This document shows, piece after piece, positions 1 through 64,000 of a DNA stretch of 64,000 bases (positions within the stretch are counted from its first letter, which is position 1; the number at the start of each line of letters is the position of its first letter). The translations under genes and the position numbers were made by a program. Location: IMG/VR virus record IMGVR_UViG_3300034073_005389, positions 62,001-126,000 of that record; one strand, given 5' to 3'. The notes beneath the pieces were generated by a model, which ran no database searches, had not been told where the DNA came from, and was given only the letters and a program-made list of their open reading frames with translations.

Positions 1-235
1 AACCATCTAGAATATCTTTACTAAAATTAGCACTTAAATTAGGCTTTAATATACCTGGAGGTAGTAATAATTGCAGTTTTCCTAATACATCTAATAAATC
101 CTCTGGGAATCCTTCAGGAAAAGTAGTGATATTAGGAATATTTAAAGCAAATGGAACTCCAAACCCCGGAATGGCTGGACCACTAGGCGCGTCTGGAATA
201 GGAATTGATACATCATTAGGAGAGCAAGGGCACAT
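1..235 (-). CDS. Hypothetical baseplate-region protein, N-terminal part (runs off the window's left edge)
   Basis: Read manually: ATG at 235, open frame MCPCSPNDVSIPIPDAPSGPAIPGFGVPF... to the edge. Co-oriented with the operon; not in the ORF track. Confidence 0.7.
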   Translation of the reverse strand, partial: MCPCSPNDVSIPIPDAPSGPAIPGFGVPFALNIPNITTFPEGFPEDLLDVLGKLQLLLPPGILKPNLSANFSKDILDG

Positions 236-256
236 TGTGTTACTTATATATCACTA

Positions 257-616
257 TTATTTAGATTCACCTAACAACTTAGGCTCTTTGGGACCCTTTA
301 CATCTTCTACATCTAAAGCTTCTTCTAAATCTTCAATAAAGTTAGAAACTAAAGAATCAATTACTTTAGATAACTTTTCAACTCTTACATTTTCTACATC
401 ATAATATTTAGCTACTTTAGAAGCTAGTTCCCATAATCCTTGATAAATATCCCTATTCAAATCATCATAAGAATATTGATGCTCATGTTTCTCTAAACTT
501 TCTGGAGCATGTATTGCAAACATAATAGCATCAGCTAAAGCCGTCATCCCTTGTTCTCTAGCTTCTTCTGCTTGCAATAATAAACGATTGTGGGCTATTT
601 TATTTAATTTTGCCAT
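257..616 (-). CDS. Small helical hypothetical virion protein
   Basis: 119 aa with an AGGA RBS. Carries LNKIA and AEEAREQGMTALADAI, resembling the motifs in the head-interior proteins. Confidence 0.6.
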   Translation of the reverse strand: MAKLNKIAHNRLLLQAEEAREQGMTALADAIMFAIHAPESLEKHEHQYSYDDLNRDIYQGLWELASKVAKYYDVENVRVEKLSKVIDSLVSNFIEDLEEALDVEDVKGPKEPKLLGESK

Positions 617-624
617 AATTATCC

Positions 625-2697
625 TTATATTGATCCGCCAAAAACTTTTTTAACTAATCTTCCTTGAATAGTACAATTTTCTACATCTATTTCTAAATCA
701 GAGCCAGCAATTTTTATTTGCTTTGCAGCATATATATTTAAATTACCAGGAGTCATTAAAGTAACTCCATTATTATCTACTCTAAACATAGTTACTGTTT
801 TTCCATCGTTAAATACACGTAAATCTAACACGGCTCCAATCTGACCATTTACTTGTTTAACAAATCTGCTATCTCCAACTACACCTAGCCCGCCAACTTG
901 AATAAATACGTCTCCATTCATAGACATAGCTGCGCTCATATTTTTATTATCTCTACCAATGTTAGCTACAATGCCTCCAGCAGTATCTAACCATAAAGAC
1001 TGTCTATCTATAGTATTAGCTCCAACACTCATTTCAATTGATCCATCAAAATTTATTGAGCCGCTACGACCACCGGCATTTGCAGTAGAACCTCCTACTT
1101 GAATAGTATCTGTCACTACGTTTTTTAGTAGTGGAAATTCTTCTACATTGACAAATGGTTTAGAAGGATCTGTATATTGATATTTAACAAAATTATAACT
1201 TTGATGTGCGTAGCAAGTAGATAAAATATCGTGATAAGCCGTTCCATGCAACATATTTGCATTATATCTTCTATCCTTAGGAGTAGCTTCCGCTAAGCCA
1301 TCTTTTACATTGATAGATCCTGGCAAACTATTATAAACTAGTGTATTTAAATCTAACTTAGGAGCGGCAAAAGAATCTTGTAAAATATCAATTAAATCAT
1401 TATCGGGCAATAATTTATCTGGGTTTTCATTATCATCAGGACTTATATTGCAAAAATTTTCATATCTTGTTAAAAGAGCAATATTTCCTTTTTCTGAAGA
1501 AGCCGGGACATTTAATTTAAATTGCCCTTCTTTATCAATGTCAAAGAAAAATCTACTGCGAAGTCTACCATAGTCTGAGTTTGGAAACTTATTATCATAA
1601 CCAAATACATCTACAATATTGTTAGTTGGCTCATCTTCTCCACCAGAAATAGAGGCGCCCAACACATTGGTATTGCTAAAATCTTTTCTAGCATTTAATT
1701 CAAAATGAAAAGCAATTCCTTTTCTTTGTAATGCTCTTATTTTTTTGTAAGACTCTACTCTATCAATAGATATATTACTGTTAATTGTGTTTTGATCTTG
1801 TCCAATAGGAATTGGATATCGATTTATATCCAGAAAATTACCAAAAATATCTACAGCAGTGCCTTTTACTGTCTCCATCAAATAATTTGGAGATTCTAAT
1901 GTTAAGCTAAAAGTGTCTGCCTTACTTTTTCTTCTATTAGGTAAAGAATAAATAGTATTAGTTCCACCAGAAGAACTATAAATTAAAGATTCAGTAGTCT
2001 CATCTCTTACCTCTGCTAAATCTTGAAATTCATACAATATTTCTCTGCTCTCTACAAATGGAGGGTTTTTATTTGATCCGCCTAATCTAGGAGGTAAAGA
2101 AGGATCTAGAGAGATAACTGTATAATTAGGATCATACTTATCATTAGTAAGCCTACTATTTAAGTCCCAATCTGGATTAGTTCCTTTGTATAAAGTAGGC
2201 TTATCTCTTCTAATAATTCCATTAATATATTTTGAAGCCTGAGTATAATGTTGTTGATCTGCAAAGTTAGTAGTAAATAAACTTCTAACCGCATTTAAAT
2301 GCATTTTATTATTTTCAGAACCAATATAAGTACTAGAACTAATACTATCTAATCTAATTTGATTTTGATTATTGGCTGAAACTAATATTTCATCTTCGTT
2401 AACACTAGGAATTTGTTTTATATTCTCTGGTAAAAAACAAACAAAATAATATTTATTACCTGCTCCTTGACCTAAAATCACAGGAGTTCCTGGTTTAGGT
2501 CTTGCTCCAATAAATAACTTATTGGTCATAGTAAGAGGATAACTAACAGAAACTCTAACTGGCGCACTTTTTGCGCCAATTGATGCACTATTAGCTAATT
2601 CAACATACATTACATTAGTAGCAGGATCAAAGCTAGTAATCGCGCCTCTAATAAATAAACCAACAGGTTGATTAAAAATATGTGGGTTATTAGGCAT
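625..2697 (-). CDS. Putative baseplate central spike protein (gp5/gpV-like)
   Basis: The N-terminus resembles a spike OB-fold (GAITSFDPATN...P.PGTPVILG); the C-terminus is beta-rich. Lies downstream of the hub gene. Confidence 0.5.
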   Translation of the reverse strand: MPNNPHIFNQPVGLFIRGAITSFDPATNVMYVELANSASIGAKSAPVRVSVSYPLTMTNKLFIGARPKPGTPVILGQGAGNKYYFVCFLPENIKQIPSVNEDEILVSANNQNQIRLDSISSSTYIGSENNKMHLNAVRSLFTTNFADQQHYTQASKYINGIIRRDKPTLYKGTNPDWDLNSRLTNDKYDPNYTVISLDPSLPPRLGGSNKNPPFVESREILYEFQDLAEVRDETTESLIYSSSGGTNTIYSLPNRRKSKADTFSLTLESPNYLMETVKGTAVDIFGNFLDINRYPIPIGQDQNTINSNISIDRVESYKKIRALQRKGIAFHFELNARKDFSNTNVLGASISGGEDEPTNNIVDVFGYDNKFPNSDYGRLRSRFFFDIDKEGQFKLNVPASSEKGNIALLTRYENFCNISPDDNENPDKLLPDNDLIDILQDSFAAPKLDLNTLVYNSLPGSINVKDGLAEATPKDRRYNANMLHGTAYHDILSTCYAHQSYNFVKYQYTDPSKPFVNVEEFPLLKNVVTDTIQVGGSTANAGGRSGSINFDGSIEMSVGANTIDRQSLWLDTAGGIVANIGRDNKNMSAAMSMNGDVFIQVGGLGVVGDSRFVKQVNGQIGAVLDLRVFNDGKTVTMFRVDNNGVTLMTPGNLNIYAAKQIKIAGSDLEIDVENCTIQGRLVKKVFGGSI

Positions 2698-2699
2698 GA

Positions 2700-5600
2700 T
2701 TAAGTCCCCGTGGTTGGAGCGGTAGGCTGGGTAGTTGTTTGTGGTGGTTGTACATTTAATTTAACCCAACAATCTACTACATATGAAAATAGTGCTTTTC
2801 TTTGTTTATCTACTTCTACGCTTTTTCTAGGATCTGGGTTAATGGCATTGGCTCCAGCATTTGTATTTTCTTTATATTGTCTGTTGGCTAAAGACTGCTC
2901 TTTTTCTATTAATAATCCAGCTTGAGTGGTCAAATCTCTACTAATTGAAATAGCTTTTGCCGATGGAGAGCGATGATCTTCTTTAGAAGATACATCTACT
3001 TCTATAACTTGTACAGATTCTGGTGGGAACTGTATATTATTAATATTATTGTTAGATGCATCTTGTTGATTGAAAGTTGAATTACCACATAATATATCTT
3101 TAATATAATTAGCAAAGTTAACTAAATTTGTACTAGCAAATTTAGTTTTTTTACTATCATAATAAATTCTTAATTCAATTTTACTATTAACATTAGTTCC
3201 TTTTGCATTTTGAGTATAAATTAAATAAGAAGCATTATTTAATATATTATTTATTATTGTAGCATTAGCTGGACCATAATTAGGACCTCCAATATTTCCA
3301 TCTTTAGGAGGTTGAAAAGTCTCAGACTTATCATTTGGATCATACATAATGGCTCCATAACTAGATTCATTAAATGAGCTATTTTGCCTTTGTACTTGTA
3401 AAGACCCTGTTTCTTTATTATTAAATAATAATTTTCCAACTATATCTAAAGTAGTAGGAATATACTCTCCTGGAGCATGACCATAAGTAAGTGTTAGTGA
3501 AGTAGTAAAGCTTCTTCCTGAAGTATAGTTATGGCTAACAGAATCAACATAAAATAATAAGCCTTTGTCTTCTATAAATACTACTTCACCAGGTTGGTAG
3601 TACTCATTGCCAGATACTGTAACACTTCCTCTAATAATATTATTTCTAGCACGACTTAATAAACTAACAGCATAAGGAGCACATTGAGTATTTGGATCTC
3701 TTAAAAATGGAACAACTACTGGAGAGTTAGTTCCCAATAAACCATAATTTCTCCACAAATCATAATCAATTGCTTTTGCAGTAACTAATGCATTTCCATT
3801 AGCAGGAAATGAATTTAATCCTGAAGGTAAAGCATCAGGAGCCTCGCTAATTAAGGTTCCTTGAACTTCTACTGTTGTATACTCTGGAAAATTTTCTGAA
3901 AAATTATAATTAAGAATCTGACTATTTTTAATTACATATCTTTTACCCGCATCAGGACCATAATCATCATATGTCTCATCCTCAATCATGTGTTCAAAAA
4001 CTTCAGGAATATTATCATTTGCAAAAGCACCAGACACTAATAAACTATTAGTTACGGAAGAATCAGCATCTAGTGACTTATATTCTTTTGCATTTACCAA
4101 AGCACTAGCAAATATTTTAATTAATCTTTGTCTTTCTGATAATTTAGAAGCTAAATCTTTAGTTACTTTAAATACATCTACTTTAATACTAGCATTAGCG
4201 TCGCCTTGATTATTAGTAATATTTAAAGCTCCTGACCCATTAACTATATAAGCTATAGAGCTAAGAGAAACTTTTTGACCCGACTTATTTTCTATTCTAG
4301 TTTTTAACAAACTTAATAAATTGTTAGTTTCAAAATTAACAGAATCATCAATATTAAAAGAGCTATCTGCTAGTGTAGGATTTTTAGTAGTTTTTTCTAA
4401 TACTTGATTGATAAAAGAATATCTTTGTGCATTAGTAAAAATATCTTTAGTACTACTAGCTTGTCGCTGAATGGCATTAAATCCTGGAAATTGTTGACCG
4501 CTTTGACCTAAATTGACATCAGGATCTTTTTGAGTAACTAGTTGAGTGATATCTGCAATAAATCCATCTGAGTTAGATACAAAGGCAAATGCTTCGCCAG
4601 AACCGTTTGCAGATGGTCCATTTATAAATTTTTGAGCAGATACATCATCAAAATATTTTAGTATTGCACAGTCCAAACGAATATAATCTTCTATTATCTC
4701 TAATCGCTCTCGCAATGTAGTTAACTGTTCATTAAACAAATCTTCTAAAAATTGAGGAAAAATTTGTATACCAAAAGCTTTTTTCTGATACATCATCTTA
4801 TAGAAAACAGAGCTTGGCATTCTATTATACTGCGGCGGTCGCACTCTAATATGACCTTGAGAATCACAAAACACTTCTAAATTTAATAAGTTAGCAGCTG
4901 TTTTTATTTTTTGATCTACAGATAAAAATTGATTTTTATATAATTCCATCTGAGAAGCTAAAGCAGAATTAAATGCTGCAATATCATAATCTTTATCATA
5001 AAAATCATCTACAATAAATAAGTTTTTATCTTCGTTAGATCGAACAGCATATGACATTCTTCTAGTCAAAAAATTAACTTGTCTACGCAAAAACCTTCTT
5101 GTTTTTGGCATAACACTTTTTTCATCTTCTTTATAATAAAATTCATCAGAGTTAAAAGAAATAGTATCTCCTACTTGTACAAAAGCTTGAGTATTATCTT
5201 TTTTAACTTGATTCATTAAATCATTAATTTCTTTATTTAACTGCTGTCTAGCATTAGAAATTATTTGAGCTTGGTCAGAATCCACGCCCAATCCTAAAGC
5301 CTTGGCTTGATCAGTAGTAGCATATGTGCCTATTAATACGGCTTTGTCATTTAATTCTGCTAATCTTTTTAATTTTTCATTAACTTGTCGATTTGTATCT
5401 TCAATTCTTGCTAAAGTAAAAATAGCTTGTTTGTATTCAGCCTCATTGACGCTTAATGTTTTAAAAGGAATAAAATTTCCCCATAACATATTTCTTTTTT
5501 GCAAATCATTTTGTAATGAAGTAAAAAATGAGCGAGCAGGATCTTCTTGCGACTGAGGATCTCTACCAAAACCATTTAATTTTGTCACTGCATTCCAATA

Positions 5601-7766
5601 AGTAGCAAAATTATAAGGAACTCCTGTAATTGACAAAGAAATAACATTAATTACATCTTGTCCAGCAAAAGCCTCTTGCGTTAAAGAAGGTATTCCAACA
5701 TTATTTGGACTATTTAAATCAAATGAACTTCCAAATTGAACAAAAGCCCCAATACCTTCTTTCCACTTATAAACCAATCCATCAGGAGCATAAAAAGTTC
5801 TTGTAAATCTTTTTGTAATAGGATCTACAGTTTTGTCTTGTATATAATTATCTTTAGTAACAGTTCTACCCGCATTAGGTCCTGATTTAGCCTTTAAATA
5901 TGAACCTGTACCATCTGATTTAAATCCTAAGATAACTTGATTTTCTTCTAATAGTTCTGGAGTTTCATTTTTAAAATTACTGGAAACAGTATCAAATCTA
6001 CTTTTAAAAGGAGTCAAAGGATCATAAAATATTCCATTCCAAGCATCTACTGACGGGTTAAAATTAACGCTACCTAATGTTAGGTATTTAAAATTGTCTG
6101 AACCATTAATAGAAACATCATATACTCCGCTAGAATAGCTAGAATCTGCCGATTGCACTAAACCAGCAAATACATGAGTTCCTTCTTTTTCCGTAACAAA
6201 TTGAGTTCTAAGTAAAGACCATAAATAGCTGGGAAACTCTGGTCCTACAAATGCAGATTTTTCTACCATGGTAGTTAAATCAGAAGGCTTAAATAACTCT
6301 ACGCCCTGCTTTCTAATATCAGTGAAGGCTCCACCAACAGCTTGTAAAAAGTTTACTCCAGTAAACATAGTTTTTAAGCCGCTCAACAATTTATTATCAT
6401 ATTTAGACTTAGAATTTATATAAATATGAATAGGATCAAAAGGCTGTATTAATAATTTGCCTAAGAAATTAAATCTTAATTTTCTTCTAGCATAATTAGT
6501 ATCTTTGTTACCTTGTTGAAAAGCATTCTGAGAATTTGTATCTAAATCAATTTTAGAATAAATAGTATAAACTAATTGCTGAAATAATTCTAATTCAGAT
6601 ACTGGAAAAAATCTAGGATCTCCATTTACTGTTTTTACTTTTTCAACAGATAATCCATCATATCCTGCAACCGCTCCACCTTGTAAATACTCCTCTGTGA
6701 CAAGAACAGATGGATTTTCAAAAAATTGATACTCAAATCGTAATTCTGTACCAGTACTTTCTATTATTGCTGTCACCCTACGAGACAATAATGTTTCTGG
6801 ATTAATTTTAAATGTAATAGGGCTGGCTTGCCTGGCACTACGTAATGTATTTAATTTTTCATTAAAACCATTAATAGCCTGCTCTGCCGCTTCTTTACCA
6901 AATTGAAATGATTTGTGATTAGCAAACAAATTACTAGCATCACTTATTGCCTTTTCAATATCATACTCTGTAATCACCATCATATTATACGGATCAGTAA
7001 TGCTTAAATTAAAGCTACCGGATCCATTTAAATTAGTAGTAGTCCTTAATCTGGTAAAATTAGTAATTTCAATTACACCAGTACCTTCCCCAAACTGAGA
7101 TTGAAATAAATTAGAGCTATCTGTAATCCAGTTAGTAGTAAATGAGGGAGAATTAAAAGAATATAGTCTTCTTACTCTGCCCATTACTTCTTGAAAAGAT
7201 CCCATAGAAGTATTAGTGCTACCGCCGCTATTTGTAAAATTATTGCTCTCTGTAACCACAGAGTTAGCAGTTGGAGTAGTACTAAACTGGTCTGATAAAG
7301 TAAATAAAATAGGCATTAACTGATCATCTACTTGACCAGTAATAGCACTAATTTTTTGTATTTTTGATAACTTTTCTAAGGCAGCAATTTGTCTACATTT
7401 ATTTTGAAACAATACTTTCATGGACTTATAATATAGTCTTTCATCTTTGTCCATGTATTCAGGTCTATAGTTTTCTCCTAATGAAGAAAGCATTCTTTTT
7501 TTAACTAAAATAGTAGCAGAAGGCTCTTGCATTAGTATTTCAAATTGCTTAGTATCTACATTAGCAGAATCTCTTCTTAAGAACCCGTTTTCTAAATATT
7601 TTCTTTCTGCAGACTGATTTATTTTGGAAGCAAAATCTCCTAATGCACCATATTTAACAGTTTGCCCATCAATTACTTTGTCTAAACTATGAGTAGTATT
7701 CTCCCCTAAAGAGAACTGACTTTGTAATTGATTGGCAAGTGGTCCTAAAAAATCATTTTCTGACAT
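2700..7766 (-). CDS. Putative baseplate hub protein (gp27/late control D-like) with large insertions
   Basis: 1688 aa. Hub-like segments GSFNLSITDP, LEVFCDSQGHIRVRPPQY and GSVTVSGNEYYQPGEVVFI...FYVDSVSHNY; position after the tape measure gene. Confidence 0.6.
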   Translation of the reverse strand: MSENDFLGPLANQLQSQFSLGENTTHSLDKVIDGQTVKYGALGDFASKINQSAERKYLENGFLRRDSANVDTKQFEILMQEPSATILVKKRMLSSLGENYRPEYMDKDERLYYKSMKVLFQNKCRQIAALEKLSKIQKISAITGQVDDQLMPILFTLSDQFSTTPTANSVVTESNNFTNSGGSTNTSMGSFQEVMGRVRRLYSFNSPSFTTNWITDSSNLFQSQFGEGTGVIEITNFTRLRTTTNLNGSGSFNLSITDPYNMMVITEYDIEKAISDASNLFANHKSFQFGKEAAEQAINGFNEKLNTLRSARQASPITFKINPETLLSRRVTAIIESTGTELRFEYQFFENPSVLVTEEYLQGGAVAGYDGLSVEKVKTVNGDPRFFPVSELELFQQLVYTIYSKIDLDTNSQNAFQQGNKDTNYARRKLRFNFLGKLLIQPFDPIHIYINSKSKYDNKLLSGLKTMFTGVNFLQAVGGAFTDIRKQGVELFKPSDLTTMVEKSAFVGPEFPSYLWSLLRTQFVTEKEGTHVFAGLVQSADSSYSSGVYDVSINGSDNFKYLTLGSVNFNPSVDAWNGIFYDPLTPFKSRFDTVSSNFKNETPELLEENQVILGFKSDGTGSYLKAKSGPNAGRTVTKDNYIQDKTVDPITKRFTRTFYAPDGLVYKWKEGIGAFVQFGSSFDLNSPNNVGIPSLTQEAFAGQDVINVISLSITGVPYNFATYWNAVTKLNGFGRDPQSQEDPARSFFTSLQNDLQKRNMLWGNFIPFKTLSVNEAEYKQAIFTLARIEDTNRQVNEKLKRLAELNDKAVLIGTYATTDQAKALGLGVDSDQAQIISNARQQLNKEINDLMNQVKKDNTQAFVQVGDTISFNSDEFYYKEDEKSVMPKTRRFLRRQVNFLTRRMSYAVRSNEDKNLFIVDDFYDKDYDIAAFNSALASQMELYKNQFLSVDQKIKTAANLLNLEVFCDSQGHIRVRPPQYNRMPSSVFYKMMYQKKAFGIQIFPQFLEDLFNEQLTTLRERLEIIEDYIRLDCAILKYFDDVSAQKFINGPSANGSGEAFAFVSNSDGFIADITQLVTQKDPDVNLGQSGQQFPGFNAIQRQASSTKDIFTNAQRYSFINQVLEKTTKNPTLADSSFNIDDSVNFETNNLLSLLKTRIENKSGQKVSLSSIAYIVNGSGALNITNNQGDANASIKVDVFKVTKDLASKLSERQRLIKIFASALVNAKEYKSLDADSSVTNSLLVSGAFANDNIPEVFEHMIEDETYDDYGPDAGKRYVIKNSQILNYNFSENFPEYTTVEVQGTLISEAPDALPSGLNSFPANGNALVTAKAIDYDLWRNYGLLGTNSPVVVPFLRDPNTQCAPYAVSLLSRARNNIIRGSVTVSGNEYYQPGEVVFIEDKGLLFYVDSVSHNYTSGRSFTTSLTLTYGHAPGEYIPTTLDIVGKLLFNNKETGSLQVQRQNSSFNESSYGAIMYDPNDKSETFQPPKDGNIGGPNYGPANATIINNILNNASYLIYTQNAKGTNVNSKIELRIYYDSKKTKFASTNLVNFANYIKDILCGNSTFNQQDASNNNINNIQFPPESVQVIEVDVSSKEDHRSPSAKAISISRDLTTQAGLLIEKEQSLANRQYKENTNAGANAINPDPRKSVEVDKQRKALFSYVVDCWVKLNVQPPQTTTQPTAPTTGT

Positions 7767-7770
7767 ATGA

Positions 7771-8706
7771 TTACCTATTTGTTCTAGTTCCTGGATCTCC
7801 TAATGTGGCGTATCCGGAGAAAGAAGATGGTGTAGTGTATTGGCTGGGTCCATTGGCAGGATTCTTGTGCCATGGGAAGTAATTGGTTCTGTATCCACGA
7901 CGCTGTGTTACAGTAAAACTCATATTATAATTCCAAATAAATTCTGTAGTTTCTGCAAAATCAAAACCAGTAAAGTATCCTCTATATACCCAACCATCAT
8001 AATACATTTCTACAGTAAATGCAAGTTGTGCCAAAGAAGTGTAATTACTAGCTGCCAAAGAATTTGTTGGAGTATTTAATCCAAATAATCCTCCTACTAC
8101 TCCAGCATTTTGTACTGTATTGCCCGCAGATGTTGTAGCCGTACCACCAAACAACAATCCGCCAATGCTACCACCAATTGCGTTTCCAATAGCATTAAAA
8201 CCATCAGTGGCTAAATTTTGAGCAGCGTTATTAGCAGAGATAACTAATCCTGTAGTATCAAAAGCATATTGTTCAGCCCTATATATTTCATATAAAACGT
8301 TAATTCCTTCAACTCCAGCACTGCCAGTGGTACCGCTAATAGATAAAGTAGGAAGCTCTTCTCCCCAATATTGTAATGTATAACCTCCTTTGGTCATAGA
8401 TGTATTAATTAATTTTCTAAAATTATATCTAATTTGATTAGGATTAATATACATTCTAACTGTGCCAAATTCTGGAACAAACCAAGTAATAGTATTTCTT
8501 CTTAATTTAGCATCTCTATAAGTAGGAACTTTTGTGTTAGGAAGACCATTGCCATCGGCTGAAAAAGTAGCAGGAATTAAAAAACCATCTGCTTTAAATT
8601 TTTCTTCTGAATTTTGAGTTAATGGACTAGACTGATTTAATATATCTTGCGCATCTTTAACAAATTGCAAAGCATCTTTTAAATCATTATTAGTATATTC
8701 AGCCAT
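7771..8706 (-). CDS. Putative tail tube initiator / baseplate protein
   Basis: MYINPNQI...QYWGEELPTLSISGTTG...YRGYFTGFDF pattern; directly after the tape measure gene. Confidence 0.55.
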   Translation of the reverse strand: MAEYTNNDLKDALQFVKDAQDILNQSSPLTQNSEEKFKADGFLIPATFSADGNGLPNTKVPTYRDAKLRRNTITWFVPEFGTVRMYINPNQIRYNFRKLINTSMTKGGYTLQYWGEELPTLSISGTTGSAGVEGINVLYEIYRAEQYAFDTTGLVISANNAAQNLATDGFNAIGNAIGGSIGGLLFGGTATTSAGNTVQNAGVVGGLFGLNTPTNSLAASNYTSLAQLAFTVEMYYDGWVYRGYFTGFDFAETTEFIWNYNMSFTVTQRRGYRTNYFPWHKNPANGPSQYTTPSSFSGYATLGDPGTRTNR

Positions 8707-8724
8707 GTGGTTCCTTTAAAATAA

Positions 8725-10821
8725 TTATTGATTTCCAGTATTTACTACTCTAGAGTGACTTGTTTCTAAAGAATTCTTACAATGCATACAAATAGCAGTT
8801 ACTTTTAAATCTACTTTTGATTCTACTGGCTTTGTACGCTGATCTTGTTGAGTGGCGGTTGCCGGTTTAGCGGCTGTAGCAGCAGGAGCTGCAGTAACTC
8901 TAACTGCCTCTCTTGTTTCTTGTTGCAATGTTCTATCTCTTCCTGCTCTAGCTAAATCTCTATTTAATTCTTCTCTTTGTCTTTCTTCACTAATAGCTGG
9001 TTTAGTAAATCCAAAAATACCTTTAACAGTATCAGCCATAGCAGCTCCAAAATTTAATACCGATTTAGGAACGTCTTTAAAATCTTCATATAATTTAAAC
9101 TGCTGCTGTCCAGTAACTGACTCTGCTGGTTTTGTGCTTAATTGTAATTTATTTATATCTGTTGCAAATTCAGAATATCTTTTGCTAAAATCAGTTAAAC
9201 TTCTTCTTTGTTGTTCCTGAGCCTCTGTATCTGCCGTTTCAAATCCTGCAGCTGCAGTCCCAGTTCTTTGCATCATTCCTAGTGATGGTAAATCTCTAGA
9301 AGATTGAGCTTGTTCCATTAAAATTCTCATTTTTTGTAATTCACCAAAAGATTGCATTTGAATATCGTTGCCTTTATTCATAGTATCTTTTAATATTCCT
9401 TCTTTTAATTCAGCAGGAGCGCCTTTACCTTCTTGCATACCCTTTAGTCCTTCTAGTAGCCTCATAGCATCTTGATCTGTTTTTGCCATACCTCCTAAAG
9501 GACCTTGTTTTAAAATCATTATCTGCCTGGTAAGCTGCGCGGCTGCAGCCTCGCTAGAAGCGGCTTCTTGTACTGTTACAATTTTACCTAATTGACCTTC
9601 CATTTGCTTTCTTACTTTATCCATCACGCCTTCAATATCACCTTCTCTCATCATTTGTTCTATTTGAAAAGCGCCACGCAATCCACCTGCGCCACCTGTT
9701 TGGGCAGATAAAAATCCTTTTTGTGCTAATGTTAAATTTTTAACTTGAGTTTCCATATTAGTTAATATGCTAATTGCATCTTGACCAGTTAATCCTGTTT
9801 CTTTTAATGCGCCAACATATTGATTAAAAATTTTAGCTGCTCCTTCTGCCATTCTATTAGCAGCTTCTCCAGTATCTGCTAATCCTTTAAAAGCTTGCGC
9901 TGTAGCTAAAATACCCGCCCTAACATCTTCCATTCTAATTTTAAGATTACTAGATAACTCGCTAATTCTAGCAGTAAAAGTTAAAGCTTTTTCGCCAGTT
10001 AAGCCATAATTTGTAAAAGCTGAATTTAAATCAGTTACTACTCCTGTAAAATCTTGACCAGTACCACGAGCTACATTAATAGCTCCTTGTAACATAGTCA
10101 TACCACGAGCCGTACCATCTAGTCCTGTTACAGTTTCTTTTAATCCACCCGGTAACTTGCCAATTTCCATATAATATTTTTCTACTTCACCAATGCTATG
10201 GTTAGTAGCTGCAGCCACTGAGTCAATCATGGCTCTTTGTTCAGACATAACTGCATTTAAGTTTTTAAATCCATCACCACTTCTAGTAAAAATTTCTCCT
10301 AGCTCACCTGACTTTGCACCAAGACTAAGATAACTTCTTTCTAGCTTAATAGCATTATCAGCATGTTCCATCATAGTCTTACCGACCGATTTAATATGAC
10401 TAGATAGTGCTTGAATTGTAGTAAATTGACTAGGATCTAAATTTATTCCTATTTTTTCTTTAGCAAATTTTAATAATTTACCAAATCCACCTTCACCCTC
10501 ACTAGTTATTTTATTTATTTCAGATTCAATAACAGTAAAAGACTCTTTAAAAGAACCAACTCCTTCAAAAGCAAATCCTTGAAAAGCTTGACGTGCTCCT
10601 AAAACATTAGCTGATAATAAGCTTATTGCTTGTGATTGATTTTCTGTCAGCTGCCTATTTTTATTTATTGAATCATTGGTAGACTCAAGAGCCTTATCTA
10701 CATTAGAAAAAATTCCAATTAAACTTTCAAATCCAGCTTGTAAAAAACCAGTTTTTTCAGTTGTATCTGTTAAAGCTTCAGAAGTTTCTTTTAGTTTTTT
10801 AGGGTCTATTGAATCAACCAT
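8725..10821 (-). CDS. Tape measure protein
   Basis: 698 aa, helical and Ala/Gly/Gln-rich; follows the tube gene and the frameshifted chaperone pair. Confidence 0.7.
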   Translation of the reverse strand: MVDSIDPKKLKETSEALTDTTEKTGFLQAGFESLIGIFSNVDKALESTNDSINKNRQLTENQSQAISLLSANVLGARQAFQGFAFEGVGSFKESFTVIESEINKITSEGEGGFGKLLKFAKEKIGINLDPSQFTTIQALSSHIKSVGKTMMEHADNAIKLERSYLSLGAKSGELGEIFTRSGDGFKNLNAVMSEQRAMIDSVAAATNHSIGEVEKYYMEIGKLPGGLKETVTGLDGTARGMTMLQGAINVARGTGQDFTGVVTDLNSAFTNYGLTGEKALTFTARISELSSNLKIRMEDVRAGILATAQAFKGLADTGEAANRMAEGAAKIFNQYVGALKETGLTGQDAISILTNMETQVKNLTLAQKGFLSAQTGGAGGLRGAFQIEQMMREGDIEGVMDKVRKQMEGQLGKIVTVQEAASSEAAAAQLTRQIMILKQGPLGGMAKTDQDAMRLLEGLKGMQEGKGAPAELKEGILKDTMNKGNDIQMQSFGELQKMRILMEQAQSSRDLPSLGMMQRTGTAAAGFETADTEAQEQQRRSLTDFSKRYSEFATDINKLQLSTKPAESVTGQQQFKLYEDFKDVPKSVLNFGAAMADTVKGIFGFTKPAISEERQREELNRDLARAGRDRTLQQETREAVRVTAAPAATAAKPATATQQDQRTKPVESKVDLKVTAICMHCKNSLETSHSRVVNTGNQ

Positions 10822-10822
10822 A

Positions 10823-11190
10823 TTAGTCCTTTATAATTCTTCTTTTTCTTTTTCTTACTTCTTTATTTTGTGTTAAAATTGGATTTTTTGACAATATACT
10901 AAAAGTTTGCTCTCTTACCATTTTGCTAGACTCTTCAAAATCATCTTCAGTAGAAGTAAATTTGTTACCAGAATCTAATAATTCTTTAACGGCATCTGGA
11001 TTAGTAAATGATCCTATTAGATATGCGTGATTTTTAGCTAATTCTATTTGTTCTTTTTGATCAACTTGCCAATTTTGAAACATCCATATTTTTAGAACCG
11101 GATCCATCTCAGTAATAAATGGATCATCTGGTAAAACTTTATATGTTGTACATAAAAACCAGATAAATCTATGATCCGGTTCATTTTCTA
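10823..11190 (-). CDS. Tail assembly chaperone, -1 frame extension (gpT-like part of a G/GT pair)
   Basis: The frame of ORF 10823..11107 stays open back to the A7 run at 11191-11197, reading IENEPDHRFIWFLCTTYKVLPDDPFITEMDPVLKIW. Confidence 0.8.
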
Positions 11191-11835
11191 TTTTTTTAAG
11201 TCTTCCAAAACCTCTTTCACTTCGTCATCATTTTTAACTGCATATTTGTTTCTAGCTTCGGCTGATAATACAGTGTATTCCATATAAAGTCTAGTTAATA
11301 CTGGATCATCTAACTCATCAATAAAATCTAGCCTGCTTTGTAATGTATTTGAGCTAATAAATTGTTCTATTTCTACACCAGCTACATGCGTCAATGATCT
11401 TGCTAACAATTGTCTTCTAATTTCATATGGAGCTTGTGTAGTCCCATCTACTTTAGAAACTTCAAAAATAGCATCGCTCATTTCTTTTGATTTTAATGTT
11501 CTTAATACAAAAATATTTCCACTAATATCTACATCACGAGTAACTCTTGTCATGCCAAGTAGCATTTCTATTCTGCGTTTGGCTCCATCTGACATTTTTT
11601 CTCTGCCAAGTCTTTTAGCTTCTCTAGCTGCACGAATTTCTTTTTCTATTTCCGCCTCACTTTTCTGAGGTTGCATAAAAGGATCTCTTGCATGATATTC
11701 TCTAGCAAAATTTTCCTCAACAAAATTTTGTTGGGGAAGTCCTGCGTCATATTCTGATTCATCTGGAACTTCAAAATTTCTCATTGTATTAGAAGCAAAT
11801 TTTCTACCACCAATTGGACTTTCAAAATTAGGCAT
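11188..11835 (-). CDS. Tail assembly chaperone (gpG-like)
   Basis: Lies between tube and tape measure. Likely start MPNFES at 11835 (GGAG RBS). Ends TTA AAA AAA TAG. Confidence 0.75.
   Translation of the reverse strand: MPNFESPIGGRKFASNTMRNFEVPDESEYDAGLPQQNFVEENFAREYHARDPFMQPQKSEAEIEKEIRAAREAKRLGREKMSDGAKRRIEMLLGMTRVTRDVDISGNIFVLRTLKSKEMSDAIFEVSKVDGTTQAPYEIRRQLLARSLTHVAGVEIEQFISSNTLQSRLDFIDELDDPVLTRLYMEYTVLSAEARNKYAVKNDDEVKEVLEDLKK
11191..11197 (-). other. Programmed -1 ribosomal frameshift slippery site (A AAA AAA)
   Basis: X XXY YYZ heptamer just before the stop; the -1 frame joins the downstream ORF; canonical position for tail chaperones. Confidence 0.8.
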
Positions 11836-11894
11836 GTTTTCTCCATATATAAAAGTGACTATTTTATATATATCTTTTGTTTTATTTTTAAAAT

Positions 11895-11927
11895 AAAAAA
11901 GCATTTGGCGATAACCAAATGCTTTTT
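11895..11927. terminator. Rho-independent terminator after the tail tube gene
   Basis: AAAAAGCATTTGG-cgataa-CCAAATGCTTTTT hairpin flanked by A/T tracts. Confidence 0.75.
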
Positions 11928-11948
11928 ATAATTATTACTTTACATTGA

Positions 11949-12680
11949 TTAGAACAAGTTGCCGCTATCACCAATATCGATTAAGCCTGCGGCATCAAGT
12001 GATCCTCTTCTACCATTGCTGCCTGTGTCAACCAATTGCTCAATGTTGTTAGCATTACCATTGTCGCCCATGAGAATAGTACCGATACCATTCTTGCCAG
12101 CGCCAAAGTGCTGAATACCACGTTCTCCACCCACTGCAACAGGTACGCCACCAGGAATTGGAGAGCTTCCACCATTAAGAATGCTAAAGATAGTTTCAGC
12201 TTTATAATTCATTTGATCTGAAAGCACCCAATCACCAGCACTGTATGTATAGCTAATAGACTCTATCCATACATTTTTAATAATTGTAGATATTTGATTA
12301 CTTTGATCTCTTTTTTGTTTATCTAAAATAACAATATCAAAAGGATAAACTTGAGAAGCTACGTGAATAAACCCACGACCAAATGCCTCAGCAATTCTTA
12401 AACGATCAAATCTAATTCTAGTGCAGCTGCCACCAATTGTAGTAGAAGCACTTGGAACAGAGTCAATATTACCATCTGTACCAACTTCATTAATCATTTT
12501 AATTTGCCTATTTTCATTTACTGACAAAGATTGTACTGCACCAACAGCAGTACCGTTAACTAAAATTAAAATATTAGTTGATAGCGCAGTGCTGGTTTTG
12601 TTAATACCAGAATTTAACGCTAATGTTGATCCTGTATTGGGGGCTGCTACTGCGCCTGGTGCTACTGGTCCGAAAGCCAT
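11949..12680 (-). CDS. Tail tube protein
   Basis: Follows the sheath. ILVNGTAVGAVQSLSVNE.R...EVG pattern typical of myophage tubes; GGGAG RBS. Confidence 0.75.
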   Translation of the reverse strand: MAFGPVAPGAVAAPNTGSTLALNSGINKTSTALSTNILILVNGTAVGAVQSLSVNENRQIKMINEVGTDGNIDSVPSASTTIGGSCTRIRFDRLRIAEAFGRGFIHVASQVYPFDIVILDKQKRDQSNQISTIIKNVWIESISYTYSAGDWVLSDQMNYKAETIFSILNGGSSPIPGGVPVAVGGERGIQHFGAGKNGIGTILMGDNGNANNIEQLVDTGSNGRRGSLDAAGLIDIGDSGNLF

Positions 12681-12715
12681 GGATATCTCCCTAATTTATA
12701 ACAATATATTAAACA

Positions 12716-13489
12716 TTACTTAATATGCCTGGTTTTACTAACGCCTTCTAATAAATTTTGCTTAGAACTTAAAGGTCTTAAATTTGATAAAGACCAAGAT
12801 AGTAAAAAGTTATTTTCATTCATTGAAGAATATGGCAAAATAGATTGTGGAACTATATGATCTATTTGCCAAGTCCAAGTAGACACATCATTATCATCCC
12901 ACTTGCCTTTTTTATAAGAACCATAATTATCCCATCTCATCCAATAATCAAACTGCTTCTCTAAATGTACTTTTAACTCTTCAATAGAATATGGTAAATA
13001 TTCTAAACAAGATTTATTATTTTTACTATTATTGTTTTTAATTAAAGCTTTGTTTATGGCAGAAGAAACTACAGTTCTTAATGAATAAGCAATATCAAAC
13101 TTTCTTTTATTTTTATTATAAATTTTATGATTATTTATAATCCTATCTTTATTTAAAAGATAATATTGCTTATCATACTCTTTCTTTTTATCTTTATTAT
13201 TTTGATAATAAATTTTTGATTTATTATTTATTTTTTCTTTATTTTTATTTCTATATATTTTGTCTTTTATCTTATTTTTAACAATATTAGAAAGTCTTTT
13301 TAATTTTCTACAATTTTTACATTCTGACCTTAGTCCATCTTTAGATGCTTTGCGCTTGTCAAAATAACAAGCACAAAGCTCTTGACTGCAATTGCAACAA
13401 ACTTTACTTATCAGATTTGACCCAAGGCAACTTTGATATAAATAAAGTTTACTGGATATGTTGGCTGAACTCTTACAGTTATGTTCCAT
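12716..13489 (-). CDS. Free-standing HNH homing endonuclease (start uncertain)
   Basis: CxxC...CKNC zinc ribbon, Lys-rich linker, W.IDHIVPQS...WSLSNLRPL...N. Inserted between sheath and tube. Confidence 0.8.
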   Translation of the reverse strand: MEHNCKSSANISSKLYLYQSCLGSNLISKVCCNCSQELCACYFDKRKASKDGLRSECKNCRKLKRLSNIVKNKIKDKIYRNKNKEKINNKSKIYYQNNKDKKKEYDKQYYLLNKDRIINNHKIYNKNKRKFDIAYSLRTVVSSAINKALIKNNNSKNNKSCLEYLPYSIEELKVHLEKQFDYWMRWDNYGSYKKGKWDDNDVSTWTWQIDHIVPQSILPYSSMNENNFLLSWSLSNLRPLSSKQNLLEGVSKTRHIK

Positions 13490-16188
13490 TGTCTTGGATC
13501 CACTGAATCTCTTACTACTGACAAATCCGCAAAATTAGTGATTAATCCTTGTGAAACCAATGCATTTAACAAGATAACTGCACGAGTGTTAAGAATAGAT
13601 CCAGTGTCAGGTGTTTCGGGTTGACCAATGTAACCTACGAATCCAGCACGAAGTGCTTTTGCTACTCTATCTCTGATAAAGACAATTGATATCTCTTGCT
13701 CTTCAGGGAATCCACTTTGTGAGGTAGTTATACCCCAAACTACTCTACCTCCACCAGCTACTGGCTGCAATGTACAAACACCTGCTGCAGCCAATGACTC
13801 TAGAGTTAATGTAGAAAATTGTTTGTTGCGAAGAATTGTAAATCCACTGATTACTTTATTAGTCAATGGATTTTCAATTCTGGTATCAGCAGATTCATAA
13901 CCTGCCGCTGCTGCTGCTAAGTAGAAACCATCTATTAATAGATTTTGTCCGCTAGCCTGAACTACAATCTGATCAGGGTAGAAGTATACACATCTAAAGG
14001 TATTGCCGAATGAATCAGGTACAGAGTAATTAGCTAAGTCTTCGATATTGCCTGAAAGAACCTCAGTAACGTTATCTCCTTGAATTCCTTCTAGAATACC
14101 AATATCTTCTACTGCAGCTAAGCTAGCACCTGTAACATTATTAGGAGTTAATCCTGAAATAGCTCCTATAAACAATACTCTTTCTTTCTTATTGCGGATA
14201 TTGCTCATGGTCTTACAATGTTGTAATGCATTCTGGAACACTACAGAAATTGTTTGTCTTGGAAGTGGTACTACAATATCACATTCAACAGTTTCTAGTG
14301 AGGCTAGAGCATTGATCCAGCCAGCATCATAGAACGATGCATCTCTTGAATCAATAATGCTTACTCTTAATGCATATCCATTAGGAACTACGTTTTTGTT
14401 GATAACTACATAATTGCTAGTATCAGTAGGATCTAATACTTCATATCTCATGTTGCTTTCATTCACAATTGACATCTGTAATGTTACAGTGTTAGTTAAT
14501 GCATTAAAAGCAACGATATCGTATAAGCCATTGTTATCTAATGTAGACCCGGTTATTTTAACTCTGCGAGTTAAAATATTAGAAATTGTAGAGAAATCTA
14601 CGCCTGTTACTGTGTTGCTGTCAAAGCTGGCAGTAGTGCCTAACCCAGGTACTACGCTACCATCTGTACCGCTAGCAAGTGGTAAATCAGTATCTACATC
14701 AATTACTTGGAAAGCTACGTTACCAGTGTTTTCTAGTGTAAAGTCAGGTAATGGAGGTACATCTAATGTAACTGATAGTTTACCACCAGAAACACCAGTA
14801 ACAGTATAAGTACCTCTGTTACCTCTATTAACAGTATCAATTATTTTTAATTGTTTGCCTACATAAGTAGAATCAAAGACAATTGATGAGCTGAATACAC
14901 CCTGATCATAGAAAGCTAGATTTCTGCCGATATATCCATCAAATCCAGTAGCAATGGTAGCGATACTTTGTATTACTGTATAGTAATAAGAGTATCCACC
15001 AGGAGCAGGAGTATTATCATAAATAAACTGAGAAACAGTTGGGAATCCAGCCGTACCAAGTTTGTAGTACTCTAGTTTATTTGGTAATATCTGAGTTTCT
15101 ACGTTAGTAGCATTATTGGTAATAAAGAAGTGTATATTTGAATTAAAATCAGGCACTACGCCTAATGGAAGTGGGAAGATAAAATCATCATTATCTGTAG
15201 ATATTGCATCTACTGATTCTGCTAATAGATATGATGTTCTTCTTGGTAAGGCAGGAGCAGCTTGTACAGTAATGACTGCAGGGGCATTATTAGCAAAAGC
15301 TAATTGAGCGCCTAATGATAAGTTATTTGTTAAGCTAGGAAACCCATGTCTATTAACTACATCTAACATGCCTTGCATTAATAAAGGATCATTTAAAAAT
15401 GAAGAGGGTATGTAATTAGCTGTTAATGTATCATTTGTTATTAGTACGCCGCTAGAAACAATAATTGTAAATGCATCACCTTCTCTAAATGGAGAGAGTG
15501 TTACGGCTCCTACCTTAGTCTCATATATTGCAAAGCTGAGTACTCCATTGGTAACAGTTTGTCCATTAGCCACCCAGACAATAGGATTACCGTTGGCATC
15601 TAATTTAGCTCCAGATACAGAGCCAATAGCAATAAACTTAGCAGTTCCTGCGATAGGTTGATTTAATGGATTTCTTTGAACGGCAATACATCTAATTGTC
15701 CATATTTCTGGGGGAGTATTAGGATCTTGTAATGTTAAATTGCTTAAATATCCATCACCAACATTGCTAGTTAATGGTACATAAAAAGAACCGCCCTGAT
15801 CTAATAGATGGGCTTGTTGTAATTCTATTCTGCCGTTGGTGATATCAATTCTATAATCATATTTAAAATTAAAAGGATTTCCATCAATAGCGGCTTCTAA
15901 GCCTACTAATGGTATTCCATTTTTAAATAATGTAGTTCTATTAGAAATAAGTGGAAAATTAGTGGTGACGAAATGTCTACCATCTGCGCCGCTAGTTGAT
16001 GTATAACTGGGGTTAAGACCATCTTGTCCTCCACCTAAAGCTTGAGCGACAATAACTTCATCAGTGGAACCCTCGCCAATAATCGCCGCTAACCGAGCGC
16101 CTCCTGGAATTGCGACTCCACGAGTTTGAGTAATTACGTCGGTAAAAACTCCTGGTAAAACATTTGTTGATCCTGGTATATTAGCCAT
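13411..16188 (-). CDS. Tail sheath protein
   Basis: N-terminal PGVFTDV and C-terminal ISIVFIRD...YIGQP...VRVQPTYPVNFIYI are contractile sheath signatures; large central insertion. Confidence 0.9.
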   Translation of the reverse strand: MANIPGSTNVLPGVFTDVITQTRGVAIPGGARLAAIIGEGSTDEVIVAQALGGGQDGLNPSYTSTSGADGRHFVTTNFPLISNRTTLFKNGIPLVGLEAAIDGNPFNFKYDYRIDITNGRIELQQAHLLDQGGSFYVPLTSNVGDGYLSNLTLQDPNTPPEIWTIRCIAVQRNPLNQPIAGTAKFIAIGSVSGAKLDANGNPIVWVANGQTVTNGVLSFAIYETKVGAVTLSPFREGDAFTIIVSSGVLITNDTLTANYIPSSFLNDPLLMQGMLDVVNRHGFPSLTNNLSLGAQLAFANNAPAVITVQAAPALPRRTSYLLAESVDAISTDNDDFIFPLPLGVVPDFNSNIHFFITNNATNVETQILPNKLEYYKLGTAGFPTVSQFIYDNTPAPGGYSYYYTVIQSIATIATGFDGYIGRNLAFYDQGVFSSSIVFDSTYVGKQLKIIDTVNRGNRGTYTVTGVSGGKLSVTLDVPPLPDFTLENTGNVAFQVIDVDTDLPLASGTDGSVVPGLGTTASFDSNTVTGVDFSTISNILTRRVKITGSTLDNNGLYDIVAFNALTNTVTLQMSIVNESNMRYEVLDPTDTSNYVVINKNVVPNGYALRVSIIDSRDASFYDAGWINALASLETVECDIVVPLPRQTISVVFQNALQHCKTMSNIRNKKERVLFIGAISGLTPNNVTGASLAAVEDIGILEGIQGDNVTEVLSGNIEDLANYSVPDSFGNTFRCVYFYPDQIVVQASGQNLLIDGFYLAAAAAGYESADTRIENPLTNKVISGFTILRNKQFSTLTLESLAAAGVCTLQPVAGGGRVVWGITTSQSGFPEEQEISIVFIRDRVAKALRAGFVGYIGQPETPDTGSILNTRAVILLNALVSQGLITNFADLSVVRDSVDPRQWNITVRVQPTYPVNFIYIKVALGQI

Positions 16189-16202
16189 ATAAAATTACTC
16201 CA

Positions 16203-16805
16203 TTAACAATTATTATTTATTTTATGCCGTACTCTAGTTGCTCCATCTAGAATATTTGTCTTAGCATCTAAAGGTCTTAAATTTGAAAGGCACCAACATT
16301 TTTTAAAATTATCATCACTCATACTTGTATATGGTAGGCATGACTGAGGAACTATATGATCGATATGCCAATAAATGCCATAATTTTCCCAGGTCATTTT
16401 ACTATCGAACTGAATTTCTAAATGATTTTTTAGATCATTAATAGAGTACCCTAAAAATTGTAAAATACTTTGATTAAATTTCTGGCTATTATTGTTTTTT
16501 AAAACTTTACTTACTCTACCAGAAATATTTTTTCTGATTCTGAAAACAATATCATTTTTCAGTTTATTTCTATATTTTTCATTTATTTTGTCTCTATTTT
16601 GTTCGATATACTTTTTTTTATATATTTTAAATTTTAATTTTTGTTGTGATGTTAATCCGTGCTCTTTTACACGTTGCATTTGGGCTTGCGACTCACACTT
16701 TTTACATATTGATTTATAATAAATTTTTCCATTTTTATACTTACATTGACGATATTGATCAATTTCTTTATTATAATAGCATTTATTACAACTTTTTAAA
16801 TACAT
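16203..16805 (-). CDS. Free-standing HNH homing endonuclease
   Basis: CNKC...CKKC and WHIDHIVPQS...WCLSNLRPL; paralog of the 12716 ORF. Confidence 0.8.
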   Translation of the reverse strand: MYLKSCNKCYYNKEIDQYRQCKYKNGKIYYKSICKKCESQAQMQRVKEHGLTSQQKLKFKIYKKKYIEQNRDKINEKYRNKLKNDIVFRIRKNISGRVSKVLKNNNSQKFNQSILQFLGYSINDLKNHLEIQFDSKMTWENYGIYWHIDHIVPQSCLPYTSMSDDNFKKCWCLSNLRPLDAKTNILDGATRVRHKINNNC

Positions 16806-16885
16806 ATAAAATGTTACCTAACAAGACAGATTGTATCACTAAAATATATTAATATTGCTATTCAAACACAATATAAAATATTTAT

Positions 16886-17713
16886 TTATATTTGAAGTAA
16901 TAAATCTGTAATACTGACTTCTGTATTAATGGCTAAATTTTGTGGTACAGGGGCGGCAGGATTATCTATGTTTTGGAAAGTAACAGCAAAAACAATTGTA
17001 TCAATCAAATTTCCTACAGGAATCTCTCTTCTCCACTCTGTTCTAATGTCTAAATTAATACTTTGTCTAAATAATTTATCATTTCTATCATCAGATTCTG
17101 AGGGAGCGCCAATACTAATTGGTTTTATTACAATACCTACATCTACTAAAGATTCAAAACTAATTTCTGTTAAACAAATACCAATTAATTCTACTAAATC
17201 ATCTCTGGCACGCAAACTTCTAGATAATACATCAATACTAATTGAAGTATCCCAAACACCTGCAGTAATAAATGAGACAGGTCTTCTAATTAAACTTTGA
17301 TTTCCATACCCATCTTCAAAAATAGTAGTATCATACTGTATACCACCTTTCTCTCTATTAATAGAGATAGGTACGTATTTGCTATTACCACTTTTTATTA
17401 AAATAGCCGGATAATGTATGCCGTCATATCTATAATTTTCACCTATAAATACTCTAGTGCTTAAATTACTAGTTAAGCTAAGGTCTGGATTAGCGCCAGG
17501 ACCATATGGTAAATCCGCTCCTGGAGGCAAATCTGTATGATCTACAGTATTAGCAAATCCCCATTGATCTTTAGAGTAATGATAATAGCTGTCCTTAGAA
17601 AAATAATCACGTAAAGTAGCAATTATTATTTCTTTAGGATACACTAACATCGAAGACTGTATGACGTTATGTATTTTGTATAAATCTGAGGTAAATATAT
17701 TATTAGTTGACAT
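16886..17713 (-). CDS. Putative tail terminator/completion protein
   Basis: Upstream of the sheath; YPAILIK...ISIDVLSRS...RDDLVE pattern. Confidence 0.5.
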   Translation of the reverse strand: MSTNNIFTSDLYKIHNVIQSSMLVYPKEIIIATLRDYFSKDSYYHYSKDQWGFANTVDHTDLPPGADLPYGPGANPDLSLTSNLSTRVFIGENYRYDGIHYPAILIKSGNSKYVPISINREKGGIQYDTTIFEDGYGNQSLIRRPVSFITAGVWDTSISIDVLSRSLRARDDLVELIGICLTEISFESLVDVGIVIKPISIGAPSESDDRNDKLFRQSINLDIRTEWRREIPVGNLIDTIVFAVTFQNIDNPAAPVPQNLAINTEVSITDLLLQI

Positions 17714-17716
17714 ATT

Positions 17717-20700
17717 TTACCATCTATATTTAACTACTATTGGAGATAGTAAAAATTCAAACGGACCACCTGCATTTCTCTGTACAAAAATAAATCCAGA
17801 AACGCTTAATGGATATCTTTGAGATGTTTTATAATTTTTTGTAACATCTGTAGTTCCAGGTCCACCAGTCGTAGTATCAATACTTGTTAAATCAATATCA
17901 AGATATTGGGTAAATGTGCTTGTATTTATATTTGCGGCAGTAATCAAATCAAATGGGGCAGTGTTAGTGCCTCCTGTACCAATTACGTTAGTATCGCCAG
18001 AACCTGCAGTAGCAAAATTATCTAAACTAGGATATGCTGTACTAGAATTAACTTCATTATATTTATTAAGAACTATTTTAACATAACTATTAGGATCTAC
18101 AGTATATCCAAATTTTCTAATACCTAATTTAATATTTATAACTTTTACATTGTTAGGTAAATATTTAGTTAAATTTTCTTGATATGCTATTGCAAATTGA
18201 GTGGCAGCAACTGCATTATCTACAAGTCTTAAAACAAAAGATCTGCCTTCATTTAATAAACCCGGATTCAGTGTGTTTGCTGCAAGCATAGATGCATCTG
18301 TTGGAGTTACAAAATATTGAAAACCAACATTGCTAGATCCATCCCAATAAGGCTGTAAACCATTTGTTAACGGAACTGTGCCATAACCTGTTTGATTTTT
18401 ATTTCTTTCAATTACCCAATCTTTTGCATTTGGGAAAGAAGAAAAATCAATAACACTTTCATCTAATGTAGTGCTATCAATATAAGGAGTATCTAGAATA
18501 TTATCTACAACTAACCCATAAGTTTCTGATCCATCCCAAGCTGGAGATTCAAAATTTCTATAAGCAATATAAGATCCTATTGATGCATCTTTTCTATATA
18601 TTTTGTTACCAGTAATTGTATTAGATAATCCACTAACCATTACCAATCTCTTAAAGGTACTTGAACCAGTTAGACTTATTCCTTTTAATGTATTATTTGA
18701 AATAATACTGCTAGCTTGACAATTAATGTAACCTAAATTATAATAATATATAGAAGGTAAGAAAGTGGTTGGTTGTAGCCAATATCCTGTACATACACTA
18801 TTTCCTTGTATTAGACAAGCAACATCATTTCCTTCTGGTGGGGAAGAGGTTGGAACAATAGCATGTTTGTTAGACCCTACGTAAATTGCATACCCTATAG
18901 TATATATATTTGATATTAAGTAAGTACTTGATACCGAAGTTGAATATGCTGTTAAATAATTATTTATTATTTGTAAATACGAACTCTCTTCATAAGTAAT
19001 AGCTGTTGTAATAAAATTACATTTATTATTCTGTATAGTTACTACGCCAGAAGGATAAGCGCATCTATTTACAGTAGCTCCACCAGAAGTGCCTACAACT
19101 GCAAAGTAAATGCCAGTACTACTAGCGGAATAAATTAGATGACAATTATTTCCAGTAATATTTAATCCAGATTCCTTATCAGAATATTGGTTTACAACAG
19201 TAGAATTATCTATTTTATTTGGAGTAGCAGTCCAATAACCAATTGCGCCACAAGTATTGTTATTTACAAAACAATTTTGTGGTACTAAACCTGGATAAAC
19301 CATATTTCCAGAACTAGTTTGTGATGTTATTGCAAATAATTGCTTACTATTGCAATAATTATTGCTAATATTTACATTAAACAATGTAGGTTGTGGCTGT
19401 GAAGATATGCCTGCAGCAGAACTATTAATAATACCAATAGCAGCTCTTACATCTAAAACAGTTGAAGCTAAAGTATGATTAAAATTACAATTAGTAATTT
19501 TTAAATTTTTAAGAGCACTATTGCTAGTAGATAATTGGAAGTTAATAAAGCTAAATCTATTATCACTAGAAGTAGTAGGACTATAATTAAAAATACAATT
19601 ATCAATTGTAAAATTAGATAAAGTCCCTGGAACAATAGAGTAAATATAGCCTCTACCCGTATTCACATAATCTGATACAGAATAGGTAACAACTGGTAAA
19701 CCATCAGCTATGCCTAATGGATCAGTAGTAGCGTCATACACATCTGGAGATAAAGCAGAAAATGGATCATAACTAGAAGTTATTGACAAATTTTGTAAAA
19801 AAGTACCATCAGAATTGGTATTTCTTAAAAATTGATTGTAATAACCTGTAAAAGTAGAATTGGTAATATTTACATTGGGGCAGTTATTAATTGTAAAAAT
19901 ATCTCCTGGCACATAACCATCTATGGCTGGAGAATTGTATGTAACAGTAAAATTACTCTCTGTTACATCAAAGTTAGTGGCATTTGCTAATCTAAATACT
20001 GCCCCACCAGTAGCCGTAGGAGAAGTAGTATAGTCAACAGTTAAAGAACAATTGTTTATTTTAAAATTATCTGAAGAAGCAACGTTAAAAATAACATTGT
20101 TAGCTGGAGACGCTACAGTTGGTGTATTAATGGTAATATCACAATTATCAAACATAACATTATTTAATGTTGTATTGCAAGCAATTCCTCCATTAAATTC
20201 TAATGTAACATTTTTAAATGTAATATTAGACCCAAAAGTTACCAAACCATTAAAAGTAAGCAATGCACTATTTAAACCATCAATTATTACATTTGAATTA
20301 AAATCTAATAAAATATTTTGATTTATAACTCCAGTAATTGCATCTGCACCCTTAACAACTGCCGTTCCATTAAAAGAATTATTATATTTAATCCAATTAA
20401 ATATTGAACTAATATTTTTAAAATTACCTTGAGCATTAGCAGAAGTTAATTTTAAAATTAAGTTAGTATCTACATCATTTACATATCTACGAGCATCATT
20501 TGCTTGTAAAGTAATTGTTACTGGAACTAGTGTAACTGTAGATGCTACAACGTACAGTATAGCTAAGTCTTTACGATTATTTATAATATTTGAAAATGTA
20601 ACTGCATCTAAATTATATGTAGTGGCATTTACAGGATTATATGCTGTAAATATTCTATTAGGATTAGAAGGAGTATTCAATACTGGGTCATAGTCTAATA

Positions 20701-23700
20701 AAGGAATTGTCTCATATTCTCCTTTATCATTTACACACAACGCCCAATTTATATTGCTAGCAGGTGATTCTTTTAGCGTAGGTACAACTACAGTTGTATC
20801 ATTCATGGCAATAAACTTACCATTTACTAATGCTAAGCCACCAGTTAAATATATTTGACCATCATTAGGATTAGGATCTACTCCTTTATCTTCTAAATCA
20901 AATCCTCTAATTACTCCATTACCATGTAAATACTTCTCTCCTAAAGCAATATAATTAAGAGCTGAAGTAGTTAAATCTTTTTCACTAGTATTTCCAAATT
21001 GCCTTTCATCTCGTAAATGAGTTACTTTGTTGGTAACACCATTAACTTGACATGTGCCTAATAACATAATCTCTTGATCTAGAGATAATGTAGGGAATAA
21101 TTGAAAATCAATTAAACCGTCTACTACAGGTGATACTGTCAAGTTAACATCAAAAATAATGTCTATGTAATCTACGTTTGTTTCATCATAGAATCTAACA
21201 ACATCACCTAGCCTGCCAAAAGTAAGAGGTCCTTGTTGTGTATAATTAGATCCGTCATAAGAACATAAATATCCGTTAAATAAACCATTTGCGGTTACAC
21301 TTAACATTCTTAATGTTATTTTGTTTACTGTACCAAATTGATAGCCTCTTAATTTAGGAGATATTTTAATAATATTAAGCTTAGCTAATTCAGTATTAGT
21401 AAATAAAGTGGTAGCTCCATTTACAGTAAAATTTCCTCCACTAATATTAATTCTGCCACGCTCTTGTGTAAATGTTTTACCATTTTGGTCTACATATACT
21501 TCAAAATGACGTTTGAATGGTCCCACTACAGAGAAATCTGAGGCATTTTCTCCATTAAAAGTAACAGAATCAGAGTTAAAGTAAATTGCTACTTGATATC
21601 CATCATAGCCATCTAATGATACTGGTGGCGATAAGCCATTACCATGAATAGCATCATATACAGTAATTTCAGTAGATGGATTTGGAGGGCAAGTAACGCA
21701 TAAACTTTCAATAATAAATCTACCATAATTTATTAAACCTAAATTTTCAATAGGCTGAACTACAAGAGTTTTACCTACTGCCAATCCAGAAGTTTCTAAA
21801 TCATATGGTATACGATATGTAGTTTGAACTCTTCCATTGGGACCTGGGACTATATTTCTGTTTACAATCGTAGCTGTCCAATATCCATCACCATAAGTAT
21901 CTAGTACTTGATCTGGCTCTAGTGCTAGTTTGTCTTTTTCAACTCCATTTACATAATAATTATTTCTTTTTAATGGAACAAATAATTTTGTAGGTAATTG
22001 TGCAGATTCTGGAGAGGCATAAGTTGCGGAATATGGGGGGCTAGCTATATTTGATCCTCCTACACCAAAACCCAAGGGATCTACAGGAGAAAATGTGGCA
22101 GCCGCAAATAAACCTACTACGTTATTAGGAAAATTTAAAGCTGTAGCTGCTGGATCGTATACTCCTATAGAATCTACAATCCCACTAAGTATAGAGAAAG
22201 ATGCATTATTATAAGGATCTGCTAAAGCAATTCCAAATTCTCCTTGATATTGGAAAGCTACAAATCTATAATTATATCCATTTTGTCTAAATGCGTTATT
22301 TGTTGCCTCTACAATAGAATCTAAGGTATATTTACCAGGACTAGCACCTGCATTACCAGTCACGTCAATAGCTGGTAGAATAGTATATCCATCATCTGGA
22401 TTACCAGTAGGATACAAAGCTAAATAAAGAGAGTAGTGAGAGTTATCAAAAACGTCTGGATTAAATCCTAAACCTAATGCCATTGCCCCTGTAGGATTAG
22501 AAACAATTAAACTAGGCATGGCATTAAATTGATTATTAGCAGCAGAAAGTGCCAATGCCCCATATTTATTTATGTTAAATAAAGGCTTGTCAATTCTAGC
22601 ATAACCATCAGTAGTATACTTTAAGTTCTTACCATTAACTCTCACTACATATTTTTTATTGCCAACGCTTTGAATATATTTCTTTTCTTTGATAATAAAC
22701 GGAACTTCTACTGTTCCATAGTTAACTCTAACTATATCTCCTATTTTAACTGCCGCAAACTGAGCATCAAAAGCATTTGAGCTAACTAAATTTGATGCTG
22801 GAGTAAATTCAATAATATCATCACCATTATTAATATTATCTACTGGTGCGCTAGCAGTTCCATTATTAAGCAAATATGTAGTAACTTGAGTAACAGGAAC
22901 AATAGGCTGACCATAACCATCTTGTAATAAGCTAGAAGATCTAGAAACCCTAGAAATACCATTAGAATATAAATTCTGTATTCTAGTCCCTAATAAGAAA
23001 ATACTAGCACTATCAATATACTCCGCAAACTGCTGTAAATCCGTGGCTGTTTGTGGAATTGTTGAAAATCTAGTAGTATTTAAATAAATACCGCTAGAAA
23101 CGTGAGCATGAGTAGCTGGATAAGTAGAGCCGTCATTAGTAATTACTAATGTGGCTGGAACTGTAGGAGATCCATCAGCAAATTGATGCTCCAACAATTC
23201 AGTGTTCATGTCATTAATAACGGCATAACCGCTAGCATTATTTCTATCTGTTCTAAATTTATTTTTTAATAATTGAGCAGGATCATTTGTTACATCAATT
23301 TGGCTTAAAGTGTGGCGATAAATCATGCCAAGTAAATGTGGCTCTAGTTTAGAACCGGAAACTCCAATCCATCCTAAAGCACTATTCACCCCATTAGATA
23401 AGTCAGTAATATAGTTAAATAAATCTTGAGTTCTATGATCTAGTCTTAATTTAGACTCTGGAATCTCTGCATTAACAGAAATTTGGTCATTAGTAATAGG
23501 TAAAGTAACTAATCCTAAGCTAGTTAATGCTGATGACTTTATAGTCCCATCTGGATTTAAAGAAATACCTAGCCTGGCAGATATAGATGAAGTGGTTCCA
23601 TCTCCATCTAATCCTAGATATTGCTCAATATTAAAAACCGCATCTCTAACTGCATTAATTGCCTCTCCGCCAATTTCTGTTAAATTGTCATTAACAATTG

Positions 23701-23743
23701 GCAAAGTAGCATCATCATCAAAAGATATAGGAAAGTTACTCAT
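17717..23743 (-). CDS. Large virion appendage protein with C-terminal parallel beta-helix (tailspike/fibre-like)
   Basis: 2008 aa; N-terminal MSNFPISFDD anchor; Asn/Cys-ladder repeats (NITGNNC, IQNNKC, ISNNTL, ITGNKI); 7 DGY motifs. Confidence 0.6.
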   Translation of the reverse strand: MSNFPISFDDDATLPIVNDNLTEIGGEAINAVRDAVFNIEQYLGLDGDGTTSSISARLGISLNPDGTIKSSALTSLGLVTLPITNDQISVNAEIPESKLRLDHRTQDLFNYITDLSNGVNSALGWIGVSGSKLEPHLLGMIYRHTLSQIDVTNDPAQLLKNKFRTDRNNASGYAVINDMNTELLEHQFADGSPTVPATLVITNDGSTYPATHAHVSSGIYLNTTRFSTIPQTATDLQQFAEYIDSASIFLLGTRIQNLYSNGISRVSRSSSLLQDGYGQPIVPVTQVTTYLLNNGTASAPVDNINNGDDIIEFTPASNLVSSNAFDAQFAAVKIGDIVRVNYGTVEVPFIIKEKKYIQSVGNKKYVVRVNGKNLKYTTDGYARIDKPLFNINKYGALALSAANNQFNAMPSLIVSNPTGAMALGLGFNPDVFDNSHYSLYLALYPTGNPDDGYTILPAIDVTGNAGASPGKYTLDSIVEATNNAFRQNGYNYRFVAFQYQGEFGIALADPYNNASFSILSGIVDSIGVYDPAATALNFPNNVVGLFAAATFSPVDPLGFGVGGSNIASPPYSATYASPESAQLPTKLFVPLKRNNYYVNGVEKDKLALEPDQVLDTYGDGYWTATIVNRNIVPGPNGRVQTTYRIPYDLETSGLAVGKTLVVQPIENLGLINYGRFIIESLCVTCPPNPSTEITVYDAIHGNGLSPPVSLDGYDGYQVAIYFNSDSVTFNGENASDFSVVGPFKRHFEVYVDQNGKTFTQERGRINISGGNFTVNGATTLFTNTELAKLNIIKISPKLRGYQFGTVNKITLRMLSVTANGLFNGYLCSYDGSNYTQQGPLTFGRLGDVVRFYDETNVDYIDIIFDVNLTVSPVVDGLIDFQLFPTLSLDQEIMLLGTCQVNGVTNKVTHLRDERQFGNTSEKDLTTSALNYIALGEKYLHGNGVIRGFDLEDKGVDPNPNDGQIYLTGGLALVNGKFIAMNDTTVVVPTLKESPASNINWALCVNDKGEYETIPLLDYDPVLNTPSNPNRIFTAYNPVNATTYNLDAVTFSNIINNRKDLAILYVVASTVTLVPVTITLQANDARRYVNDVDTNLILKLTSANAQGNFKNISSIFNWIKYNNSFNGTAVVKGADAITGVINQNILLDFNSNVIIDGLNSALLTFNGLVTFGSNITFKNVTLEFNGGIACNTTLNNVMFDNCDITINTPTVASPANNVIFNVASSDNFKINNCSLTVDYTTSPTATGGAVFRLANATNFDVTESNFTVTYNSPAIDGYVPGDIFTINNCPNVNITNSTFTGYYNQFLRNTNSDGTFLQNLSITSSYDPFSALSPDVYDATTDPLGIADGLPVVTYSVSDYVNTGRGYIYSIVPGTLSNFTIDNCIFNYSPTTSSDNRFSFINFQLSTSNSALKNLKITNCNFNHTLASTVLDVRAAIGIINSSAAGISSQPQPTLFNVNISNNYCNSKQLFAITSQTSSGNMVYPGLVPQNCFVNNNTCGAIGYWTATPNKIDNSTVVNQYSDKESGLNITGNNCHLIYSASSTGIYFAVVGTSGGATVNRCAYPSGVVTIQNNKCNFITTAITYEESSYLQIINNYLTAYSTSVSSTYLISNIYTIGYAIYVGSNKHAIVPTSSPPEGNDVACLIQGNSVCTGYWLQPTTFLPSIYYYNLGYINCQASSIISNNTLKGISLTGSSTFKRLVMVSGLSNTITGNKIYRKDASIGSYIAYRNFESPAWDGSETYGLVVDNILDTPYIDSTTLDESVIDFSSFPNAKDWVIERNKNQTGYGTVPLTNGLQPYWDGSSNVGFQYFVTPTDASMLAANTLNPGLLNEGRSFVLRLVDNAVAATQFAIAYQENLTKYLPNNVKVINIKLGIRKFGYTVDPNSYVKIVLNKYNEVNSSTAYPSLDNFATAGSGDTNVIGTGGTNTAPFDLITAANINTSTFTQYLDIDLTSIDTTTGGPGTTDVTKNYKTSQRYPLSVSGFIFVQRNAGGPFEFLLSPIVVKYRW

Positions 23744-23784
23744 TATTTCACCGTTATATTATATACCTATTATTTACTATTTAA

Positions 23785-24150
23785 TTATTCTTTGTTTTTT
23801 TCGTTTAATGATGACAATTTACTAGCCACCAAAGACTTGATTATTCTATAAAATAATCCTGACATTAAACCAGCTACTAAACCAAAAACAAATCTACTAC
23901 CAGCTGTAGTTAAATCATTAGGATAAGGAAAAGTTGATATTAATAAAGCTCCACCTGAACCTAATAACATAGGCAAAATAGGAAGTATTAAATCTGACCA
24001 CAATTTATATGTTTTAGATTCTTTATCTAATTTAAAATAAGTATTTAAAAAATATTCTATAAATTTTCTAAATACAAACAAAGCTGCCGCAACAGCTAAA
24101 CCAAATACAATAAATTGCCAACTTAAAAGCGTATTTAATATGGGTTCCAT
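23785..24150 (-). CDS. Membrane protein, holin-like
   Basis: 121 aa, three hydrophobic segments and a charged C-terminus; GGAG RBS. Confidence 0.5.
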   Translation of the reverse strand: MEPILNTLLSWQFIVFGLAVAAALFVFRKFIEYFLNTYFKLDKESKTYKLWSDLILPILPMLLGSGGALLISTFPYPNDLTTAGSRFVFGLVAGLMSGLFYRIIKSLVASKLSSLNEKNKE

Positions 24151-24223
24151 ATTATCTCCTTTTAATTAATATGAAGAGTCAATATATTGCTTTTTTATGC
24201 AGTCTTAATTTAATAAATATTTA

Positions 24224-25219
24224 CTATGTAGGAGTTATAGCGATAGAATCTTGTAAACTGGTAGCGTAACATTCACCATCTGTAAAGTATTGTGCATATA
24301 ACATCCACCTACCACCAACCGTAAATGTATTACCTGGTACATATAAAGATGCTACCCCATTTATTGGAATAGCAGTTCCTAAACTAAATACATAGCCATC
24401 TTCTGCCAGAAACTCTACATATCCGTCTGACGGATTATCTAAATTAGTGGCAGTAACTGTACCTACAACCATAATTGGATCTTCTTCTGGAAATACTGTA
24501 CCTCCATCTACACTAATTACAATGCTAGTCGGATCATTTTCAGTAGGAAAAACTAATAAACCAGACATTCCAGTAGGAGTTCGGCTAATATTATAACACT
24601 CAAACCCTTCATAAGTAGCTTGCAAATAATTAGATCTAGTTGCCAATGTAGTATAAGGAGGTATTTGTCCAACTGCCATACCATAACCGTCTAAAGGCTC
24701 AGATCCTAAATCTATGTATTCTGTATTGCTAGTATACAATTTAAAATTTACACTTCCTACAGTTACTGGAACAGCCCTACCAGTAGTAACTTCGGCTGTT
24801 ACTCTTTGAGTATACGCATAACAATAATATGAACCAATAGTAGGAGAAATAATATTAATTGATGTATTTTCTGGTTGTAAACCATATCTGATACTAGATG
24901 TTTGACTGGGAGCAAAAGAATTACTTACTCCTAAATATCTAGCAAATAATCTAACTGGACCAAATACCAAAGTAGCTACTGCAATTCCGACTCCTCTAGC
25001 TCCCAATGTGCCTGTGGCTAAAATATTATTTGTATTTTGGTCTACTATTTCAAAATCTCCAGTAGGATCTGGACCTCCAACAGTATTATTAGTTACTGTA
25101 ACTGAAAAAGTAACTACATCTCCGCAATAAGCAGGAGAAGGAGAAATGCTATCTAGCACAATTGTTGTGCTAGATAAATTTACTGGAGGAACTAACATTA
25201 ATCCAAAACCAATTGGCAT
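24224..25219 (-). CDS. Ig-like repeat (Big_3-like) virion protein
   Basis: Three ~100-aa beta repeats (VTFSVTVT...PTG.F..; VTAEVT...GSVNF; VGTVTA...GYVEF), each ending A.Y; 3 DGY motifs. Confidence 0.65.
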   Translation of the reverse strand: MPIGFGLMLVPPVNLSSTTIVLDSISPSPAYCGDVVTFSVTVTNNTVGGPDPTGDFEIVDQNTNNILATGTLGARGVGIAVATLVFGPVRLFARYLGVSNSFAPSQTSSIRYGLQPENTSINIISPTIGSYYCYAYTQRVTAEVTTGRAVPVTVGSVNFKLYTSNTEYIDLGSEPLDGYGMAVGQIPPYTTLATRSNYLQATYEGFECYNISRTPTGMSGLLVFPTENDPTSIVISVDGGTVFPEEDPIMVVGTVTATNLDNPSDGYVEFLAEDGYVFSLGTAIPINGVASLYVPGNTFTVGGRWMLYAQYFTDGECYATSLQDSIAITPT

Positions 25220-25220
25220 A

Positions 25221-26552
25221 TTACCCACAAACAGTTAATTGAACTACTACTAACCAGTTAATATTTGTCGCTGCAAGCGCTCCAGTATTAATAGAAAGAG
25301 TAGTACCTACGTTAGTAATACTGGGCGGAGTAATACCTCCTAAACCAGCACTTTGAGTATCAAAATACTGAGTAGCGCTCAATGCAGCTACTGTTCCAGT
25401 AGAATCAATAGTAAAACCTCTAGACATATTTGTTTGGTATGCTTCATTCACAGCTGGATTAGTATTTTTACCAACAATTAATATATCTGCTTTTACAATT
25501 GTACTGTTAGGCATTACATAGCTAAAAGCTACTGCCGGAGTAGCATTTGTAGTTAAAGTTGTTGCCCTATAGCTATAAACATATCTAGTGCCTCCACCCC
25601 AAATACTTGGATTTGGAATACTTCCAATAGCAAAATTATCACCATCTGATTGTTTTATATATAATTTTCCAGTACTAGCATAAAGTATAGCTCCGCCAGA
25701 TGGAACTCCTGCTCCTGGGTCAGTGGCTGCATTTTTAATATAAATAACACCGCTTCCAGTATTAGCAGGCATTTGTATATTAGTAATAGGAACAGTATTA
25801 CATAAACTTAATACTAATTGATTTTGAACTACTTCTGCTAATTCTACTAATGTAGTATTAACCCCGCCAGTAGATAACTGAACAGCTCCTTTTAATCCAG
25901 TGCCTCCTCCAGCATTCCCTCCTGAAAGAACTAAAGCTGCGCCATTAAAATTTACATCTGTAGTTGATTGGGCTGTAATATAAAATGAGCCAGCCGGACC
26001 AACATCCATATCATCTTGGGTAATAAACGCTTGTTGAGTTTTTTCAAAAGTTAATTTAGGTCCAAGTATTGTAACATAATTAAAAATTGGATCTCCAGAT
26101 AAATTTTGTACAAATTGATTTGTACTAGTCCCATATAAATCACTACCAGCTGTAAAGGCATTAGTTGCATTATCAGGATACCACCCAATACCATCCCAGG
26201 TTAATACTTGACCTACGGCTGAAGGAATAATTGGCTGTATAGGACTTCCCTGTAGTGCACTAACGGTAACGCTAGTCGCTGTACCAGAAATATCTCCAGA
26301 TAATTGTATAATACCTTTACTAGTAGTAGTAGCATCTGGTACGACAGGCGCTGTTACATAAGTGCTTAATATTTGTAAAGCACTTTGTACTGTAGTTTCT
26401 GTATATCCGTCAAAAGTTATGGCAGGGGACAAATCAATCTGAGTAGCATCATGTCTAAAGCTATATCCATCAATATGGTCTTGAAAATCATATCGATCTG
26501 TAACTAATCTACCTACACCTTTTACATAATTTGGTACTAAAGGATTACTCAT
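25221..26552 (-). CDS. Putative tail/neck fibre protein
   Basis: Fibre-type motifs PDATTTSKGIIQLSGD and GQVLTWDG; Gly/Thr-rich. Confidence 0.6.
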   Translation of the reverse strand: MSNPLVPNYVKGVGRLVTDRYDFQDHIDGYSFRHDATQIDLSPAITFDGYTETTVQSALQILSTYVTAPVVPDATTTSKGIIQLSGDISGTATSVTVSALQGSPIQPIIPSAVGQVLTWDGIGWYPDNATNAFTAGSDLYGTSTNQFVQNLSGDPIFNYVTILGPKLTFEKTQQAFITQDDMDVGPAGSFYITAQSTTDVNFNGAALVLSGGNAGGGTGLKGAVQLSTGGVNTTLVELAEVVQNQLVLSLCNTVPITNIQMPANTGSGVIYIKNAATDPGAGVPSGGAILYASTGKLYIKQSDGDNFAIGSIPNPSIWGGGTRYVYSYRATTLTTNATPAVAFSYVMPNSTIVKADILIVGKNTNPAVNEAYQTNMSRGFTIDSTGTVAALSATQYFDTQSAGLGGITPPSITNVGTTLSINTGALAATNINWLVVVQLTVCG

Positions 26553-26588
26553 ATTATTCTCTCAACATAGTATGCAGGTTTATTAGCT

Positions 26589-28196
26589 TTATAATAAAAC
26601 GATCTCATGGGTATGCCCTAAAGCTTCCATTACTACTAACTGACCATTCTGAACAATTACTGGATGATTATGACCCTGCGAAACAGCGGTAGTTTGAGAC
26701 CAAGTTCCAGGATCTTTTTCGTTTCTAGTAACAGTATGTGTATGTGGGGGAATACCAGTAGTCATTCCAATTGTAGTATTTATTTTACTTGGGAACATAG
26801 ATGTATTTCTAAACACTCTAATTTGATAAGCTGGGTCAAATTTTCTAATTCTTTGTACCCTTAGTTTTTGACCACCTTGCAATTCTACAACTGTATTATT
26901 TCTAGTAACGCCTGCCACCTCATACCTAAACTCTTCATTATCATCCATATCAAACATAACAATAATATCTCTATTTTTAATAGTAGGTACTGTTAATGTC
27001 CATAAATCCATATTGAACTCAGACTCTAATCCAGCTTCTTGCATCTTTAAATTTTCTTCAGCAGGTCCAGGACGAACCATAATTCTTCCATCTGATCTTC
27101 TTGGATTAAAAAACTGCTGATAACCATACACAAATCCAGATCCATAACAATATGGACATCTATCTTGCTGATATTCTCTAGATGGAAGATAGCAATTACA
27201 ACGAATACCTGTTCTCATTCTTTGTATTAAAACAGCAGGTCTACCTGTCACACTTAATAATATTTCTTGTCTTTGATTATTATGGTCTTGTAAATTTAAA
27301 CCACGTAAAATATTCATATTTCCGTAGCCATCTATACATCCCATCTCCCCGCCAATGTAACTACCTACACAAGCTCCTGTTAATAATAATACTGGGTCAG
27401 TTCTATGATACCCGGCATAGTCATACATAGGAAATCCAGTATTAAATTGATCGCTAGCTGCTAAATCAGTGCTCAATAAATCTTTAGTTACTTGTTTGTA
27501 ACCATCTAATAATGTAGATGAGTAATTTGGATATTCAAATCTACATTGACCCATAAAAATACGATCAAATTCTGCTGACTCATATGGAGTAAAAAATACT
27601 ACTTCTGGATTCCAATTATAATATCCATCATATCCACCAACTGTATGACTTCTTGCATCAGTACCTAAAAACCCACGCTGATTAATATCCATTAATACTA
27701 AATTTTTATTTATAGTATCTATAAAAGAATACTCTACTAGCTCTACGCCTATTTTTACAATTCCATAAGAAGGGAAACCTTCTACATCCAATAATGGTAT
27801 TATTAAATCTGTCGAAGAAATATCTTGTCTTAAAATACTGTAAGGATAGGCACGCAAATCATCGTACGCAACTGGTAAAATACTATCTAAATTTAATAAA
27901 TTTGGATTATATTCTACAGGTCTAATTGAGAAAAAATATAACTGTCCAGGTATTAAATCAATAATGTTTGCCTGAGTGCTGCCGTTCAATGAAACGTATT
28001 TAACCCCCTCGGTAAATACATTTTCTTTTATTGTAGAGTAATATATATGATACGCAATCTTGTACCCATCGGCGTACCCATCTGTGTACGCCGGAAACCA
28101 TTTTAAATTAATGGTATAGCCATCTCCTAATGCCGTCACAGCATCGAGACCAACTCTTACTGGGTTAGTATAATTAATATTTGCATAATTAATCAT
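26589..28196 (-). CDS. Putative neck/head-closure protein with FN3-like N-terminus, Zn finger and His-rich tip
   Basis: LKW...YHIYY...YFFSIRP (FN3-like); CNC...CPYCYGSG; C-terminal HTH/HNH/HTH; 6 DGY motifs. Confidence 0.5.
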   Translation of the reverse strand: MINYANINYTNPVRVGLDAVTALGDGYTINLKWFPAYTDGYADGYKIAYHIYYSTIKENVFTEGVKYVSLNGSTQANIIDLIPGQLYFFSIRPVEYNPNLLNLDSILPVAYDDLRAYPYSILRQDISSTDLIIPLLDVEGFPSYGIVKIGVELVEYSFIDTINKNLVLMDINQRGFLGTDARSHTVGGYDGYYNWNPEVVFFTPYESAEFDRIFMGQCRFEYPNYSSTLLDGYKQVTKDLLSTDLAASDQFNTGFPMYDYAGYHRTDPVLLLTGACVGSYIGGEMGCIDGYGNMNILRGLNLQDHNNQRQEILLSVTGRPAVLIQRMRTGIRCNCYLPSREYQQDRCPYCYGSGFVYGYQQFFNPRRSDGRIMVRPGPAEENLKMQEAGLESEFNMDLWTLTVPTIKNRDIIVMFDMDDNEEFRYEVAGVTRNNTVVELQGGQKLRVQRIRKFDPAYQIRVFRNTSMFPSKINTTIGMTTGIPPHTHTVTRNEKDPGTWSQTTAVSQGHNHPVIVQNGQLVVMEALGHTHEIVLL

Positions 28197-28314
28197 ACTA
28201 TAATTAGTATTTATTAGCTTCTTTCTAATTAAATATTATAGAAAATATTTTTAAGTACAGATCTCGACAAATTGGAGAGGATATATTATAGGAGTAGTAT
28301 CTACTATGATCTTA

Positions 28315-28842
28315 TTACTCTACTTTCTTAAGTAGTACAGACTCTAGTTCATCTTGTTTAGATTTGCTTTTTATGTCATGATGCTCTAATAAACCTTCTA
28401 CATATTCTTCAGCATCATCTTCTCCAAAATGATGAGCAATATACTCTAATTGATTTTGAAATCCTTCTTGCTCATATTTATTATCTAAATAACTTCCATT
28501 ATCTGAACTTTGTGTTGGTTTTTCTCCAAAACATTGCTGAAACCAATGAGTGTATTCATGAATTAAATATGAATAATCTGTAAAAAATTCTCCATCAGAT
28601 AAAACTTTGTAATTTATAATTACAACTCCATGATGAGTTTTGGCGCTAACGTCTAAATCACTAAACATAGTAGGAATATGATCAATAATATCTGGTTTGT
28701 GACCAAAGTCTTGACAAACCTTTTTCCATATCTTATCTTTTTTTAAATATTTTTTAGCTCTATCTATTAATTTTAATAATACAGATGGAGAAGTAGCTTT
28801 TACCCTAGATAAAGGTATCTTTTTTGTTTTTTTATGATGCAT
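28315..28842 (-). CDS. Putative zinc metallopeptidase (HExxH)
   Basis: LIHEYTHWFQ followed by YLDNKYEQEGF (third-ligand Glu). Confidence 0.6.
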   Translation of the reverse strand: MHHKKTKKIPLSRVKATSPSVLLKLIDRAKKYLKKDKIWKKVCQDFGHKPDIIDHIPTMFSDLDVSAKTHHGVVIINYKVLSDGEFFTDYSYLIHEYTHWFQQCFGEKPTQSSDNGSYLDNKYEQEGFQNQLEYIAHHFGEDDAEEYVEGLLEHHDIKSKSKQDELESVLLKKVE

Positions 28843-28883
28843 ACTTTTATAAGTAAATAGTCATATTTATATATTTTACGTAT

Positions 28884-29246
28884 ATGAAAAAATATTATGT
28901 CTCTAAATCAAAAATTCATGGATTAGGTATTCATGCGGCAGAAGATTTTAAAAAAGATGAAGAAATTGGTCATGTAGTAGATGCTGTTTCTAAAAAAAAG
29001 AAAAATCATGAGTATTTTACTACAAAAATGTCTAAACAATTAGGCACTTTTATAGAAAGAACAGAATTAGAAAGATATTTAAATCACAGTAAAAAACCAA
29101 ACGCCGTCTGCATAGCAAAAGATAATAAAGTTTATTTATACGCCCTTAAAAATATAGATGAAGGTGAAGAAATAACCGTAAATTATAAAGATGCCTACAA
29201 TACTTTAGATGAGGCTCAAATTATTGCTAATGTAGAAAAAAGATGA
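28884..29246 (+). CDS. SET domain protein (putative lysine methyltransferase)
   Basis: SKIHGLGIHA (GxG), RYLNHSKKPN (RFxNHSxxPN) and ALKNIDEGEEITVNY (EELxxDY) are all present. Confidence 0.9.
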   Translation: MKKYYVSKSKIHGLGIHAAEDFKKDEEIGHVVDAVSKKKKNHEYFTTKMSKQLGTFIERTELERYLNHSKKPNAVCIAKDNKVYLYALKNIDEGEEITVNYKDAYNTLDEAQIIANVEKR

Positions 29247-29261
29247 GCCTAGACAGTAAAA

Positions 29262-30161
29262 TCAGATGAGTCTGCGAGCCCGCAAATGTCTGAGCCTAGC
29301 AAAAGCCGGGTTTATTGCACTGTTCATGCTAAAGACACCAAGTCCTTTAGGAGCAGGGCGCAATGAGTTCTTAATATATTTTAATTTATCATAATATTGT
29401 GTTAATAAACCAGAATATTGAGTATTCATTAAATCGCTGACAGTAGGAGGATTAAAACTTAATCCGTTATCAGTAATTTGAAACTCTCTACCACGCTCAA
29501 TTAAAGCTTTAGAGGCTAAAGAATAGAGAGTGGCTCCTTCTACCAATATTTCTCCAAATTGTTCTACGAAATTATCATCATCAAATTGAAAAAAAGTAAA
29601 GTATGGAACTTGATTAAAATCCCACAATGCTGTAGCAATAAAAGTCACTAACATGTCTACTGAGAAAATATCACAGTCTACATAAATTACGTTTCCATAA
29701 CCATCTACTGATTTAGCTTTACCAGCACTGTTTAATCTTCCGCGTAATGATTTAATTAATTTATTAATATTTTTAATTGCAGCTTGTGAATAATTAAACC
29801 CAGGATCGTCTCCAAGAGCAACATAGCCATCTGTATTAATAGCTGGCATTTGAGTATGAGCCACCACAAAATTAAAAGTAGTTTCTACTCTAAACCCATT
29901 AATATATCCAGTCCAAACATCATTAAATACCCCATAAGGACCGTTATAAGGAACTGTAAAAATATAAGAGTATTTACCATCAGCTACTTGAGCCACACCT
30001 ACAGAAGTAGGCGCTAGTAATACTAATCCGCTTGGTTGTATGATAGATATTTGGGGGTATGAGTCGGTGTTGACAGGGTTACCAGATCCATCTTTAAACT
30101 GGACAACTAAATTTATTTGTTCTGTAACATCAACAAATTCGCCTCTAGCTTTTATAGTCAT
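29262..30161 (-). CDS. Putative head-tail adaptor with Ig-like N-terminal domain
   Basis: Beta-sandwich N-terminus and a helical C-terminus ending in a basic tail; synteny. Confidence 0.45.
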   Translation of the reverse strand: MTIKARGEFVDVTEQINLVVQFKDGSGNPVNTDSYPQISIIQPSGLVLLAPTSVGVAQVADGKYSYIFTVPYNGPYGVFNDVWTGYINGFRVETTFNFVVAHTQMPAINTDGYVALGDDPGFNYSQAAIKNINKLIKSLRGRLNSAGKAKSVDGYGNVIYVDCDIFSVDMLVTFIATALWDFNQVPYFTFFQFDDDNFVEQFGEILVEGATLYSLASKALIERGREFQITDNGLSFNPPTVSDLMNTQYSGLLTQYYDKLKYIKNSLRPAPKGLGVFSMNSAINPAFARLRHLRARRLI

Positions 30162-30202
30162 GGATTATCCTTTGTACTAACACCATTATGGTATTGATTA
30201 TT

Positions 30203-31033
30203 ATGAACAAAATAAATTTAAAAAAATTATCTAAAGAAATACTAGAATATGAATATAAAAGCTGTGGAAGTATGCAAAAAATGGCTGATAAACTAAATGT
30301 GTCAATTGATAGTATTTATAAATATATGAAACTATATAATGTAGATTATGAAATAAAGTATAAAGGAATTTATTATTGCAATAATAATTTTTTTAAAAAT
30401 GAATCTCCAGAATCTTTCTATTTAGCTGGGTTTATTGCCGCCGATGGGTCTGTTCAATATAGGAAATATTCTAAAATATTAAAGATAACATTATCTAAAA
30501 AAGATTTAGAACATCTGGAAAAAATAAAAAAACTATTAGAAAGTAATCATCCTATAAAAGAATATCAAGTTAAAAAAAATAAATTAGTTACTTCTGACAA
30601 AGAATGCGTAGAATTACAAATAGCAAATAAAAATATAGTAGATGATTTAAAAAAATTTAATATTATTCCAAATAAAACGAAAACATATGAAATGCCGGAA
30701 TGGCTGTTATCTCATAAATTTTTAAATCATTTTATGAGAGGATATTTTGATGGCGACGGAACAATTACTCATTGTGGTTTAAATAAAGGCAGAAAAATAA
30801 TACAGTTAAATTTTTCTATTTTAGGTACAAAAAAATTTATACAACAATATAAAGATATTTTATTAAAAAATTGTAAAACAAATGATGCCAAAGTAATAGA
30901 TCATCATTCTATTTACAAAATAAGTTATAGTGGAAATAATGTAGTTAAAAATATATATGATTTTTTATATAAAAATCAAAATATATGCTTGCAAAGAAAA
31001 TATGCAAAATTTAAAACATTATATGGCGACTGA
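30203..31033 (+). CDS. Free-standing LAGLIDADG homing endonuclease
   Basis: N-terminal HTH, YLAGFIAADGS and FMRGYFDGDGT; antisense to its neighbours. Confidence 0.85.
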   Translation: MNKINLKKLSKEILEYEYKSCGSMQKMADKLNVSIDSIYKYMKLYNVDYEIKYKGIYYCNNNFFKNESPESFYLAGFIAADGSVQYRKYSKILKITLSKKDLEHLEKIKKLLESNHPIKEYQVKKNKLVTSDKECVELQIANKNIVDDLKKFNIIPNKTKTYEMPEWLLSHKFLNHFMRGYFDGDGTITHCGLNKGRKIIQLNFSILGTKKFIQQYKDILLKNCKTNDAKVIDHHSIYKISYSGNNVVKNIYDFLYKNQNICLQRKYAKFKTLYGD

Positions 31034-31360
31034 AGCAGAGTAATTACCAAAGGGAGCAGAAACAATAATTTGGTATATTTCTGAATTAACTGCATTGTTT
31101 ACTGGGTTGATATAGCTTACATCAGCTAAGTAGCTGCCTACTGCCGTAGCTCCAGAAGGAAGAATAAATTCATAGTAATATAATCCAGTATCTAGTTTAA
31201 CCATAGGTTGTGGATATCCTGCAGCTAGAGTAAGAGATGGAAAAATAATTCTAGACACAAAGGGAATGGATGGAGAATCAGTTCTGGTACCATAACCATC
31301 TTTTGTTTCTAAGAAGAAACTAGCTTTTTGACCTGGAAAAAAATTTAGTGTTTGTGCCAT
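31019..31360 (-). CDS. Small Ig-like virion protein
   Basis: Resembles the N-terminal domain of 29262..30161 (KDG.G...S.P...G.Y.Y.F..P). Confidence 0.5.
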   Translation of the reverse strand: MAQTLNFFPGQKASFFLETKDGYGTRTDSPSIPFVSRIIFPSLTLAAGYPQPMVKLDTGLYYYEFILPSGATAVGSYLADVSYINPVNNAVNSEIYQIIVSAPFGNYSASVAI

Positions 31361-31400
31361 ACTATTATATATAATTATGCTAATTTAATTATATTAATTT

Positions 31401-31754
31401 GTGGCAAAGAAAAAATGTTTTTGGATAACTAATATGTGTAACAGAAATGTTAGTTTATCTGATTTAAATTTAACAGTAAAAGCTTTTTCTTCTATTAATT
31501 TATTAGATAAAAAGCATTATTACTATACTTTATCACAACTAGAAAAGTCTGCCAAAAGTGGATCTTTATATAAAAAAAGACATTTAATTTCAGTAAGAGT
31601 TGTAGAGCCAATTGTTTTAAAAATGGACATTCCTTTTAGGAAAGAAACTTATATTGATTCTAGAGAAAGATCAGTATTAGAGATTAAAGAAGAAAGTTAC
31701 GAGGAATTAAATTTAAGTGATGAGCAATTTGCCGCTGAAAATTCTGAACTATAG
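31401..31754 (+). CDS. Hypothetical protein
   Basis: 117-aa ORF; weakly resembles the N-terminal domain of the collagen fibre gene. Confidence 0.55.
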   Translation: MAKKKCFWITNMCNRNVSLSDLNLTVKAFSSINLLDKKHYYYTLSQLEKSAKSGSLYKKRHLISVRVVEPIVLKMDIPFRKETYIDSRERSVLEIKEESYEELNLSDEQFAAENSEL

Positions 31755-31762
31755 GAATAAAT

Positions 31763-31936
31763 ATGACAAACAATATTAATAAAAATATTAATAATGAAAA
31801 AATTGCCAAATCAGAAGTTTCAGAGGAAATAATAGATCCTGAAACAATTATTAAATATAATCAATTAAATGAAAAATGTGATAAAGTTATTTGGAAAGTA
31901 AAAGTTAGAAAATCTAAAATTAAAAATGTAGCATGA
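31763..31936 (+). CDS. Small hypothetical protein (57 aa)
   Basis: Read manually: AGGA RBS, MTNNINKN...KIKNVA*. Fills the gap in the plus-strand operon. Confidence 0.5.
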   Translation: MTNNINKNINNEKIAKSEVSEEIIDPETIIKYNQLNEKCDKVIWKVKVRKSKIKNVA

Positions 31937-31943
31937 GGTTAAA

Positions 31944-32237
31944 ATGGCTGAAAGAGTCTCTCTTAATGACATAGTAAATAAGAAAGACCTAGACTTAATA
32001 TTAGAAGTTAATAGAAAAGCTATTGAAATTGAAACTACTGTAGCAGAACAAAACGAAGAAATGACTGGTCTGCTAAATAAATGTAGAGAAAAACAAGATA
32101 AAACAGACGAAAAAGTAGATAAAATATTAAGACAAACTGAAGATTTAAATAAAGATATATTTAAATTACAAGTATTGTTTATATCTGGACTACTAAGTTT
32201 AGTAATCCAGATAGTACAAATTTTTATAAAAAAATAA
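31944..32237 (+). CDS. Coiled-coil protein with C-terminal transmembrane helix (XhlA/holin-like)
   Basis: Heptad-rich region followed by LQVLFISGLLSLVIQIVQIFI; GAGG RBS. Confidence 0.5.
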   Translation: MAERVSLNDIVNKKDLDLILEVNRKAIEIETTVAEQNEEMTGLLNKCREKQDKTDEKVDKILRQTEDLNKDIFKLQVLFISGLLSLVIQIVQIFIKK

Positions 32238-32238
32238 A

Positions 32239-32472
32239 TTAAGCCACTACGATTGGAGCTACCTCTGTTGCCTTAGGTACTCCATTTTTATTTTGACCTA
32301 AAGAAAATTCTACTTTTTGACCTTTATTAACAGTTTTAAATCCTTCTACGCTAATATCTGAAAAATGTAAAAATAAATCTTTTTGCTTTACCCCATTTTT
32401 ATCCCAAGAAATAAAACCATATCCGCGACGGGCGTCAAACCAAACTACTTCACCTACAAATTTATCTGACAT
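32239..32472 (-). CDS. csp: Cold-shock domain protein
   Basis: GEVVWFDARRGYGFI (RNP1), DLFLHFSDI (RNP2), GQKVEF, GVPKATEV. Confidence 0.92.
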   Translation of the reverse strand: MSDKFVGEVVWFDARRGYGFISWDKNGVKQKDLFLHFSDISVEGFKTVNKGQKVEFSLGQNKNGVPKATEVAPIVVA

Positions 32473-32481
32473 AATTTTTCC

Positions 32482-32808
32482 TTATCTATCTTTGCAAACT
32501 AATTGACCATCTACGTAAAGTTCTCCCCCACCACCTAAAAGACGATATGTCTCATACGCCCCCAGTTTTCCAATATCAGATCTTTCTTTTTCATTAGTAC
32601 AATTTCTTAATAAATTATCATATTTTTTAAATAATAATAACATATCTTTTTCGCAACCAACTAGCCTAGCATGGCTTAGTAGCCTGCGACGAGTCTCTTG
32701 CTCAGGTAATACCTTATTACTAAGATTATCTGGATTAGTCGCATCAATAGAAATATCACCTATTGACAGGCTTTTAATAATCTCTATATTCTCATCATTC
32801 TTGCTCAT
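32482..32808 (-). CDS. Hypothetical protein
   Basis: Likely start MSKNDE at 32808 with an AAGGA RBS. Confidence 0.55.
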   Translation of the reverse strand: MSKNDENIEIIKSLSIGDISIDATNPDNLSNKVLPEQETRRRLLSHARLVGCEKDMLLLFKKYDNLLRNCTNEKERSDIGKLGAYETYRLLGGGGELYVDGQLVCKDR

Positions 32809-33136
32809 GTCTTCCTTTATGAATTTTAAATGCCTTATTTTTAAAATTAAAATATGAAGTATCAATACCCTCTATATTTCTTTTGCCATCTAACTCATAT
32901 ACTAAAATTCTTTTGTTAGGTAATTTAGTAGATGGATAAACTCCAATAATCTTTAACTTGTTACTATGAGTCAATGCATGACAATTGGCACATAATATTG
33001 CTAAATTATAATCATGATTATTGGTATTTACTTCTGTTCTCTCTATAATATGATGTAAATGTAATAGATTAGGGTCAGTTATGTTGCAAGTTTCTATTTC
33101 ACATTTATTTTTAATTAACTTACTTTTTTTCATCAA
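32795..33136 (-). CDS. Small HNH endonuclease
   Basis: C..C, HLHHII...NLAILCANCH...H. Confidence 0.75.
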   Translation of the reverse strand: MMKKSKLIKNKCEIETCNITDPNLLHLHHIIERTEVNTNNHDYNLAILCANCHALTHSNKLKIIGVYPSTKLPNKRILVYELDGKRNIEGIDTSYFNFKNKAFKIHKGRHEQE

Positions 33137-35136
33137 CTAAATTCTTTCCAAACGAACGAAGCAATAAAGTTATCAGTACCATTTCCTATTTTTTGTACTG
33201 CTAATACCAACTCATCTCTTGTCCCCGTAATAGATGCTCCTAGAGAATAAGTTCCTTGAATAATACTGCTAATTGGAGCTGCTTTTTGATTTCCATACCC
33301 TGAAGCAATAATATATCCTCCAGTTAAATAATTTGTTAATGTTCTAGAAACATCATATTCAGCATCACTACCAGTAATAGGTGTCCAAGATGCGGCATCT
33401 ACTCCATTAATGGTGGGATTTACAACTAATGCCCACCTAAAGTTAGAATTTGAGCTAGTGCATAAAATATCAATAGCTTCTGGTCTAATTACTACGCCAT
33501 CACTTGTAGATATCGTTCTTAAAGAAATTAAAGGATATAATTGAAGATTATTTACACCAGTTAATGAAGTAACCCCTCTGTCTGCGGCATAGGAAAGTCC
33601 TGGATTTTCATACCCTCCTTCTGACAGAATTGAACAGCAAATTTGCTCTAAAGATGATGCTCCTCCAGAAATATTCTCTATTTCTGCTCTTATTGGCAAA
33701 TTAGGAGTTGACATATAAACTGAATTAATGATGTTTGCATGATCAAATTTATGAACATAGTAAAAAGCACCATTAATTACAAATCCACAACGAACAGTTC
33801 CTACTCCTAACCACTCCACATCAATAACAAATATTTGAGCTTTTGTTACATCTAAAGTAAGTCCGCTAGGACCAGTACCATCTAAACGATCAATATTCCA
33901 GTTAGCTTGTAAAGCTGTATTTTCAACTACTACTCCAGTTACCTTGCTTCTAATAACGATACTGTTGGTAGAACCATTATTTTGAAAATAAATGCCGTTA
34001 TCTTCATCAAAATAACCTATTTTTTTAGAAACTCCAGCAGAAGGAGTTCCCATAACAAAAGTATTTAATATTAAAAAGCTAAGACCAGCTTGATAATTAA
34101 ATCTAGTTCTAGTTTGATGAATAGCTTTATCACCAGGATTAGTTACCGTTAAAGTAGTAGATGCTCTATTTTGAGAATAAGTAGATCCACCACCTGCTGT
34201 TAAAGCAGTGTCCCAAATAAGTACTTGAGCATTATGTATTTGCTTACTTTCAAAGATAGTAAATGGAGTAGATACTCTAATTCTACCAAAAGCATCTAAT
34301 GCAGCATATCCATCTAAAGAAAGTGGAGCGCTTCCATTTGCATTTAAAATATTTACGTCTAATGCTTGATGATTTGCATTTATGCTAGTACTAGTCACAT
34401 CAGCAGCAGTTGTAGTTCCTTTTGCGCCGCCTCTTACAATAGCTTTTTGTGTACCACCAGTTAAAGTAGCATCTAACGCTAATCCATTAGTAGTACCAAT
34501 ATTAGCAGTAACTGTACCATCTACAGTTAGAGATCCACCATTATCAGTTACTGGTTGAGCGGTGGTGCCTGTAGGGTCAATACGTAATGGTCTAGCAGCT
34601 ATACCAGTCTCTACTGAGCCTCCAGGCGCACTGGCTCTTAATACGGTTCCTAATACATATTGTGCGCCGCCATTGGTATCTGCATCAAAGACCCTGGCAC
34701 CTTGCATATTGGTGCCATCATTGAATCCAGCAGCTGTGCCTAAGGCTGGAAAAAAATCATTAAAAGTAGAAGATGTTCCACCAATAGATCCTACATTTAA
34801 AGTAACAGCATTACTGGTTGTGACAGCATCATTTTGCACGCTAATAGTAGATGGTGCACCTGCCTTTAATCTAAACCAAACTTTTACAATACTAGGATCA
34901 GTAACAACAAGATTACTAGTTCCGGTGTTAATATTTAATTCTGCGTGTACAGAAATACCATTAAATGAGAGTTCTACTACACCTGGACCTTGATTAACAA
35001 ATAATAAAGAATTTTTACTTGTTAAAGTAACGGCTATATCTGCATTAGTTCCGAAATTTGGTGCAGAAACTACTAATTTTTGAAAAAAGAATTTTTCTTT
35101 ACCAAAATTAATAGGTCCTAATGGATTACTAATCAT
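33133..35136 (-). CDS. Virion fibre/appendage protein with C-terminal lectin-like domain
   Basis: N-terminal domain paralogous to the 119-aa neighbour; fibre-like stalk (QPVTDNGGSLTVDGTV); DAFGRIRVS...WLGVG head domain. Confidence 0.55.
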   Translation of the reverse strand: MISNPLGPINFGKEKFFFQKLVVSAPNFGTNADIAVTLTSKNSLLFVNQGPGVVELSFNGISVHAELNINTGTSNLVVTDPSIVKVWFRLKAGAPSTISVQNDAVTTSNAVTLNVGSIGGTSSTFNDFFPALGTAAGFNDGTNMQGARVFDADTNGGAQYVLGTVLRASAPGGSVETGIAARPLRIDPTGTTAQPVTDNGGSLTVDGTVTANIGTTNGLALDATLTGGTQKAIVRGGAKGTTTAADVTSTSINANHQALDVNILNANGSAPLSLDGYAALDAFGRIRVSTPFTIFESKQIHNAQVLIWDTALTAGGGSTYSQNRASTTLTVTNPGDKAIHQTRTRFNYQAGLSFLILNTFVMGTPSAGVSKKIGYFDEDNGIYFQNNGSTNSIVIRSKVTGVVVENTALQANWNIDRLDGTGPSGLTLDVTKAQIFVIDVEWLGVGTVRCGFVINGAFYYVHKFDHANIINSVYMSTPNLPIRAEIENISGGASSLEQICCSILSEGGYENPGLSYAADRGVTSLTGVNNLQLYPLISLRTISTSDGVVIRPEAIDILCTSSNSNFRWALVVNPTINGVDAASWTPITGSDAEYDVSRTLTNYLTGGYIIASGYGNQKAAPISSIIQGTYSLGASITGTRDELVLAVQKIGNGTDNFIASFVWKEFS

Positions 35137-35144
35137 AATTTCCC

Positions 35145-35504
35145 CTAGTCTTTACCCCATGCCTCTATTCTGATATCAACTGGACCAGTAGATCCAGCTT
35201 TTAATCTAAACCATATTAAACATACAGTTCTAAAATCAAAAACTAAGGCAGATGAGGCAGTGCCTGGAATCATTTCTCCGTGCACTGTAGTGCCGTTAAA
35301 AGAATATTCTATTGAATTAGTAGCACCAGTACCGTAATTAATAAATGATACGCCCTGAGTTGGGAAAGTAATAACAACATCAGGACCATATCCGTTTTGT
35401 ATAGTATATCCGTCAGGAGCGCCAAAATGCGTCCAATTCACAGGTAAAACTTGGAAAAAATTGAAATCTCTTCCTTGTTTTTTAGTAATATTTTTATAAG
35501 CCAT
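35145..35504 (-). CDS. Small beta-sandwich virion protein
   Basis: 119 aa with FFQ...EYSFNG..VHGE...WFRLKAG; GGAG RBS. Confidence 0.55.
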   Translation of the reverse strand: MAYKNITKKQGRDFNFFQVLPVNWTHFGAPDGYTIQNGYGPDVVITFPTQGVSFINYGTGATNSIEYSFNGTTVHGEMIPGTASSALVFDFRTVCLIWFRLKAGSTGPVDIRIEAWGKD

Positions 35505-35546
35505 ATTTTGCTCCTGAAATAATGATATTTTATTATTATATAAAAT

Positions 35547-35574
35547 AAAAAAAGCCAGAATAAATTCTGGCTTT
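35547..35574 (-). terminator. Rho-independent terminator
   Basis: AAAGCCAGAAT-aa-ATTCTGGCTTT with a U-tract on the minus strand. Confidence 0.7.
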
Positions 35575-35599
35575 AAAATAATACTATAATAATTGTATT

Positions 35600-36904
35600 C
35601 TACACTGCTTGTACTCGAAGGCGTCGAAACGTCATGGTGCCGCCGCCGCCGTGCGCCGCGACCAGCGAGAGGGGGCGCCCGAGAGGGTTAGATCCCTGCG
35701 TAAATGGAGCCTCGTAGCCGGTAGGCTTCAGCGCACTGTACAGCCATCGCAAGGTAGAGGTCCACGCAGAACTGTACGTTCCGAAATACTGACTAATCAT
35801 GCCAGAGGCAGTCAGACAGCCCACCGCCACATCGTTTCCGCTTCTGGCCAGGTAACGAGCAGCCCCTCCGCTGGATTGGGATTGCTCGGCAACACACAGA
35901 TCGCTTTGAGACTGTATGTAAGTATTCGCTACTCCACCTGTTCCGGCTAGATTGACGGTGCTCGGAAATCCGTTTTGACCGACGATCGGTCCTTCCGTAT
36001 CCCACCGAAAGTAGAAGCCGACCTGCGGGTTGCCGCTTCCGCTGAAGGTGCATTGAGCCCAGAAGATGAGGGTTTGGAAAGGGTTGGTGATGCCGAGCTG
36101 AGCAAACGTGGCGTATAGCTGCATGGTGCCAAAGCCGGAGCCTGTGAACACGAGCCCCGTTCCATTGACGATTGACAAAGTGGTCTGCGTCGGCTGGTTC
36201 AGGTTGCTCGTGAAGGTGGCGCTCCCGGTCGAACCGGCGAACGTGACCGTCTGCCCGGTCGTGATGGACTGGGTTGGAAGGCTCGCGAAGTCCACCTCGT
36301 ACACGGTTTGAGGACCGCCGCCGCTTGCGATCAGCGTACTCGAAGAAAGCGTCAATCCAGAGCCTACTGTAACCGCTGAACCATCTCCAGCAGTCAATTG
36401 AGAAGATGTACCAGAAAAAGTAGCTGCTGGTCCTGTAGCGCCTGTAGGTCCAATATCACCTGTAGCTCCTGTAGGTCCTGTAGGTCCAGTTATACCTATA
36501 GAACCTCTAGCGCCTGTAGCGCCTGTAGGTCCAGTGGCGCCAGTAGCGCCCGTAGGTCCTTGAGGTCCAGTAGGTCCAGGTTCAGGTAATATGCCAGGAG
36601 GAGGCAATGCCGGACTTTCTAAAGCTCCAACAATAAATGATTCTTGTTGAGGATCAAATTGCTCTAAATCTATGGAGCTAGATACTATTCTGATATCTCC
36701 CACTCTTATCTTATTAGCTACTTCTCCTTTTATTAAAGAACTTCTAATATCAGACTCCCCAATTCCTTCTATATTTAATAAATCGTATGTTTGCAAATAT
36801 TCTATTGGAGTATTAAATATAGTAATACGTTTTCTTTGTCTAGATATATTTTGAACAGTAAAATTAATAGATGTAAGTTTAGGATATAAATCAGTAGCTG
36901 CCAT
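35600..36904 (-). CDS. Collagen-like fibre protein with a high-GC C-terminal domain
   Basis: About 17 Gly-X-Y triplets (GPT/GAT); abrupt GC increase over the last ~250 codons; GGAG RBS. Confidence 0.75.
36425..36582 (-). repeat. Collagen Gly-X-Y coding repeat
   Basis: 9-nt periodic units such as GGACCTACA and GGCGCTACA. Confidence 0.85.
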
Positions 36905-36971
36905 ATAATCTCCTATATTATTTATATTATAAATAATTTATAATACTATGTAAAAATATTAACTTAATTAT

Positions 36972-36997
36972 AAAAAAGCCAGGCATCAACCTGGCTT
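36972..36997 (-). terminator. Rho-independent terminator
   Basis: AAGCCAGG-catcaa-CCTGGCTT with a U-tract on the minus strand. Confidence 0.7.
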
Positions 36998-37024
36998 CAT
37001 TAGTTTGTATATCTAAAAATATTT

Positions 37025-38206
37025 TTATAATTTTTTATTAATCTCTATCCATTCATTTTCCCAAATAAAAACAAAATTGTATCCATTAGATCTAAATATT
37101 TTTTCTTTTTCAATTGTTCTACTATATAATTCTTTAAATGTTTTTTTACAAGTTTTATTATAATCATCTAAATTATAAATTTTAGGATTTCCATGATAAT
37201 AATCTCCCCAAAACTCATAAATTGTATTCGTCTCAGGAACATATGCATCTACTAAATATCTTTTTCCATTAATATATATTTTATGTTGTCGATATTTTTC
37301 ATCTATCTTTAGATAATTCAGCCACTCTATCTCTACTTTAGATATTCTATGAGAACAATAAGGACAATCACTACCCTTACTCCTAGCCCTCATATTAATC
37401 GATGCACTCCAACTATGACCCCTATTCTTACATATCCACCAAACTTTGTACCTACTACCACTTCCCGCAGTATACTCCTCCGGTCTTTTAACGTTTTTAC
37501 TATAATCCCATTCTACACATATCTCAGGATGAGTTACCAATAAATTATTCCTACTGTTTACACGCTTCCCAGCACAAAATGGACATCCTGTCTTACCATC
37601 TTTATAACTATTAACTACTCGATAAATTCTAGAATTAAAAACCTCATCACATTTTTTACATCTCCACTTCCCAATTTTAGCACTATAACTGCTTACCTGA
37701 TAAGCAAAAGGATGTAATAAATATCTAGATAACTCCGGATAATTTGACTCTAAACTATTTATCAAACTTACTTTTTTACTAGTACAATATGGACACCCTA
37801 TCTTATAAATAGTGCGGTTACATATTTTTTGATTAAAAAATAAATTGCACTTAGAACACTTCCACTCTACAACCTTGTCACTACCATAATTTAATAAATT
37901 ATAATCTTCTATGTTATTCTTTGACCACTCTAATATTAAATCAGGAGAATGCTGCGCTAAACTAGTTTTTAACTTAGCACTCCTAACTTGATTGGCAGGA
38001 TAATGCCTACATATCTTGGATTCATGAGATTTACGACGAAACCAATCCTTTAAAGAAATATAATACTCCTTCCCATTACATCGATTGCAATTAAAATAAT
38101 ATTTAATTTTTGAATATAATGTAATATTATCAGGAATAGGTCCGTTTTTAATAACATCCCACTCCAACTCCAATAAAGGATATTTAGCTAATAACTCACT
38201 TTTCAT
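37025..38206 (-). CDS. Zn-ribbon repeat protein with C-terminal PD-(D/E)xK / Vsr-like nuclease
   Basis: Repeated P.L..EW...N...W.C..C...CPYC units; C-terminal YLVDAY...IYEFWGDYYHGNP...IWENEW. Confidence 0.75.
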   Translation of the reverse strand: MKSELLAKYPLLELEWDVIKNGPIPDNITLYSKIKYYFNCNRCNGKEYYISLKDWFRRKSHESKICRHYPANQVRSAKLKTSLAQHSPDLILEWSKNNIEDYNLLNYGSDKVVEWKCSKCNLFFNQKICNRTIYKIGCPYCTSKKVSLINSLESNYPELSRYLLHPFAYQVSSYSAKIGKWRCKKCDEVFNSRIYRVVNSYKDGKTGCPFCAGKRVNSRNNLLVTHPEICVEWDYSKNVKRPEEYTAGSGSRYKVWWICKNRGHSWSASINMRARSKGSDCPYCSHRISKVEIEWLNYLKIDEKYRQHKIYINGKRYLVDAYVPETNTIYEFWGDYYHGNPKIYNLDDYNKTCKKTFKELYSRTIEKEKIFRSNGYNFVFIWENEWIEINKKL

Positions 38207-40340
38207 TTTTAAATATATAAACTAATTCACTCTTGGTGACCCCAGCCGTCTTAGTCAAATGCGACCTAACAGTCCTTAGGCTCACTTCTTCTACCACATT
38301 TCCAAATACCTCTGCCGCCATATTTACCATTCTAGGATAATTCTTCACGTTCAATCCAAAGTATTTCCCAGCTTTTAACATATATTTCGCATTCTCTAAG
38401 GTATTCTTCCAATATACATTGTAAAAATAATCCTCTCCCTTACTATACGCTTGACGATTATCTAAACAATAGACCTCTTGGGAATAATATGGTGGCGAAC
38501 TAAATACAAAATCTACACTATTCTCCCCTAACTTTACATTCTCCGATCCATCATTAATCAATGTCACATTCTCTAAACCTAATCCATCTTTCATCACTTC
38601 TAACTCATCTGTGGTCCATGGATCAACTCCAATATACTTTCTTCCACAACTAGCTGCCCCTAACATTCTACCTCCCCAACCAGCCGAGTAATCAAATACT
38701 GTCTCTCCCTTTCCGCTGTATTTCATATACAGGTATTTTGCAATTCCTGGCTTAAAAATAGAAATGCTAGGAACTACTCTAGATGATCTCATTCCCTGAA
38801 TTAACATCCTAAATGAAATATTAAATGTCTCTGTATTGTTAGGATCCTTCCAATCTAATCCTAACCTATTTTGAATAAGTTTGCGTAACTTATCATCATT
38901 ATTAAATATGTCTTTCATAGTAGGTTGCTTGTATTCTGTAGCATCATAAAACTTATGACAATAATATTTGCAAATATCTGTAGCCAATGAATCATTGTTA
39001 AATAACTCATTTACCGATAAATCAGGAGCATACTCTACTAGTTCTTTCCAACTTTTCTTTACTTCTGATAAATTATTTGGATACTGCCAGCCCAATGCCC
39101 TAAAGTGCTGAAATAATGGCTCAATTAATTCAAATCGCTCATCTCTGCTCAATGTCTTAACATAACTAGCTGTCAACAATTTTCCATTTATTTCTACAAT
39201 TTTATCGTAGTTAGTTCTATTATTGTTAGTGGTGCTTTTAATAGGATGATATTTATTATCACTGACTATTTTAGATACTGTTCTAGGATGTACTTGATGT
39301 TGTTTAGCTACTTCAACCAATTTAGCTCCATCCTCTACTTTATTAAGTATACTAATTTTAGCATCTTCTGATACTTTGTATTCTGTTCTAGAGAATCTAC
39401 GATTACCTTGTTGCTCTGCTAACTCTAGCATTCTTGTATATTTACGATCTAATCTAGTACTTTCTGTAGAGTCTTGGTATAGCCAAGTAGCTAATTTTAG
39501 TACTTTCTCATTGCCATTAGACTCTAATTCATAAGTATTATTGCCTGTTTTAGAAATACAACTTAAATTAACAATTAAATCTAATTCTTTTAAGATGATA
39601 CGTTGAATGGCTTCTCCACATTCTTTGGTGGTAGCTAAAGACCATTTCCATTCATTGTTGGAGCGATGTGCTAAACTACCATCTCCATCAAACATACCTC
39701 TTATAAATGGAACTGTAAATTGATTATCTAGCCATTGGGGATAGGTGATAATAAAGCTTTTGGCTCTAGGAACGCCCAAAGTTTTCATTTTTTCACATAA
39801 ATGTTTGCTGTATAGTCTAATACAACAAGTAGGATATTTTTTATCATTTAAATCAGATAAATATCTTTTTACTTTAGAATTTGGCAACCCAACAAAATTT
39901 GATAATTTAATTAAATGATTATAATCTTCGTCTTTTAAAGTAACACTAAAAGTACTTGTAATATCAGAATTATACGCATCTGCATAAAAAAAGCCTAACC
40001 AGTATGCTTTTTCTTGCGTATCAATAATGTCAAAAATATTCTCATTAAATTGAGTAAATCTGTGAGAAGAAGACTTGTCTCTCAATGCTCCCTTTTGATC
40101 TACCCATTTTTGAACTCGTCTTTTGTCAATATTGTATTTCATACCAAGAGATTTGGCGCTTACTCCTTGTTGATAAAGATCAACAATAAAAGGTATTTTA
40201 TCTTCAGTAAATTCCTCTCTAACTAAACAATAATTATTATCTTTAATTATTTGTTTTACTTCTTTTTCTTCCATATTTAATAATATAGAAATTCTTTTTG
40301 CCGCCAATCCATTCTCTGCCATCTCTTTTATTGTATTCAT
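38196..40340 (-). CDS. HTH-LAGLIDADG-HTH-amino-DNA methyltransferase fusion
   Basis: YWLGFFYADA and FIRGMFDGDGS; C-terminal VFDYSAGWGGR (SAM-binding motif I) and VFSSPPY (motif IV). Confidence 0.8.
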   Translation of the reverse strand: MNTIKEMAENGLAAKRISILLNMEEKEVKQIIKDNNYCLVREEFTEDKIPFIVDLYQQGVSAKSLGMKYNIDKRRVQKWVDQKGALRDKSSSHRFTQFNENIFDIIDTQEKAYWLGFFYADAYNSDITSTFSVTLKDEDYNHLIKLSNFVGLPNSKVKRYLSDLNDKKYPTCCIRLYSKHLCEKMKTLGVPRAKSFIITYPQWLDNQFTVPFIRGMFDGDGSLAHRSNNEWKWSLATTKECGEAIQRIILKELDLIVNLSCISKTGNNTYELESNGNEKVLKLATWLYQDSTESTRLDRKYTRMLELAEQQGNRRFSRTEYKVSEDAKISILNKVEDGAKLVEVAKQHQVHPRTVSKIVSDNKYHPIKSTTNNNRTNYDKIVEINGKLLTASYVKTLSRDERFELIEPLFQHFRALGWQYPNNLSEVKKSWKELVEYAPDLSVNELFNNDSLATDICKYYCHKFYDATEYKQPTMKDIFNNDDKLRKLIQNRLGLDWKDPNNTETFNISFRMLIQGMRSSRVVPSISIFKPGIAKYLYMKYSGKGETVFDYSAGWGGRMLGAASCGRKYIGVDPWTTDELEVMKDGLGLENVTLINDGSENVKLGENSVDFVFSSPPYYSQEVYCLDNRQAYSKGEDYFYNVYWKNTLENAKYMLKAGKYFGLNVKNYPRMVNMAAEVFGNVVEEVSLRTVRSHLTKTAGVTKSELVYIFKNEK

Positions 40341-40374
40341 ATTTTATAACCTTTGTAACAGTGAGTCCATCTCT

Positions 40375-40402
40375 AATATAGAGATATATCACATATTGTC
40401 AA
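40375..40402 (-). promoter_or_regulatory. Sigma70-like promoter upstream of the LAGLIDADG-MTase gene
   Basis: TTGACA-N16-TATATT on the minus strand, 35 nt upstream of the ATG. Confidence 0.5.
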
Positions 40403-40967
40403 GGTTCATTTTTAATTTTATATTTAAATATATTTTTTCTATAAAATTTATAAATTGATCATGGCTCATGGTTCTTTTGCACATATTACATGTTTTGCAG
40501 CAAACAACTACATTATCGATGGTATGAGGTTTAAATTGATTTATTCTATCTAGACCATTATAAATAAAGAATCCATTTTCTTTTGCATCTTTAGATCTTC
40601 GCGCGTCATAAAAAGATTCATTATATTTACCATTGGGTTCACTATTGCAATAATAACAATTTAAAGAAGATAATGTTAAAAACATTTCAAAAGAAATATC
40701 TCCATCTGAATATCTATTTTTATATATTTTTCTAGCAGAAGCTTCTTGTGGAGAATATTTTTTCCTAGCTTGTGTCATTTTTTTAATTCTATTTTTTCTT
40801 TGCTCTATATTTAAACATCCACAAGATTTAACTCTACCAGATCTTAATTTGTTAGTTGTTACTATTTTGTTTGTACCACAATCACATCGACAAAGCCACT
40901 TTGATTTAGCTTCTTCTATTACTTCTAATCTAGTAAATTTTATTCCAATAAGATTAATTTTTTTCAT
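40389..40967 (-). CDS. HNH homing endonuclease
   Basis: WLCRCDCG...KSCGC N-terminal module; CYYC...NGLDRI...NVVVCCKTCNMCK. Confidence 0.8.
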   Translation of the reverse strand: MKKINLIGIKFTRLEVIEEAKSKWLCRCDCGTNKIVTTNKLRSGRVKSCGCLNIEQRKNRIKKMTQARKKYSPQEASARKIYKNRYSDGDISFEMFLTLSSLNCYYCNSEPNGKYNESFYDARRSKDAKENGFFIYNGLDRINQFKPHTIDNVVVCCKTCNMCKRTMSHDQFINFIEKIYLNIKLKMNLDNM

Positions 40968-41089
40968 ATTATTATAATATACCAGTACTCAAAACAAAAT
41001 AAATTTAAAATTTTAACAAAATACTGTCTTGGCTCACATAAAATGCTGACAAGGTTCATGTATAAAAATACATGTTGTACAGGTAAAAT

Positions 41090-41120
41090 AAAAAGAGCTG
41101 CGATTGCTCGCAGCTCTTTT
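41090..41120 (-). terminator. Terminator after the major capsid gene
   Basis: AAAAGAGCTGCGA-ttgc-TCGCAGCTCTTTT; GCAA tetraloop on the minus strand. Confidence 0.85.
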
Positions 41121-41145
41121 ACAAGCTTTTTAAGCTGTTTTAGTA

Positions 41146-43349
41146 TCAGGCGCCGATTACTACTGACTTGCGACCAGCAGCAACACCACGAGGATTGACG
41201 ATACCGATACCGATGATTTCGCTAACTACCCATCCTAATTTAAGCTGTTTTGGTTCGTCAGCAGGAAGTACTTCGATGTCTTGGCGCACGGGCATGACAC
41301 CGACGAATTCAGGATCAGCACAACCATAGATAGTGCCTGGGGGAACGATCTTTGATACCATGATATCGGTGCCCCAGATATGAGCGTAGAGACCGGTTTG
41401 TAGTACTTCACGCATGGTGACGGGATCGAAATCACCGCCGCCTACGCCTTGACCACCACCTGAACCCCACTTGAGGATATCGGTAAATTCATTGATGTTC
41501 ATGAAGTATTTGGTGGTTACGAGGTCCCAGCGATCAATTTGTTGTTTGATTTCTACTAAGTCTCTCTTGAGTAGACCAGCGTCAGCAATATCTGTTACGG
41601 TGTTTTCTACTGAAGCGGCGGCATCGAGGGCGGCGAAGACGTTGGCATCTTCTTGAGCCATGATTTCTTGACGAGCCTTCTGGACTGCACGGTCGATGAC
41701 GTTGAAGCGGCGACGCTTAACTTCAGCGATACGTACTGTGGGGTTGGCGTAGATTTCGAATTCAGGAACTACAACGCGATCACCGAATACGCGGCTTTCA
41801 GGACCGGTACCGTTGCTGCTGATTACTACAGCGGCAACATCGATATCACGATCATAGGTGGGCATGGTGCCTTGGGGTACATAGGCAGTTGTTAAAATTA
41901 ACGTTAGTTAATTTGATAAGTCATTTCTGCTTATCTCTTCATATCTCTATGAAGGTCAGACTGTATCACCATCACTTTTTTGTGACGATTGGCATTCTAG
42001 TCGTTGAGGATTGTGGCATTAATTTATACTGCATACATTCTACGACATGGGGTCTAATGATGTCGCTGAGTTTTTGAGTATTTTCTTTATTTATATTTAT
42101 CTGAGAGTATTCTTTATTTTTATAAGTATATTTCATAACATTTGAATTAATGTCAAAACATCTTTTTAAATAATCTCTTAAAATATAATTTTCTTCTTCT
42201 GTAAAGCCCATTGTTGCTAACCTGGCATTAACACCAGATTTTAAATTTCCATCATCTTGAAACCAAACAGCTAAACAAAGCGGAGTCATATATATGTCTA
42301 AATTTTTTGGCACATGTTTAACTCTTGAAGAGTCATAAAACATATTTGCAAAATAATTTAAATCTTTATGACAAATTGTTGCGGTTTGTAGCATGGTAGA
42401 ATTACCTCTTTTATCTTCATACTCTCTATGAGTATTGATAAAAGGATCTAACATAGCTATTTTCCAAAAAAAATATGGAGATTGTGCTTTACAGTGGCTG
42501 AAAGATAATTTAAAATTTCCATTAGGACTATCTTTATGTAAACAACCATCTCCTAACAGTGTACCAACAATAATTTGTTTTTGTATACTATTAATAGGCG
42601 TTTCTCTTAAGATATCATATTTTCTGGAAGATGAGACTGGTTCTCTATTATTTGCTTTTAATATCCTAGATATTGCGGGAGCAGATATCTCATACCAATT
42701 AGCAATATTTTTAATAGTTTCGCCATTATCAAATTTATTAACTATATCTTTTATTTGATCTTGAGTAAAATCAGAAACATATTTTTTTCTAAATTTTACT
42801 TTTTGATTTTTTAAAATTTGCCTTGTTTTTTCATAAGAAATATGAAGCTTTTCGGCAATTTCTTTAATAGTTAATCCAGATTCATAGAAATTAGAAATCT
42901 CTTTTTCCATTATGCCACTCTTTCCTGCTGATTGTCTATATCATCTTAATTCTGTTACTATAACTATTTTGAAATTAACTTCTGTGTATAATTTATAGAG
43001 TGTTATAGTGATTAAGCTTTTAGAGTTTCCAGCATATAGCCAATTTTTAGATCCACTACCCTCAGTTTAATGGATCGACTACAAGGGCGCGACGTGCAAT
43101 TCCATGATAGTCTAAGTTTCTGCGGATAGGATTGGCCATTGCTTGAGCCAAAGCAATTTTGCCGTCTTGTGTCTGGATGGCGCGAGAAATTAATTCGTCG
43201 CGTTTTTCATCTGACAATGAGGGTTGACCAGCTAATCCCATGTTTGAGGGGGTGTTTTCTTCTAAAATACTAGCGTATTTTACTAATGTATGAAGCGCAT
43301 CCTTTAGCGATGATGCGTTCATTTCGCCTTTGCTATTGAACATATTCAT
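41146..43349 (-). CDS. Major capsid protein, spliced: exon 1 43349..43070, exon 2 41879..41146, 337 aa
   Basis: GGAG RBS at 43357-43360. The join restores ARRALVVDPL-PQGTMPTYDRD. PEFEIYANP...RRFNVIDRA..KA..EIMAQED is HK97-fold-like. Raised GC/codon bias and a strong terminator. Confidence 0.85.
41880..43069 (-). mobile_element. Group I intron (1190 nt) in the major capsid gene
   Basis: P1: exon GAUCCAU pairs with GUGGAUC, giving a U-G wobble at the splice site. P10: GGGUA/UACCC. Core elements P AUGCUGGAAA, Q AAUCAGCAGG, R CUCAACGACUA, S GAUACAGUC; P3 UUGGC/GCCAA; terminal G at 41880. Confidence 0.92.
41972..42910 (-). CDS. Intron-encoded LAGLIDADG homing endonuclease
   Basis: Two HTH segments, IVGTLLGDGC and LAVWFQDDG. 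Starts just after element Q; its 3' end overlaps R/P3. Confidence 0.9.
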   Translation of the reverse strand: MEKEISNFYESGLTIKEIAEKLHISYEKTRQILKNQKVKFRKKYVSDFTQDQIKDIVNKFDNGETIKNIANWYEISAPAISRILKANNREPVSSSRKYDILRETPINSIQKQIIVGTLLGDGCLHKDSPNGNFKLSFSHCKAQSPYFFWKIAMLDPFINTHREYEDKRGNSTMLQTATICHKDLNYFANMFYDSSRVKHVPKNLDIYMTPLCLAVWFQDDGNLKSGVNARLATMGFTEEENYILRDYLKRCFDINSNVMKYTYKNKEYSQININKENTQKLSDIIRPHVVECMQYKLMPQSSTTRMPIVTKK

Positions 43350-43508
43350 TCGAGATCTCCGAGTTGTAAAAGAATTGTTTGCCAGCATTCGCCAGCTGAC
43401 ATGCAAAAATGCATGTTCTTATATCTAATAATTTAATATTACTTATATTAATTTCTATTATAAAAATGCATATTACGATATATGCTTGACAGCATCTTTG
43501 AGGAAATA

Positions 43509-44678
43509 ATGAATAATAAAGATCTTATTGGGATAAAATTTAATAAATTAACAGTACAGTCTAAAGCAGAGAGTATACTTGGAGGAAAGAAAGTAAAAAG
43601 ATATTGGACAGCATATAATTGTAATTGTGAATGTGGGAATAAAATTATTGTAAAAACAGCTCATTTATTAAGAGGGCAAGTTAAATCATGTGGCTGTATA
43701 AATAAGAATGGTAGGTCTATTAAGCCTGGAGATAAATACAATAAATTAACTGCCTTAACATATAAAAAAGGAAGTAAATGGTTATGTCAATGTGATTGTG
43801 GAGAAATAGTAGAAATTAATACAGAAAGTATAATTAATGGCAATACAAAATCTTGTGGATGTTTAAAGTCTGAAATATCTTCTAAAAATTCTAATAAGTT
43901 AATAGAAGGTAGGAGAAAAAATGATCCTAGAATAGCTTCAGCTAGAAGAATTTGGCAAAGTTATTGTTACAATGACAAGATGTGCGAGATAGATTTTGAA
44001 AATTTTTATAAATTATCTCAACAAGATTGTTATTATTGTGGATTGAAGCCCAATAGAGAGTACAATTATTTTTTAACTAAATCATCTAATAGTTCTGAGA
44101 AGGCTAAAAAAGAAGGATTATTTATTTATAATGGGTTAGACAGAATAGATAGTAATAAATATCATACAATAGAAAATGTAGTATCATGTTGCAATGATTG
44201 TAATAGATGTAAGAATAATAGACCGGTTAATGATTTTTTAATTTGGATACAGAATATAAAAGAGAATAATAATAAAATAATAATTAGTAGTAGAGAAATA
44301 CCTAAAGGATCATTAGGAACATCGATTAAATGTATATTTTATAATTACAAGAAAGATACAGATTTAAAGATTGAGGAGTTTTATAATATTTCGCAGATGA
44401 ATTGTTATTATTGTGGATCATTACCGAACAATGTATTTAATAGGGCGAAGACAGATAAAAAAGCTTCTAAGAAAGCAAAGTTAGAAGGAGATTATATTTA
44501 TAATGGATTGGACAGGATTGATTCTAATTTAGGTCATGTTCGTGGGAATGTAGTACCATGTTGTAAGTATTGTAATTTTGGTAAGAGCAAATTAAGTATA
44601 GTTGAGTTTTATAATTGGGCTAATAGAGTTAAAAAGTATCAAAAAAAAGAGTCGGGAAAAAATCCCGACTCTTTATAG
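43509..44678 (+). CDS. Free-standing HNH endonuclease with duplicated domains
   Basis: Two CxCxCG...KSCGC modules and two CYYCG...YNGLDRIDS...NVV.CC..CN domains; GAGG RBS before 43509. Confidence 0.8.
   Translation: MNNKDLIGIKFNKLTVQSKAESILGGKKVKRYWTAYNCNCECGNKIIVKTAHLLRGQVKSCGCINKNGRSIKPGDKYNKLTALTYKKGSKWLCQCDCGEIVEINTESIINGNTKSCGCLKSEISSKNSNKLIEGRRKNDPRIASARRIWQSYCYNDKMCEIDFENFYKLSQQDCYYCGLKPNREYNYFLTKSSNSSEKAKKEGLFIYNGLDRIDSNKYHTIENVVSCCNDCNRCKNNRPVNDFLIWIQNIKENNNKIIISSREIPKGSLGTSIKCIFYNYKKDTDLKIEEFYNISQMNCYYCGSLPNNVFNRAKTDKKASKKAKLEGDYIYNGLDRIDSNLGHVRGNVVPCCKYCNFGKSKLSIVEFYNWANRVKKYQKKESGKNPDSL
44641..44674. terminator. Bidirectional terminator
   Basis: AAAGAGTCGGGA-aaaaa-TCCCGACTCTTT between convergent genes. 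Confidence 0.75.
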
Positions 44679-44699
44679 AGTACGTAATGCTAGATACTA

Positions 44700-45383
44700 T
44701 CAGGGTCCAACGGGTGGGTTGAAATAGAAGGTAACGAAGGTAAATTGACGTGGTGAAGCGCCTAAGCCTGAGGGGCTGTTTAGAGCGCTGACGAGGTAGC
44801 TAGGAGTATTGACTAATGAGCCATTGGTCTCGAAGTCAATTAAAGTAGCTACTACTGGAGCGCCACCTACTGCAGCAGGTGAGCCTACTGGAGTTAATTG
44901 TCCTGTTGAGGTATAGGTAAGGGGAGCGCCAGCTGATAGACCTACGTTGGTGGGTTGTAGACCGGTAGCAACAGCGGTATCAACTGCATCAAGTGATACA
45001 GCGTATACGCCGGGTTGGTGCCAGCAGGTTACTTTGCCTGAACCTGTAGCGGTGTTTGGTCCTAATACAACGCCTGAGGTAACTTTACCAACTGTACCAC
45101 CTACTACTGAACCGAAGAGGGTGCCGTAACCAGCAATACCTTCGTCAGCTAACATAAGAGGACGTGAAGTTGAAAGAAGATCAAAAGTTACAACTGTGCG
45201 CTTAGCAGTGCCTGATGGATTGACGTAACCGTCAAATACGTCAGCTGCAGCTAAATCAGGTGAGCTTAGGTTTAATGAAACAAAAGTTACTACTTCGCCA
45301 CCGAGGTAGCTGTTGATTTGTGTATCGTAACCGTCGAATTGACCGAGTGGGTTACCAGCTTGATTTACTAGTTTAAGAGCCAT
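44700..45383 (-). CDS. Putative capsid decoration/cement protein
   Basis: Upstream of the MCP gene with similar codon bias; TATGSGKVTCW motif; 2 DGY motifs. Confidence 0.55.
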   Translation of the reverse strand: MALKLVNQAGNPLGQFDGYDTQINSYLGGEVVTFVSLNLSSPDLAAADVFDGYVNPSGTAKRTVVTFDLLSTSRPLMLADEGIAGYGTLFGSVVGGTVGKVTSGVVLGPNTATGSGKVTCWHQPGVYAVSLDAVDTAVATGLQPTNVGLSAGAPLTYTSTGQLTPVGSPAAVGGAPVVATLIDFETNGSLVNTPSYLVSALNSPSGLGASPRQFTFVTFYFNPPVGP

Positions 45384-45489
45384 TGTGATTTCCTTTTTTT
45401 ATGCTACTATGAGCATGTCTTACATCTTAACTTACTTTTATACCTAATTAAGGTATAATCTTATAATTTATTATTAGTAGGTTAGTATA

Positions 45490-46716
45490 TTAAATTTCTG
45501 GAAGATCTGAAGATTGAGGGATTGTTGGTTTAACTTCTTGTTTAGGCTGTTCTTGTCTTCTTGACATACGTTCATTTACTTTATTTTTAACTTCTTGACC
45601 TTTTTCTAATAATTTAATAATTCTTTCTACTGAAGCTATATATGGATCCATTAATCTAATAATATTTTCTACTGCGGAATTAAATGGTGCCCAGCCACCT
45701 TCAATTGGCAATAGATCTGTAACTGAAGATCCAAGTCCTTTGTCTTCAAAACTTCTTTTTTCTGTATCAAATATTTCTATTCTTGTTTTGCCGCCAGCTG
45801 AAGTATATGTCTTTTCAAGAGATTTTTTAATATCTTTTATATCTAATAATTTTGCAAAAATTTCTTTTGCAGCTTCATCTCTGCCTCTAATATCTTCAAC
45901 ATTTTGATTTTTAGCAGCATCAACAGGATTTGTTTTTATTTGCGCTTGATCAATATTTTCTATTAATTTTTTAAATTTTAAATAAGATTCATCTAGCTCA
46001 ACAACCTTATCTGCTAAATAATTTAATTGTTCTTTAAATTGCAAACTTGGTTTTGCAGCAAAAAAAGATTGAAGCCAGCTTGGATTTGTCAATTTATTAA
46101 GCTCATCCATTAGTGCGCTATAATTTTTTTCATATCCTTCATCAGCAGCTGGTAATTTATTGGCTACATAAGCAGCACCCACTAAAGAAGCCAGTAATCC
46201 TGATATAACTTTTGTTCTTAATTTAAGAGCTTCTTTTTTAAGAGATTTTTTAGATTCTACTTCTTGTGCAACTGATTGTAAACAATTATCTGCTAATTTT
46301 CTTAATTTTTCTTTATTTCTATTATCTAAATCATTAGCTACTCTAACCAAAGATAATAAAAATTGTTTTTCAGCATATTTGCGTTGAGTTAGTAATCCAT
46401 CTGGATTTTTATTTACAATGCGTAAATTAATATTTTGTCTTTCAATGTTGTTTTCAACTAATCCATTTAATCTATCATAAGCAGGAGAAAGTACTACAGG
46501 CTCTTTATGAGCAATTTCCATAATATTATTTTTATATTTCATATCTGGAATTGTTTCTGGTTTTACTCCATACAATGCAGCTATAGCAGAAACATCTAAA
46601 GAATCTGCTCTAGGATTGTTTTCTAATGCTTTGAAACTTTTTTCAGAATCATTTGAAATAAGTTTTCTATCTTGAGCAATTTTAACAAATTCTTCAAAAA
46701 TGTCACTGCGTCTCAT
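45490..46716 (-). CDS. Putative internal head protein
   Basis: Helical; FVKIA and LKKEA motifs; one hydrophobic segment. Confidence 0.45.
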   Translation of the reverse strand: MRRSDIFEEFVKIAQDRKLISNDSEKSFKALENNPRADSLDVSAIAALYGVKPETIPDMKYKNNIMEIAHKEPVVLSPAYDRLNGLVENNIERQNINLRIVNKNPDGLLTQRKYAEKQFLLSLVRVANDLDNRNKEKLRKLADNCLQSVAQEVESKKSLKKEALKLRTKVISGLLASLVGAAYVANKLPAADEGYEKNYSALMDELNKLTNPSWLQSFFAAKPSLQFKEQLNYLADKVVELDESYLKFKKLIENIDQAQIKTNPVDAAKNQNVEDIRGRDEAAKEIFAKLLDIKDIKKSLEKTYTSAGGKTRIEIFDTEKRSFEDKGLGSSVTDLLPIEGGWAPFNSAVENIIRLMDPYIASVERIIKLLEKGQEVKNKVNERMSRRQEQPKQEVKPTIPQSSDLPEI

Positions 46717-46773
46717 AGGTTTTCCATTGTATAATTAAATTGTTACTATAAGTATAGCATAATATACTTATAT

Positions 46774-47862
46774 TCATGCTTCTTTAGCTACATCATCAAT
46801 AAATTGATCTACTATTTCTTTTTTAGAATGATACATGCTTGGTATTAGTAATACATTACTACCTAAATTTCCCTGATTATAATTTAATATATTTTCTGCA
46901 ATAATATTAAATTTAGGAGATCTTCTTATAATAAAGTCTAAATTCTCTAATCCATTATATGTTTCTTTTGCAAATTCTACTAACAAATCTTTTATAGTAG
47001 AATCTGTAACATATATTCCTTTTATAGTCCAACTACTAGTAGAAGTATTGTATATATCTTTATCATAGTTAGGATTTAAAGGAAACTTCTTTTGAGTAGA
47101 AGTACTTGTAGCAGGAGTAGTAGATATATGCCTTTTTAAACTTTTATCTAATTCGTTTGGTTTACCCACTAATTTGCTAACTACACTACCAGCCGTTAGT
47201 AAACCAGCAGTAGTTAAAATAGTTTTAATTAACCAAGTTATTATTTTAATAACAGATCCAATAAATTTTCCTTGTTTAGGAACTAAAGCAGCCGCAGCAG
47301 CTGCTGCTGCCCCTGCCGCCCCTGCCGCCCCTGCCGGACCTGCTACTTTAATTAAACTTGTTTCATTGCGATATTGTATAAAAGCAAGCTTCATCATTCT
47401 AGCATCAAGTAAGGTAAATGATTCTGTTGCTAAAGATGAGGGATCTGATCCTGTCATAGCTTGTGTACTATCTTTTACTGCAGATGTAACTCTACTTTCA
47501 ATAGAATCCATTGAAATTTCTTTATTATCTTTAATATCTCCTATAATAGAAGATGATACTTTGTCTAATGCATTTTTAATATCAACTTTAAATACAGCAG
47601 CCCCAATAGATAAAATCCATTTTAACCATTTAAACCCCATACCATCTAAAATTTTATAGAGTGCGGCAGGTGCTAGCATAGAAATTACGCTAGTAGTTTT
47701 ATTATTAGGATCTATGTTTTGATCTACAAAATCTTTTACATATCCAATTAAAGAAGATAATAAAGCTCCTTGAGCCGATTTTTTAATCGGCTTATCTGTG
47801 ATTAATGATTCTACAATTAATCCATCCATGTAATATTTAATTTGACTGTTTCTTTTTTTCAT
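46774..47862 (-). CDS. Putative internal/ejection protein with hydrophobic segments
   Basis: Start MKKRNSQ at 47862; IKKSA and LIKVA motifs; amphipathic/TM-like helices and an Ala/Gly linker. Confidence 0.45.
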   Translation of the reverse strand: MKKRNSQIKYYMDGLIVESLITDKPIKKSAQGALLSSLIGYVKDFVDQNIDPNNKTTSVISMLAPAALYKILDGMGFKWLKWILSIGAAVFKVDIKNALDKVSSSIIGDIKDNKEISMDSIESRVTSAVKDSTQAMTGSDPSSLATESFTLLDARMMKLAFIQYRNETSLIKVAGPAGAAGAAGAAAAAAAALVPKQGKFIGSVIKIITWLIKTILTTAGLLTAGSVVSKLVGKPNELDKSLKRHISTTPATSTSTQKKFPLNPNYDKDIYNTSTSSWTIKGIYVTDSTIKDLLVEFAKETYNGLENLDFIIRRSPKFNIIAENILNYNQGNLGSNVLLIPSMYHSKKEIVDQFIDDVAKEA

Positions 47863-47863
47863 A

Positions 47864-49606
47864 TTACCTTGCTGGAGGTTTAGATTCTGCTTTCCAATTG
47901 CTAATTGCATTGGTTAATAAACTGTCGTTTGTTCTAGCAAAACTAATTTGACCCTTCATAGCATTATCTGAATCCCTATTAACAGGATCTTCAAAATATG
48001 AATTATATACTTCCATAATTCTATAAATTAAATCAGATAAATGTTTATTTAGTTTTTTCAAGGCGTAAAAGTAATTAAATAAGTTAGATTGAACATTCTT
48101 AATATCTGTCTTAAAATTATCCAAATCCACTCTTAAATTAAAGTTTTTCTTTGCAGGATCTAATAATAGTTTTTCTAAATTATTTATCGATTCTTCAATC
48201 TTAGGATTAGAATAAGCATACTCGTTTGGTAGTAATTTTTCTACTACGTCTAAAAAGTTTGCTATAGCAATTAAATCAATGGTCCCAGGTCTTAATGGTC
48301 TAGCACGAATTAATTCTGTTATACCAGCACCACCAACTCCCATAGCGCCACCAGCACCTCTACCGCCCCTTCCTCCTGCTCCTCCTGCACCACCGGGACC
48401 ACCACCGGCACCACCGGCACCACCACCGGCACCACCGGCACCACCACCGGCACCACCGGCTCCTGCTCCAGCACCACCACCACCGCCAGCACCTACTCCA
48501 ACACCAGTTTGCCCAACTGCACCTGTAGTAGTGCCTGGACCTGTAACAGAACAAGGCTTGTCATCAGCTCCCATAATCTGAGAGCCATATTGTTGAATAG
48601 ATTTTAAATATAAATCTACAATTTTATCATAATCTGGAGCTATTCTCTTATCATACATCGCTGCTTTGTTTTTTAAATAAGAAGCCCTTTTGTACAAAAT
48701 ATGTACTGCTAAGCAAGGATCCGATTTAGGAGCTAACACTGGAGAAGTTACAATCATTTTATCAGGAGTCTTATATTTAATCATCATATCCTTTAACCAA
48801 TTGAAAAAGGCTGATTGATCTGCTAAATCTTTAACAGTTAATTGTACAGGTAAACCAGTAAAAGTAGGCGCTCTCTCTAATCCATTTTCCCAAGTCTCTA
48901 TAGATAATTCTTTAGATGGGAAAGCATCTACCAATGCATCTTGATTTAAAGTAGATTTAGCCGCTTCAGGACCTGCTTTAGATGCAATTGGCTCTCCAGT
49001 TAATTTGCTGTTAATTTCTTCAATAATTGCTTTTAACATGACCTCTAGTACTTTATTACTACGAGCATCATTGTCTCTTAAATATGATAAATATCCTTTT
49101 AATGGATCTTTTAAAGCATATACATCTATTTTATTAATATCCCTACTAACAGGATCTCTGTCTTTTCTATCTCTAGGAAAACTATTAAACTCTAAAGCAC
49201 CAGCATCAATAGCCGCTTGTTTTTCATCGGCTTTCCAAGCAAAACGATTTCCTTGCCAAGTTAATTTGTTCTCTGCTGCCCATTGAATAAAATCACCTAA
49301 TGTTCTAAAATCTTGCACATTGGCAACTGGAGCAGGCTTAGTAGGATCTGTTCCTAATGGAATTCCTTTGAACTCTGGAGGTGCGTTTTTAGGATCAATT
49401 ATTCTTTGTAAATTAACTAATAATGGCTTAGCTGCACGATAAGCATTTAAATCTACAGCCGGTCCTGTAGTAGTGGTTTGAGTAAAAGATGTTACTGCAG
49501 GGGCTGCCGCAGGAGGTTGTGCTAGAGCTGATTTTTTTAATTGATCACCACCAGCTATATTGAATAATTGTTCTAATAAATTTCGATCTCTATATAAAAA
49601 AGACAT
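47864..49606 (-). CDS. Putative internal head protein with poly-Gly/Ala linker
   Basis: LKKSA motif followed by a Pro/Ala stretch; long GGAGG tract. Confidence 0.5.
   Translation of the reverse strand: MSFLYRDRNLLEQLFNIAGGDQLKKSALAQPPAAAPAVTSFTQTTTTGPAVDLNAYRAAKPLLVNLQRIIDPKNAPPEFKGIPLGTDPTKPAPVANVQDFRTLGDFIQWAAENKLTWQGNRFAWKADEKQAAIDAGALEFNSFPRDRKDRDPVSRDINKIDVYALKDPLKGYLSYLRDNDARSNKVLEVMLKAIIEEINSKLTGEPIASKAGPEAAKSTLNQDALVDAFPSKELSIETWENGLERAPTFTGLPVQLTVKDLADQSAFFNWLKDMMIKYKTPDKMIVTSPVLAPKSDPCLAVHILYKRASYLKNKAAMYDKRIAPDYDKIVDLYLKSIQQYGSQIMGADDKPCSVTGPGTTTGAVGQTGVGVGAGGGGGAGAGAGGAGGGAGGAGGGAGGAGGGPGGAGGAGGRGGRGAGGAMGVGGAGITELIRARPLRPGTIDLIAIANFLDVVEKLLPNEYAYSNPKIEESINNLEKLLLDPAKKNFNLRVDLDNFKTDIKNVQSNLFNYFYALKKLNKHLSDLIYRIMEVYNSYFEDPVNRDSDNAMKGQISFARTNDSLLTNAISNWKAESKPPAR
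48330..48510 (-). repeat. GC-rich tandem repeat encoding (G/A)n
   Basis: Alternating ccaccggca / ccaccaccggca units. Confidence 0.85.
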
Positions 49607-49614
49607 ATAAATCC

Positions 49615-50619
49615 TTAAGCATTAGGAGATACTGCATTAACGTGAGCTAAAAAGGCTTGCAATACTACATTTTGTTTTTCTTTGTTTTGAGCATCTTGTA
49701 TTGGATAGCCTAAAAATAACATTAGCTTTTCTAATTCTCCCACACTCTTTAATGCATCAATAGATACTGGAGAAAATAATTTTGGACCAGTAGGAGTGGG
49801 TAATGTTACATTTATGAGAGCTAACGCATGAGGCTTCTTTAATATATCTACTAAATCATCAGGTACTTTTCCTGGATCTACTCCGCCTGGTTTAGCAGTT
49901 AATAAAGGCTTGTCTTGCTTAATATAAGAAGCATATTCAGGAGATTGAATAATTGAATTATAGTAAGCTGAATAAAAACGATCTAATTTTTCTACCAATG
50001 GAGCAATTTTCTTAGCATGCTCAATTTTCTTTTTTTGATCATATTTAGCTATGTCATTAGTCTTAGGAATTTCATTGGCTAATTCTTGTAAATCAGATCT
50101 AGTAAAATTGTCTCTTAATTTAGAACCAAAGTCTTCAGTTACTCTTACTAATGCATCGGCTACTGCCCATACGTTTTTAACTGCATTTTGAGTGCGCCAA
50201 TCCCACATACCATCTTGCATGGCTTCTGAACTGCCTGGTCCAATTCTGCGTAATCCATCAATTACGTTGTCTAACTCAATAATGCCAGTTGGTAACTTTT
50301 GTTCTTTTTTAGTGGCTTTTACGTCAGTGGTCCATTCTTCTCCACGAATAGATGAACCAGCAGAATATTGCTCCGCTAAGAAATCATTAAAGTCTTTTCT
50401 TTTATCAGTTACATCTACGACTTCTTTAAATTTACCAGGAGCTGATGGATCTGGAACTCTTTTGGTATTGTACTTAGCCATGTTGCTAGCAAAATTCTTA
50501 ATGGCTCGCTGCATGTTGACAATATCAGGCTGTGGTGGAGCTACTGGATCTTTATCAGACAAAACATCAGCATATTTTTTAATATAGTCAACTAAATATT
50601 TATTACGATAGTTTATCAT
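49615..50619 (-). CDS. Putative internal head protein
   Basis: IKKYA motif near the N-terminus; DGMWDWRTQNAV resembles a peptidoglycan-binding-domain remnant. Confidence 0.45.
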   Translation of the reverse strand: MINYRNKYLVDYIKKYADVLSDKDPVAPPQPDIVNMQRAIKNFASNMAKYNTKRVPDPSAPGKFKEVVDVTDKRKDFNDFLAEQYSAGSSIRGEEWTTDVKATKKEQKLPTGIIELDNVIDGLRRIGPGSSEAMQDGMWDWRTQNAVKNVWAVADALVRVTEDFGSKLRDNFTRSDLQELANEIPKTNDIAKYDQKKKIEHAKKIAPLVEKLDRFYSAYYNSIIQSPEYASYIKQDKPLLTAKPGGVDPGKVPDDLVDILKKPHALALINVTLPTPTGPKLFSPVSIDALKSVGELEKLMLFLGYPIQDAQNKEKQNVVLQAFLAHVNAVSPNA

Positions 50620-50641
50620 TTTATTTCCTATATTCTATGCC

Positions 50642-52192
50642 TTATTTAGGTGTGCTAGCGCCCGATTTTTTATTTTTTATTTCTTGATTATGTCTTAGAA
50701 CGTTAGCTTTAGATGCTTCAAAATCAGATTGAATACTTGTTATTGTAGCTGCTAAATTAGTGTTAATTTGTTTTGCCTCTTCTATAAGGTCATTAATTTC
50801 ACTTTCAGTAGATTCATCAGTTACTCTAGAAGTTATTTTTAATAATTCAGATTTTGCTTTTGCAATTTCAGAATTAATTTTTGCCATTTGCCCATTAAAA
50901 TATCCTCGCCTCATACTTTGTTTTGCAATAAAATCTTCACCCATAATATTAGGAGATTTATTAAAAGAATCAATCTCATCTTTTAATGCATTCATTCTTG
51001 AAATGTTAGACGTTAAAATATTATTTAATGCATTTTTCTTTTTAATAATTTTTCTTTTTTTAGATTCTTCTATTGCTGCAGGATTGCCTTGGACTGTGTA
51101 GCCATATAATTCTTTATCTGTAGCAACAGAAAAATCATTATTTTCAAGTTTCTCTAATCTTGCATCTTCTGCAGTTTCTTTTCTTTCCTCTTCAGCCTCT
51201 TCTCTTTCCCGTTTTTTTTCATTTCTTAAAGTTTTTCTTTCTTCTCTTTTTAATTGTCTTTCCTTTTGTCTTATTTCAGCCGCTCTATCTGCAGTTAATG
51301 GAACCTTTTTAATTGCAGTATCTGGGACTTCTCCCGTAAGCTCTACTGCCTTAATTGCATTTAATTTTTCTATTGCAGAACTAATAATTGCAACACAAGC
51401 GTCATATTCTGACTTATATTTATCCCAATCTTCAGAACTAAACCCTGAATACAATGACAAAAAACCCAGACTACTTGGTCGAGCCTCTTCTTTAGCATCC
51501 ATAACCTCCTCTTTAAGAGTATATAATGCTTCTACTGTCGGATTTGCCGAATCTACCCCCGAAACTGCTGTTTGAAGCCTTGTATGATCACTAGATCCGG
51601 TCAAGAGTGTTTTCCCTCTATCAGCTATAACGGTAGCTCTTGCTTTTGCATCTTTTGTAAATTTTATAGCCTCATTTTTTAAAGAAGCCACATACTCATT
51701 TAGATTCATCTTTATGATCTCTTCAGCAGCAAATATTCTCTTCACCGCTTGTATCGCCTCCGCCACCGATAACTTGCCAGTAGGCTCCTTGCTTAAAGTC
51801 CTCTTAATCGCTTCCTGACGCTCTGTTACCGTCATCACCTTGTGCTTGCCCTCCACATCCTTAAGCACATGACCACCTTCAGGATGAGCAAAATCAATTA
51901 AATCCTCTCCAGTCTCCTTAGATGTCTCATACAATGTCTGAGCCTTCTTATAATGTACATAATTCTTCTCAATGTCCTCTGCGTGCTTGTGCAATCCCTC
52001 TCTGCGTAATCCCGCACATAATTTAATTATGCTCTCCGATAAATTAACGCCAGGTGTTAAATCACGCCCCATCATTAAATGCTCCGCAGATTTAATAGTA
52101 GGTGATCCCTTAACTAATCCCTTGTCAATTGCGATCTTCTCCAAAGAACGAAGTACTGCTGAATCATCAAATTTGCCATGTTTAAAAGTCAT
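50642..52192 (-). CDS. Putative internal head protein, coiled-coil
   Basis: Start MTFKHG at 52192; LEKIA and FTKDA motifs; charged coiled coils. Confidence 0.45.
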   Translation of the reverse strand: MTFKHGKFDDSAVLRSLEKIAIDKGLVKGSPTIKSAEHLMMGRDLTPGVNLSESIIKLCAGLRREGLHKHAEDIEKNYVHYKKAQTLYETSKETGEDLIDFAHPEGGHVLKDVEGKHKVMTVTERQEAIKRTLSKEPTGKLSVAEAIQAVKRIFAAEEIIKMNLNEYVASLKNEAIKFTKDAKARATVIADRGKTLLTGSSDHTRLQTAVSGVDSANPTVEALYTLKEEVMDAKEEARPSSLGFLSLYSGFSSEDWDKYKSEYDACVAIISSAIEKLNAIKAVELTGEVPDTAIKKVPLTADRAAEIRQKERQLKREERKTLRNEKKREREEAEEERKETAEDARLEKLENNDFSVATDKELYGYTVQGNPAAIEESKKRKIIKKKNALNNILTSNISRMNALKDEIDSFNKSPNIMGEDFIAKQSMRRGYFNGQMAKINSEIAKAKSELLKITSRVTDESTESEINDLIEEAKQINTNLAATITSIQSDFEASKANVLRHNQEIKNKKSGASTPK

Positions 52193-52262
52193 TACACGCC
52201 TCAATAAGTTAAATTATTTCTATAATATACCAAATTATAGAAAGAGTCTATTAAATAAATGT

Positions 52263-53435
52263 TTATGCAGATAATTTATTTTTATATTCTTTTCTTATCC
52301 TACATATTACTTTTCTTCCTATCCCCATCACCCTGCTCAACTCCATAATAGATCTACTATCATTTACTATCATATCCATCTGCTCTTGCGTTAAACTCGC
52401 TTTGTTGTGCGGTATCCTGCCACAACCCTTACCCTTTCTATTCTCACTTATCTTTTTCCTAGTCTCATCCGTCACCAATACCGGCTTCTTCGGTAATACC
52501 TCTAATATCCCATTTCTAAGCAATCTAGATCCATGTACGGTACAATATCTAACATTATTAACAATCTTATATTTTGCTCTTCCAGCTACCATGCAACCAT
52601 CAGCATGACAATAAATTTCTTCTGTTGCATACCTAATTGCAGCCTTCTTTTCCCAAGTAGCCTTAATCCCAGCTGCCATTTTTTCCAATTGCTCTTTAGG
52701 TATTTTTTTTCCTTTATGAGATTCTGACATCTTCTTGCGAACCTCTTCCGTATAAATAGAATCTTTATTCAAAGAAGATCTCCATTTAGAATATCTTTCC
52801 TTCTGCTCATCAGTCCATTTGTGACCCTGCGCCGGATGACCCTTTGTCATAATTTGCTTTTTAGTCGCCTCAGATAACTTTCTTTTTAATTCTTGTCGCT
52901 GCTCGTCAGATAGTGATTTCCAACGATTGCTTAAATTTTTTTTCCAAGCTTCAGATTTAGGAGCGTTATATCCTCCCAATGTAGCATTGTATCCCTTACC
53001 ATTTTGGATATAACTATCATATTTAGTAACAAATTTTGTTTCTAATTCATTGGCAGCATCTGTATTATTGCAAGAATCTATAATATCAAATTTAAAATTA
53101 TTTGCCCCATGTTTTTTTATAGCTAAATGAAATGGTAAGTCAGAATTTTCAGAACTTTTTATATGAGCCTGCCACCTAGCAATAGGATTTACAGATTGAC
53201 CAATATAAATTTTGTTGTTTATTAAACATTTTGCACGATAAATATAAATTGTTCTATCTTCTTTATTAGTATTAGATCTTTTTTCTTCTCTAATTTTTTT
53301 TGCCACATCTTTAGGACTAATTAAAATTACATCCTCTATTGCAGCAACTTCTACTGCGTTAATTTCTAATGAATTAACCTCTGCGTTTTGATTTTCTAAA
53401 TTTTTATTATCAGTTGGTTGAATTTCTTGAGTCAT
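52263..53435 (-). CDS. GIY-YIG homing endonuclease with NUMOD3-like repeats
   Basis: IYIYRAKCLINNKIYIGQS...ARW..H...E...GYN; EEVRKKMSESHKGKK; GGAGG RBS before 53435. Confidence 0.85.
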   Translation of the reverse strand: MTQEIQPTDNKNLENQNAEVNSLEINAVEVAAIEDVILISPKDVAKKIREEKRSNTNKEDRTIYIYRAKCLINNKIYIGQSVNPIARWQAHIKSSENSDLPFHLAIKKHGANNFKFDIIDSCNNTDAANELETKFVTKYDSYIQNGKGYNATLGGYNAPKSEAWKKNLSNRWKSLSDEQRQELKRKLSEATKKQIMTKGHPAQGHKWTDEQKERYSKWRSSLNKDSIYTEEVRKKMSESHKGKKIPKEQLEKMAAGIKATWEKKAAIRYATEEIYCHADGCMVAGRAKYKIVNNVRYCTVHGSRLLRNGILEVLPKKPVLVTDETRKKISENRKGKGCGRIPHNKASLTQEQMDMIVNDSRSIMELSRVMGIGRKVICRIRKEYKNKLSA

Positions 53436-53475
53436 ATGTTCCTCCAACTTCATATATATCATCAAAATCAAAATT

Positions 53476-54165
53476 CTAAAGCCATAAAAATTCTAGAGAT
53501 ACATTGAGCGGAGAAGGTGGGGCGGTAACCATAGCTACAGCTGGGTGGATACTACTAGGTCTTCTAGTGGTTAAGAAGCCATATTCGCTGACGTACAAAT
53601 TAGCTCTAACGGGATATTGTTGATTTGTTTCGTACTGATCGGTTTGGGCGAACATTCTATTAAACCACACGGTCATTCTACCGGATCCTTGGGTACTATC
53701 ATCACCTGGGATATTGGCGACTTGGTAGGTATAGTTAACGATAGTACGGATGGCATTAGGTTTACCTGAGCCGGTGAGGTCGAAGTTAAGAGGAGTACCT
53801 GCGACGAAGGTAATTACGCCATTTACGGGGTTAAGGACAACGTTAACGGTGGAGGTAAAGCTATTGGCTATGATATTAGGTTTACGCAATTCTGCTTTAA
53901 TATCTATGGGTGTGACGAGATATCCATCTGGACCTGGGACACCGACAGCGGGAACAATAACGACTTCGTTCCAGGAGACGTTGGTGAAGGCACGAGTTTT
54001 GATATCATCGATAATACCTAAAGGTGCGGTACCATTGGAGACGGTTGCCATAACTTGATTACCGATGACGGTGAGTTCGGCTATCATGCCAGGTTGAAAT
54101 TCTGCCGAAGGGTCACAAATAAAGCTGGCTGGCAAGGCATTAGAGACTTGTACTAAGCGTAACAT
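53476..54165 (-). CDS. Putative capsid decoration protein, paralog of 44700..45383
   Basis: MLRLVQ start and STQGSGRMTVW motif; 1 DGY motif. Confidence 0.5.
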   Translation of the reverse strand: MLRLVQVSNALPASFICDPSAEFQPGMIAELTVIGNQVMATVSNGTAPLGIIDDIKTRAFTNVSWNEVVIVPAVGVPGPDGYLVTPIDIKAELRKPNIIANSFTSTVNVVLNPVNGVITFVAGTPLNFDLTGSGKPNAIRTIVNYTYQVANIPGDDSTQGSGRMTVWFNRMFAQTDQYETNQQYPVRANLYVSEYGFLTTRRPSSIHPAVAMVTAPPSPLNVSLEFLWL

Positions 54166-54212
54166 TCTAGCTCCAAAAAATAATAGACGACGTTCTTGTT
54201 ATATATAAATTT

Positions 54213-55040
54213 ATGCAGAAAACAAAAAGAAACCACCAAATTGATCAAGAAATAATTTCTTTGTACAATAGTGGTTTAACGACATATGAGGTTGGAGAAA
54301 AAGTAAAATGTTCTCAAACATGTGTTTTAAATTGTTTGAAAGAGAATAACATTTGTAGAAGATCTACTTCTTCATATAATACTAAGTATATAACCAACTT
54401 ATATTTTTTTAATAAAATAGATAATGAGGCGAAGGCATATTTTCTTGGATTATTATATGCAGATGGAAATAATTATGTGAGGAGGAAGCATAGTTATGAG
54501 GTATCTATTAAGTTAAAGGCAGAAGATAAATACATATTAGAAAAGTTAAGAGATTATTTATGTCCTGAGATGAGTTTAAAAGAAGTAGTAGATAAGAGAA
54601 CGGGCAATTTGCATTATTTATTAAAAATAAATAGCAAAGAATTATCTGAGCAATTATTTAAATTAGGGTGTATACCGAATAAAAGTTTGATATTAAAATT
54701 TCCTATGATTGAGGAGGATTTAATATCTCATTTTGTACGTGGATATTTTGATGGGGATGGGAGTTTATATAGTAGAAAGGCTAATAAGAGTGGGCATATA
54801 AATTATATTTGGCAGATTACATCTACTAGATTTTTTTGTGAATATTTAAAAAATTATTTATTGAATAAATATAAAATAAATGGGACTATGAAATTGGCGT
54901 GTAGGAAAAGTAATTTAATAACTACGACATTATCGGTGGGAGGCAATAAGCAGGTAGAAAAGTTATTAGTTTGGATGTATGGTGGGGCGAGTTTGTATTT
55001 AGATAGAAAATATAAAAAGCCTCTGTTAAGAGGCTTTTAA
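54213..55040 (+). CDS. Free-standing LAGLIDADG homing endonuclease
   Basis: HTH, YFLGLLYADGN and FVRGYFDGDGS. Confidence 0.85.
   Translation: MQKTKRNHQIDQEIISLYNSGLTTYEVGEKVKCSQTCVLNCLKENNICRRSTSSYNTKYITNLYFFNKIDNEAKAYFLGLLYADGNNYVRRKHSYEVSIKLKAEDKYILEKLRDYLCPEMSLKEVVDKRTGNLHYLLKINSKELSEQLFKLGCIPNKSLILKFPMIEEDLISHFVRGYFDGDGSLYSRKANKSGHINYIWQITSTRFFCEYLKNYLLNKYKINGTMKLACRKSNLITTTLSVGGNKQVEKLLVWMYGGASLYLDRKYKKPLLRGF
55014..55038. terminator. Bidirectional terminator
   Basis: AAAAGCCTCT-gtta-AGAGGCTTTT. Confidence 0.7.
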
Positions 55041-55067
55041 AGTAAAGTAAGTTAAGATAAGTTAAGA

Positions 55068-55445
55068 TCAAGGTTCTTCTTCGAAGACTTCTTGGAAGAC
55101 ATCTTCGACTAAAATATCATCTGCCATATTTATGTCTGGCATATTAAATACGGTTCCATGATTTTTTAAATTTTTAACCATTTTATCAGAAGTTAATTTT
55201 TTAGTATGACTATCTGATACTTTGGTGGGATTTTTAGGTTTACGGTGTTTGGTGGCAATTTTGTGTAAAATATGTAGTAATTGATCTGCATGAGCGGTGA
55301 AGCCACTGGTTTCTAGCACATCGATAGCAGAGTTAACATAATCTACAGCTTGAGTAATGTCAGATAAATCTTGATTACTGGCTTTTTTAACTAATTGTTG
55401 ATGCATGAGTTCAACAATTTCATTTTCTAATTTTGGTTTTAGCAT
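55068..55445 (-). CDS. Small putative prohead core/internal protein
   Basis: LVKKA and LHKIA; helical module AIDVLETSGFTAHADQL. Confidence 0.5.
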   Translation of the reverse strand: MLKPKLENEIVELMHQQLVKKASNQDLSDITQAVDYVNSAIDVLETSGFTAHADQLLHILHKIATKHRKPKNPTKVSDSHTKKLTSDKMVKNLKNHGTVFNMPDINMADDILVEDVFQEVFEEEP

Positions 55446-55465
55446 ATTACCTTTATTTTTAATAA

Positions 55466-55693
55466 TTAAAACTTTTTTAATTTAGAAGCAAAGCTAGTTA
55501 TTACTTGAGTAATTTCATTTGCTTCTTGGTTCATTCCGGCTTTGTCAAAAATATCGGCAGCTTTATGCAAATAATCAATTGTTCTGGCAAATTTATTAAA
55601 AGCATATTTATTTTCTAGTTGGTTATTAACTAGTTGTTTTTCCATTGTGCGATAAAGTTCGTTGGAAATATCTTTTTCATCATCGTAAAACAT
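55466..55693 (-). CDS. Small putative prohead core/internal protein
   Basis: FNKFA; AADIFDKAGMNQEANEI; paralogous to the 125-aa neighbour. Confidence 0.5.
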   Translation of the reverse strand: MFYDDEKDISNELYRTMEKQLVNNQLENKYAFNKFARTIDYLHKAADIFDKAGMNQEANEITQVITSFASKLKKF

Positions 55694-55732
55694 AAAACCT
55701 CAGTATTATGTAATAATAAACATAGAAAAAAC

Positions 55733-55770
55733 AAAAGTGCTATAAGAAATATTTCTTATAGCACTTTTTT
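55733..55770. terminator. 36-bp perfect palindrome / terminator
   Basis: AAAAGTGCTATAAGAAAT|ATTTCTTATAGCACTTTT. Confidence 0.7.
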
Positions 55771-55871
55771 TATACTACATCATTTTTTAAATTGAGCTTT
55801 AAAATCGACTGCAGTAATTTTATTGTCTCCGCCTACATTTCTTTCATGCATTTGTTTAAAATCTTTAGACG

Positions 55872-56534
55872 TTAGACTTTTTTTTTACCGTTTGAGCTAC
55901 CTGAGCCATTTGATTTGCCTTTCATAGCAGGCTTACCCTTCATGGCTGGTTTTTTCTTAGATTTTTCTTCTTCTTCTTTTTCTTCTTGTTTTTTAGCTTT
56001 TTTAGCTTCAACAATTAAGGATGCTAATTTTAAGCTAACGCTAGAGCTATTTTCCATTCCAACTGCATCTAAAGCTGCTGAAGCGGTTAATAAGCTGTCA
56101 ATGGCTACATCAAAAGCGGCGGTAGCTGATAAATCTTCTACCATATCTGTGTCTAATTCATCAAGATCAAGATCAAGATCAAGATCATCTGACATTCCAT
56201 AATCATCTGACATAGCATCATCGCTTGACATGCCGTCGTATGACATAAGATCATCATATACTAATCCAGTGTCTTGCATACCCATATCTTCAGTATGCAT
56301 CTTGTCTTTGGAATGCATCTTGTCTTTGGCATACATTTTATCACCACATTGACAGCTATCCATCATGGCTGAATCCATGACTTTATTGCAATCTGGGCAT
56401 TTTTGTTTGCCTTTAGCTTGATTCATATCTTGAGCATATTTATAGTGACCATTAAATAATGATTTGTGTTCTTTGCTGTTTAACACTGCATCCATTGTTG
56501 CAGCAACAAAATCTGATACGCTTTTATTATTCAT
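55872..56534 (-). CDS. Putative core protein with acidic Met/Asp tract and basic tail
   Basis: YKYA motif, CPDC...CQC, DKM repeats, (DL)n and a KPAMKG repeat. Confidence 0.55.
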   Translation of the reverse strand: MNNKSVSDFVAATMDAVLNSKEHKSLFNGHYKYAQDMNQAKGKQKCPDCNKVMDSAMMDSCQCGDKMYAKDKMHSKDKMHTEDMGMQDTGLVYDDLMSYDGMSSDDAMSDDYGMSDDLDLDLDLDELDTDMVEDLSATAAFDVAIDSLLTASAALDAVGMENSSSVSLKLASLIVEAKKAKKQEEKEEEEKSKKKPAMKGKPAMKGKSNGSGSSNGKKKV

Positions 56535-56553
56535 AATATCCCTCTATGTAAGA

Positions 56554-59500
56554 TCAGAACATTCTCTTTGAAGTCTTAGCGAATGCTGCAGACAATTGTG
56601 ACCAATCATCAGATTGTGCGGTGTTGACTTCACCTGAACCAATCATACCTACTTGTGGCATACGTCCAGCTTCTTTTTGTAGAGTTGGTGCATGTTTAGC
56701 TACTACTCTCTTTAATGACTGGAATGACTCATCATTAAACTTCATGATTTCGTCTACTTGAGCTGAGACAGCATAGCTATCATTGACGCAAAGACCACGA
56801 TCTACCATTTCATGAGCTAATTCATAGGCTCTAGCTAATTTAACACGATAACCATTTAATTCATCTTCTACTTGAGCTTTGACGTGTTCTTTTACTAATT
56901 CGCTAGCAAATTCTGAACCACCGTCTACTTGACCGTAGTATTGCTTGTAGTACTTAACTGCGGCAGGATCTAAGCCTTCTGCTACTAAAGCGGGGAAGTC
57001 AGCAGTATCAAGCTTGCCTTCGCTAACTAAACGAGCAATTGCTTCTGCTTCTTTGCGAACTTTAACTGGAGCAGTAGCAACGTCCATCATCTTACGGCTT
57101 CTTTGTTCGACTGTTTCTACTAGACCTAATTCATCGCTAGGCTTGACATCAAGTTTAGTTTGACCATTGGTAAGTCTGTGTGCTTGATCTAACATATCGC
57201 TAAATTCTGCTTTTGACATATCGTGTAATTCTCCATCATCCATCTTACCAAGGGCGTCTGCAGCAAGTTTGGCGCGAAGAGCAGAGCGACCACTCTTGGT
57301 GTCAAATGCAGTGGCTTTCTTAACTGCAACTGTTTTGCCAGGATTTGCACTCATTGCATCATTTACCTTTGATGCATCATCTACATAAACCATATCGCTA
57401 TCCATATCGTTAGTATCACCGTCATCATCGTATGACATGAGGTCATCGGCGCTGCTTTCATCTGACGTGAATAAATTTTCATTTAAGCCAGAACCCAATG
57501 GCATATTTAATAAGTCTGCAAGATCTGATTCGGAACCTTGAGCAGATTTCTTTAGAGCTGCTTTTCTACGTTGTGCTGTCTTTTTCAATGAAGCCTCCAT
57601 TTGTGCACGTTTGACAAGAGCCTTGGTGCCACGAGCATATTTAACAAAGGCTGTCATTAATTTTAAACCATCAGCGATAGCTGTTTTAGCTTCTGCAAAA
57701 GCATCTGAAGCTAATGTATTTACTAATTCTTTATTAGCTCTGTTTACGCTACCATTTTTGTGAATAGTAGATAGCATGCCTAATTCTTGATAGTGATCAT
57801 TTAATTCTGCAATTGATTCTTTCATAGCGCGAGTTAATGCGCCATTTAATTCTTTGCGAAGTGTGTTGAGAGTAGATACGCTAAAGCTAGATGCTGCTGT
57901 AGCTAATTCTCCACCAGCTTCTGCACCGGCTTCAGGAACTTCTGCGCCAGCTTCAGGGGCTTCTTTGCCTAATTCTTCAATGGCTCCCATTTCAGCTTTT
58001 TCACCAGTAAGGGCTCTTACTGCCTCTACTAGATCTGAGCTAAGGTCTCTTACCTTTTCAGATAGTCTAAGAGCTGTTTCTTTAGGATCACCTTTCATAC
58101 CCTCATCTTCTACATCCTCTTCGCCAGCAGCTGGTGCGGCAGGAGCAGCTGCGCCCATATCAGCAGGTGGTGCAGCAGGAGCAGCAGCAGCAGGAGGAGC
58201 GGCTGGGGCAGGAGGAGCAGGAAGAGCAGGAGGAGCAGCTTGAGCTTGTCTTACTAGTGTGCGAACTCCATCAGGACCATATGATTTTACTTTATCAAGT
58301 AATCTGGCTCCAAAGTCTTTTGTAGCAATAGAATCATACATCATATTAGTATTGCCACCAGATAATTCACGAACTGATGCTGTAAGTAATAGTTTATCTC
58401 CAAGAAGAACTTGCCAACCGCTGTTTTCAAAATTAGTAGTACCGTCTAAGTTAGCTGCTTTTACAAATCTTGCTTTTAGACCTGCGCGAGCTAACATCTG
58501 CTTGCGCTTTAGTTCATTTGCCTCATCAGAAGAAGCAGGTGAAGGGTGTAAACTATTTACATCACCAACGCCAGGAAATGGCTTCTGTCCTACCATTTGC
58601 TTGTCTTCTGAACGAGCATCCATATTTAATGAATCAACTGGATATTTAACTTTTCCAGGGGTGGGTTCATTTACACCACCGCCACCTTGATAATAAGCTC
58701 TTTTATCTTCTAATGCTTGTTTTGCCATGTTGACAATAGCAGTACGACGCATAGCGCGCTCTTCAGCTTCTGCACGAGCTAACATCTTTTTACGCTGTAA
58801 CTCATCAGACTCATCAGATGAAGCAGGTGATGGATGTAATCCTGTTACGTCGCCAACTCCAGGGAATGGTGATTGACCTACCATTTGCTTGTCACCATTC
58901 ATTCTCATATCCTCATTTAAAGGATCTTTTGTATACTTGGCTTGACCTGGGGTAGGCTCATTAACGCCACCGCCACCTTGAAAATAACCTCTTTTATCAA
59001 AATTTGATCCAGACATATGTTGTTCCTCTTGTATGTTTGATGTATTTGCTAACTTATTCAATTTGTTTTTCATTAATTGTAACTTCGTTTCAATAGCAGC
59101 GGTAACTTCACGAAGTTCATTAATAGAATTTAAATCTGTAATGTCTTCTAAATTATTAGAAGCATATCTTGCATTTTGCGGGATACCCGGAGGCATCATG
59201 TTGTTAGAATCTTGAGTATCTGTTTTTAATGCTCCATTATTAGCATTTTCTTTCATTTGTTTTACTTGAGATAAAATATTCTGTATTTCTTGCTCAAAAC
59301 CATCTAAAGTATTTGACTCACATGTGAAATTAGCTGTATCACCAGGCTGATCTCCTTGAGTGGAAATACTAGCATGGAATACATCGGCAAATTTATTTAA
59401 CTCATTAGATTTATTTTCTACATAAGTATTTAATGTGTTAGCTGCTGCAATAATATGCTTTATATGAGCTTTTGGATCTGCCCCATTAACTACAATTGAT

Positions 59501-61302
59501 AATTCAATTGGAGCCAAATCAATATTAATTTCTCCGTAACAAGTTTTTTTGCGCATATGGTCACAAAAATCATGTTCTGCTTTAGCTACTCTTCCACAGT
59601 CGCTACAAATGGCTCGACCTACTGCCGTACCCATTGACACACTGGTTTGCATCATAGATGCGACCTTCTTAGCTAAATCTGGATAATTTGCCTTGTCTAG
59701 GGCGCATAAAGCAACTACTCTTTTTAAATTGCGATCATAATATGTATCTACAATAAAACCACGAGTATGATCTACTGAACTAGATTTATGATCAATGCAC
59801 AATGGCTTATGTACCCATTTTTTATGGGCTTTTATTAGCTCTTCTTCAGGGAAAATATCGCCGTTGCAGTTAGAAACTACAATCCAGTTAGCTACATAAG
59901 AATTGTCTTCCTCTACTTCTAAATTATAAACATCGCCACTATAAAATACTTTTTCTACTCCTAAAATAGAGTGAATACAGTATTGATCAATAAATTTATT
60001 TAAATTTTTATTTTTAGAAGTTTTATTAAGATTTAATTTTTCTGAGTTTTTAATGATCTTTTGACCATTAGTAGAATTAATTCTTATTCTAAATACATTA
60101 TGCTTACCATTTATCTCTCTTCCATTAATTTGAGAAGATGAGGGAGGTGTTTCATAAATAGTATTATGAACTCCTAAGCTATATAACATTAATCTAACTT
60201 GAGAAGCTAAATTAGGAGAAATAGTAGTTCCAGTGATTCTAGCGGTATCTTTTCCTATGCTTCCATCACCTTCTAACCAGCCTAAAATAAATTGTTGTTT
60301 TACTTCATCTGAACCGAATACTAATTCAGGGCTGAGTGTCTTAGTAAGGCTATATTCTCCTACATGATTTAAAAAGAACTTATAAATATCTTTTTGATAA
60401 GCAGTTACTGTACATTTATGATTTTTCTCATCTACCTTAACAGTAACATTTACATTATTAAATTCTGACTGTAATAGTTGCTTAGTAAGTAAACCAAGTG
60501 TATTGTATTCATCAGCCGAATATGTAAAACAAACAACATTTCTGTGTTTGTTATGAGTTTTGTTTAAACTACCTTCTGCGGCGTATAAGCCTAATAATCT
60601 AGCTTGATTCGGCGTAAGATCTGAATCTACTTTTTTATTTAAATTAATAGATAATAGAAAATCTTTTAAATTTAAATCTTTGGCGGAAACAAATGAAAAT
60701 TCTTTATTTGTATTTTTTTGATTCCATATTCTAAATTTAGAAGTAGTAGATTTCCATTTATTGTTAGAAACTTGTAAACGATAAAGTGGATGATTATCAG
60801 TAGTAGACAATTTAATATTGTTATTAACATTAAATTGAAGTAAGTTGTCATGATGAGGAGTAATAAACTTTCTTAATACTTTTTTGGCTCTACCTTTATG
60901 GGTAATAACCATATCTCCTGGCTCTACATCTTCTATGTTTTTAACTGCTCCATTTTCTAAAAGAATTTTGGTTCTTGGAGGAAAACAATTTTTATATGGT
61001 TTGATATTTGGATCATTTGTTTGCCAACGCCAAGTATTACCAGTTTTATCCCAACCTACTTGAACTGCTTCTCCTTTAACATTTAATTTAGGAGTGCCAT
61101 CTTCATTTAAAGCAGCAGCTTCGGCAGCATGCATCATAACAGCTGAGAAATAAAGAAAATCATTTGCTTTAGGAGCAATCTTTTTTAAAGCAGATGCAGT
61201 TTTTTTAAAACTATCAAGCATTTCTTGATTTACAGCAGGAATACAAGAATCTGCATTCTCGATTCTGCTAATTTCGTGAGTTTCGCCTATTTTGATAAAC
61301 AT
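56554..61302 (-). CDS. Prohead protease-scaffold polyprotein containing an intein
   Basis: The extein reads KN-CNGDIFP..EL...KPLCIDH...RGFIVD...VSMGT...CSDC...CDH...ELSIV..GADP, the His/Ser order of phage maturation proteases. Long coiled-coil C-terminus. Confidence 0.75.
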   Translation of the reverse strand: MFIKIGETHEISRIENADSCIPAVNQEMLDSFKKTASALKKIAPKANDFLYFSAVMMHAAEAAALNEDGTPKLNVKGEAVQVGWDKTGNTWRWQTNDPNIKPYKNCFPPRTKILLENGAVKNIEDVEPGDMVITHKGRAKKVLRKFITPHHDNLLQFNVNNNIKLSTTDNHPLYRLQVSNNKWKSTTSKFRIWNQKNTNKEFSFVSAKDLNLKDFLLSINLNKKVDSDLTPNQARLLGLYAAEGSLNKTHNKHRNVVCFTYSADEYNTLGLLTKQLLQSEFNNVNVTVKVDEKNHKCTVTAYQKDIYKFFLNHVGEYSLTKTLSPELVFGSDEVKQQFILGWLEGDGSIGKDTARITGTTISPNLASQVRLMLYSLGVHNTIYETPPSSSQINGREINGKHNVFRIRINSTNGQKIIKNSEKLNLNKTSKNKNLNKFIDQYCIHSILGVEKVFYSGDVYNLEVEEDNSYVANWIVVSNCNGDIFPEEELIKAHKKWVHKPLCIDHKSSSVDHTRGFIVDTYYDRNLKRVVALCALDKANYPDLAKKVASMMQTSVSMGTAVGRAICSDCGRVAKAEHDFCDHMRKKTCYGEINIDLAPIELSIVVNGADPKAHIKHIIAAANTLNTYVENKSNELNKFADVFHASISTQGDQPGDTANFTCESNTLDGFEQEIQNILSQVKQMKENANNGALKTDTQDSNNMMPPGIPQNARYASNNLEDITDLNSINELREVTAAIETKLQLMKNKLNKLANTSNIQEEQHMSGSNFDKRGYFQGGGGVNEPTPGQAKYTKDPLNEDMRMNGDKQMVGQSPFPGVGDVTGLHPSPASSDESDELQRKKMLARAEAEERAMRRTAIVNMAKQALEDKRAYYQGGGGVNEPTPGKVKYPVDSLNMDARSEDKQMVGQKPFPGVGDVNSLHPSPASSDEANELKRKQMLARAGLKARFVKAANLDGTTNFENSGWQVLLGDKLLLTASVRELSGGNTNMMYDSIATKDFGARLLDKVKSYGPDGVRTLVRQAQAAPPALPAPPAPAAPPAAAAPAAPPADMGAAAPAAPAAGEEDVEDEGMKGDPKETALRLSEKVRDLSSDLVEAVRALTGEKAEMGAIEELGKEAPEAGAEVPEAGAEAGGELATAASSFSVSTLNTLRKELNGALTRAMKESIAELNDHYQELGMLSTIHKNGSVNRANKELVNTLASDAFAEAKTAIADGLKLMTAFVKYARGTKALVKRAQMEASLKKTAQRRKAALKKSAQGSESDLADLLNMPLGSGLNENLFTSDESSADDLMSYDDDGDTNDMDSDMVYVDDASKVNDAMSANPGKTVAVKKATAFDTKSGRSALRAKLAADALGKMDDGELHDMSKAEFSDMLDQAHRLTNGQTKLDVKPSDELGLVETVEQRSRKMMDVATAPVKVRKEAEAIARLVSEGKLDTADFPALVAEGLDPAAVKYYKQYYGQVDGGSEFASELVKEHVKAQVEDELNGYRVKLARAYELAHEMVDRGLCVNDSYAVSAQVDEIMKFNDESFQSLKRVVAKHAPTLQKEAGRMPQVGMIGSGEVNTAQSDDWSQLSAAFAKTSKRMF
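58483..58995 (-). repeat. Two ~75-aa internal repeats in the protease polyprotein
   Basis: KR[GA]Y[FY]QGGGGVNEPTPG...DKQMVGQ.PFPGVGDV..LHPSPASSDE..EL.RK.MLARA at 58771-58995 and 58483-58704. Confidence 0.9.
59869..60987 (-). mobile_element. Intein (373 aa) with LAGLIDADG endonuclease
   Basis: Block A CFPPRTKILL; block B TTDNHP; LLGLYAAEGS and FILGWLEGDGS; block F VYNLEVEEDNSYVAN; ends VSN/C(+1). Confidence 0.92.
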
Positions 61303-61309
61303 TATTCAC

Positions 61310-61909
61310 CTATAATATGAGGTTTCTATTTATAATAGATAAAAATTCTTCTGAAGTTTTAGTGCCTTTTTGTAAATTGCAAGAGGCGCAAGATGGCACT
61401 AAATTACTAATACAATGATTTCCGCCTCTACTTAATGGAACTTTATGATCTAAATGCAGATTTATTCCTCGTTTAACAAAAATTTTACAATAAAAACATT
61501 GATTGTTATTATTAATTAATAAATTATTAATTTCTATTTGACTGATATTTTCTGCATTAATTAACTTTTTTCTTTTATTATTTTTTAATAAAATATATTC
61601 TTTATTATTTTCTCTATACTTTTTGTTTTTATTTTTAAAATATTCTTTATTGTTTTGATAATAAATTCTTTGTTTTTGCAATCTTTCTTCTCTATGTAAA
61701 GCATGTGATTTCTTACAACTATCTCTACATTTATCTATATTTTTTATATATTGTTGTTTGCGCAATTGCTTAATATGTTCTTTATTTTTTTGAGCATATT
61801 CTTTTACACATTGCTTGCATCTTATTGCATGATCATCTAAATAAGATTTATTTTTAGAAAATTCTTGTAATTGTTTTAATAAATTACAAGTGCAACATAT
61901 TTTTTGCAT
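61310..61909 (-). CDS. HNH homing endonuclease
   Basis: CFYC...LHLDHKVPLSRGG.H..SNLVPSCASCNLQK. Confidence 0.85.
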   Translation of the reverse strand: MQKICCTCNLLKQLQEFSKNKSYLDDHAIRCKQCVKEYAQKNKEHIKQLRKQQYIKNIDKCRDSCKKSHALHREERLQKQRIYYQNNKEYFKNKNKKYRENNKEYILLKNNKRKKLINAENISQIEINNLLINNNNQCFYCKIFVKRGINLHLDHKVPLSRGGNHCISNLVPSCASCNLQKGTKTSEEFLSIINRNLIL

Positions 61910-62061
61910 TAGTTTTTTAAATTTTTAGAGTTATTTTCTGATTCTTTTGATTTTTCAGCAAGCAAAGAAGCTTCTTTTAAAGCTTTCTTTTGTTCTTCTG
62001 TTAATTGTTCTGGTTCAACTACTGAGAGTATTTTACCATCGCCATGTTTAATAAAAGCCAT
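61909..62061 (-). CDS. Small protein (50 aa) MAFIKHGDGKI...
   Basis: Read manually: GAGG RBS; the TAA overlaps the next ATG (TAATG). Confidence 0.65.
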   Translation of the reverse strand: MAFIKHGDGKILSVVEPEQLTEEQKKALKEASLLAEKSKESENNSKNLKN

Positions 62062-62072
62062 ATAAACCTCGA

Positions 62073-62726
62073 CTATCCTTGCACTAAGTTATTACGTTCT
62101 TTAATAGTATCATTTAATTGATCTTCTCTTCTATTAAATAATTCTAATATTAATGGTTTTTTGTGTTCTAATTTCATATTTAATTCATCGCCAACGGCAT
62201 CTACCCAGCTGCTAGCTAAAATGTTTTCTTGAACATATGAAATAATTCTTTCTTCTACTAATTTATCTATTTCTTCAGATTTGTCTTGAATTTTTTCAAT
62301 GGAAGAGACAATGTTTTTAGTAAATTCTTTAGAATTTAAATCATCAAATAAATCTACGAAATCATTTACAGCTTCTTCTAGTTCATCTACTGAATTAATA
62401 TATGATTTCATTATTTTAATAATTTGAGTATCAGAGCCGAAAGTTTGCATAACTTTTACACATTTAAAAGCGACTTGTTTAAAGTCGTTAAAGTTTTTAA
62501 CAGACTCATCACGATATCTTCTAATAGCGGCTCTGGTTTTAATAATTTCTTCAGTAGGAACTTCTGGGTTATCTTTAAAAGATGTTTTCATGATATTCAA
62601 ATGATCACTTGCTTTTTTCAATTTTTTATTAGCATAATTAAAGCAAATAATAGCATTTTTTGCCTGATGCTTTTCAGCAACAGTCACGTCATAGCTCATT
62701 TGAACAGAAGCGGCATTTTTTTTCAT
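62073..62726 (-). CDS. Helical hypothetical head-associated protein
   Basis: 217 aa, coiled-coil; starts MKKNA. Confidence 0.5.
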   Translation of the reverse strand: MKKNAASVQMSYDVTVAEKHQAKNAIICFNYANKKLKKASDHLNIMKTSFKDNPEVPTEEIIKTRAAIRRYRDESVKNFNDFKQVAFKCVKVMQTFGSDTQIIKIMKSYINSVDELEEAVNDFVDLFDDLNSKEFTKNIVSSIEKIQDKSEEIDKLVEERIISYVQENILASSWVDAVGDELNMKLEHKKPLILELFNRREDQLNDTIKERNNLVQG

Positions 62727-62746
62727 AATAATATTGTGTTTTATGC

Positions 62747-63520
62747 CTAATCATAAAAGAAGCCAGAGTAGTTTTCTACTGGACCTACTCCACGAATTCC
62801 TGCATCGTTATTAAATAATCCTACTAAAGGTACTATATCTTTGTTTTCAGCAGGTTGTACAGGTCTATTATAATTTTCTCTAGTAGGAGATTGATCATTT
62901 ATATACACATACAATGCATCCATAGGATATTGCCTTGTAGGAGTTAAATATGGGGCGAATGATCCTCGTCTGCCTTCATCTAAAAAAGTGTCTCTATTAT
63001 CTGAAATATATTCTCTTTGATTAGATACAATATTAGATCCATCTAATTTAGACATTAAATTATCTTTTTCTAATTTAGAGTTTCTAATTAATTTTTTAAA
63101 CAAAGTAACGACTTTAGGATCTAAACCAACTCCAAATCCTAATGAAACGGCTTCATTAATAGCATCTTCTGGGTCCATTCCTAAATATTTTGTTTTAAAT
63201 AATCCAATTAATAATCCAGTGCGGTCTTTTCCTGCATGACAATGTACGAAAGTAGGAGCATTATCTAATAAAAGTTCTTTTAGATTAAATTTTAATAATT
63301 TGAAAATATCTTCATATAAAGAATCAAATTCAATTGGAATAATAACTTGTTCAATATCTAATAGTTTACAAGCTCTTGAAATTCTATCAGCATCTAGTTG
63401 ATCTAAGCTAATAATTTTATTAATTTTTAACTTTTCTTTTAATAAACGAACATCGTCAGGGCTAGGAGCACTGCCTCGAAATAATAAATTAGGGATTACT
63501 TCTACAAAGCGATGTATCAT
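62747..63520 (-). CDS. Protein tyrosine / dual-specificity phosphatase
   Basis: LFRGSAP and the P-loop VHCHAGKDRTG (CX5R). Confidence 0.88.
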   Translation of the reverse strand: MIHRFVEVIPNLLFRGSAPSPDDVRLLKEKLKINKIISLDQLDADRISRACKLLDIEQVIIPIEFDSLYEDIFKLLKFNLKELLLDNAPTFVHCHAGKDRTGLLIGLFKTKYLGMDPEDAINEAVSLGFGVGLDPKVVTLFKKLIRNSKLEKDNLMSKLDGSNIVSNQREYISDNRDTFLDEGRRGSFAPYLTPTRQYPMDALYVYINDQSPTRENYNRPVQPAENKDIVPLVGLFNNDAGIRGVGPVENYSGFFYD

Positions 63521-64000
63521 AAATACCTAACTAAGTTGTTAAGTACTTCTCTAATATACCTAGGATTATGGTTGAAAAGTACAGTTTTAACGAAGGTGAT
63601 TGATTGCCCTAAAGAAGATGAGGCGGGCATTTTTTTAGAACCTAGCTCATTTTCATTTAAATAATAAAATTTTTGTTTTAGTCTATTAATAGATTTTTGT
63701 CTTTTTGCTGGAGAGATTCTATTTAGGATAAATTTAACAATATTAGCTAAATAGTTGCCAACTGTTTTTGGATCACCTAAACTAGGTAGGGAGGCGGCTA
63801 CTTTGACTAATTTATTTTTTATTTTAATTTTATATAATTTTTTAAACTTTTTTAAAGCATGATCTAAGGCAACATTAGGAACATTCTTCATTTTGCTTTT
63901 AACAGCTTGATCAAAATAAAATTTATATTCTTTTATAAACTCATTAGCAATATCGGGATCAATTTTGTTTAATTCTCTCATGATAGCAGATAAAGAAAAG
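63517..64000 (-). CDS. Hypothetical protein (probably begins beyond the window's right edge)
   Basis: The frame is open upstream of ATG 63981 to the edge; LVKVA motif; overlaps the phosphatase start. Confidence 0.55.
   Translation of the reverse strand, partial: FSLSAIMRELNKIDPDIANEFIKEYKFYFDQAVKSKMKNVPNVALDHALKKFKKLYKIKIKNKLVKVAASLPSLGDPKTVGNYLANIVKFILNRISPAKRQKSINRLKQKFYYLNENELGSKKMPASSSLGQSITFVKTVLFNHNPRYIREVLNNLVRYL

What the first reader, a model, noticed from the sequence alone, without database searches (positions are those of the whole stretch)
41880..43069. Group I intron interrupts the major capsid gene
Seen: the ORF track splits the MCP into 114-aa and 239-aa pieces. P1, P10, P3, P/Q/R/S and the terminal G define exact junctions (GAT CCA T|TA CCC CAA), which restore the frame to VVDPLPQGT. 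The endonuclease ORF runs into the catalytic core (R/P3), so its translation would compete with folding. Established: phage group I introns mostly occupy nucleotide-metabolism and replication genes. An intron in the most highly expressed late gene is unusual and makes capsid supply dependent on splicing.
Basis: partly seen in the sequence, partly recalled or inferred. Interest (0 to 1): 0.62.

Follow-up and report, generated by a model that had tools for sequence, protein, structure and literature searches.

The report
Mobile intron splits phage capsid gene
The only major capsid gene of this 361-kb phage is split by a 1,190-base self-splicing group I intron that carries its own homing endonuclease; this is a genuine but known kind of element, and its relatives sit in capsid genes of many uncultured phages.

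Summary
On the minus strand, the capsid gene is exon 1 (43349..43070), a 1,190-nt insertion (43069..41880) and exon 2 (41879..41146). The two exons match adjacent positions of one major-head-protein profile (87|88). Bacillus phage G and 77 of the 80 closest metagenomic relatives read straight across the junction.

The insertion is a group I intron. It has a U.G pair at the 5' splice site in P1, P10, a terminal G and helices P3 to P9.2. Nine introns at this same site show compensatory changes in P1 and P10. ORF-less relatives score 60-84 bits on Rfam's group I model, against a cut-off of 50. The window's own copy scores 25 bits, because a 312-aa I-SceI-like LAGLIDADG endonuclease gene sits in the P6a loop. 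That gene runs 48 nt into P6a'/P6'/P7/P3'/P8.

Capsid-gene introns have precedents (mycobacteriophage LittleE, lactococcal phage Tuc2009), so this is a new member of a known kind.

One result goes beyond the finding. About two thirds of 100 sampled members of this intron lineage lie in major head protein genes, which belong to seven PHROG families. This capsid family carries such introns at five or more sites.

The parts
43070..43349 (-). Capsid gene exon 1 (280 nt; probable start ATG 43349; last base U43070 is the first base of the Leu94 codon)
   Evidence: phrog_2522 profile positions 9-87. Relatives start at MNMFN. Aligns to phage G gp27 up to base 23447.
41880..43069 (-). Group I intron, 1,190 nt, 28% GC against 43-50% in the exons
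   Evidence: Empty-site comparison. Family covariance-model hits. Rfam RF00028 25.4 bits, E 6.7e-4, on the 3' half. GC content.
41146..41879 (-). Capsid gene exon 2 (734 nt including the stop codon; begins with the TA that completes Leu94)
   Evidence: phrog_2522 profile positions 88-317, E 4.8e-61. 51.5% identical to phage G gp27 from base 23448.
43050..43076 (-). P1 and the internal guide. Exon GAUCCAU (43076-43070) pairs with GUGGAUC (43056-43050), giving U43070.G43056 at the splice site. GGGUA (43061-43057) is the P10 guide. An in-frame stop codon, UGA, lies at 43064-43062.
   Evidence: Read from the sequence. Among nine introns at this site the P1 pair covaries as A-U, G-C and C-G.
41875..41879 (-). 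P10 exon strand UACCC, pairing with GGGUA 43061-43057
   Evidence: Compensatory UGCC/GGCA in L130.
43039..43044 (-). P3 5' strand AUUGGC (pairs with 41993-41988)
   Evidence: 6 of 6 Watson-Crick pairs. Five of the six P3 pairs covary in the family.
42927..43033 (-). P4-P5-P5a domain. P4 is GCUGG 43033-43029 with UCAGC 42931-42927 (the P and Q elements). P5 is UCUA 43024-43021 with UAGA 42938-42935.
   Evidence: Covariance-model hit 43033..42927. The minimum-energy fold reproduces P4 and P5, z = -2.6.
42912..42926 (-). 5' strands of P6 (AGGA 42926-42923) and P6a (GUGGCAU 42918-42912). They contain the likely ribosome-binding site of the endonuclease gene.
   Evidence: Complementary to UCCU 42010-42007 and AUGCCAC 42019-42013. 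P6 is supported in the family.
41972..42910 (-). Intron-encoded homing endonuclease, 312 aa. It has two N-terminal helix-turn-helix modules and a double LAGLIDADG core (LLGDGCL, WFQDDGN). It sits in the P6a loop and its last 48 nt overlap the core.
   Evidence: PF03161, 114 bits, E 8.7e-33. phrog_11023. I-SceI E 5e-11 over residues 106-299.
41959..42019 (-). 3' core: P6a' 42019-42013, P6' 42010-42007, P7 GACUA 42002-41998 (R element), P3' 41993-41988, P8 41987-41982 with 41975-41970, and P7' CAGUC 41963-41959 (S element)
   Evidence: 48.3 bits. 51 of 55 family-invariant columns are kept.
41880..41954 (-). P9 (41954-41948 with 41943-41937), P9.1 (41935-41930 with 41920-41915), P9.2 (41914-41907 with 41902-41895) and the terminal G at 41880
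   Evidence: The fold gives all three hairpins, z = -5.2. Six of the seven P9 pairs covary in the family.
41091..41120 (-). Terminator-like hairpin (13-bp stem followed by a T run) 26 nt after the capsid stop codon

Best explanation
The single major capsid gene of this 361-kb relative of Bacillus phage G is interrupted, inside the Leu94 codon of the conserved VVDPL|PQG motif, by a mobile group I intron.

Inferred mechanism:
1. The gene is transcribed as one pre-mRNA.
2. The intron's guide sequence pairs with the end of exon 1 (P1, with a U.G pair at the splice site) and with the start of exon 2 (P10).
3. The P3-P9 core folds and binds guanosine.
4. Two transesterifications remove bases 43069..41880 and join 43070 to 41879. 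This gives a 337-aa capsid protein.

The intron carries an I-SceI-like LAGLIDADG endonuclease gene in the P6a loop. During co-infection this enzyme should cut intron-less capsid alleles at the same site. Repair then copies the intron in (homing), which explains the presence/absence pattern among close relatives.

The endonuclease's ribosome-binding site and start codon lie in or next to P6/P6a, and its last 48 nt form P6a'/P6'/P7/P3'/P8. On any one RNA molecule, therefore, translating the endonuclease and folding the ribozyme should exclude each other. An in-frame stop codon 6-8 nt into the intron keeps ribosomes that are translating exon 1 out of the core.

Shown here: the anatomy, the homology, the covariation and the empty sites. 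Inferred: splicing in vivo, endonuclease activity and the translation/folding conflict.
For: Exons and junction. The exons abut in the profile (87|88), in phage G (23447|23448) and in 77 of 80 relatives (gap 0). DNA alignment to the empty sites in L005 and L006 gives a 1,190-nt insertion.

Ribozyme. All helices from P1 to P9.2 and the terminal G are present. A 28-sequence alignment of ORF-less homologues has 96.1% of cells paired, against 33-42% when the partners are slid. Its covariation score is 0.599 against 0.123 or less, and 21 of 36 pairs show compensatory change. Five of those homologues exceed Rfam's group I cut-off at 60-83 bits. The window keeps 51 of 55 invariant columns. It is hit by the family model only inside the intron.

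Same-site introns. Nine introns at the same capsid site all have U at -1 and G at the end, with compensatory changes in P1 and P10. Eight of the nine have a stop at the third intron codon.

Endonuclease. It is intact and I-SceI-like.

Gene status. This is the only capsid gene in the genome. Exon 2 is up to 99% identical in protein to intron-less alleles.

Literature. The rules for ORF/core overlap and the in-frame stop match published phage introns (PMC3073962).
Against: The window's own intron is below Rfam's gathering score (25.4 against 50 bits).

The last P7 pair is A.C in this copy. The same variant is present in two diverged same-site introns (L047, L075).

IMG/VR labels the record 'provirus', so a decaying copy cannot be formally excluded.
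Confidence: 0.9

Rival explanations
1. The intron is a decayed relic that no longer splices. The capsid gene would then be a pseudogene in a defective, integrated prophage.
For: IMG/VR classes the record as a provirus. The window copy is below the Rfam cut-off. There is one A.C mismatch in P7. No RNA data were obtained.
Against: The low Rfam score is explained by the 939-nt ORF in P6a. Every helix is intact and 51 of 55 invariant core positions are kept. The A.C variant is shared by diverged same-site introns. Both exons are open, and exon 2 is up to 99% identical to intron-less alleles. The endonuclease ORF is intact. The genome is 97% complete and has no second capsid gene.
Confidence: 0.06
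2. The insertion is only an endonuclease cassette. The capsid protein would then be made as two separate polypeptides (95 aa and about 239 aa) that assemble without RNA splicing.
For: Exon 2 has an in-frame ATG five codons after the junction, which is why it appears as a 239-aa ORF. Free-standing HNH genes have also been inserted on both sides of the capsid gene.
Against: This does not explain a complete ribozyme core that covaries across homologues, or P1 and P10 pairing that covaries with synonymous exon changes. The split falls in the most conserved motif, within one codon. The nine same-site introns all keep U at -1 and a terminal G.
Confidence: 0.02
3. The intervening sequence is an intein or a group II intron.
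For: Both also split phage structural and replication genes and carry LAGLIDADG or other endonucleases (PMC12880540).
Against: The capsid reading frame hits a stop 6-8 nt into the insertion, so it cannot be an intein. The endonuclease ORF starts at its own ATG 160 nt into the insertion. The RNA matches group I models and no other Rfam family.
Confidence: 0.01

Closest known systems
Capsid-gene intron of mycobacteriophage LittleE (Cluster J; Pope et al. 2013, PMC3706429)
   Same: A group I-type intron in the major capsid gene of a phage, with U at the exon 1 end and G at the intron end. It carries a LAGLIDADG-like endonuclease ORF, is absent from close relatives, and sits in a genome rich in free-standing HNH genes. 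Splicing of LittleE was shown by RT-PCR.
   Different: The capsid protein family and the host are different. The mycobacteriophage hits of this capsid are roughly 155-kb phages, not the Cluster J phages. The LittleE endonuclease ORF is on the opposite strand, whereas here it is on the same strand, in P6a, and overlaps the core. The LittleE intron is 820 bp and its class was called 'most likely' group I. Here the class is supported by covariation.
Phage T4 td intron with I-TevI
   Same: A phage group I intron with the endonuclease ORF in the P6 region. The ORF's 3' end contributes to P6a and P7, the ribosome-binding site is sequestered in RNA structure, there is an in-frame stop just after the 5' splice site, and ribosome occupancy of the core impairs splicing (PMC3073962).
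   Different: I-TevI is a GIY-YIG enzyme in a nucleotide-metabolism gene, with a 20-nt overlap. Here the enzyme is an I-SceI-like LAGLIDADG in a late structural gene, with a 48-nt overlap that reaches P3' and P8. No P2 or P7.1/7.2 helices were seen here.
I-SceI (monomeric double-LAGLIDADG homing endonuclease; PDB 1R7M, 3OOR)
   Same: The nearest solved relative of the intron ORF: E 5e-11, with query residues 106-299 aligned to residues 31-228 of I-SceI. Both are encoded in group I introns.
   Different: The phage protein has about 100 extra N-terminal residues with two helix-turn-helix modules. Its target site is unknown but is presumably the intron-less VVDPL|PQG region.
Multi-intron phage genes and intron-rich jumbo phages (Jug phages, PMC12880540)
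   Same: In Jug phages, essential genes such as terL, nrdD and DNA polymerase are split by group I introns and endonucleases, and metatranscriptome reads confirmed about half of the predicted introns tested. The relatives L110, L126, L130, L157, L166 and L069 carry 2-3 introns in one capsid gene.
   Different: Jug phages average 18.5 small introns per genome. This genome has only two detectable group I introns. The Jug passages I read name no capsid-gene intron.

Membership tests
Group I intron (Rfam RF00028) | 5' splice site after a U that forms a U.G wobble with the internal guide sequence in P1 | tested here: met
   GAUCCAU (43076-43070) pairs with GUGGAUC (43056-43050), giving U43070.G43056. 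The neighbouring pair covaries as A-U, G-C and C-G in nine same-site introns.
Group I intron (Rfam RF00028) | Terminal G at the 3' end and P10 pairing of the guide with exon 2 | tested here: met
   G41880. GGGUA (43061-43057) pairs with UACCC (41879-41875). L130 has the compensatory UGCC/GGCA. Of the three boundary choices that the DNA alignment allows, only this one ends in G.
Group I intron (Rfam RF00028) | Conserved core with P3-P8 and P4-P6 domains, P/Q/R/S elements and the P3/P7 pseudoknot | tested here: met
   All helices were located. 51 of 55 family-invariant columns are kept. The family model hits at 48.3 and 15.9 bits. Covariation in homologues is 0.599 against 0.123 or less.
Group I intron (Rfam RF00028) | Score at or above Rfam's gathering cut-off (50 bits) | tested here: not met
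   The window scores 25.4 bits, E 6.7e-4, because a 939-nt ORF splits the model at P6a. ORF-less members of the same alignment score 60-83 bits. I treat this as a limit of the model, not as evidence against membership.
Group I intron (Rfam RF00028) | Guanosine-dependent self-splicing; spliced RNA in vivo | not testable with these tools
LAGLIDADG homing endonuclease (Pfam PF03161, I-SceI-like) | Pfam match above the cut-off, and two LAGLIDADG motifs each with an acidic residue | tested here: met
   114.1 bits against a cut-off of 25. Motifs LLGDGCL and WFQDDGN are visible in the translation. I-SceI E 5e-11.
LAGLIDADG homing endonuclease (Pfam PF03161, I-SceI-like) | Cleaves the intron-less allele at or near the insertion site | not testable with these tools
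   Indirect evidence only: 77 empty sites and at least nine occupied sites at the identical position among capsid alleles 72-99% identical in protein.
Major head protein, PHROG phrog_2522 (capsid family of phage G) | Full-length match to the family profile | tested here: met
   Exon 1 covers profile positions 9-87 and exon 2 covers 88-317 of 318. 307 phage records match exon 2, and most of the 75 rows listed are annotated as major capsid or head protein. The exons were searched separately and never joined.

The most novel reading that the evidence does not exclude
This intron is one member of a group I intron lineage that has not, as far as I could find, been described as such. The lineage is defined by a core with CCUCAACGACUA ... 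GAUAYAGUCUGA and an ORF, when present, in P6a. It preferentially colonises virion structural genes of uncultured phages.

Of 100 sampled members, about 65 lie in major head protein genes of seven PHROG families, 3 in portal genes and 1 in a tape-measure gene. The capsid family of this phage carries such introns at five or more different sites, with up to three in one gene.

If this is real, late structural genes, and not only nucleotide-metabolism genes, are a main habitat of phage introns. Homing with co-conversion of flanking exons could also help explain why this capsid gene stays 93-99% identical in protein where neighbouring genes are only 37-92% identical.
Probability: 0.4. Interest if true: 0.65.

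Novelty: new member of a known kind. Interest (0 to 1): 0.5.

Why it matters
For annotation, the 114-aa and 239-aa fragments should be merged into one 337-aa capsid gene joined at 43070|41879. The 312-aa ORF should be called an intron-encoded LAGLIDADG endonuclease.

For biology, every capsid subunit of a very large virion has to come from a spliced message, so splicing must be efficient late in infection. The endonuclease ORF overlaps the catalytic core, which gives a natural system to test how a phage balances endonuclease translation against ribozyme folding.

The population data are ready material for studying homing and interference between co-infecting jumbo phages. They comprise the occupied and empty sites, P1 and P10 co-varying with synonymous exon changes, several insertion sites in one gene, and free-standing HNH genes on both sides.

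The family-wide bias towards capsid genes, if it holds, changes the textbook picture of where phage introns live.

Tried and rejected
1. Rfam at gathering thresholds over the window gave no hit. E-value mode over the whole 64 kb also gave none. Only the focused 1.8-kb search showed RF00028, at 25.4 bits. The ORF in P6a explains this.

3. blastn of the locus against isolate phages found only the phage G capsid exon. No isolate carries this intron at this site.

4. A blastn search with an ORF-less family member found only partial, more distant relatives in isolates. The two loci I checked lie beside the terL fragment of an Acinetobacter phage and between two DNA polymerase fragments of a Thomasclavelia phage. 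A third hit lies under the AR9 RNA polymerase gene. The broader family is therefore not restricted to capsid genes.

5. I tested whether LittleE's capsid intron might be homologous by host gene. The mycobacteriophage hits are roughly 155-kb phages, not Cluster J, so I dropped the idea.

6. The first attempt to build the covariance model failed on a structure string of the wrong length. It was corrected.

7. The promoter scan inside the intron was not above chance.

8. The large protein searches, structure prediction and complex prediction were not used, because the family scans left nothing open.

9. The exons were searched by reference, one at a time. Inside the sandbox only, I made ORF-deleted 'mini-cores' of the four capsid introns to align them to A1. 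These were not sent to any search tool.
Full report
SETTING. The window is bases 62001-126000 of a 361,490-bp IMG/VR virus record. IMG/VR classes it as a 'provirus' and CheckV puts it at 97% complete. The genome is 33% GC. Its major capsid protein is closest, among isolates, to Bacillus phage G gp27. Exon 2 is 51.5% identical in protein. The genome holds only one capsid gene.

OBSERVATION. On the minus strand, ORFs of 114 aa (43062..43406) and 239 aa (41146..41865) flank a 312-aa ORF (41972..42910).

The two outer ORFs are halves of one protein. Against PHROG phrog_2522 (major head protein, 318 positions), exon 1 residues 24-113 cover profile positions 9-87. The frame that begins at 41877 covers positions 88-317 with E 4.8e-61.

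In phage G the exon 1 match ends at base 23447 and the exon 2 match starts at 23448. The phage G protein reads LLVVDPLPQGALP without interruption.

I never assembled the spliced sequence.

BOUNDARIES. The sequence reads ...GAT CCA T | taaactgagggtagtggatc ... ctatg | TA CCC CAA GGC. The intron is therefore 43069..41880, 1,190 nt, exactly as claimed.

A scan of IMG/VR with exon 2 found 394 relatives. The best 80 are 93-99% identical in protein.
- In 77 of these the exon 1 and exon 2 matches abut with a 0-nt gap.
- L047 and L075 carry homologous insertions of 1,061 and 1,066 nt at the same position.
- L069 carries two insertions.

DNA alignment to the nearest intron-less relatives, L005 and L006 (80-91% nt identity), gives two blocks. 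Window 43396..43068 matches locus 3674..4000, and window 41879..41086 matches locus 3999..4796. This is a clean 1,190-nt insertion with a 2-nt TA ambiguity.

The capsid start is probably ATG 43349, because relatives begin MNMFN. That gives a predicted product of 337 aa.

RIBOZYME. Every expected element is present:
- P1: GAUCCAU 43076-43070 with GUGGAUC 43056-43050, giving U43070.G43056.
- P10: GGGUA 43061-43057 with UACCC 41879-41875.
- P3: 43044-43039 with 41993-41988, 6 of 6 pairs.
- P4: 43033-43029 with 42931-42927.
- P5: 43024-43021 with 42938-42935.
- P6: 42926-42923 with 42010-42007.
- P6a: 42918-42912 with 42019-42013.
- P7: 42002-41998 with 41963-41959. The last pair is A.C.
- P8: 41987-41982 with 41975-41970.
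- P9, P9.1 and P9.2, then the terminal G at 41880.

Thermodynamic folding of the P4-P5 domain and of the 3' region reproduces these helices (z = -2.6 and -5.2).

Rfam's group I model reaches only 25.4 bits (E 6.7e-4) on the 3' half. It finds nothing at gathering level. The reason is the ORF inside P6a.

To test this, I collected relatives with the core motif CCTCAACGACTA-N20-50-GATAYAGTCTGA. At least 119 IMG/VR stretches carry it, with 132 cores in all. The window's genome has just one. About a third of the cores lack an ORF.

An alignment of 28 distinct ORF-less cores (A1) supports P3, P4, P5, P5a, P6, P7 and P9:
- 96.1% of cells are paired, against 33-42% when the partners are slid.
- 21 of 36 pairs show compensatory change.
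- The covariation score is 0.599, against 0.123 or less.

Five members of that alignment score 60-83 bits on RF00028, above the 50-bit cut-off.

An ORF-deleted copy of the window's core was made only inside the sandbox. It keeps 51 of the 55 family-invariant columns. Its apparent P3 mismatches are a 1-nt alignment shift.

A covariance model built from A1, which excludes the window, hits the window at only two places:
- 42073..41924, at 48.3 bits and E 1.4e-10.
- 43033..42927, at 15.9 bits and E 0.02.
It hits nothing else in the genome.

SAME-SITE INTRONS. Nine introns occupy this exact capsid site: the window, L092, L105, L126, L130, L166, L178, L190 and L069B.
- All have U at -1 and G at the 3' end.
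- The third base of the Pro93 codon (A, G or C) co-varies with the guide sequence (U, C or G).
- L130 changes exon 2 from UACC to UGCC and its guide from GGUA to GGCA.
- Eight of the nine have an in-frame stop at the third intron codon.

Most intron-less alleles carry C, not U, at the -1 position. The intron-bearing alleles therefore look constrained by the ribozyme.

ENDONUCLEASE. The 312-aa ORF matches LAGLIDADG_2 (PF03161, 114 bits) and has two N-terminal helix-turn-helix modules. I-SceI is its nearest solved relative (E 5e-11).

Its ATG (42910) follows the P6a 5' strand by one base. A purine-rich stretch that probably serves as the ribosome-binding site lies within P6/P6a. The ORF then reads through P6a', P6', P7, P3' and P8, and stops at 41974-41972 inside P8'. 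That is a 48-nt overlap.

The endonucleases of L047 and L075 (276-277 aa) and of L069B (424 aa) are homologous, at 33-37% identity. They cross the core in a different frame and stop inside the S element. The overlap is therefore read-through to the first stop, the published 'core creep' pattern.

The same review documents the in-frame stop after the 5' splice site. It also reports that ribosomes on core sequences impair splicing of the T4 td intron (PMC3073962). For this intron, the conflict between translation and folding is an inference.

WHAT IS NOT SHOWN. Endonuclease activity and target are untested.

COMPARISON AND NOVELTY. Capsid-gene introns are known:
- LittleE (Cluster J) has a capsid intron confirmed by RT-PCR, with a LAGLIDADG-like ORF.
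- The same paper cites a capsid-gene intron in lactococcal phage Tuc2009 (PMC3706429).
- Intron-rich jumbo phages are also described (PMC12880540).

This is therefore a new member of a known kind. It has an unusually complete in-silico case: an exact empty site, and P1 and P10 covariation with the exons.

BEYOND THE FINDING. I took the stop-free frame downstream of 100 cores of this lineage.
- 28 match phrog_2522.
- 12, 11, 8, 3, 2 and 2 match six other major head protein PHROGs: 1357, 1328, 267, 283, 334 and 752.
- 3 match a portal family and 1 a tape-measure family.
- A further 17-member cluster is weakly similar to phrog_2522.

The bias persists in long contigs. Of 23 classifiable cores on contigs of 30 kb or more, 14 to 18 lie in capsid genes. 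Enrichment of hallmark genes in short viral contigs therefore does not fully explain it.

There are caveats. The motif was derived from capsid introns. More distant relatives in isolates sit beside or under terL, DNA polymerase and RNA polymerase genes.

Within this capsid family, introns of the lineage occur near residues 71-77, and at 82|83, 94|95 (this one), 163|164 and 247|248. Up to three occur per gene.

Noticed in passing
window 43482-44678 (+) and 40389-40967 (-): Free-standing HNH/EndoVII-like endonuclease genes (398 and 192 aa; phrog_374 and phrog_1035) sit immediately upstream and downstream of the capsid gene. Both are insertions relative to the nearest relatives L005 and L006, where the spacers are 135 and 161 nt. 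Homologues of each occur in only 20 of the 80 related loci. With the intron, the capsid locus therefore carries three endonuclease genes.
   Followed up: partly
window 41146-43349, compared with 38196-40340, 44700-45383 and 45490-46716: The capsid exons are 43-50% GC in a 33% GC genome. Exon 2 is 93-99% identical in protein across the 80 retrieved IMG/VR loci, while the three neighbouring genes compared are only 37-92% identical in the same loci. The cause was not resolved. It could be strong purifying selection, expression-linked composition, or homogenisation of the capsid gene by homing-linked gene conversion.
   Followed up: partly
L069:2191-2452 and L069:2487-3998: One relative has two introns of the same lineage only 34 nt apart in the capsid gene. 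The first is a 262-nt ORF-less intron after ...DYH. After a 34-nt mini-exon comes a 1,512-nt intron at the window's site, with a 424-aa LAGLIDADG ORF that has several helix-turn-helix repeats.
   Followed up: partly
loci L085-L203 (IMG/VR), for example L110, L126, L130, L157, L166: The same intron lineage lies mostly in major head protein genes of seven different PHROG families, and also in portal and tape-measure genes. In this capsid family it occupies five or more sites, with 2-3 introns per gene in some contigs. About two thirds of the copies carry an insert of roughly 430-930 nt in P6.
   Followed up: partly
genome C1:298120-298314 (-), locus L001:1501-1695; outside the window: This is a second group I intron of a different type, at 52.1 bits on RF00028 and so above the cut-off. 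It lies next to a 287-aa ORF on the opposite strand and upstream of a PP-loop ATPase-like ORF (SGGADS motif). The interrupted gene was not identified.
   Followed up: no
window 41091-41120 (-): A strong terminator-like hairpin (13-bp stem, 6 G-C pairs, then a T run) lies 26 nt after the capsid stop codon. This fits a discrete, heavily transcribed capsid message.
   Followed up: no
intron-less alleles L005-L084, 20 nt on each side of the junction: The presumed homing site is conserved at non-synonymous positions but varies at synonymous ones. Most intron-less alleles have C, not T, at the base that must be U for splicing (Leu as CTN rather than TTA). Such alleles might be poorer splicing contexts, or resistant targets, but this was not tested.
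   Followed up: partly

What the first reader, a model, noticed from the sequence alone, without database searches (positions are those of the whole stretch)
45490..56534. Shared helical module (A-x-x-L-D/E-x-x-G-x4-A-D/N-x-I/L) in otherwise unrelated head proteins
Seen: AIDVLETSGFTAHADQL (125 aa), AADIFDKAGMNQEANEI (75 aa), ASAALDAVGMENSSSV (220 aa), CAGLRREGLHKHAEDI (520 aa), VANDLDNRNKEKLRKLAD (408 aa), and AEEAREQGMTALADAI in the 119-aa gene at 257-616. Each lies near a KxA motif. Inference: a portable prohead-targeting or core-assembly hairpin, analogous to the T4 capsid targeting sequence, that is removed on maturation.
Basis: partly seen in the sequence, partly recalled or inferred. Interest (0 to 1): 0.6.

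Follow-up and report, generated by a model that had tools for sequence, protein, structure and literature searches.

The report
Helical hairpins in phage head proteins
Only two, perhaps three, neighbouring small genes of this giant phage truly share the helical hairpin, as duplicated copies of one head-assembly domain; the other look-alikes are no better than chance, and the signal really shared by the head proteins is a short L-x-K-x-A motif that is probably the head protease's cutting site.

Summary
The window is part of a 361-kb jumbo-phage genome. The flagged region is the block between the prohead protease (56554-61302) and the split major capsid gene.

All six quoted strings exist, and each is conserved in its own orthologue family across 40-60 non-redundant relatives. 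They are not one module.
- The 75-aa and 125-aa proteins are tandem paralogues (hhalign 99.3%, E 3e-20). They share a ~70-residue N-terminal three-helix domain whose helices 2-3 form the hairpin.
- The 220-aa hairpin is a possible distant copy; its scores are sub-significant.
- The 520-aa, 408-aa and 119-aa segments score no better than control families, reversed controls or shuffled decoys.
- The 520 and 408 proteins are paralogues of each other through a different domain.
- The 119-aa gene lies in the tail block.

A six-segment profile finds nothing new, and a jackknife re-finds only the 75-aa protein.

The "KxA" remark hides the stronger signal. L-x-K-x-A is the most enriched non-low-complexity gapped tripeptide in the portal-to-capsid module (27 observed, 8 expected; rest of genome 46 vs 37). 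The enrichment recurs in three relatives. It is probably the prohead-protease site; this is inferred, not shown.

Removal of the hairpin on maturation is untested. Interest is modest.

The parts
55466..55693 (-). 75-aa protein: the minimal form of the N-terminal three-helix domain (helix 1 plus hairpin). The hairpin region is residues 30-72, at 55478-55606.
   Evidence: ORF; re-translated. Paralogue of the 125-aa protein. 78 orthologues in 80 loci. Family of 555 cluster representatives.
55068..55445 (-). 125-aa protein. It has the same N-terminal domain (hairpin residues 25-67, at 55245-55373), then a conserved C-terminal H-T-K-G-L-T...H-G-T-V-F-N-M segment and an acidic tail.
   Evidence: AF2 model: H3-23, H30-46, turn 47-49, H50-66, H86-95.
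55872..56534 (-). 220-aa protein. It has a conserved N-terminal 35 aa ending in Y-K-x-A-S, an acidic linker, a highly conserved hairpin-like segment (residues 137-178, at 56001-56126), and a Lys-rich tail. It is a possible distant copy of the 75/125 hairpin.
   Evidence: hhalign E 0.002-0.012 in the module register. Leave-one-out scores are slightly above control families.
50642..52204 (-). 520-aa protein. The conserved N-terminal ~160 aa are paralogous to the 408-aa protein. Its hairpin (residues 55-94, at 51923-52042) is a 28-residue insert relative to the 408 family. The C-terminal two thirds are poorly conserved.
   Evidence: AF2 model of the N-domain.
45490..46716 (-). 408-aa protein, paralogue of the 520-aa protein over residues 4-113. 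It is conserved in the family but has a longer turn and no similarity to the 75/125 module. A hydrophobic helix follows.
257..616 (-). 119-aa protein in the tail gene block. Its conserved L-Q-A-E-E-A-K-E-Q-G-M-x-K-L-A segment is residues 11-34 (515-586). It is not part of the head module.
   Evidence: Tail sheath at 13411-16188.
56554..61302 (-). Prohead protease fused to a long C-terminal, probably scaffold-like, extension. In this genome it is interrupted by an intein (about residues 103-481). It holds 8 L-x-K-x-A motifs.
   Evidence: phrog_18299 head maturation protease, E 5.6e-13. Hint, Intein_splicing and LAGLIDADG_3 domains. Relatives are 1166-1210 aa without the insert. Motif list.
52085..52099 (-). 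Candidate protease site T-I-K-S-A (residues 36-40 of the 520-aa protein; family consensus [LI]-x-K-x-A-S).
   Evidence: K 100% and A 98% conserved in 54 non-redundant homologues with variable surroundings. Lies in a linker predicted disordered, pLDDT below 50.
47773..47787 (-). Candidate protease site I-K-K-S-A (residues 42-46 of the 378-aa protein).
   Evidence: K 100% and A 92% conserved in 41 homologues. The motif [LIVFM]KK[STY]A is found only in the head module.
49526..49540 (-). Candidate protease site L-K-K-S-A (residues 23-27 of the 580-aa protein).
   Evidence: It did not reach the 60% conservation threshold used for this family's alignment.
50569..50583 (-). Candidate protease site I-K-K-Y-A (residues 13-17 of the 334-aa protein).
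   Evidence: I 89%, K 87% and A 87% conserved in 49 homologues.
56433..56447 (-). Candidate protease site H-Y-K-Y-A (residues 30-34 of the 220-aa protein; family consensus Y-K-x-A-S-D).
   Evidence: K 100% and A 100% conserved in 56 homologues.
53476..54165 (-). 229-aa protein with no hairpin, the most conserved gene of the block. It served as the anchor for fetching related loci.
   Evidence: 70-96% identity across 80 loci. No PHROG, Pfam or PDB sequence match.
41146..43406 (-). Major capsid protein gene in two pieces (43062-43406 and 41146-41865) around a LAGLIDADG endonuclease ORF (41972-42910). It marks the downstream end of the head block.
   Evidence: Capsid-family HMM hits at 1.9e-54 and 5.6e-167. 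Relatives carry PF25209 Phage_capsid_4, weak. Sub-threshold group I intron match at 41937-42069.

Best explanation
The six segments are not one portable module. Three different things are present.

(1) A real domain. This is a ~70-residue N-terminal three-helix unit (helix 1 plus a Gly-turn helical hairpin). The tandem paralogues of 75 and 125 aa share it by duplication. The hairpin of the adjacent 220-aa protein may be a distant copy. All three genes sit directly after the prohead-protease gene, in a widespread clade of uncultivated phages known from contigs of up to about 490 kb.

(2) Family-specific hairpins. The 520-aa and 408-aa proteins are paralogues of each other through a different N-terminal domain. 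The 119-aa protein is encoded in the tail block. The likeness of their hairpins to (1) is confined to about 13 residues. That stretch has the generic signature of a helix end, a Gly turn, a hydrophobic residue and the start of the next helix. In the 520 and 408 proteins it also overlaps an L-x-K-x-A motif.

(3) A short linear motif. L-x-K-x-A, often h-K-K-[STY]-A, is what the head-module proteins really have in common.

Most likely mechanism (inferred):
- The 220, 75 and 125 proteins are small scaffold-like or prohead-core proteins.
- Their hairpin is the folded core and pairing surface, for example a 75/125 heterodimer.
- The N-terminal domain carries variable C-terminal tails into the prohead.
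- The protease then trims these and the larger internal proteins (520, 334, 580, 378, 408) at L-x-K-x-A sites. This parallels L/I-x-E in T4 and A-x-E in SPN3US/phiKZ, but with Lys.

Shown here: the paralogies, the conservation, the predicted hairpin fold, the modular architecture, and the motif enrichment and its conservation.

Inferred: virion location, pairing, cleavage and function.
For: Paralogy and conservation:
- 75 vs 125: phmmer E 7e-6; hhalign 99.3%, E 3e-20.
- 520 vs 408: hhalign 95.4%, E 2e-8, with the 520 hairpin as a 28-residue gap in 408.
- The gene order is conserved in 58 loci. Synteny runs from protease to capsid in contigs of 441-491 kb.

Fold:
- Predicted hairpins, with pLDDT 76-87 in the hairpin blocks.

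Failure of the six-way module:
-.

Modularity of the 75/125 domain:
- 555 cluster representatives at E <= 1e-3. The domain starts at residue 10 or earlier in 146 of 149.
- 86 of 149 carry tails of 40 aa or more, falling into 39 BLAST clusters.

Pairing of 75 with 125(1-72), weak support only:
- ipSAE 0.41 against a best control of 0.01.
- That mark was reached by 58 of 80 solved complexes and 2 of 110 mismatched pairs. At 0.60 or under it was reached by only 7 of the 80 and by both mismatches that passed.
- The runs agree in at least 96% of contacts, and the partner's pLDDT is at least 63.

The motif:
- In an unbiased scan of 2,933 gapped tripeptides, L.K.A is the best non-low-complexity pattern for the portal-to-capsid module: 27 vs 46 elsewhere, P 1.7e-8, in 14 proteins.
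- Against composition it is 27 observed vs 8.0 expected, with a shuffle maximum of 19 in 2000. The rest of the genome has 46 vs 37.
- It is replicated in relatives: 16 vs 3.0, 12 vs 2.6 and 8 vs 3.0.
- All 8 copies of [LIVFM]KK[STY]A in the genome lie in this module.
- Isolated h-x-K-x-A sites with K and A 87-100% conserved sit at residues 13-46 of the 220, 520, 378 and 334 families.
- The 520 site lies in a linker predicted to be disordered.

Protease:
- Identified by phrog_18299, E 5.6e-13.

Known analogue:
- SPN3US gp245 cuts after A-X-E and removes N-terminal propeptides of 20-254 residues by multiple cuts (PMC10052503).
Against: - No proteomic or expression data exist for this phage or its relatives. 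No isolate matched, so virion location and cleavage rest on gene position and motif statistics alone.
- The 220-75 link is sub-significant and could be convergence.
- The L.K.A pattern was noticed before the unbiased scan was run. Lys/Ala-rich helices may favour it for structural reasons; several conserved copies lie inside predicted helices.
- The complex prediction is only a weak pass.
- The AF2 models have modest overall confidence (mean pLDDT 66-67).
- The collinear arrangement in 75 and 520 (N-terminal helix, K-x-A, hairpin) leaves room for a very old common origin that these tools cannot resolve: hhalign E 0.0025-0.01 with relaxed settings.
Confidence: 0.55

Rival explanations
1. One portable hairpin module, of common origin or function, is present in all six proteins. 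It targets them to the prohead or core and is cut away on maturation.
For: - All six segments are conserved in their families.
- Two of them are modelled as hairpins.
- In the 520 family the hairpin is a discrete insert relative to the paralogous 408 family. The 408 family has its own hairpin-like segment at a different place.
- Conserved h-x-K-x-A motifs lie before and after the hairpins of the 520, 408 and 125 families.
- 75 and 520 are collinear at hhalign E 0.01.
Against: - Cross-family profile scores equal those of control families and decoys.
- The jackknife fails for five of the six.
- Reversed controls reach the same hhalign E-values.
- The 408 segment has a turn three residues longer and gets no hit.
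- The 119-aa gene is in the tail block.
- No further genome protein carries the module.
Confidence: 0.12
2. The hairpins belong to propeptide or scaffold regions delimited by L-x-K-x-A sites. They act only during assembly and are then degraded. The proteins differ in origin, but the hairpin shape recurs because scaffold-type regions are built from such units.
For: - The 520 family has four conserved K-x-A sites within its first 90 residues, bracketing and entering the hairpin.
- The 408 family has sites at columns 12, 114 and 157 around its hairpin.
- 42 of 62 members of the 125 family have h-x-K-x-A at the end of helix 3.
- In SPN3US, long propeptides are removed by multiple cuts.
Against: - Several of these K-x-A copies lie inside predicted helices, where a protease would not easily reach them.
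- The 75-aa protein would be destroyed entirely.
- There are no cleavage data.
Confidence: 0.2
3. Apart from the 75/125 duplication, nothing is functionally shared. The resemblance is the generic signature of amphipathic helix, Gly turn and helix. L-x-K-x-A is a by-product of Lys/Ala-rich helices, not a protease site.
For: - A PDB profile search with the 125-aa family alignment returns only weak hits, among them designed helical repeats and bundles, at E 0.2-4.
- The fold searches are uninformative.
- K.A overall is only mildly enriched.
Against: - L.K.A is 3.4-fold over composition only in the head module, not in the rest of the helix-rich proteome.
- The enrichment persists in relatives at 30-50% identity.
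- The best sites are isolated conserved residues in otherwise variable, disordered N-terminal linkers.
- All eight h-K-K-[STY]-A copies are in the head module.
Confidence: 0.13

Closest known systems
T4 capsid targeting sequence (CTS) of the internal proteins, with gp21 processing at L/I-x-E (own knowledge; cited within PMC10052503)
   Same: - An N-terminal element on proteins encoded around the prohead protease.
- Variable cargo follows it.
- A short protease motif is shared by many prohead proteins. Here the 75/125 domain is N-terminal with 39 kinds of tails, and L-x-K-x-A is shared by 14 module proteins.
   Different: - The CTS is about 10 unstructured residues at the extreme N-terminus.
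- There is no sequence similarity.
- The candidate site has Lys where T4 has Glu.
- Neither targeting nor cleavage is shown.
P22 scaffolding protein (gp8) C-terminal helix-loop-helix coat-binding domain (own knowledge)
   Same: - A small helix-turn-helix with a Gly-containing turn, in a protein of the protease/scaffold/capsid gene block.
- In the 220-aa protein the hairpin lies near the C-terminus and is followed by a basic tail.
   Different: - In the 75, 125 and 520 proteins the hairpin is N-terminal.
- No sequence or detectable fold match was found.
- Binding to the capsid protein was not tested.
Propeptides and A-X-E processing of head and ejection proteins in giant phages SPN3US, phiKZ and 201phi2-1 (PMC10052503)
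   Same: - A large phage with many head-module proteins carrying N-proximal conserved short motifs.
- Paralogue families of internal proteins.
- Propeptides may be cut at several sites.
   Different: - A different clade: no PHROG or Pfam hits and no tblastn hits to isolates.
- The motif is L-x-K-x-A rather than A-x-E.
- There is no mass-spectrometry evidence here.
T4 gp67/gp68, small prohead core proteins next to the protease gene (own knowledge)
   Same: Two small helical proteins (75 and 125 aa, against about 80 and 141 aa in T4) encoded beside the prohead protease. They are candidates for the core.
   Different: - No detectable homology.
- The gene order differs: here they come after the protease.
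- The role is inferred from position only.

Membership tests
   - Jackknife: only the 75-aa protein is re-found. The others rank 23-55 of about 250, and the 408 segment gets no hit.
- Family-profile cross scores for 520 and 408 equal those of the control families.
- hhalign E-values overlap the reversed controls.
   No additional protein of the 493-ORF genome scores above the shuffled or reversed decoys.
75/125 N-terminal three-helix domain family (unnamed) | Significant sequence similarity over the whole domain. | tested here: met
   - 75 vs 125: hhalign 99.3%, E 3e-20; phmmer E 7e-6.
- 555 cluster representatives in the large library.
75/125 N-terminal three-helix domain family (unnamed) | Membership of the 220-aa hairpin. 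| tested here: inconclusive
   - hhalign E 0.002-0.012 in the correct register.
- In HMM searches the 75-aa protein is the 220 profile's best non-self hit, and the 220-aa protein ranks among the top hits of the 75+125 profile, but all at decoy-level scores.
- The genes are adjacent in 58+ loci.
T4-type capsid targeting sequence | A short peptide at the extreme N-terminus, immediately followed by a prohead-protease site. | tested here: not met
   - The hairpins lie at residues 30-66 (125 aa), 30-72 (75 aa), 137-178 (220 aa), 55-94 (520 aa) and 120-147 (408 aa).
- They are folded helical elements, not a terminal peptide.
T4-type capsid targeting sequence | Sufficient to carry a foreign protein into the prohead. 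| not testable with these tools
   This needs a cultivable phage-host pair and reporter fusions.
Scaffold-type coat-binding helix-loop-helix (P22 gp8-like) | A helix-turn-helix fold. | tested here: met
   AF2 models of the 125-aa protein and of the 520-aa N-domain, with modest confidence.
Scaffold-type coat-binding helix-loop-helix (P22 gp8-like) | Binds the major capsid protein. | not tested
The capsid gene of this window is split.
Substrates of a prohead maturation protease | A short consensus motif shared by, and specific to, head-module proteins. | tested here: met
   - L.K.A: 27 observed vs 8.0 expected in the module, 46 vs 37 elsewhere.
- Replicated in three relatives.
- h-K-K-[STY]-A: 8 of 8 copies in the module.
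- The sites are conserved.
Substrates of a prohead maturation protease | Demonstrated cleavage at the motif. | not testable with these tools
   This needs mass spectrometry of particles, or recombinant protease with substrates.

The most novel reading that the evidence does not exclude
The ~70-residue N-terminal three-helix domain of the 75/125 superfamily is a folded capsid-targeting and assembly tag. In this clade of large uncultivated phages (contigs up to about 490 kb) it delivers dozens of unrelated cargo tails into the prohead. A prohead protease with an unusual Lys-containing site (L-x-K-x-A) then releases or trims them. On this reading the hairpins of the 220, 520 and 408 proteins would be ancient, diverged copies of the same tag.
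Probability: 0.15. Interest if true: 0.6.

Novelty: new member of a known kind. Interest (0 to 1): 0.3.

Why it matters
As stated, the finding would have meant a transferable packaging tag for a whole class of giant phages. That is not borne out.

Three useful things remain:
- a gene-by-gene map of the head-morphogenesis block of an uncultivated clade of very large phages that has no annotated relatives;
- an unnamed N-terminal domain family with a modular architecture;
- a concrete, testable prediction of the prohead-protease recognition motif, L-x-K-x-A, a Lys-containing counterpart of the Glu-based sites known from T4 and the phiKZ-like phages.

If confirmed by mass spectrometry, the motif would let the mature ends of head and internal proteins be predicted across hundreds of metagenomic genomes.

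Tried and rejected
Searches that gave nothing useful:
- PHROG and Pfam scans of the ten proteins: nothing above noise.
- megablast and tblastn against isolated phages with the region, the 520-aa protein and the 229-aa protein: no match.
- PDB profile searches with the 125, 520N and 229 families: only weak generic helical hits, or none.
- Atlas look-alikes of the 125-aa protein: only unnamed viral clusters.
- Foldseek with both models: only orthologues or noise.
- Paper search for the genome size: no hit.
- Rfam at gathering threshold over 40000-56600: no hit.

Ideas tested and rejected:
- An idea of my own: the N-terminal helices of 75/125 (S-F-E-D-E-I-x-R-S-M-E-K) and of 520/408 (K-F-E-D-S-x-x-M-R-S-L-E-K) might be the true shared targeting peptide. 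The cross-family profiles score at decoy level, so this is rejected as unsupported.
- 'Each lies near KxA' as evidence in itself: rejected. K.A is expected about every 70-100 residues in these proteins.

False positive:
- P0072, a 5641-aa protein with '11 stretches' in the big search, is a repeat-driven false positive from a Thr/Gly/Ala/Asp-rich repeat protein.

Technical slips:
- Searches failed (a time-out, and a file of mine overwritten by a family file). They were repeated correctly.
- One search used wrong coordinates and was repeated.

Not used: read laying, the look-up of sequencing runs, alternative genetic codes.

Full report
**Setting**

The window is bases 62001-126000 of a single 361,490-bp virus record with 33% G+C. 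Nearly all genes are on the minus strand.

The landmarks, in order of transcription, are:
- terminase and portal, just beyond the window;
- four large paralogues;
- a tyrosine-phosphatase-like gene;
- a 1582-aa protein at 56554-61302.

The 1582-aa protein carries a head-maturation-protease domain (phrog_18299, E 5.6e-13). That domain is interrupted by an intein (Hint, Intein_splicing and LAGLIDADG_3).

After it come ORFs of 220, 75, 125, 229, 520, 334, 580, 378, 408 and 227 aa, with free-standing homing endonucleases between them. The capsid gene follows. Here it is in two pieces, at 43062-43406 and 41146-41865.

None of the ten proteins in question matches a PHROG or Pfam family. No isolated phage carries a relative.

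**Relatives**

- The 125-aa protein has homologues on metagenomic contigs of 441-491 kb. Their neighbourhoods are collinear from the protease to a 337-351-aa capsid protein.
- Using the very conserved 229-aa protein as anchor, 80 further loci were fetched from IMG/VR.
- From these I collected 40-62 non-redundant members of each gene family.
- The order protease > 220 > 75 > 125 > 229 > 520 is seen in 58 loci.

**The observation**

*Fit to the pattern*
- The pattern as written fits only the 75-aa protein.
- A relaxed core fits four of the six, plus one unrelated protein.

*Conservation and fold*
- Each segment is conserved within its own family.
- In the 220-aa family it is the best conserved part of the protein.
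- AlphaFold models give a helix-turn-helix for the 125-aa protein: H30-46, a turn at S-G-F, then H50-66, preceded by H3-23.
- They give the same for the 520-aa N-domain, where the hairpin has the highest confidence in the model.
- So the segments are real hairpins.

*Cross-family similarity*
- 75 and 125 are clear paralogues.
- 520 and 408 are paralogues of each other, but through another domain. It runs from S-L-E-K-I-A-x-E-K-G-L to A-H-P to K-x-P-T-G-K-L.
- In that alignment the 520 hairpin is a 28-residue insert.
- For 220 against 75/125, hhalign chooses the module in the right register, but E is only 0.002-0.012. Leave-one-family-out HMM scores are only slightly above three control families.
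- For 520 and 408, cross scores equal those of the controls. hhalign E-values overlap those of reversed alignments.
- A jackknife re-finds only the 75-aa protein.

It is not met for the 75/125 (perhaps also 220) core.

*The 119-aa gene*
- Its segment is conserved in four relatives.
- It lies in the tail block, about 13 kb downstream of the sheath gene, not among the head genes.

**The 75/125 domain**

- A profile search of 1.84 billion representatives gives 555 clusters at E <= 1e-3.
- In 146 of 149 top representatives the domain begins within the first ten residues. Protein lengths run from 56 to 382 aa.
- 86 carry tails of at least 40 aa, which fall into 39 unrelated BLAST clusters.
- One giant hit is a repeat artefact.
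- The domain is thus a constant N-terminal unit with highly variable C-terminal additions. This is the one respect in which 'portable' is apt.
- A complex prediction of the 75-aa protein with residues 1-72 of the 125-aa protein gave weak support only:
  - score 0.41 against a best control of 0.01;
  - the mark was reached by 58 of 80 solved complexes and 2 of 110 mismatches, but at 0.60 or under by only 7 of the 80 and by both passing mismatches;
  - the runs agree in at least 96% of contacts, and the partner's pLDDT is at least 63.

**The KxA remark**

K.A as such is unremarkable: 54 observed against 39.7 expected. Several results nevertheless point to a specific motif.
- Family alignments show isolated, 87-100% conserved [LIY]-x-K-x-A-[SQ] sites. 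They lie in otherwise variable N-terminal stretches (residues 13-46) of the 220, 520, 378 and 334 families. Further ones occur in 408, the protease and the capsid protein.
- In this genome [LIVFM]KK[STY]A occurs eight times, always in the portal-to-capsid block.
- An unbiased scan of 2,933 gapped tripeptides was then run. It ranks L.K.A first among non-low-complexity patterns enriched in that block: 27 vs 46 elsewhere, in 14 proteins, P 1.7e-8.
- Against each protein's own composition it is 27 vs 8.0, with a maximum of 19 in 2000 shuffles. The rest of the genome shows 46 vs 37.
- The excess recurs in three relatives.
- The 520 site lies in a linker predicted to be disordered.

By analogy with L/I-x-E in T4 and A-X-E in SPN3US (PMC10052503), I take L-x-K-x-A to be the recognition site of the prohead protease. 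This is inference, because no cleavage data exist.

**Removal on maturation**

- Conserved h-x-K-x-A motifs lie before the hairpins (520, and the window's 125).
- They also lie at their ends: 125 in 42 of 62 members, Y-K-Q-A-Q in 520, and column 157 in 408.
- And they lie inside them: 220, 520 and 75.
- The hairpins could therefore be part of regions that are degraded, or they could stay in the mature proteins. The data do not decide.

**Verdict**

- The finding is partly real. There is one true paralogous hairpin domain, in two and perhaps three adjacent genes, plus unrelated or unresolvably distant look-alikes.
- The kind of thing is known: small helical scaffold or core proteins, and a protease motif shared by head proteins. 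The family and the Lys-containing motif are undescribed.
- Interest is modest.

Noticed in passing
window 56554-61302 (-), about residues 103-481: The prohead protease gene carries an intein with a LAGLIDADG endonuclease domain (Hint, Intein_splicing, LAGLIDADG_3). Relatives of 1166-1210 aa lack it.
   Followed up: partly
window 41146-43406 (-): The major capsid gene is in two ORFs (43062-43406 and 41146-41865) around a LAGLIDADG_2 endonuclease ORF (41972-42910). There is a sub-threshold group I intron match (RF00028, 25.6 bits, E 4.9e-4) at 41937-42069. It is probably an intron-interrupted capsid gene. Splicing was not checked.
   Followed up: partly
window 53476-54165 (-): The 229-aa protein between the small helical proteins and the 520-aa gene is by far the most conserved gene of the block (77-96% identity in 80 loci). 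It has no PHROG, Pfam or PDB sequence match. The 227-aa protein next to the capsid gene (44700-45383) is likewise well conserved among relatives and unassigned. Both are candidates for shell-associated proteins.
   Followed up: partly
window 50642-52204 and 45490-46716 (-): The 520-aa and 408-aa proteins are paralogues over an N-terminal domain of about 110 residues (hhalign 95%, E 2e-8). The rest of each protein is poorly conserved. The 408 and 378 proteins contain hydrophobic, membrane-like helices, and the 580 and 378 proteins contain Gly/Ala-rich tracts. The set looks like internal or ejection proteins.
   Followed up: partly
L001 (genome 127711-140914; window coordinates 65711-78914, partly beyond the window): Four large ORFs (729, 871, 1241 and 1530 aa) lie between portal and protease. 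At least three share an N-terminal h-x-K-x-A-Q motif followed by S-D-x-F-R-E-W-like residues. The 729 and 871 proteins share a C-terminal F-M-K-K-Y-A, and the 1241 protein ends with L-K-K-I-A-S. They appear to be an expanded paralogue family of head-module proteins.
   Followed up: no
window 62747-63520 (-): A tyrosine/dual-specificity-phosphatase-like gene (Y_phosphatase2/3) sits just upstream of the protease. It is conserved at that position in the related contigs.
   Followed up: no
window 54213-55040 (+), 52263-53471 (-), 61310-61909 (-): Free-standing homing endonuclease genes (LAGLIDADG_3, GIY-YIG with NUMOD3, and an HNH/endonuclease VII type) are scattered through the head block of this genome. 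They are absent from most relatives.
   Followed up: no
related loci, e.g. L085 8255-8701, L069 9192-9599, L026 8747-9382: Some 75- and 125-family members carry a tail with the motif G-G-x-A-D...P-x-D-F-D...K-V-E-M-E-H-T...A-M-D-H-L. It is one of the two commonest of the 39 tail types.
   Followed up: no
L002 (genome 153337-154050; outside the window): A 237-aa protein beyond the terminase gene contains a hairpin look-alike (K-L-A-N-L-A-A-V-F-D-A-S-G-D-L-E-L-K-K-Q-A-S-V-L-D-E-L) that includes an L-K-K-Q-A-S motif. It scores at noise level with the module profiles.
   Followed up: no
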